This document shows positions 1 to 24,000 of a stretch of 24,000 bases of DNA, piece by piece (the first letter of the stretch is position 1; every line of letters begins with the position of its first letter). The stretch is from Coriobacteriia bacterium (GTDB lineage Bacteria; Actinomycetota; Coriobacteriia; Coriobacteriales; Eggerthellaceae): assembly GCA_030537355.1 (NCBI GenBank), contig JAUNNF010000009.1:11451-35450 (forward strand), read 5' to 3'. The notes below the pieces were generated by a model. The model had not been told where the DNA came from, ran no database searches, and saw only the letters and a list, made by a program, of their open reading frames with translations. The position numbers and the translations under genes are program-made.

Positions 1-2
1 CT

Positions 3-596
3 GTTCCTTCCCTATTTGCATTTTCTGAATCTGGTCCAGGATCTATGCATGCACCATTAGCACTTTCACTAGTTTGTGCTTTAGTATTTGGTGCAATTGC
101 ACAAAAAACAAGAATGTGCTTTGCAGGATCATTTAGAAATGTATTTATGGCAAAAGATTTTACCTTAATCAGCACTATTGGTGGGCTATTTGTGGGGCTT
201 TTGATCTATAACCTAGTTACAGGTAATTTTAAACTTTCTATGGATGGACAACCAGTTGCTCATCAACAGGTTTTGTGGAATATTTTAGGCATGTATGTTG
301 TTGGATTTGGAGCTGTTTTAGGTGGTGGTTGCCCAATTAGACAATTAGTTTTAACAGGACAAGGATCAAGCGATGGAGCAATAACAGTTCTTGGAATGTT
401 TGTTGGTGCTGCATTATGTCATAATTTTAGTCTTGCTTCTGCAGGTGATGCTGTAGATGCAGCAACAGGAGCAGTTACATTAGGCGGAGCAACTCCAAAT
501 GGTCAAATTGCAATTGTAATTTGCATTGTTGCTTTGTTTTTGATTGCGTTTGTTGGAAACAAAAGAGCTAAATCAAAAAAGGTTAAAGCTGCTTAA
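3..596 (+). CDS. YedE/YeeE-family selenium/sulfur-compound transport membrane protein, C-terminal part (5' end lies outside the window)
   Basis: The frame is open from nt 3 (VPSLFAFSESGPGS precedes the first in-window Met at 45). Hydrophobic multi-pass sequence with a GGGCPIRQLVLTG motif typical of YedE/YeeE. It heads a sel gene cluster. Confidence 0.75.
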   Translation, partial: VPSLFAFSESGPGSMHAPLALSLVCALVFGAIAQKTRMCFAGSFRNVFMAKDFTLISTIGGLFVGLLIYNLVTGNFKLSMDGQPVAHQQVLWNILGMYVVGFGAVLGGGCPIRQLVLTGQGSSDGAITVLGMFVGAALCHNFSLASAGDAVDAATGAVTLGGATPNGQIAIVICIVALFLIAFVGNKRAKSKKVKAA

Positions 597-599
597 ATA

Positions 600-839
600 A
601 TGAAAAAGGCTAAAGAACATATTATTGTTACATTCTCAACAACTGCAGATGTTTTTGCTTTCGATAAAGCTTGCAAAAAAAATAAAATTGAGGGACGGAT
701 TATTTCTGTCCCTCGGCAACTTAGTGCTGGGTGTGGTACAGCTTGGAAAAGTAATCTAGAAAATAAACAAGCTTTACTTGACTTAATTGATAAATTTGAT
801 TTAATAGTTGAAAAAGTTCATGAAATAAACTTAGATTGA
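600..839 (+). CDS. DUF3343-type putative Se/S carrier-like small protein (copy 1)
   Basis: 79 aa. Pattern VTFSTTxDxxAxxKxCKxNxxxGRxIxxPxxLSAGCGxAWKS is shared with the paralogue at 5890-6126. This family is typically adjacent to yedE/yedF/selD. Confidence 0.7.
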   Translation: MKKAKEHIIVTFSTTADVFAFDKACKKNKIEGRIISVPRQLSAGCGTAWKSNLENKQALLDLIDKFDLIVEKVHEINLD

Positions 840-851
840 TAGGTGGTTTTT

Positions 852-2240
852 ATGGCTAACAATAGCGAATATTTTAAAATGATTCCTAAAGTCGATGTGC
901 TTTTGGAAGATGAAAAAGTTATTGAATTTGTTCGAATTTATGGAAGACAAATTGTTGTTGATGTTGTGCGCGAATGTATTGATGATATTCGTATGTTTGT
1001 AAAACAAGCTAAAAGTGAATCTGAGGTCTACGACAAAATTGAAAATCTTGTTTTTGATATTGAAAGCACTTTATGTAAAAAAACATCGCTCAGTGTCAAA
1101 AAAGTTATAAATGGTACTGGAACAATTTTGCATACGAATTTAGGGCGTGCTCCACTATCTCAAAAACACCTGGATAAAGTAAATAACATTATGGCAGGCT
1201 ATACTAATCTTGAGTATGACCTAGAAAAAGGTAAACGAGGTCTTCGCTATAGCCATATAGAAGATAAAATCAAATATTTGACTGGTGCTGAAAGTGCAAT
1301 TGTAGTGAATAATAATGCAGCAGCTGTTATGCTTGTGCTTAGCACTCTGGCCAAAAACAAAGAAGCTATTACATCAAGAGGTGAGCTTGTAGAAATTGGT
1401 GGATCTTTCAGAGTGCCTGATGTTATGGAAGCCAGTGGAACAAAACTGGTGGATGTTGGCACTACAAACAAAACCCATATAGACGATTATGAAAATGCAA
1501 TCACGGATGATACAGCACTGTTTTTGAAAGTTCACACAAGCAATTACAAAATTGTTGGATTTACTGAGTCGGTATCGCTTAACGATATGTGCAAGATGGG
1601 TTCACAATATAATATTCCGGTTTATCATGATTTGGGTAGTGGTGTTTTAATTGATCTTGCTAAATATGGGCTAGAACACGAACCAACCGTTCAGGATTCT
1701 GTTAAGGCTGGTGTTGATGTTATCTCGTTTAGTGGAGATAAACTTTTAGGTGGCCCACAAGCTGGTATTATCGTTGGCAAAAATTCTTATATAGAAAAAA
1801 TTAAAAATAATCCTATGACCAGGGCACTTAGGGTTGACAAATTTACTATAGCTATGTTAGACGCTGTTTTAACTGAATATTTAAATAAAGAGAATGTAGT
1901 TAATAATATTCCAATTTTAAAGAATCTTACATTAAATAAAGATGATATATATAAAAAGGCAAATACGTTATTAGAGGTATTAGGCGATACAAATGTAGAA
2001 TTGCGTATCCTTGAAACTCAATCTCAAGCAGGTGGTGGCTCTATGCCATTATTAGAAATACCAAGTTATGCTATTGGCATTAAATCAAAAGTTTTAACAC
2101 CTCACGATATTGAAATTAAGTTTAGAGAGTTTGAAACACCAATTATTGGACGAATTTCTCATGATGTGTTTTTACTTGATTTAAGAACGATAGAAAAAGA
2201 AGATTTTGAAATGATCAAAGAAGCAATAACATGTCTTTAA
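852..2240 (+). CDS. selA: L-seryl-tRNA(Sec) selenium transferase
   Basis: About 462 aa with the SelA PLP-lysine motif FSGDKLLGGPQAGIIVG. An AGGTGG Shine-Dalgarno lies just upstream of ATG 852 (the track start at 843 is GTG). Its 3' end overlaps the selB start. Confidence 0.9.
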   Translation: MANNSEYFKMIPKVDVLLEDEKVIEFVRIYGRQIVVDVVRECIDDIRMFVKQAKSESEVYDKIENLVFDIESTLCKKTSLSVKKVINGTGTILHTNLGRAPLSQKHLDKVNNIMAGYTNLEYDLEKGKRGLRYSHIEDKIKYLTGAESAIVVNNNAAAVMLVLSTLAKNKEAITSRGELVEIGGSFRVPDVMEASGTKLVDVGTTNKTHIDDYENAITDDTALFLKVHTSNYKIVGFTESVSLNDMCKMGSQYNIPVYHDLGSGVLIDLAKYGLEHEPTVQDSVKAGVDVISFSGDKLLGGPQAGIIVGKNSYIEKIKNNPMTRALRVDKFTIAMLDAVLTEYLNKENVVNNIPILKNLTLNKDDIYKKANTLLEVLGDTNVELRILETQSQAGGGSMPLLEIPSYAIGIKSKVLTPHDIEIKFREFETPIIGRISHDVFLLDLRTIEKEDFEMIKEAITCL

Positions 2241-4162
2241 CAAAAAATAAACATATTATTATTGGCACTGCAGGCCATATTGATCATGGCAAAACAACAT
2301 TAATTAAGGCTTTAACAGGTAAAAGCACTGACAGATTAAAAGAAGAACAAGAACGTGGCATAAGTATTGATTTAGGATTTGGATATTTCGACAGTCATAA
2401 TGGAAACAGATACGGCATTGTTGATGTTCCTGGACATGAACGTTTTATAAACAACATGGTTGCAGGTGTTGTAGGTATGGATATGATTTTATTGGTCATT
2501 GCTGCAGATGAAGGGATTATGCCACAAACACGAGAACATATTGATATTTTATCTTTATTGGGTGTTAAGAAGGCAATCATTGTTCTAAACAAAATCGATT
2601 TAGTAGATAACGAGTGGCTAGCGCTTGTAGAGTCAGATATCAGAGATGAATTTAAAAATACATTTTTGAAAAATTCACCTATTGTAAAAGTATCAAGTAA
2701 AACTGGTAGCGGTTTAGACGAATTAATTAAATATATAGAATCTATTGACGTAGAGGAAAGACCTGTTGATTCTATTGCCTGTCTCCCTATTGATAGAGTT
2801 TTTACAATAAAAGGGTCGGGAACTGTGGTTACAGGAACTTTAATATCAGGGCAAATTAGCCTAGGAGACGAGTTAGAAGTATTTCCTGCTAACATAAATT
2901 CAAGAATTAGATCTATTCAGGTACATAATCAATCAAGTGATATAGCATGTGCTGGACAACGCGTAGCCCTAAATTTAGCTGGCGTAGATAGAGATAAAGT
3001 ATATAGAGGTTGTGTTATTGCTGAAAAAACTAGTATACAACCAACAAAGATTATTGATGTCAGAATAAAGATACTGCCATCTATCAAAAGAGTAATTAAA
3101 CATGGGTCTAGATTGCATTTTTTTAGTGGAACATCTGAAGTCTTGGCTAGATTGATTCTATTAGACAAAGATGAATTGCAACCTGGTCAAGATGCCCTAG
3201 CTCAATTACGACTTTCAGAGCGTATTGCAATCAGAAGAGATGACAAGTTTATTGTTAGGTTCTATTCGCCGCTTGAAACAGTTGGTGGTGGTATTGTTAT
3301 TGAAGCTAATGCTAAACCAACAAGGAGATACAATCAGGATGAAATTTTAAAATTAAAGAGTTTAGAAAGTGGCACTATTGAAGATAATGTTTTAGCTTAC
3401 ATTAATGCACAGCAACAGCCTATATTAACATGTAATGAGCTTGCTAAAATGTGCTCTGTAAGTAAAGAAGAAATTATAAAAATTGTAAAAGACTTCGTTG
3501 GTAAGGGCATTGTGTCTGTTTATGATAATTCAAATACGGTATGGAGTAATATAAATAAGGAAAAACATATTAAGGATATTCTTATATATTTAAAACAGTT
3601 TCACAAAAAAAATCCTTATAAACAAGGTTTAAATAAAGCAGAAATTTACAACTTGTTTTTCAATAATACTAAGCGATTAATTTTTGATGAGATAATAGAA
3701 GAATTTGTTATCAATAATATTATTTTTTATAAAAATGAATTTGTTTATGATGCTGAATTTGAGATTCAAAAAGACGAAACATATTCAAAAATTGAACAAG
3801 TAATTATTGCAAATTTAGATAAAGCTAAGTTTAACTTTATGTGGTTTAGCGATATAGATTTAACCAACTTTAAACAATCACATATTGATGACATTTGTGT
3901 TTGTATGGAAAAAGACAATTCTATTATTAAAGTTGCAGATAATTTGTATACCCTCCCAAAATATATATCAGAAGCAAAGAAAAAAATAATTGATGTATTA
4001 AAAAAAGAAAAAAGAATTACAATTAGTCAAGTACGTGATATGTTTGATACTTCAAGAAAAACTGCAAAGCCTATTTTGGATTATATGGACAAGATTGGCA
4101 TAACAAAAAAAACGAAAGGCGAATCAGAGCGTGAAGCCAATAATTTGGAAGCGGATGGGTAA
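2231..4162 (+). CDS. selB: Selenocysteine-specific translation elongation factor
   Basis: N-terminal GTPase motifs GTAGHIDHGKTTL, DVPGHERF and NKIDL, followed by EF-Tu-like domains and a long Lys-rich C-terminal extension (winged-helix SECIS-binding region). 643 aa, directly after selA. Confidence 0.92.
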   Translation: MSLTKNKHIIIGTAGHIDHGKTTLIKALTGKSTDRLKEEQERGISIDLGFGYFDSHNGNRYGIVDVPGHERFINNMVAGVVGMDMILLVIAADEGIMPQTREHIDILSLLGVKKAIIVLNKIDLVDNEWLALVESDIRDEFKNTFLKNSPIVKVSSKTGSGLDELIKYIESIDVEERPVDSIACLPIDRVFTIKGSGTVVTGTLISGQISLGDELEVFPANINSRIRSIQVHNQSSDIACAGQRVALNLAGVDRDKVYRGCVIAEKTSIQPTKIIDVRIKILPSIKRVIKHGSRLHFFSGTSEVLARLILLDKDELQPGQDALAQLRLSERIAIRRDDKFIVRFYSPLETVGGGIVIEANAKPTRRYNQDEILKLKSLESGTIEDNVLAYINAQQQPILTCNELAKMCSVSKEEIIKIVKDFVGKGIVSVYDNSNTVWSNINKEKHIKDILIYLKQFHKKNPYKQGLNKAEIYNLFFNNTKRLIFDEIIEEFVINNIIFYKNEFVYDAEFEIQKDETYSKIEQVIIANLDKAKFNFMWFSDIDLTNFKQSHIDDICVCMEKDNSIIKVADNLYTLPKYISEAKKKIIDVLKKEKRITISQVRDMFDTSRKTAKPILDYMDKIGITKKTKGESEREANNLEADG

Positions 4163-4243
4163 CTGGTGTGCCCCCTGGCCTCTAAAGCCAGTGTAGGGCG
4201 GTATAACGTCCTGGGTGGGTTCGATTCCCACACGCCTCCGCCA
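4147..4243 (+). tRNA. selC: tRNA-Sec-like gene with anticodon CUA (reads UAG)
   Basis: 97 nt in the selC position after selB. Acceptor GGAAGCG(G)/(A)CGCCTCC has an A4.C mismatch. Discriminator is G and CCA is encoded. Anticodon stem CTGGC (4175-4179)/GCCAG (4187-4191) encloses the loop CTCTAAA, so the anticodon is CTA at 4182-4184. Long variable arm GGGCG-GTATAA-CGTCC. T arm GTGGG-TTCGATT-CCCAC. Confidence 0.8.
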
Positions 4244-4267
4244 AATTTTTAGAAAGGAGAAGCTAGA

Positions 4268-4858
4268 ATGATAAATATAGACGCACTGGGAAAACAATGT
4301 CCTATTCCTTTAATAATGACTAAAAATTCTATTGCTAAAAACGGTAATGGAGAATATAGAATTTTAGTTGATAATGAAATTGCTCTTCAAAATTTTGAAA
4401 AAATGGCAAAACAGTATAATTTCACATATAAATATAAAAAACATAATAATAACTATGCTATCACTTTAGGCGTAGAAGATGCTTCTGTAGTTTCATTACA
4501 CGAATTTAATGAACAAGAAACATCAAATACAATTGTTGTATTCAAAAGTCAATATATGGGTCATGGAGACGAGAAATTAGGAACTGTATTGGCGAAGGGT
4601 TGTGTATATGCATTTTCCCAATTAGATAATCCTCCAAAAACAATAATTTTTTATAACTCAGGTGTAAAACTTTTATGTGAAGAAAATGAATTTATTAAAG
4701 ATTTAAAAGCCCTACAAAATAAAGGAGTAAAAATATTTGCTTGTGGAACTTGTCTTGATTATTATCAGTTAAAAAACAAGCTCCTTATTGGCGATATTAC
4801 AAATATGTATGATATTGTAGATATGCTTAATTCGTCAAATAAAATTATTATTCCATAG
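4268..4858 (+). CDS. yedF: YedF-type selenium metabolism protein (TusA-like N-domain plus DsrE-like C-domain)
   Basis: AGGAGA Shine-Dalgarno upstream. N-terminal [11 protein letters not shown] (the CPxP motif of TusA/SirA-like domains). 196 aa with a C-terminal CGTC motif. Lies between selC and selD. Confidence 0.75.
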
Positions 4859-4859
4859 T

Positions 4860-5888
4860 ATGAACGCAAAAGATGGAAAAATATATTGCAGAACAGGAGG
4901 GTGTGGAGCAAAATTAGGTCCAGCCGCATTAAGCTCTATTTTAAGTAAAATTCATCAAAAAAAAGATCCTAATTTACTTGTTGGATTTGATAGTTCTGAT
5001 GATGCGGCAGTTTACAAATTATCTGATGATATTGCTGTTGTTCAGACTTTAGATTTTTTCCCCCCTATGGTTGATGATCCTTATATTTTTGGGCAAATCG
5101 CAGCAGCAAATGCTTTAAGCGATATTTATGCAATGGGAGCAAAATTTAAATCTGCATTAAATATTGTTTGCTTTCCAGAAAATGAAGATTTAAATATTTT
5201 GGGAAAAATCATTGAAGGAGGATCTGATAAAGTTGCAGAAGCAGGAGGAAGTCTTGTAGGTGGTCATTCTATTAATGACGATTCAATAAAATATGGACTC
5301 TCTGTTACAGGAGTTATCAATCCTAATAATATTTATCAAAACAATACTGCTCAGCCTGGTGATTGTTTGGTTTTAACTAAACCTTTAGGGGTTGGTATTA
5401 TTATGAGCGCAAACAATATTGGCTATGCAAGCAATGAAGCCTTAGATAGTGCTATTAGTAGTATGACATGTTTGAATAAACAAGCTTCAGAACTTAGTCA
5501 TAAATATAATGTTAATGCATGTACTGATATTACTGGTTTTGGTTTAATTGCGCATTTAATAGAAATGTTAAATAAAGACACCGCTGCTGTTATTGATAAT
5601 AAAAGTATTCCGTTTATTAAGGATGCTTATGATTATGCTAATGAATTTTATATTACAGCTGCTGGTCAACGTAATAGAAATTTTGCAGGAAATAATGTTA
5701 AATTTGAAATAGGTGATTTTGCTATTCAAGAATTAGTATTTGATCCGCAGACATCTGGTGGGCTATTGTTTTCTGTACAACACGATCATGCAAAAAAATT
5801 TGTAGAGGATTTGTCTCGCTATTATCCATATACGGCTATTATTGGTCATGTTTCTAAGATGGATAAATATAAAGTAATTGTTAAGTAG
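4860..5888 (+). CDS. selD: Selenide, water dikinase (selenophosphate synthetase), Cys-type
   Basis: N-terminal [10 protein letters not shown] (Cys at the Sec/Cys position), followed by DDAAV and an AIR-synthase-like fold pattern. 342 aa. Confidence 0.92.
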
Positions 5889-5889
5889 C

Positions 5890-6126
5890 ATGGGTTTTAC
5901 GGAAAAGAAAATACTCGTATCTTTTGAATCTACAACCGATGCTTTAGCTATGGAAAAATATTGTAAAGAAAATAACGTTCAAGGTAGATCTATCCCTCTA
6001 CCTAAAGATATATCATCAGGTTGTGGTATTTGTTGGATTTCGCCTTTAAAATTAAAAAACACTATATACAAAATTATTAACGATAATAAATTAAATTTTG
6101 AAGAAATATATGAATTGGATGTTTAA
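5890..6126 (+). CDS. DUF3343-type putative Se/S carrier-like small protein (copy 2)
   Basis: Paralogue of 600-839 (VSFESTTDALAMEKYCKENNVQGRSIPLPKDISSGCGICWIS). ATG 5890 is preferred over the track's TTG at 5878. Confidence 0.7.
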   Translation: MGFTEKKILVSFESTTDALAMEKYCKENNVQGRSIPLPKDISSGCGICWISPLKLKNTIYKIINDNKLNFEEIYELDV

Positions 6127-7223
6127 TGATTTATTTTGATAATTCAGCAACAACTATGTTTAAGCCAGATTCTGTAATAGATAGAGTTACAGATTATTTA
6201 AAACATTCAGGAAATCCAGGTAGGGGTGTTAATGCTGCTAGTTTGTATTCTGGCTCTATAGTTTACGATACTAGAGTAAAGGTTGCAGAATTTTTCCATT
6301 TTAATGATCCGTCAAGAGTAATTTTTACAAGTGGAGTTACTGAAAGTTTAAATACTGTTATTAATTCTGTTGTTTCATCAAATGATCATGTTGTTATATC
6401 GTATTTAGAGCATAATTCTGTTTTAAGACCTTTATATCATTCTGGTTGTTCAATTTCTGTAACTGATGGAAGCATAAAAGAGATATCCAAAAAGATTCAA
6501 AAGAACACTAAGTGTGTAATAATAAATCATTGCTCAAACGTTACTGGTGAAATTCAGGATTTAAAAGCTATAGGAAATTTTTGTAAGGATAAAAGTATTT
6601 TATTTATTGTTGATTGTGCTCAATCAGCAGGTATAGTCGATATTGATGTTGTAGAAAACAATATAGATATTCTTGCTTTTACGGGGCACAAAGCAATGTT
6701 GGGTATGCAAGGTATTGGTGGTATATTAGTTAATTCTCATATTAAAATTGAACCGCTAAAAAGAGGTGGTACCGGCATACATTCCTTTGATAAAGATATG
6801 CCTGAAAAATATCCAGAACATTTAGAAGCAGGAACCCTTAATGTTCCAGGTATTGTAAGTATAAATGCAGGTATTGACTATATTAATGATTACGGCGTTG
6901 AAAATATATACTCTCATGAACTTTCACTTAGGAATTATCTTTTGAGCTATCTTGCTACAAGAAAAAATGTGAGCGTATATAAAAACGATAATAAATCTGC
7001 TATTGGAGTTGTTTCATTTAATTTTAATGATGTCGATTCTGCTAAGCTTAGTGATTATTTATCTACTCAACACAATATCGCAATTAGATCTGGTGCCCAT
7101 TGTGCTCCTCTTGCTTTAAAACATTACAATATTGAATCTTGCGCTCGTATAAGCTTTGGAATTAACAATACAAAAAAAGAGATCGATATTCTAATATCAG
7201 CCTTAGATCAATTTGTTTTTTAA
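6126..7223 (+). CDS. Class-V aminotransferase-fold cysteine desulfurase / selenocysteine lyase-like enzyme
   Basis: PLP-lysine motif FTGHKAMLGMQG and active-site loop RSGAHCAP near the C-terminus. 365 aa. Last gene of the sel cluster. Confidence 0.85.
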   Translation: MIYFDNSATTMFKPDSVIDRVTDYLKHSGNPGRGVNAASLYSGSIVYDTRVKVAEFFHFNDPSRVIFTSGVTESLNTVINSVVSSNDHVVISYLEHNSVLRPLYHSGCSISVTDGSIKEISKKIQKNTKCVIINHCSNVTGEIQDLKAIGNFCKDKSILFIVDCAQSAGIVDIDVVENNIDILAFTGHKAMLGMQGIGGILVNSHIKIEPLKRGGTGIHSFDKDMPEKYPEHLEAGTLNVPGIVSINAGIDYINDYGVENIYSHELSLRNYLLSYLATRKNVSVYKNDNKSAIGVVSFNFNDVDSAKLSDYLSTQHNIAIRSGAHCAPLALKHYNIESCARISFGINNTKKEIDILISALDQFVF

Positions 7224-7329
7224 TAGTTCAAAAATTACGCGTGAGATATGAAAGCAAAATAGATAATAAGATTAATGTAAACGGAGAATCAGTAAGTTAA
7301 ATTAAATTTAAACTGCCTATAGAATTCAT

Positions 7330-7357
7330 GAACCTCGGTGTTAATACAACGAGGTTC
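7330..7357 (+). terminator. Possible hairpin terminator after the desulfurase gene
   Basis: 8-bp perfect stem GAACCTCG (7330-7337)/CGAGGTTC (7350-7357) followed by TGTTGT. There is no clean U-tract, and it overlaps the putative promoter region of the next gene. Confidence 0.3.
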
Positions 7358-7399
7358 TGTTGTATAATATAAATATTGAAATTATTGAGAGGAGAACTG

Positions 7400-7951
7400 A
7401 TGAGTATTTCTAAAAATCGTACAATTGTATTTATGATTATCGCAATTATGTTTACATCAATTTGTTTGCTATGTGGATGTAATCAACAACAGAAGGCAAA
7501 ATATGATTTAAGTACAACAGGAAATTTTAAAGGTATTGAATATAAATATGATTCTAACTGGAAAGAAAGTAAAGGTTCAAGCTATATTAATTATGCGGTA
7601 GATTCTGATCATGATGTACAAATTTACACTCAAGAATCTAAAACAATGAACGCTGACAAATTCTATGAAGGCAGAAAAAATAATTATATGGATACAAGCA
7701 AATACAAGGATGTTACTTTTAAAGACATTAGCAAAGGTACAAAGGAAGTCAATGGATTGAATTTGATTACTTTTGAGTATAGCGTTAAATATACATCTGT
7801 CTCTAATGGAAAGCAATCTGAAGATACCGTTAAAGCTGCCTACGGTTCTAGAACAGATGGTTTTGTTTGGATTTCTGTTACTGCTAAAAATGGCAATACA
7901 GACACATCACTTTTCGATGATTTTATTGCAAATGTTAAACCATTAGTTTAA
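7400..7951 (+). CDS. Putative lipoprotein, function unknown
   Basis: GAGAGGAGAA Shine-Dalgarno before ATG 7400 (the track start 7376 is TTG). Signal peptide ends in the lipobox-like LLCGC. The mature part is hydrophilic. Confidence 0.7.
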   Translation: MSISKNRTIVFMIIAIMFTSICLLCGCNQQQKAKYDLSTTGNFKGIEYKYDSNWKESKGSSYINYAVDSDHDVQIYTQESKTMNADKFYEGRKNNYMDTSKYKDVTFKDISKGTKEVNGLNLITFEYSVKYTSVSNGKQSEDTVKAAYGSRTDGFVWISVTAKNGNTDTSLFDDFIANVKPLV

Positions 7952-8272
7952 ATCTCGAAGCTCAGCATAAGCATCTTGAGGATTATCTGGGTTGTACAAT
8001 ACTGTAACCTTAGTGCCTACAGGTGTGGTTTTAAATATGTTTTTAGCACCTGCATCTCCTAGTATTGCCAGGTATTCTTTTCCGTCAACTTTATACTTAA
8101 CGTAAAAGCCCGTTTCTTCGCCTCTGTATTTAGCCATTGTAATTTTTGTTAAAACACCTTCAGTTTCCAGGCGAGGTATGTTTTGCTTTTTCTTTATATG
8201 TCTAAATATTACAAAAGTAAATATAGCTAAAGCTATTAAACTTATTATTAGAAATATTGTGAGAAAATCCAT
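7943..8272 (-). CDS. Small N-terminally membrane-anchored protein (DUF3592-like)
   Basis: AAAGGAGTG Shine-Dalgarno before the internal Met (MDFLTIFLIISLIALAIFTFVIF...). One TM helix then a beta-rich domain. The track's 38 extra N-terminal codons are AT-rich leader. Convergent with the lipoprotein gene, with a 9-nt overlap. Confidence 0.65.
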   Translation of the reverse strand: MDFLTIFLIISLIALAIFTFVIFRHIKKKQNIPRLETEGVLTKITMAKYRGEETGFYVKYKVDGKEYLAILGDAGAKNIFKTTPVGTKVTVLYNPDNPQDAYAELRDLN

Positions 8273-8393
8273 ATTCACTCCTTTCTGAAATGTTTTAATC
8301 TCTGCTATATGATAATTTATTATTATATATTTATTTGTTAATTTTTGTTTTATATGCTTAAATTTAAATAATAAATGTATTCCCAAAAAATGA

Positions 8394-8812
8394 AAATATT
8401 TAAATTTTTGGAATAGAAAATTTCTTGATATTGTAGAAAGTATTCGAAGTAATTTACACTCTCGGAAATTTACGCAAAGTAATTTACACTCTCTTTTTAA
8501 TCAAATATACGAAGAAACTGTAGATAACTATGGGTTAATAAATGCTGCAAAAATTAAGGATATAGGAATTAAGAAACAGCAGATTCAAAGATATCTAAAG
8601 GATAATCGTTTAGAAAAAGTAGGACATGGTGTATATAAAATTACGCAATATGTCCCTGTTCGTGAAGATCAGTATGCCAAAGCGGTAGCACTTGTTGGCG
8701 ATGATGCGTATTTATATGGCACTGCAGTCTTAGCTTTGTTAAAACTAAAGATTACAAACCAGATATGATTTTGATTAAAAGACCAGGTCGAAGAATGAAT
8801 ATTGCACTTTAA
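8394..8812 (+). pseudogene. Decayed AbiEi-type (type IV TA) antitoxin gene fragment
   Basis: Open frame with no ATG. It translates to ...LFNQIYEETVDNYGLINAAKIKDIGIKKQQIQRYLKDNRLEKVGHGVYKITQYVPVREDQYAKAVALVGDDAYLYGTAVLALLKL, matching the AbiEi N-terminal winged-helix pattern. It stops at 8768, continues in the +1 frame (KPDMILIKRPGRRMNIAL) to 8812, then is truncated. No AbiEii toxin gene follows. Confidence 0.5.
8447..8493. repeat. 17-bp direct repeat AAGTAATTTACACTCTC x2, 30-bp period
   Basis: Identical copies at 8447-8463 and 8477-8493, with a related AAATTTACGCAA between them. Contains the TTTACAC core also seen at 8881, 16221, 16582 and 19691. Confidence 0.8.
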
Positions 8813-8874
8813 TGCTTTTAAATCAATCAAAGGTTCAAAGACCTCACCAGCAGGGATGATAGAAATAAAAATTA

Positions 8875-8900
8875 CGAGATGTTACACACTTGTCACACTT
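8875..8900 (+). repeat. Bipartite TTACAC motif, copy A (CGAGATGTTACACACTTGTCACACTT)
   Basis: Near-identical to copy B at 16215-16239. Lies between the truncated AbiEi remnant and the yhf-like operon. Confidence 0.8.
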
Positions 8901-9006
8901 ATAAGGTTTCTGTGTAATACATAAAACCTGAAAGTTAATTTTATAGGCATTTAAACATTTAGTGGTCTTAGATTTATAAAATCCTAAAATATAGTAGACT
9001 TTTTAC

Positions 9007-9015
9007 TGATATAAT
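9007..9015 (+). promoter_or_regulatory. Candidate extended -10 promoter element (TGATATAAT) for the yhf-like operon
   Basis: TGnTATAAT match. The TATAAT hexamer ends 6 nt before ATG 9022, and no Shine-Dalgarno lies in between. Confidence 0.3.
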
Positions 9016-9021
9016 ATAAAT

Positions 9022-9378
9022 ATGCTTAATAAAGATAATCTAAAAACCCGTGTAAACATTCTTAAAGACGCTGATATTATTTCTGAGGAGATAGCAAATT
9101 TTGCATATCAAGTTATTGAAGAGCTTGATGATTCCTATTCAGATGACATGTGTGAGATGTTTACTACACATTTGGTCATGGCTTTGAGTAGAGTTGAGAA
9201 AAATGAACCTGTTGAAACCTTAGATCCTATTATTTTCGAAGAAGTGAAGCAAAACGAACACTTCAAGGATGCTCAACTAAACTACGATAAGCTTATGAAA
9301 GACTCGAAATATGCATTACCCGAGCAAGAAAAAGAATTTTTGCTTATGCATTTAACAAACTTATTAGAAAATCAATAG
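9022..9378 (+). CDS. yhfY: Stand-alone PRD-domain protein (YhfY-like)
   Basis: 118 aa, all-helical, the size and position of E. coli YhfY. First gene of a cluster whose other members match yhfU/T/php/S/X/W. Confidence 0.65.
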   Translation: MLNKDNLKTRVNILKDADIISEEIANFAYQVIEELDDSYSDDMCEMFTTHLVMALSRVEKNEPVETLDPIIFEEVKQNEHFKDAQLNYDKLMKDSKYALPEQEKEFLLMHLTNLLENQ

Positions 9379-9388
9379 AGGAGGCAAA

Positions 9389-9754
9389 ATGTTAAAAATT
9401 GTTGTAGGTGGACAAATTAACAAACAGGAAATTCATGATTATGTTGAAAAGTATTTTAATGGCGAGGCTGAGGTTGATATTAAAAATGACTTAGATGCTG
9501 TTAATGCTGTTAAAGTTGGACAATATGACTATTATGTAGGTGCCTGCAATACAGGAGGTGGCGGAGCACTAGCTATGGCTATGGCCCTCCTTGGTGGAGA
9601 TAAATGTAAAACTATAAGCATGCCAGGTAAAATTTTCCCAGACGATGAAATAATTGCTGCTGTCAATGAAGGTAAAGTAGCATTTGGGTTTACTGGACAA
9701 GATTATGAAAGAGTGCTTCCTGTACTATTAGGTGCTATAAAGGAGAAAAACTAA
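9389..9754 (+). CDS. yhfU: DUF2620 protein (YhfU-like)
   Basis: GAGGAGG Shine-Dalgarno. 121 aa with YYVGACNTGGGGALAMAMALLG and EGKVAFGF motifs that match my recollection of YhfU. Confidence 0.75.
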   Translation: MLKIVVGGQINKQEIHDYVEKYFNGEAEVDIKNDLDAVNAVKVGQYDYYVGACNTGGGGALAMAMALLGGDKCKTISMPGKIFPDDEIIAAVNEGKVAFGFTGQDYERVLPVLLGAIKEKN

Positions 9755-11070
9755 TGGACGTGATGATAATTTTTAAATACATTGTAATTGCCGCATTAGG
9801 TGGATTGGGTGGCGTTATGGCAAACAGAGGTATTGCTGTGTTTAACGATGGATTTAGGCCAATTGTTCCTCAATATTATGATAAACAAATATCACGTAAA
9901 GAGCTTGCAGCTATGTCGTTTGCTATTAGTTTTGGTCTTGTAGTAGGTTTCGGCATTCCTACCTCTATTGCTGCTTCTGTTATTTTAATTCACTGTATTT
10001 TCTTGGCTACTGATATTATTGGTACATTTTGTCCAGACAATTTAGTTGGTACGATAATTTCAGGTGTAATTGGTGCTGTTTGGGGAGTACTAATTCTTGT
10101 TGGTTTGGATGGAATAGTATTTTTATTTAATCAGTTACCTTTCAATTTTATGGGTGATTTAGGTAAGGTTTCTGACTTTGTTATTGCTGCATTTGCTATT
10201 TTCCCAGCTGTTGCTATTGGCTTTCAGCATGGATTTAAAAAGGGCGTTATTATAGGTGTTATAACTGTAATTGTATACATGACAATAATGCTTTTCGGTA
10301 AGATTCCTCTCCCTGATGGCAATAATGTAGTTTTGAATCCTGCGGGTATTTCACTTCTTGTTGGGTGTGTATTTATGATTATTTTTGCTGTTACAGCAAA
10401 ACATGAAAAAACCTCAGCAAATGCTGATTTGGTCAATGTTTTTGGTGAAAAAGTTTCACGTATTAGAAAGAATTGGCCTATGCTTGCTGTTACTGGTGGC
10501 CTAATTGCATGCGCTGCTTCTATGTCAATCTTAGCTGGAGACCCAATTTCTATGCCACTAATCTCACAAGGTGAATATGCTAATGCAGCATTAACTGCTC
10601 TTGCACGTGCAATTGGCTTTGTGCCGCTAGTTTTCACTACTGCAATTGTTACAGGTGTTTACGGACCTGCTGGCTGTACATTTGTATTTCCAATAGGTAT
10701 TGCGCTTACCGGTAATCCAATTTTGGCTTTTGTTTGCGGTGTTGCTTGCATGGTTGTTGAGCTTCTTCTTATTAATGCATTTGCAAAATTAATGGATAAA
10801 TTCCCAGGCATTAAGGATATGGGCGAGCATATTAGAAATGCTATGAACAAAGTATTAGAGGTTGCTTTAATTGTAGGTGCTGTTGTGTCTGCTGAGGCAA
10901 TGGCTTCTAACTTTAAATTAACTGGTGTAGGTGCTCTATTTATTATTGGTACATTGTTACTCAATAGAACATCTAAGAAACCTATTGTAGAGATGGCTGT
11001 AGGTCCTGTTGCTTGTATATTCTTTGGAATATTGCTGAATATTTTAGCAGCATGTCATGTGGTAGGTTAG
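9754..11070 (+). CDS. yhfT: YhfT-like polytopic membrane protein (putative transporter)
   Basis: 438 aa, about 10-12 hydrophobic segments. The N-terminal AVFNDGFRPIVPQ resembles E. coli YhfT AVFHDGIRPILPQ. The start overlaps the yhfU stop (TAATG). Confidence 0.8.
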   Translation: MDVMIIFKYIVIAALGGLGGVMANRGIAVFNDGFRPIVPQYYDKQISRKELAAMSFAISFGLVVGFGIPTSIAASVILIHCIFLATDIIGTFCPDNLVGTIISGVIGAVWGVLILVGLDGIVFLFNQLPFNFMGDLGKVSDFVIAAFAIFPAVAIGFQHGFKKGVIIGVITVIVYMTIMLFGKIPLPDGNNVVLNPAGISLLVGCVFMIIFAVTAKHEKTSANADLVNVFGEKVSRIRKNWPMLAVTGGLIACAASMSILAGDPISMPLISQGEYANAALTALARAIGFVPLVFTTAIVTGVYGPAGCTFVFPIGIALTGNPILAFVCGVACMVVELLLINAFAKLMDKFPGIKDMGEHIRNAMNKVLEVALIVGAVVSAEAMASNFKLTGVGALFIIGTLLLNRTSKKPIVEMAVGPVACIFFGILLNILAACHVVG

Positions 11071-11076
11071 TTGCTT

Positions 11077-11913
11077 ATGAAGGGTTATACACTTGCACAT
11101 GAACATATAACTATTGATTTGTCTGGTGTTAAAAATGATCAAGATTGTCACCTAGATAATCAGGCATTAACTATTGAGCAGTTAAAGAAACTTTATGATT
11201 ATGGAGTTAGGAATATCATTGACGTTACCAATATTGGTATGGGCAGAGATAACGATTATGTTGATGTTGTAAGTAAAGCCACAAATATTAATATTGTAAA
11301 GTCAACAGGGTTTTACAAAGAGCCCTTTCTGCCAGATTTTTTCTATGAAAAAAGCGAGTCAGAGTTAGCTAATCTTATGGTAGATGAGTTAAATGATTTT
11401 GCTCATGTAATAGGAGAGATTGGAACTTCAAAAAATACTTGGAGCGAGGCAGAAAAAAAGCTTTTTAGAGCTGCTGTTTTGGCGCATAAAGAAACTGGTG
11501 CTCCAATTTCTACTCACACTACACTTGGAACTTTAGGTCTTGAACAAGCTGAATTTTTCCTCGATAATAATGTGGATCCAGATATGGTTGTAATTGGGCA
11601 TCTAGATTTATCTGGTAGTCTTGAACATATTGAAAAGATTATTAAGCTTGGTTTTAACGTAGGTTTTGACACGATAGCCAAGGACAATTATTTTCCTGAT
11701 ACAGGCAGAATTGAATATTTATTATCTCTGCAAGATAAAGATTTGATTGATAAGGTTGTATTATCTTTAGATATCACAAGAAAAAGTCATCTTGCAACTT
11801 ATGGGTATACACATATTTTTGAAAAGTTTATCCCAGCTTGTTTAGATGCTGGAATTACTCAGGAATCTATAGACCAGATGTTAGAAGGTAACCCAAATAG
11901 AATATATGCTTAA
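11077..11913 (+). CDS. php: Phosphotriesterase-homology protein (amidohydrolase superfamily, Php/YhfV-like)
   Basis: N-terminal TLAHEHITIDLS (the HxH metal ligands of the PTE family), later STHT and IGHLD motifs. ATG 11077 is preferred over TTG 11071. Confidence 0.85.
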   Translation: MKGYTLAHEHITIDLSGVKNDQDCHLDNQALTIEQLKKLYDYGVRNIIDVTNIGMGRDNDYVDVVSKATNINIVKSTGFYKEPFLPDFFYEKSESELANLMVDELNDFAHVIGEIGTSKNTWSEAEKKLFRAAVLAHKETGAPISTHTTLGTLGLEQAEFFLDNNVDPDMVVIGHLDLSGSLEHIEKIIKLGFNVGFDTIAKDNYFPDTGRIEYLLSLQDKDLIDKVVLSLDITRKSHLATYGYTHIFEKFIPACLDAGITQESIDQMLEGNPNRIYA

Positions 11914-12808
11914 TCCTCAAGACATGCATAAGCTCGCGCGGTTAAATCCATTTAAATCAGTGGATAAGGTTATTGATTATGGTGATAAGCTTATGGGTGT
12001 AAAAAATACATCTAAAATGCCTATGGATTATATTAATAATTTAGGTTATACAATACATACTTTAGATGCCACATCGCTTGGCGGACGTGCTGTGGATTTT
12101 AATTTAAAAAATCCAATTACAGGAAACTATATGACTGGATCATCAAGCGGTACAGCAATAAATGTATTTGCAAACATCAACCATATTGGTGCAGGACTTG
12201 ATGGCGGAAGTTCTGTATTGGCTCCTGCAGTATCTTTGAACCTTTTTGCTTTTGTATCAAAACTATTAGCTCAAGATGAGCTTGCGATACATAAAAAAAC
12301 ATCTACTGATGGCATTGAGTTTAGTCCATCTCTTGGTTTTATGACAAAAAGTTTTGATGAGCTTATGAATGTTGTTCCTTTTGATGTTAAGTCCTCAGAA
12401 GTAAATTTTATTCAAGCTGATGTTGATATTAATGCTCCTCGTAAAGTTTTAATTCAGTATTTGTTAGATACATTGCCTAAGTATGATTTTATTTTAAGCA
12501 AGGAAGGTCCTATAGACTTATATGGTATAGGAGATAGTGTTTTAGGGCATTTTGAGAATACTCATGAGATACAAAATAGGAGTAATAAAGGCTTAATCAA
12601 AGTTGTTAATATGGCTGGTGCTACAGCAATTTGTATTCCTACAAAAAAACATGCTGTATCTAATGTATTAATTTGCGAGTCTGATCCTGATAAAATCTCT
12701 GTGATGTTGGGATATGCTAAAACATTAATTGTTGAGCCTGACGAATTAACGCAAAGATATTTTTCTAATATAGATATGTATACAGATTCTTTGGAGGATA
12801 AATTATGA
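11906..12808 (+). CDS. Short amidase-signature-family protein (about 300 aa)
   Basis: LKNPITGNYMTGSSSGTAINVFANINHIGAGLDGGSSVLAPAV aligns with the AS-family pattern KDN...GGSSGGSAAAVA...GTDTGGSIRIPAA (Lys, cis-Ser and nucleophile Ser positions present). Overlaps the php stop and the yhfS start. Confidence 0.65.
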   Translation: MLNPQDMHKLARLNPFKSVDKVIDYGDKLMGVKNTSKMPMDYINNLGYTIHTLDATSLGGRAVDFNLKNPITGNYMTGSSSGTAINVFANINHIGAGLDGGSSVLAPAVSLNLFAFVSKLLAQDELAIHKKTSTDGIEFSPSLGFMTKSFDELMNVVPFDVKSSEVNFIQADVDINAPRKVLIQYLLDTLPKYDFILSKEGPIDLYGIGDSVLGHFENTHEIQNRSNKGLIKVVNMAGATAICIPTKKHAVSNVLICESDPDKISVMLGYAKTLIVEPDELTQRYFSNIDMYTDSLEDKL

Positions 12809-13857
12809 TTACTTATCCACTTAAATCAATAACTATTGATCAAGCAAAAGATAAGCAATTTAAGATGGTTGAATGCATTATGAGGCAATTCCCAGATGGA
12901 AGTTTTTTGTCTCGTGGAGATCTTGGCTTAAATAAAGAATACGCAAGAAAAGCTGAAAATGCAATTGCTGATTTCTTCGGTGCAGAAGCAGCCATTCTTG
13001 TTACTGGTTCAGGAACTGGAGCAATAAGATTTGCTTTGATGTCTGTAATTAAACCTGGTGGAAATATTTTGGTACATACTTCACCAATTTATCCTACAAC
13101 TCAAACCAGCTTTAAAGCAATGGGTTTAAATCCTATTATGGTTGACTTTCATGATATGGATGCTGTTAAAAGTGCAGCTAAGTCCTGTGATGCTGCTTTG
13201 GTTCAATTAACTCGTCAAAAACCTGATGATTCATACTGCTCTAAGACAGTTATTCAGGCAATAGCTGATATTTGTGACATTCCAATAATTACTGATGATA
13301 ATTATGCTGTTATGAAGATTGAAAAAATTGGTTGTGAGATGGGAGCTAATTTAAGTTGCTTTAGTTCGTTCAAGCTCTTAGGGCCTGAAGGCGTAGGAAT
13401 TGTTGTGGGTGACAAGAAATTCATAGATAAAATTGAAACAATGAATTATTCAGGTGGCTCAAAGGTACAGGGTTGGCAAGCAATGGATACGCTTAGGGGT
13501 CTTGTGTATGCTCCGGTGAGCCTCGCAATTCAAGCAGAAGAAGGTGAGAAATGTCTTAAACTCTTGAAAAAAATTCCTCAAGTTAAAGATGCTTTTATTG
13601 CTAATGCGCAATCTAAAGTATTACTTGTTGAATTTTCTGAGTCAATTGCTCGTGACGTTATTACAAAGGCATGCAAGTTAGGAGCAATTCCAGGGCCTGT
13701 TGGTGCTGAATCTAAATATGAGATACCTCCTATGTTTTATAAGGTGAGTGGAACGTTTCTTAAATCAGACCCAAGTTTGATTGATACTATGATTAGGATA
13801 AATCCAAATAGAGCAAGTGCTGAGACAATCGTTAATATACTAAAACAATGTTTTTAA
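12805..13857 (+). CDS. yhfS: YhfS-like PLP-dependent (fold-type I) enzyme
   Basis: GGAGGA Shine-Dalgarno. 350 aa with VTGSGTGAIRFAL and SSFKLLGPEGVG (candidate PLP-Lys). Size and context match YhfS. Confidence 0.75.
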   Translation: MITYPLKSITIDQAKDKQFKMVECIMRQFPDGSFLSRGDLGLNKEYARKAENAIADFFGAEAAILVTGSGTGAIRFALMSVIKPGGNILVHTSPIYPTTQTSFKAMGLNPIMVDFHDMDAVKSAAKSCDAALVQLTRQKPDDSYCSKTVIQAIADICDIPIITDDNYAVMKIEKIGCEMGANLSCFSSFKLLGPEGVGIVVGDKKFIDKIETMNYSGGSKVQGWQAMDTLRGLVYAPVSLAIQAEEGEKCLKLLKKIPQVKDAFIANAQSKVLLVEFSESIARDVITKACKLGAIPGPVGAESKYEIPPMFYKVSGTFLKSDPSLIDTMIRINPNRASAETIVNILKQCF

Positions 13858-14915
13858 AAGAAACCATAGACAGAAATCCAGAATTAGTAACCTTTGCACA
13901 AAGTTTAGGCTTGCCTGATACTTATGTAATTGATGTTGATACTTTTGTAGAGAATGCTAAAAAGATTAAAGATGCTGCAAAAGATATTGATTGCTATTTT
14001 ATGCTAAAGCAAGTTGGCAGAAATCCTTATCTTGCTAAAAAGTTAATGGAAATTGATTATCCAGGCTGCGTAGCAGTAGATTTTCGTGAAGCGCTTACCA
14101 TGATAAATAATGGTATTCATATTTGTAATGTTGGACATCTTGTGCAAATTCCAAAAGCTTTAATTAAGACAATAATTTCTGCTAGACCAGATTTTGTCAC
14201 ATGCTATTCATTAGACAAAATTAACGAAATTAATGACGCTGCAAAAGAGCTTGGTATTACACAAAAAATTCTTATTAAAGTGGTAGATGATGACGATATT
14301 TTATATCCTGGTCAAGAAGCTGGGTTTAAGTTAGATGAACTTATTTTCCCTAAGTTTTCAAACTGTGAAATTACTGGCGTTACAGCATTTCCATGTTTTC
14401 TTGAGAATGAGCCAACCCATAATCTAGAAACTTTGTTTAAAGCAAAAGAGATGTTAGGTGTTGAGCATGTTAACGCTCCATCTTGTAACTGTGTGGAAGT
14501 TGCTAAATCTATTCAGGGAAGTGGAATTACAAGCATTGAACCAGGGCATGCATTAACTGGTACTACGCCTGTTCCTAATCAAGTAGAGATTCCATCTGTT
14601 GTGTACACAACAGAGGTTTCGCATATATATGATAATAAATCATATATATATGGTGGAGGATTTTATAGACGAGGCCATACTAAATATGCTTTAGTTAATA
14701 GTGAAATTGTCAATGTTGAAGAACCAGCATTAGACTCGATAGATTATTATTTTAAATTAAATAAAAAGTTTTCAATTTCTTCGCCTGTAGTAATGGCGTT
14801 TAGGTTTCAAATTTTTGTAACAAGAAGTCAGGTGGCCTTAGTTGAGGGGCTACATACCGGATCACCTAAAGTTATTGGTATATATTCTAGTTTAGGAGAA
14901 AAAATTAATGGCTAA
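13848..14915 (+). CDS. yhfX: YhfX-like alanine-racemase-fold (fold-type III PLP) protein
   Basis: MFLKETIDRNPELV...YVIDVDTFVENAKKI...YFMLKQVGRNPYLAKKL...VAVDFREALTM parallels my recollection of the YhfX N-terminus, including the PLP-Lys context. Confidence 0.8.
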   Translation: MFLKETIDRNPELVTFAQSLGLPDTYVIDVDTFVENAKKIKDAAKDIDCYFMLKQVGRNPYLAKKLMEIDYPGCVAVDFREALTMINNGIHICNVGHLVQIPKALIKTIISARPDFVTCYSLDKINEINDAAKELGITQKILIKVVDDDDILYPGQEAGFKLDELIFPKFSNCEITGVTAFPCFLENEPTHNLETLFKAKEMLGVEHVNAPSCNCVEVAKSIQGSGITSIEPGHALTGTTPVPNQVEIPSVVYTTEVSHIYDNKSYIYGGGFYRRGHTKYALVNSEIVNVEEPALDSIDYYFKLNKKFSISSPVVMAFRFQIFVTRSQVALVEGLHTGSPKVIGIYSSLGEKING

Positions 14916-16113
14916 ATTTGTTGTTTTGATTTTAGATGGATTTGGAATGTATGCAATGGATGACGCTGCTAAGGTCCGGCCTGAAGATGTTGGTAGCTCA
15001 ACACTAGGATCAATACTTAATAACTACCCAGATTTTTATTTGCCTAATCTTGAGAGGCTTGGATTAATGAACGCTCTTGGTAAAAACTCAAACAGGATGA
15101 AAGCTGATCCAAGTGCAAATTTTGGAAGATCGAATTTAATGCACTTTGGCGCTGATACATTTATGGGGCATCAAGAAATTATGGGAACTTTACCTAAACC
15201 TCCTAAAGCTGATCCATTTACCAAACATGCACATACAGTAGGCGAATATTTGAGTAATCATGGTTATAAAGTAGAGTATATAAATCGAGGTGAGCTTACA
15301 TATTTGCTCGTTGATGATTATTGTACTGTTGCTGATAATATTGATGCCGATGTTGGTATGGCTTATAACTGTACTGCTCCGCTAGATTATATGCCATATG
15401 AGAAACTTTATGAAATTGGTCAATTAGTGCGTCAATGCACAACAGTTAATAGGGTTATTCCTTTTGGCGGTACAGGCAATACTATAGAAGATGTATTGAA
15501 TGCAGAGCTTATTAAGGATAAGGATTATATTGGTATTCACGCTGTTAAGTCAAAGTCCTATGAGCAAGGTTATCAATGTAGACATTTAGGTTATGGAGTT
15601 GATCCAAATGTTCAGGCTCCAACAATACTAAATAAGCATGGTATTTCTGTTACTCTAATTGGCAAAGTAGCTGATATTGTTGCCAACGATGGAGGTAAGT
15701 CTATCAGCTGTGTTGAAACTGATAAGTGTATGGATTTAACCATTAAAGAATCAAAATCAATGAGTACTGGCTTTATATGCACAAATATCCAGGAAACAGA
15801 TTTGGCAGGACACAGTGAAGATTCCAAATGGTATAAAGAATTACTAGAAATTGTAGATGGAAAGCTACCAGACCTGATTGACACGTTAAACGAAGATGAT
15901 ATATTGCTAGTTATGGCAGACCATGGCAACGATCCTGGTGTGGGACACAATAAACATACTCGTGAGCTTGTTCCCTTGCTTATTCATAAGCAGGATTTAT
16001 CCGGTGTGTTTATTGGAAACAGAGATACTCTCTCTGATGTTGGAGCTTCAGTTTGTGATTATTTTAGAGTTGAGTCCCCTGAAAACGGAATATCTTTTTT
16101 AGATTTAATATAA
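14908..16113 (+). CDS. yhfW: YhfW-like phosphopentomutase/alkaline-phosphatase-superfamily metalloenzyme
   Basis: AGGAGA Shine-Dalgarno. LILDGFGM near the N-terminus and MADHGNDPGVGH near the C-terminus (DeoB-type metal ligands). 401 aa. Confidence 0.85.
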   Translation: MAKFVVLILDGFGMYAMDDAAKVRPEDVGSSTLGSILNNYPDFYLPNLERLGLMNALGKNSNRMKADPSANFGRSNLMHFGADTFMGHQEIMGTLPKPPKADPFTKHAHTVGEYLSNHGYKVEYINRGELTYLLVDDYCTVADNIDADVGMAYNCTAPLDYMPYEKLYEIGQLVRQCTTVNRVIPFGGTGNTIEDVLNAELIKDKDYIGIHAVKSKSYEQGYQCRHLGYGVDPNVQAPTILNKHGISVTLIGKVADIVANDGGKSISCVETDKCMDLTIKESKSMSTGFICTNIQETDLAGHSEDSKWYKELLEIVDGKLPDLIDTLNEDDILLVMADHGNDPGVGHNKHTRELVPLLIHKQDLSGVFIGNRDTLSDVGASVCDYFRVESPENGISFLDLI

Positions 16114-16214
16114 ATTCTTGATATGTTTTAACGAAAGTATTATCCGAAGGCTGTTCAAACAAATCTTTATTAAACTTTGGTAACTTTTAGTAAACTTTAT
16201 CAACCTTTAGTGCG

Positions 16215-16239
16215 CGAGATGTTACACTTTGTCACACTT
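16215..16239 (+). repeat. Bipartite TTACAC motif, copy B (CGAGATGTTACACTTTGTCACACTT)
   Basis: Direct repeat of copy A. Lies between the end of the yhf-like operon and the degenerate tRNA-Gln. Confidence 0.8.
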
Positions 16240-16253
16240 TTTGGAGGTTTGAG

Positions 16254-16328
16254 TGGCCTGGGATGCAGGAATCGAACCCACATAGCCTACTACCTTAAAC
16301 TGGTGTCCTACCGTTGGACGAATCCCCA
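16254..16328 (-). pseudogene. Degenerate tRNA-Gln paralogue
   Basis: Aligns end to end with the intact tRNA-Gln at 19988-20061; D and T arms are identical. The anticodon arm reads CCAGT-TTAAGGT(A)-GTAG(G), so the stem no longer pairs and there is 1 extra nt. The acceptor 3' strand is ATCCCAG instead of ATCCCCA. Confidence 0.7.
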
Positions 16329-16413
16329 ATTTCCTAGCGTTTACCTGGTGCTTTAATAACCATCAAAAACGCCTTCAGCCGCTTCAAAAACACAGATTTG
16401 TGCTTTTTCAGAA

Positions 16414-16463
16414 TGGTGGACCGGGGGAGTCTCGAACTCCCGACCTTCGGATTAAAAGCCCGC
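16414..16463 (-). pseudogene. 3'-terminal 50-nt fragment of tRNA-Lys (att-type duplication)
   Basis: 16406-16458 is 53/53 identical to 20138-20190 (8 nt of 3' flank, CCA end, T arm, variable loop, 3' anticodon stem and loop of the intact tRNA-Lys). Similarity is lost after 16463. Confidence 0.85.
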
Positions 16464-16581
16464 CAGGTCAATTCTTGTACTTTAGCAGGTCAAAGTATAT
16501 TTTTCTTGCAGTACAGAAGAATTGGCGATTTTTATGCAACCCCCTTACCAGCTGGGATAATACGATTTCTAAAACTTGCAT

Positions 16582-16604
16582 TTTACACACTTTTTACACA
16601 CCTT
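16582..16604 (+). repeat. Bipartite TTACAC motif, copy C (TTTACACACTTTTTACACACCTT)
   Basis: Same two-heptad architecture as A, B and D. Lies 118 nt inside the tRNA-Lys fragment. Confidence 0.7.
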
Positions 16605-16610
16605 TCTGAA

Positions 16611-16656
16611 AAATTATAGGAAATTATAGGATTTTATAGGAAATTATAGGATTTTG
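16611..16656. repeat. 10-bp tandem repeat (AAATTATAGG/ATTTTATAGG), about 4.5 units
   Basis: Units at 16611, 16621, 16631 and 16641, plus a partial unit at 16651. Alternating unit types give a 20-bp super-period. Confidence 0.85.
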
Positions 16657-16999
16657 AAAAGTGGTTTTATTGAGTATGAATTGAAGATATCTGTATCTTT
16701 TTTGTTTATACAAATTCGACTTTATATTCTTCAAGATTAAAGGACTGTCCTATATATCCTTTAATCATATTTTCTGCATTTGTTTTTGCTTTATCTAATA
16801 AGCCATTGTTAATAGCATCATATCGCACTCCTTTGCTGTTTATGTTGCGGGTGTTTTAGTTCTATCTATCCACTTTTTTGTTCGCCGTTACAATCAGCAT
16901 CATGGGACGGCGCATTTTATCCTGCATCCCCGGAATATCCATCATGTTTTCCGGCGGCTGCGGCTCCACAATATGATTTATTATAAAATATTGATTTAA

Positions 17000-17590
17000 T
17001 TATAGATTACCTGAATATACCGATAAGCCATGCTTAATACAATAAACAAATAGTTTGCCACCGGTAGTTATAGGAAACCTACAAGTTGAACTTTGTTCTG
17101 GGTACAAGCGATTTAAAAATACTCTGTCACTTTTAACACAGGCCACAAAAGAAAGATAATGATCTTTGGTCATTGGATGGTCAAAAGTGACAAAGTAATC
17201 AGTATCTATTTCCTCTACCGTGATTTTTGGTGCAATAGTTGCAACAGTAGGCAAGATACGTTCTAACTTTCTTCCGCAGCAGAAGATAGAGGCACTTCCT
17301 GTGCTCACCAAAATATTTCCACAGGAAGGACAGACGTAAAAACGTACTTTATCAATATTGCCGCTATCCGGCTTATTTGGTGTGATTTCACCCTCCATCA
17401 TCTGTTTCATATCAACACCCAAAATAGTAGATAGTTCTGGCCACAGCGATAGGTCAGGACATCCTAAACCACATTCCCATTTTGAAACAGTTTTATTTTG
17501 AATACCCAGTGCATCTGCAATATTTCTCTGGGTAAGTTTTTTTTCCTTTCGTAGCTTGGCAATTAAATTGCCTATTTTCACACAGTCCAT
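17000..17590 (-). CDS. XRE-family HTH regulator fused to a desulfoferrodoxin-like (desulforedoxin plus SOR-like) domain
   Basis: GGAGGTG Shine-Dalgarno before the internal Met (MDCVKIGNL...); the track's 20 extra codons are unlikely. HTH: KLTQRNIADALGIQNKTVSKWECG. Dx-type Cys4: CPSCGN...FCCG. SOR-type motifs: DHPMTKDHYLSFV and YCIKHG. Confidence 0.8.
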   Translation of the reverse strand: MDCVKIGNLIAKLRKEKKLTQRNIADALGIQNKTVSKWECGLGCPDLSLWPELSTILGVDMKQMMEGEITPNKPDSGNIDKVRFYVCPSCGNILVSTGSASIFCCGRKLERILPTVATIAPKITVEEIDTDYFVTFDHPMTKDHYLSFVACVKSDRVFLNRLYPEQSSTCRFPITTGGKLFVYCIKHGLSVYSGNL

Positions 17591-17786
17591 GCCGCCACCT
17601 CCATTTCTTTTTGTATCCATCATTTTCACCTTGACTCTAGTATAAAACAATGTATCTCAAAATATAATCCACGCTCCGTAGACTACATGAATCCAGAATT
17701 ATCCAATAGACAGTATTTTATAAAAAATAGTAGCTTGTGCAACTTGCCGTTAAGTTTTTCAATTTCCTATATGACATAAGTATTAT

Positions 17787-17833
17787 AAAAACGAAAAGCC
17801 GCCAATCAAGAGCTATTTCCCTAAATCAGCGGC
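17787..17833 (-). terminator. Probable Rho-independent terminator downstream of the integrase remnant
   Basis: On the minus strand, GCCGCTGAT...ATTGGCGGC (imperfect 9-bp stem with a GC-rich base) is followed by TTTTCGTTTTT. Confidence 0.5.
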
Positions 17834-17848
17834 AAGTCTTATATTTAA

Positions 17849-18292
17849 TTATTTATCTCTATTATCAATTATCTCTTCAGGAGTAGTATATTTAAAATTA
17901 ATATACTCTGCTAACATGTCAGCATTAAACTTTAAAGCATTTAATGTAGCAGCTTGATAATTTTTTTCTTTAATACTGCCCCCGCAATGTCTCATCGTCT
18001 TACAAACTATACTATCAACGCATTCAGCTTCAGCACATAATGTTGCATATACTGATCTCATATTACCAAACGGTATATATTTAATGTTGTTTCTATCGCA
18101 ATATTTGCGCCATCTTTTTGTGACAATTAAAGGATTCATGTATTCGTATAACGTCTTTTTGTTTAATCCACAATATTCCTCAAGTCTAAGACCACATATG
18201 CATTTCAGCAGAACAGGAAGTGCCCATTCTGTTCCGTTAACTTTTAAAAGAACCTCTTTTAATTCATTTTTATTGTAAGGTTTTTTTGCTAC
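17849..18292 (-). pseudogene. Tyrosine recombinase/integrase, C-terminal catalytic-domain remnant
   Basis: 148-codon open frame without a plausible start: ...LPVLLKCICGLRLEEYCGL (box I Arg) ... FGNMRSVYATL (HxxR region, His replaced) ... MRHCGGSIKEKNYQ (GH...Y tail). The N-terminal half is missing, and the upstream end overlaps the 3' end of the ATPase gene by 23 nt. Confidence 0.65.
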
Positions 18293-19487
18293 CTAGATTT
18301 AACAACCATTCAGAGGGATCAATAATTTCTATACCATCTATTTCATATTTGGGTTGATAGATTCTTGCTATTAATATTTTTTTATATCCATCTTTTATAT
18401 TCAATAGGGGCTTAAGTTCCCTATTAAGCGTCTTTTCATCAGATATATCATTACTTACCTGAATATACAATTTTTGATTTTGTTTTATTGCAACAAAATC
18501 AACTTCGGTTTTATATAGCTTTCCTACATAGACCTCATAGTTCCTTCGTAATAGCTCTACTGCAATAATATTTTCTAATATACGTCCATAATCTAGATTT
18601 CTTGTACCCAAACGAGCATACTTAAAACTGTGATCACTTAAATAATATTTTTCTTCTTTATTTAAATATTTTTTTCCTCTAATGTCGTATCTTCTGACTT
18701 TATAAAAAGCAAAAGCCTTACATAAGTAATCGATATATTTTCCAATTGTTTTATGGTCAGCTTTTATTCCGTTTGATGCAAGTGTATTTTGTATTTTGCG
18801 TAGTGAGGTTAGATTGCCAATGTTGTCCATTAAATAGTCAACTAATAGATTTAATAATTGTTCGTTTCTTATTCTGTATTTGTTTACAATATCACGAATA
18901 ATTAAAGCATTCAATACTTCCTCATTTAAATATTTCATTCTTCTAGATTTGTTTTTATACAAATAAGATCCAGACATTCCTCCATCAGTCATGTAATTTG
19001 TAAGATTTTGATAGTTATTTTCATTTGGAAAATATGTTGAGTATTCATTAAACGAAAAAGGAAATACGTGAATTTCGTAAGCGCGGCCAACGAATAGAGT
19101 AGCTAAATCACTACTCTGTAAAAATGCATTAGAACCAGATATGTATATGTCAAATTTTTCTTTTGCATGAAGACTATTTATTGCTTTTTCAAAATCCTTA
19201 CACATTTGCACTTCGTCAATAAATATATAGTTATTGACGTTATTGTGAAATTTTGACTCTATTGTATCTTCCAGCTTATGATAGTCTTGAAGGTCTTCAT
19301 ATTTCGTTAGATTAAAATTAATATGAATTATATTAGCATTCTTGTCTTCAAGTTTTATATATTTGATTATTTCTTCTAGTAATTTTGATTTCCCAGAACG
19401 TCTTACGCCAGTTACTATTTTAATGTCAGGTGTGTTAATTACATCTGTGATTTCTTCTAAGTAGTCTTTTCTTTTAATCAGTTTCAT
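18270..19487 (-). CDS. AAA+ ATPase of the COG1373 type (AAA_14 plus DUF4143 architecture)
   Basis: 405 aa. Walker A TGVRRSGKSKL, Walker B YIFIDEVQ. The C-terminal region is typical of DUF4143 proteins, with a restriction-endonuclease-like tail (EVDFV). Confidence 0.8.
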   Translation of the reverse strand: MKLIKRKDYLEEITDVINTPDIKIVTGVRRSGKSKLLEEIIKYIKLEDKNANIIHINFNLTKYEDLQDYHKLEDTIESKFHNNVNNYIFIDEVQMCKDFEKAINSLHAKEKFDIYISGSNAFLQSSDLATLFVGRAYEIHVFPFSFNEYSTYFPNENNYQNLTNYMTDGGMSGSYLYKNKSRRMKYLNEEVLNALIIRDIVNKYRIRNEQLLNLLVDYLMDNIGNLTSLRKIQNTLASNGIKADHKTIGKYIDYLCKAFAFYKVRRYDIRGKKYLNKEEKYYLSDHSFKYARLGTRNLDYGRILENIIAVELLRRNYEVYVGKLYKTEVDFVAIKQNQKLYIQVSNDISDEKTLNRELKPLLNIKDGYKKILIARIYQPKYEIDGIEIIDPSEWLLNLGSKKTLQ

Positions 19488-19526
19488 CTAAGCTCCTTTT
19501 AGCTTGTTGTAGATATTCTACAAAAA

Positions 19527-19567
19527 CTATTCCCCAAAATCAATAAATTTTTAAAATTGGGGAATAG
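19527..19567. promoter_or_regulatory. 11-bp perfect inverted repeat upstream of the ATPase gene (candidate operator)
   Basis: CTATTCCCCAA (19527-19537) and TTGGGGAATAG (19557-19567), separated by 19 nt of AT-rich spacer, 40-80 nt upstream of start codon 19487. Confidence 0.4.
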
Positions 19568-19685
19568 AATAATAGAAAGTAATGTAATAAACTATCTAGC
19601 TTTTATTGAAATATTCTGGAAAATTTTCTTATTGAACAATTATTTCTAAAATAAAATTATATCATCGCGCTTCCTAACGCAAAAT

Positions 19686-19709
19686 GATCTTACACAATTT
19701 TACACACTT
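19686..19709 (+). repeat. Bipartite TTACAC motif, copy D (GATCTTACACAATTTTACACACTT)
   Basis: Same orientation and architecture as A-C. Lies between the ATPase promoter region and tRNA-Gln. Confidence 0.7.
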
Positions 19710-19987
19710 AGGGGGTAATAAAAGCAAATGATATAGTTTTTTTTGTACATTTATAAGTAAATATTTTTTAAATATTGTCAGAAAATATGCTTTTAGATGG
19801 GGTTATTATAATAGATACTAATTTTGGTATTTAGTATAAAGCATCAAAATTTGATTTTTTGTTTAGAAAGACTTACGGATTTTTAGTCCGAAGGTCAATA
19901 AAATTGTCATTTTTAAAACCCCTGGTAGAGCTAATTTTTGCTTGGCGCTTTCAGGCGCTTCCAAAACAGAATTTTTGTCCTTTTGAG

Positions 19988-20061
19988 TGGCTGGGGATGC
20001 AGGAATCGAACCCACATAGCCAGTACCAAAAACTGGTGTCCTACCGTTGGACGAATCCCCA
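19988..20061 (-). tRNA. tRNA-Gln (anticodon UUG)
   Basis: 74 nt. Acceptor TGGGGAT/ATCCCCA, G73, CCA encoded. Anticodon arm CCAGT-TTTTGGT-ACTGG. T loop TTCGATT. Confidence 0.9.
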
Positions 20062-20145
20062 AAATTGTGGCTTTTAGCTGGTATGATACTCACCAACTTT
20101 TTCGCCGATAACCTCTCAAAAATCGCAGATTTGCGACTTTCAGAA

Positions 20146-20221
20146 TGGTGGACCGGGGGAGTCTCGAACTCCCGACCTTCGGATTAAAAGTCCGCTGCTC
20201 TGCCAACTGAGCTACCGGTCC
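20146..20221 (-). tRNA. tRNA-Lys (anticodon UUU)
   Basis: 76 nt. GGACCGG/CCGGTCC acceptor, D arm GCTC-AGTTGGCA-GAGC, anticodon loop CTTTTAA, T arm GGGAG-TTCGAGA-CTCCC, A73-CCA. Confidence 0.92.
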
Positions 20222-20228
20222 AAAGTCT

Positions 20229-20303
20229 TGGTGCCCCCTACGGGAATCGAACCCGTATCTCAGGCTTGAAGGGCCCGTGTCCTAACCGTTAGACTAAGGG
20301 GAC
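20229..20303 (-). tRNA. tRNA-Glu (anticodon UUC; position 33 reads C)
   Basis: 75 nt. GTCCCCT/AGGGGGC acceptor, the GTCT..GGAC D arm typical of tRNA-Glu, anticodon stem CGGGC/GCCTG with loop CCTTCAA, T arm ACGGG-TTCGATT-CCCGT, CCA encoded. Confidence 0.8.
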
Positions 20304-20438
20304 AATGCTGTGAATGGTAGGCTACATAAGGGGGCTACGCCTTACATTCACAGCGAAGTGGTATTATACAAAAATTTGTCCATATTGCAACAACATTTTT
20401 GGAAAATTTTAACTTATTTTTATTAACATAATGCACAT

Positions 20439-20527
20439 GCGGGCGTGGCGGAATTGGCAGACGCGTATGGTTCAGGTCCATATGGTGCTTTTGCACTGTG
20501 AAAGTTCAAATCTTTTCGCCCGCACCA
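20439..20527 (+). tRNA. tRNA-Leu (anticodon CAG), class II
   Basis: 89 nt. GCGGGCG/CGCCCGC acceptor, conserved GTGGCGGAATTGGCAGACGCG D region, anticodon arm TATGG-TTCAGGT-CCATA, long variable arm, A73-CCA. Confidence 0.92.
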
Positions 20528-20554
20528 CTATTTTTTGGTAAAATAATCAAGTGT

Positions 20555-21877
20555 ATGAATTTCAAATTCGAAATAGCAAAAATTGTTGCTTCTGCAAGTA
20601 GATTTACTCTTAAAAAAATCCTTAGACGCCCAGGTGGCTTTTATCCAGGAAAACTTGCTTTGCAAATTGACAAGAACATTATTAGTGAATTGTCGGATGT
20701 TATTGATGGCGAGTCTGTTGTAGTCACAGGCACAAATGGAAAGACTAGTGTTACAGCTTTAATAACTGCTTGTTTAGAGAGTGAACGAAACGAGGTTATA
20801 TCAAACAGGACAGGTGCTAATATGGCAAGTGGTGTTGCTGCTGCTATGCTTGAGTACAAAAAGAAGAATCGTAGAGCTAAGACTTATGGAGTATTTGAAG
20901 TTGATGAGATGTGGGTTCATAAGGTTGTTCCTGCCCTGAAAGCTAAATATTTTGTTTTATTAGATTTATTCCCAGATCAGGTAGACCGGATGGGTAGTAT
21001 AGAAAATATTCAAAGGCGCATCAAAGAGGCATTGGACGCGAGTCCTAATACTGTTTTGATTTATAACGCTGATGACCCTAATTGTCAGATAATTGCTGAT
21101 AATTGCAATAATGAATCTGTTTCTTTTGGTATGCATGAGATAATATCTGATGACCAGGAGACTTCTGTTGAATTGTGTCCTAAATGCAATAATAATCTTA
21201 CATATTATATTCATCAATATGCTCAACTTGGTGATTATAAATGTAATAAATGTGGGTTTAACCGTGCAAAACTAGATTATGGAGCTGCAAATATAAGTCT
21301 AAGAACCAATAAACTTAAGTTTAGTGTTGGTAGAACACATTTTAAATCAAACAATGCGGCTGAATATGTAACTTATAACTTAGTTGGATATATTGCATGT
21401 ACTGATTTGTTGGGTTGTAAGCCAACAACAATTTCAAAAATAATAAAAAAACAAAAAAATGATAACGGAAGATTGCAGTATTTCAAAATTAATGGTAAAA
21501 AAGTTATGATTAATTTAGCTAAAAATCCCGCTGGATTTAATCAGAACATTAAATATATGCTTAGCAACATTGGTAAAGAAAAATCATCATGTGCTTTCTT
21601 TGTAAATACAAAAGAGGGCGATGGTCACGATTCTAACTGGTTATATGATGTTTATTTTTCTCGTTTAAAGAATGCCGATAGCTTAAAAGTATTTTACGGG
21701 GGAGACGCAAGCGAGAGATTAGAATCTATTCTTAATGATAATAAGCTACAACCTATACATGTAGAAAATGCACAAGATGTATTAAATAATTCACAAAATT
21801 GCGAGAATGTGTATATAATTGCAAACTATACAGCGATGTTTCCACTGAGAGACGAATTAATGAAGATGGAGAAATAA
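20555..21877 (+). CDS. murT: Lipid II isoglutaminyl synthase subunit MurT (Mur-ligase domain plus DUF1727)
   Basis: [14 protein letters not shown]-loop, Cys4 ribbon CPKCNN...CNKCGF, and [20 protein letters not shown] and [14 protein letters not shown] motifs that parallel S. aureus MurT. ATG 20555 was chosen because the track start 20498 lies inside tRNA-Leu. Confidence 0.88.
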
Positions 21878-23139
21878 TGTTAGACATTAAATTTGTTAGA
21901 GAAAACTTAGAGCTTGTATCAAAGGCTATGAAAAACAGAAATACTGAATTTGATACAGAGAAATTCAAATCGCTTGACGATGCTAGAAGAGCAGCAATAG
22001 CCACAGCTGAAGAGCTTCAGGCAAAACGTAATGCTGCTTCAAAATGCATTGGAGAGCTTTATAAACAAGGCAAGAAAGATGAAGCTGATGCTAAAAAATC
22101 TGAAGTTAAAGAAATAAACGATGAGCTAGAACGCGCTAGTGCGGCTAGAAGTGAAGCAGAATCAGCACTGCGAGATTTTATAATGGCTGTGCCTAATATG
22201 CCTCATGAAACATGTCCTGTAGGTGCTGATGAAGACGATAATGTTGAGGTGAGACGCTGGGGAGATCCTCGTAAATTTGATTTTGAAGCCAAGGCACATT
22301 GGGATATAGGTACTAACTTAAATATCATTGATTTTGAGCGTGGAGTAAAACTTGCTAAGAGTAGATTTTATGTACTACGAGGGGCAGGAGCAAAACTCGA
22401 ACGTGCTCTTATCAACTTTATGAATGATATGCATGAGTCTCGTGGATATACAGAGTATTGGTTGCCAGCCCTAGCTAATGCTAATACTTTGACAGGCACT
22501 GGTCAGCTTCCTAAATTTGAAGAAGATTTGTTTAAGACTACTGATGGGATGTATTTGATCCCAACTGCTGAGGTTCAGCTTACCAACCTGCATGCTGGCG
22601 AGGTTTTATCAGAAGACGACTTGCCACTTAAATATTGTGCTTTTACTCCTTGTTTTAGAAGCGAGGCAGGTGCTGCTGGACGTGATACTCGTGGTATTAT
22701 TAGAGTACACCAGTTTTCAAAAGTTGAAATGGTAAAGTATTCTAAACCAGAAGAGAGTCAAGCAGGGCTTGAAGCAATGGTTGAAGATGCTGAGAATATC
22801 TTGCAGAAGTTAGAACTTCCTTACAGAGTTATTAATTTATGTACTGGCGATATTGGTTTTTCAGCGTCTAAGACATACGACTTGGAAGTTTGGTTGCCAA
22901 GCTATGATGCTTACAAGGAGATTTCTTCTTGTTCTGACTGTTGGGATTTCCAAGCACGTCGTGCAAATATTAAATATAAAGGACAAAATTCTAAGGGTTA
23001 TGTTCATACCTTAAACGGTAGTGGTTTAGCTGTCGGCCGCACAATGGCAGCAATTCTTGAGAACTATCAACAGAGCGATGGAAGTGTTGTTGTGCCTGAA
23101 GTCCTTCGTCCTTATATGAAAACTGAGGTTATAGATTAG
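21877..23139 (+). CDS. serS: Seryl-tRNA synthetase
   Basis: [15 protein letters not shown]-terminus with a coiled-coil arm. Class II motifs [21 protein letters not shown] and [21 protein letters not shown]. The start ATG overlaps the murT stop (TAATG). The track's earlier start at 21799 lies inside murT. Confidence 0.93.
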
Positions 23140-23197
23140 TGACGAGCAAGACATATCAAAGTTAAACACTGAGGACATTCCGCCTATCACAGATGAA

Positions 23198-23902
23198 ATG
23201 TTAGAAAATTTTGGCGCTAAACCAAAAGTAGATTCTGACTTAGATTCTGTTTGGAAAAATCCTGATTTGACTGAGGATAATTTAGTTAATGCTTCTGTCA
23301 AAAGTGCCAAAGAAGAAGAATCAAAAATTAAGCAAGAAGGCAAAACTGTTGTTGATTTTACTGAGAAAAAACCAAGGAAAAAATTTCCATTATTTAAATT
23401 TATACTTGGAGCTTTGATTATATGCTTAATTGCCCTTATTGCATTTGGTGTTTGGAATAGATGGTTAAAGAGCAACGATAGAGAAGATATTGTTTCCAAT
23501 TGGAAAATTGAAAATACAAACACAAGCATCAATATCGATAAGAAGAAAATTTATCTAGGTCCTAATGCCACTTGCGATTATGAATTAGATACTTTTGCTA
23601 AAGTTATATACATTAAAACTGGAAGTATGCAAGGTACATGTCACTATCGTTTTTCATGGGACAGGTGTCAACTGGCATTTGTAGAAGACGGTGGAGATAA
23701 TGCCATAGCAACAATATTTAGTGATTTAAAGTGGGGATGGGATTCTTTGACTTGCTCTATGAATGGTGTGAATTTGAGTCCTGCTTACACAAAAAATAGC
23801 GATGTTGATACTTCTAATACAGGTATAGATGATATATTAGATAGTGCTACTCAAAAATCCATTTTATTAGATAAGTTAGCTACTAAAAAACCGGATGAGT
23901 AA
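23198..23902 (+). CDS. Hypothetical single-pass membrane protein
   Basis: Acidic/Lys-rich N-terminal region, one TM helix (FPLFKFILGALIICLIALIAFGVW), and a C-terminal domain of about 150 aa with 4 Cys. No recognised family. The start is uncertain because the frame is open from 23135. Confidence 0.6.
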   Translation: MLENFGAKPKVDSDLDSVWKNPDLTEDNLVNASVKSAKEEESKIKQEGKTVVDFTEKKPRKKFPLFKFILGALIICLIALIAFGVWNRWLKSNDREDIVSNWKIENTNTSINIDKKKIYLGPNATCDYELDTFAKVIYIKTGSMQGTCHYRFSWDRCQLAFVEDGGDNAIATIFSDLKWGWDSLTCSMNGVNLSPAYTKNSDVDTSNTGIDDILDSATQKSILLDKLATKKPDE

Positions 23903-24000
23903 TATAAAAGTCTCTAAAATTACTTTTAATAAAACTAGAGTAGTGTGTATTGTTGAATGTGGTGGCAATACAGATAAAGAACTTGCTGCACGTGTACTCG
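23895..24000 (+). CDS. Start of an unidentified ORF running off the window
   Basis: ATG at 23895 overlaps the stop of the preceding gene. MSNIKVSKITFNKTRVVCIVECGGNTDKELAARVL is open to the window end. Confidence 0.35.
   Translation, partial: MSNIKVSKITFNKTRVVCIVECGGNTDKELAARVL

What the first reader, a model, noticed from the sequence alone, without database searches (positions are those of the whole stretch)
4147..4243. The selC-position tRNA-Sec carries a CUA (UAG-reading) anticodon instead of UCA
A 97-nt tRNA sits between selB and yedF/selD, where selC lies in many sel operons. It has tRNA-Sec hallmarks: a long variable arm (GGGCG/CGTCC stem), a G73 discriminator, an encoded CCA and a perfect T arm. 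The anticodon stem is unambiguous, with five Watson-Crick pairs between CTGGC 4175-4179 and GCCAG 4187-4191. That leaves the 7-nt loop C-T-C-T-A-A-A. With U33 at 4181, the anticodon is C34-U35-A36 (4182-4184), which pairs with UAG rather than UGA. E. coli selC has CTTCAAA at the same place. As far as I recall, UAG-reading tRNA-Sec species are known only from a few Actinobacteria (Geodermatophilus, Blastococcus) and metagenomic contigs (Mukai et al. 2016, Angew Chem). A case in a low-GC genome with intact selA, selB and selD would therefore point to SECIS-directed UAG-to-Sec recoding in another lineage. TAG is still an ordinary stop here (yedF, selD, the PRD gene, yhfT and serS all end in TAG), so any recoding must be context dependent. 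Caveat: the acceptor stem has an A4.C mismatch and a G8.A pair, and the D stem is only 5 bp, so function is not guaranteed.
Basis: partly seen in the sequence, partly recalled or inferred. Interest (0 to 1): 0.85.

Follow-up and report, generated by a model that had tools for sequence, protein, structure and literature searches.

The report
Selenocysteine tRNA that reads UAG
This gut bacterium encodes selenocysteine with the stop codon UAG instead of the usual UGA, and its closest relatives do the same while reading UGA as tryptophan, so two stop codons changed meaning in a clade recently described as lacking selenocysteine genes.

Summary
Window 4147-4243 is a tRNA-Sec (Rfam RF01852, 64.2 bits, threshold 47) with anticodon CUA at 4182-4184, lying between selB and yedF/selD.

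A 100%-identical contig extends the window upstream into a glycine reductase cluster. There grdA carries TAG at the canonical Sec codon 44 (STECFV-TAG-TSAGAMD).

Four related contigs have the same selA-selB-tRNA(CUA)-yedF-selD layout. Where present, their grdA and grdB Sec codons are TAG. Rfam's SECIS_4 element starts right after the grdB TAG. Outgroups use UCA and TGA.

The tRNA fold shows compensatory changes (17 pairs, 0 of 500 shuffles).

The relatives also carry in-frame TGA, and 19 of 21 align with Trp in the window's proteins. The window genome has none.

The window is from an NCBI 'Coriobacteriia bacterium' MAG. It fits the Eggerthellaceae clade of Parks et al. 2026, which reports UGA-to-Trp reassignment but scores tRNA-SeC as absent. 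That study used ARAGORN, which labels this tRNA 'tRNA-Pyl'.

UAG-decoding tRNA-Sec was known only from Geodermatophilaceae, so this is a new lineage. It is also, in the literature I could search, the first case linked to UGA reassignment.

The parts
4147..4243 (+). tRNA-Sec gene with anticodon CUA (selC variant), CCA encoded. Its first 16 nt overlap the end of selB.
   Evidence: ARAGORN. Rfam RF01852 at 64.2 bits against a gathering score of 47. The cloverleaf is supported by covariation across 15 homologues.
4182..4184 (+). Anticodon C34-U35-A36, complementary to UAG.
   Evidence: Covariance-model alignment of loop CUCUAAA to CUUCAAA. The loop is identical in four relatives.
843..2240 (+). 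selA, selenocysteine synthase.
   Evidence: Pfam SelA 1.9e-153 plus Se-cys_synth_N.
2231..4162 (+). selB, Sec-specific elongation factor with winged-helix SECIS-binding domains.
   Evidence: Pfam GTP_EFTU, Beta-barrel_SelB, SelB-wing_2 and SelB-wing_3.
4268..4858 (+). yedF-like selenium metabolism protein (TusA plus DsrE domains).
   Evidence: Pfam. NCBI name 'sulfurtransferase-like selenium metabolism protein YedF'.
4860..5888 (+). selD, selenophosphate synthetase, Cys form (GGCGAK), so not itself a selenoprotein.
   Evidence: Pfam AIRS and AIRS_C. Translation. NCBI name SelD.
5878..6126 (+). Putative Se/S carrier protein.
   Evidence: Pfam Se_S_carrier 6e-22.
6126..7223 (+). Class V aminotransferase, candidate cysteine desulfurase or selenocysteine lyase.
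   Evidence: Pfam Aminotran_5 4.5e-86.
1..596 (+). 3' part of yedE (Sulf_transp), putative selenium transporter. The gene starts upstream of the window.
   Evidence: Pfam. Full 372-aa gene in L081 4619-5737.
600..839 (+). Second small Se/S carrier gene, ending in a tandem TGA-TAG.
   Evidence: L081 gene call with Pfam Se_S_carrier. Sequence.

Best explanation
The gene at 4147-4243 is a functional selenocysteine tRNA whose anticodon has changed from UCA to CUA. By analogy with the canonical bacterial pathway (inferred), SerRS charges it with serine. SelA then converts the serine to Sec, using selenophosphate from SelD. SelB delivers Sec-tRNA to UAG codons that are followed by a SECIS hairpin. 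The clients shown here are glycine reductase selenoprotein A (grdA, about 1 kb upstream of the window in the same genome) and, in relatives, selenoprotein B (grdB). UAG elsewhere still terminates. The trait is shared by a small clade of low-GC mammalian-gut bacteria labelled Coriobacteriia, which best fits the Eggerthellaceae 'MGR' clade. Most sampled members read UGA as tryptophan, so UGA is no longer usable as a Sec codon. The window's own genome is the member that does not use UGA as a sense codon. Because its sel cluster is nested among those of the UGA=Trp members, the switch of Sec to UAG most likely happened in their common ancestor. What is shown: the tRNA identity and anticodon, the TAG at Sec sites, the SECIS after the grdB TAG, UGA at Trp positions in relatives, and conservation with covariation. 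What is inferred: aminoacylation, conversion, SelB delivery, the order of evolutionary events and the exact genus.
For: (1) The tRNA-Sec model places CUA at positions 34-36. (2) The sel machinery is intact around it. (3) Contig L081 is identical to the window over 8,898 nt and carries grdA with TAG at codon 44 in the motif STECFV*TSAGAMD. (4) Relatives L082, L091, L092 and L093 carry selA-selB-tRNA(CUA)-yedF-selD, and each tRNA scores 64.5-68 bits on Rfam tRNA-Sec. (5) grdA is TAG in L081, L082 and L083, and grdB is TAG in L082 and L083. The outgroups use TGA: L058 and L087-L090 in both genes, and L059 and L085 in grdB. (6) Rfam SECIS_4 at 55.7 bits (gathering 38) starts on the first base after the grdB TAG in L082 and L083. 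(7) The cloverleaf is 93.3% paired, with 17 pairs showing changes on both sides and 0 of 500 shuffles reaching that. Some of these changes occur among the five CUA tRNAs themselves. (8) Of 21 in-frame TGA codons in the relatives' sel and grd genes, 19 align to Trp in the window's proteins. The window genome has 0 in-frame TGA and about 40 TGG. (9) The five CUA clusters are monophyletic in SelA and SelD neighbour-joining trees, with the window nested inside. (10) The window's proteins are NCBI MDO5329568-595 of a 'Coriobacteriia bacterium' MAG. Its GC content, stop usage and code-11 behaviour match Tapirivita in Parks et al. 2026.
Against: There is no biochemical evidence, so Sec insertion at UAG is inferred from sequence alone. 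The window genome's own grdB could not be fetched, so only grdA is shown for this exact genome. No curated SECIS family matches after grdA, and thermodynamic folds of the post-TAG regions are no better than shuffled sequence. The window's tRNA has an extra A4.C mismatch that the relatives lack. The rest of the genome was not available, so a second selC(UCA) or TGA-type selenoprotein genes cannot be excluded. Parks et al. score the clade as lacking Sec genes (selB in 1 of 34 code-4 MAGs), so the cluster may be patchily distributed, or some of my contigs may belong to other organisms. The assignment of the window to Tapirivita, and of the relatives to Equivita or Gorillivita, was not tested phylogenetically. 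The neighbour-joining trees carry no support values.
Confidence: 0.85

Rival explanations
1. Decaying system: in a genome undergoing reduction, the tRNA is a mutated, non-functional selC, and grdA and grdB are pseudogenes that happen to carry nonsense TAG codons.
For: The clade has reduced genomes and lost pathways (Parks et al.). The window's tRNA has an A4.C mismatch. NCBI accession numbering leaves four accessions for the five genes between trxA and yedF, which suggests one of them, probably grdA, was given no protein accession.
Against: The same CUA anticodon and the same TAG at exactly the Sec codon of two different genes are kept in lineages whose SelA is only 56-80% identical. The tRNA stems show compensatory changes within the CUA group. 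All sel and grd reading frames are otherwise intact. The SECIS is retained at full score.
Confidence: 0.04
2. The tRNA is a general amber suppressor, as ARAGORN's tRNA-Pyl label implies, or a serine-inserting allo-tRNA-like species. It would be delivered by EF-Tu and insert Pyl or Ser at UAG without SelB or SECIS.
For: ARAGORN labels it tRNA-Pyl because of the CUA anticodon. SerRS is expected to charge it with Ser first, from established knowledge of tRNA-Sec.
Against: It scores 64 bits on the tRNA-Sec model and has a 20-nt variable arm, a 6-bp D stem and a 13-position acceptor/T domain. It is homologous to Lachnospiraceae tRNA-Sec(UCA). None of the 20 ORFs scanned against Pfam, covering most ORFs of 80 aa or more, matched a Pyl family. 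TAG ends about 21% of genes here, so general suppression would be costly. The gene sits inside a sel operon, and SECIS_4 follows the grdB TAG.
Confidence: 0.04
3. The CUA state in this particular genome has no adaptive meaning. The whole grd-sel island was acquired by lateral transfer from a UGA=Trp relative, where UAG-Sec was obligatory, and it simply still works in a code-11 host.
For: The island's proteins and tRNA are closest to Lachnospiraceae, not to other Coriobacteriia among the hits returned, so it is mobile on evolutionary timescales. The window's cluster is nested among code-4 clusters.
Against: A recent transfer from a code-4 donor should have brought in-frame TGA codons. The window's cluster has none and uses TGG at every Trp position, whereas relatives have TGA at 19 of 36 such positions. 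The nesting also mirrors the published species tree, in which the code-11 genus sits between the code-4 genera.
Confidence: 0.15
4. Assembly or sequencing artefact at the anticodon.
For: None beyond the general possibility in a MAG.
Against: The NCBI MAG contig and an independent Logan assembly are identical across 8.9 kb. Changing UCA to CUA needs two substitutions. Four other assemblies from different samples have the same loop.
Confidence: 0.01

Closest known systems
UAG-decoding tRNA-Sec(CUA) of Geodermatophilaceae (Geodermatophilus, Blastococcus; Mukai et al. 2016 Angew Chem, as summarised in PMC5330540 and PMC8124441)
   Same: A natural tRNA-Sec with a CUA anticodon, selenoprotein genes with TAG at the Sec site followed by a bacterial SECIS, and UAG still used as a stop elsewhere. 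Both belong to the phylum Actinomycetota, if the MAG label is right.
   Different: Those are high-GC free-living Actinomycetes. Their clients are formate dehydrogenases, UGSC-motif proteins and AhpC, and UGA is not reassigned. Here the genomes are low-GC (33-38%), reduced and gut-associated. The clients are GrdA and GrdB, the tRNA and sel genes are of Lachnospiraceae type, and sister lineages read UGA as Trp. The origin is almost certainly independent.
Canonical Lachnospiraceae selC, tRNA-Sec(UCA) (loci L003, L006, L033, L046, L075)
   Same: The T arm is identical, and the D arm matches L006 and L033 exactly, with one base different in the others. They share the G8.A at the base of the acceptor stem, the same variable-arm design, G73 and CCA.
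   Different: The anticodon loop is CTTCAAA there and CTCTAAA here. The acceptor-stem sequence is changed through compensatory substitutions. The gene lies 4-6 kb from selB there and overlaps selB by 16 nt here.
UGA-to-Trp reassignment in Eggerthellaceae (Equivita and Gorillivita, with code-11 Tapirivita; Parks et al. 2026, PMC13462651)
   Same: Low-GC, small-genome mammalian-gut Coriobacteriia. My relatives show TGA at Trp positions. The window genome shows rare TGA stops, no TGA sense codons and about 72% TAA stops, like Tapirivita.
   Different: That paper scores tRNA-SeC as absent and selB as present in 1 of 34 code-4 MAGs, and it discusses the clade as lacking Sec genes. The present data show a complete sel operon with a CUA tRNA-Sec in this genome and in four related contigs. 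Membership of my contigs in the named genera is inferred, not tested.
tRNA-Pyl(CUA) and pyrrolysine at UAG
   Same: A CUA anticodon, and context-dependent reading of UAG in an organism that also uses UAG as a stop.
   Different: tRNA-Pyl has a 3-nt variable loop and a small D loop and comes with pylS and pylBCD (PMC7609411). None of this applies here.
tRNA-Sec genes nested in or overlapping selB (Mukai 2021, PMC8124441)
   Same: The 5' end of the tRNA gene overlaps the 3' end of selB, so the last SelB residues (LEADG or LEAVG) are encoded by the tRNA's acceptor and D arm.
   Different: That arrangement was described for Alphaproteobacteria, Dyella/Luteibacter and Nitrospirae. Here there is a 16-nt overlap in a Coriobacteriia-labelled clade, combined with a CUA anticodon.

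Membership tests
Bacterial tRNA-Sec (selC; Rfam RF01852) | Scores above the curated gathering threshold of the tRNA-Sec covariance model. | tested here: met
   64.2 bits against 47 for the window. 64.5-68 bits for four relatives.
Bacterial tRNA-Sec (selC; Rfam RF01852) | Extended acceptor/T domain (8 + 5 = 13 positions) instead of 7 + 5. | tested here: met
   There are seven standard pairs in the family plus a conserved G.A at position 8 (14 of 15 sequences), and a 5-bp T stem. The window copy has one further A4.C mismatch.
Bacterial tRNA-Sec (selC; Rfam RF01852) | 6-bp D stem with a 4-nt loop, a long variable arm and a G73 discriminator. | tested here: met
   D stem GGGUA(A)C/GUGCCC with loop UGGU. 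7-bp variable stem with a 6-nt loop. G73 followed by CCA.
Bacterial tRNA-Sec (selC; Rfam RF01852) | Anticodon UCA reading UGA. | tested here: not met
   The anticodon is CUA in the window and four relatives. This is the variant feature. It does not affect Ser, SelA or SelB identity according to the literature (PMC6267555).
Bacterial tRNA-Sec (selC; Rfam RF01852) | Serylation by SerRS, conversion by SelA and binding by SelB but not EF-Tu. | not testable with these tools
   This needs biochemistry. selA, selB, selD and serS are all intact in the window.
Natural UAG=Sec recoding system (as in Geodermatophilaceae) | Selenoprotein genes carry TAG at the position where homologues have TGA or Sec. 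| tested here: met
   grdA is TAG in the window genome (L081), L082 and L083. grdB is TAG in L082 and L083. Homologues use TGA in L058, L059, L085 and L087-L090.
Natural UAG=Sec recoding system (as in Geodermatophilaceae) | A SECIS element immediately 3' of the recoded codon. | tested here: met
   For grdB, Rfam SECIS_4 at 55.7 bits (gathering 38) starts on the base after the TAG in L082 and L083. For grdA it is inconclusive: the sequence is conserved with TGA users, but there is no model match and no significant fold.
Natural UAG=Sec recoding system (as in Geodermatophilaceae) | Sec demonstrated in the protein by 75Se labelling or mass spectrometry. | not testable with these tools
   The organisms are uncultured and no proteomic data were available.
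tRNA-Pyl / pyrrolysine system | 3-nt variable loop and compact D loop, with pylS and pylBCD present. | tested here: not met
   The variable arm is about 20 nt. None of the 20 window ORFs scanned against Pfam matched a Pyl family. ARAGORN's 'Pyl' label rests on the anticodon alone.
Genetic code 4 (UGA = Trp) organism | In-frame UGA at conserved Trp positions. | tested here: not met
   The window genome has 0 in-frame TGA and about 40 TGG in about 29 kb. It is met in the relatives L082, L083, L086, L091, L092 and L093, where 19 of 21 in-frame TGA align to Trp.
Genetic code 4 (UGA = Trp) organism | Loss of prfB (RF2) and presence of tRNA-Trp(UCA). | not tested
   Neither gene lies on the DNA I could fetch. 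Parks et al. report both features for their code-4 MAGs and retention of prfB in Tapirivita.

The most novel reading that the evidence does not exclude
This clade carries a doubly altered code. Sec moved from UGA to UAG in the common ancestor, which removed the last essential function of UGA other than rare termination. That opened the way for UGA to be captured by tryptophan in descendant lineages. The window's organism would be the surviving intermediate: UAG=Sec already fixed, UGA nearly unused and still a stop, and both TGA-ended genes here backed by a nearby in-frame TAG or TAA. The code-4 members would then be the first known bacteria that combine UGA=Trp with selenocysteine, leaving UAA as the only unambiguous stop.
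Probability: 0.35. Interest if true: 0.92.

Novelty: new variant of a known kind. Interest (0 to 1): 0.8.

Why it matters
- **Rarity.** Natural reassignment of the Sec codon has been documented in genomes for only one family, Geodermatophilaceae. This is a second, independent case, with different client enzymes (glycine reductase A and B).
- **A reason for the switch.** Relatives read UGA as Trp, so Sec had to leave UGA or be lost. That turns 'facile recoding' into a case where the pressure can be named.
- **A living series of states.** UCA/UGA outgroups, a CUA/UAG code-11 member and CUA/UAG code-4 members can be compared to test the codon-capture and ambiguous-intermediate models.
- **A correction to the literature.** A 2026 description of this clade states that it lacks Sec genes and uses that to argue that UGA-Sec recoding primed UGA reassignment.
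- **An annotation trap.** ARAGORN and Prokka label the tRNA 'tRNA-Pyl', and gene callers split grdA and grdB. Surveys will therefore undercount UAG-Sec systems.
- **A resource.** It offers a compact natural UAG-Sec cassette (selA-selB-selC(CUA) plus SECIS_4) for selenoprotein engineering.

Tried and rejected
- **Source genome in GTDB representatives.** A SelB-based scan found only relatives of about 50% identity or less, mostly Lachnospiraceae, and every detectable tRNA-Sec had UCA. The source species is not retrievable there.
- **Fetching the rest of the source contig, for grdB.** The window genome's grdB therefore remains unseen.
- **JGI metagenome scans.** The CUA anticodon-arm pattern and a grdB TAG-at-Sec pattern each gave 0 hits. 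This gives no independent distribution data and suggests only that the trait is rare.
- **Mukai et al. 2016 full text.** It is not held. I relied on papers that summarise it, so I cannot rule out that its metagenomic CUA examples include this clade.
- **Thermodynamic SECIS tests.** Folds after the TAG of grdA and grdB are no better than shuffles, and alignments show no covariation. Rfam SECIS_4 replaced this test for grdB.
- **yhfT-TAG-PTE read-through** (TAG at 11068 in frame with the next gene). Rejected, because the PTE gene has its own ATG at 11077 with a GGTAGG ribosome-binding site, and there is no structure.
- **SelD as a selenoprotein.** Rejected, because it has Cys at the active site.
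- **P0124 and P0125** (long SelB proteins from an NCBI metagenome assembly). They are outgroups with TGA in grdB and no tRNA nearby.
- **Supplementary tables of Parks et al.** Not held, so per-MAG selB calls could not be checked.
Full report
**1. The observation**

ARAGORN reports a 97-nt tRNA at window 4147-4243 (+) with anticodon cta, which it labels 'tRNA-Pyl'. Rfam's tRNA-Sec covariance model (RF01852) matches 4147-4239 at 64.2 bits against a gathering score of 47. It aligns the loop CUCUAAA to the consensus CUUCAAA, so C-U-A sits at positions 34-36, window 4182-4184. All coordinates in the finding agree with the sequence.

The neighbours are as described:
- selA 843-2240
- selB 2231-4162
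- a yedF-like gene 4268-4858
- selD 4860-5888
- a Se/S carrier 5878-6126
- a class V aminotransferase 6126-7223

The 3' part of yedE and a second carrier gene lie upstream. SelD has Cys, not Sec, at its active site.

**2. The decisive test: which codon marks Sec in this genome?**

The window itself contains no gene interrupted by TAG or TGA. An exact look-up of SelD returned a Logan contig (SRR24915802_12294, locus L081). It is identical to the window over the whole 8,898-nt overlap and extends 5.1 kb upstream.

That extension holds grdC, grdD, trxB, trxA and grdA. grdA (L081 4010-4486) reads ...STECFV-TAG-TSAGAMDLENQ..., with TAG as codon 44. This is the canonical Sec position of glycine reductase selenoprotein A, and the rest of the 158-codon frame is open. 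So the same genome that carries tRNA-Sec(CUA) carries a classic selenoprotein gene with TAG where others have TGA.

**3. Relatives and outgroups**

Homology searches with GrdC, SelB and SelD, followed by contig look-ups, gave five related assemblies from other samples:
- L082
- L083 and L091, which are two parts of one contig
- L086
- L092
- L093

L082, L091, L092 and L093 have selA-selB-tRNA-yedF-selD. In each the tRNA has the loop CTCTAAA, and each passes Rfam tRNA-Sec at 64.5-68 bits. L086 ends inside the first 25 nt of the same tRNA.

grdA has TAG at the Sec site in L082 and L083, and grdB has TAG (TST-TAG-GTCTRCG) in L082 and L083. Rfam's curated bacterial SECIS_4 family matches at 55.7 bits (gathering 38), starting on the first base after the grdB TAG in both.

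More distant homologues use TGA at both sites (L058 and L087-L090 for grdA; L058, L059, L085 and L087-L090 for grdB). These contigs have GrdC 74-78% identical to the window's in L087-L090, or SelB 35-50% identical, and include Lachnospiraceae and Oscillospiraceae. Wherever a tRNA-Sec is detectable in such contigs it has UCA. The codon and the anticodon therefore switch together.

**4. Is the tRNA functional?**

An alignment of the five CUA tRNAs with ten UCA relatives fits the bacterial tRNA-Sec cloverleaf:
- 93.3% of cells are paired.
- 17 of 32 pairs have changes on both sides.
- 0 of 500 shuffles reach any of the five measures.
- All slid controls are far lower.

Compensatory changes occur within the CUA group itself, at anticodon-stem pairs 32:46 and 35:43 and in the variable arm.

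The A4.C is unique to the window copy, and L082 and the others have A-U there.

The T arm is identical to that of Lachnospiraceae tRNA-Sec(UCA), and the D arm matches L006 and L033 exactly. Assembly error is excluded by two independent identical assemblies and four other samples.

**5. The unexpected part: UGA in the relatives**

Gene calls in the relatives are fragmented. The interruptions are in-frame TGA codons in yedE, selB, grdD, grdE and the carrier genes. Of the 21 that could be aligned, 19 align with Trp (TGG) in the window's proteins, one with Phe and one with a gap. At the positions where the window has Trp, the relatives use TGA 19 times and TGG 15 times. These organisms therefore read UGA as Trp.

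The window genome differs. Across about 29 kb and about 29 genes it has no in-frame TGA and about 40 TGG. Its stops are TAA 21, TAG 6 and TGA 2. Both TGA-ended genes have an in-frame backup stop: TGA-TAG in tandem at 837-842, and a TAA eight codons after 12806-12808.

**6. Whose genome is this?**

The window's proteins are NCBI MDO5329568 to MDO5329595 (locus tag Q4E88_), on a 66,293-bp contig of a MAG named 'Coriobacteriia bacterium'.

Parks et al. 2026 (PMC13462651) describe a clade of low-GC, reduced-genome mammalian-gut Eggerthellaceae (class Coriobacteriia):
- Equivita and Gorillivita use code 4. They have no prfB and they carry tRNA-Trp(UCA).
- Tapirivita lies between them in the tree and keeps code 11. 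Its GC is 35.1%, and its stops are UAA about 67% and UGA about 9%.
- One Tapirivita MAG, GCA_030537355.1, comes from a 2023 zoo-animal study.

The window fits Tapirivita, and the relatives fit the code-4 genera. I did not test this by phylogenomics.

That paper annotated tRNAs with Prokka and ARAGORN. It lists tRNA-SeC as 'No' and selB as '1 of 34' for the code-4 MAGs, and it argues from the clade 'lacking selenocysteine-associated genes'. ARAGORN's 'tRNA-Pyl' label for this tRNA explains how it could be missed.

I found no paper reporting UAG-Sec in this clade, or Sec in any code-4 bacterium. The full text of Mukai et al. 2016 was not available. Later papers cite it for UAG-Sec in Geodermatophilaceae only.

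**7. Origin and order of events (inference)**

SelB, SelD, GrdC and the tRNA are closest to Lachnospiraceae and other Clostridia, at 50%, 62% and 79% protein identity respectively. The grd-sel island was therefore probably acquired from Clostridia.

In SelA and SelD neighbour-joining trees the five CUA clusters form one clade. L093 is basal and the window's copy is nested among the code-4 copies. Parsimony then places the UCA-to-CUA change in their common ancestor.

If Parks et al. are right that Tapirivita never lost prfB, Sec moved to UAG before UGA was captured by Trp. Alternatively, the ancestor decoded UGA ambiguously.

With only two linked client genes, the switch needed few mutations. 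A recent transfer of the island from a code-4 donor into this genome is less likely, because no TGA sense codon remains in it.

**8. Mechanism**

What is shown:
- A tRNA-Sec body with a CUA anticodon.
- Intact selA, selB, selD and serS.
- TAG at Sec sites.
- A SECIS after the grdB TAG.
- TAG still used as an ordinary stop.

What is inferred, from the established bacterial pathway:
- SerRS charges the tRNA.
- SelA makes Sec-tRNA.
- SelB·GTP binds it and the SECIS hairpin, and delivers it to the UAG in competition with RF1.

Published work shows that neither SerRS nor the Sec machinery reads the anticodon, which makes the change mechanistically easy.

**9. Verdict**

Natural UAG-Sec is a known kind of system. 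This is a new, independent lineage with new client genes, and the first case I can find tied to a UGA-to-Trp reassignment. It also contradicts a recent statement that the clade lacks Sec genes.

The remaining gaps are the rest of the genome, the genus-level placement of the contigs, and any protein-level proof.

Noticed in passing
window 4147-4162; also L082 19350-19365, L091 9055-9070, L092 9069-9084, L093 7428-7443: The first 16 nt of the tRNA-Sec gene overlap the last codons and the TAA stop of selB, so the SelB C-terminus (LEADG or LEAVG) is encoded by the tRNA's acceptor and D arm. The overlap is conserved in all five lineages. In the Lachnospiraceae relatives, by contrast, selC lies 4-6 kb from selB. 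Overlapping or nested selB/selC arrangements were described by Mukai 2021 for other phyla.
   Followed up: partly
window 837-842 and 12806-12832: The only two genes ending in TGA in about 29 kb both have a nearby in-frame backup stop: a tandem TGA-TAG, conserved in the code-4 relatives L082 and L092, and a TAA eight codons downstream. This could hint that UGA termination is weak or was once ambiguous in this lineage. With two genes it may also be chance.
   Followed up: partly
window 1-7223 plus L081 1-5141: The whole grd-sel island (grdC, grdD, trxB, trxA, grdA, yedE, selA, selB, selC, yedF, selD) has its nearest protein and tRNA relatives in Lachnospiraceae and other Clostridia. It sits in a MAG labelled Coriobacteriia, which suggests acquisition by horizontal transfer. 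Eggerthellaceae sel genes were not compared directly.
   Followed up: partly
L081 4010-4486 (about 0.7-1.1 kb upstream of window position 1): Gene callers report only the 109-aa part of grdA after the TAG. NCBI protein accessions leave four numbers for the five genes between trxA (…571) and yedF (…576), so one gene, probably grdA, has no protein record. Together with ARAGORN's 'tRNA-Pyl' label, standard annotation hides this Sec system.
   Followed up: partly
window 11068-11079: yhfT ends in TAG, and the following PTE-family gene is in the same frame, which looks like a possible read-through fusion. The PTE gene has its own ATG at 11077 behind a GGTAGG ribosome-binding site, and there is no significant downstream structure, so this is a coincidence.
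   Followed up: yes
window 9022-16113: There is an eight-gene cluster resembling the E. coli yhfS-yhfZ region: PRD protein, DUF2620, YhfT, a PTE-family hydrolase, an unassigned 300-aa protein, a YhfS-like PLP enzyme, a YhfX-like racemase-fold protein and a phosphopentomutase-like metalloenzyme. Its function is unknown, and it is unrelated to the finding.
   Followed up: no
window 19988-20527 and 16254-16328: Five ordinary tRNA genes are present: Gln-UUG, Lys-UUU, Glu-UUC, Leu-CAG and Leu-AAG. No tRNA-Trp lies in the window. The listed ORF 20498-21877 (MurT-like) starts inside tRNA-Leu(CAG), so its real start must lie further downstream.
   Followed up: no
L092 2012-4336: In one code-4 relative, fragments of a 2-hydroxyacyl-CoA dehydratase (HGD-D) and its activator (BcrAD_BadFG) are inserted between grdA and yedE. 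The gene calls are heavily fragmented, presumably by TGA=Trp codons. The island's content therefore varies between lineages.
   Followed up: no
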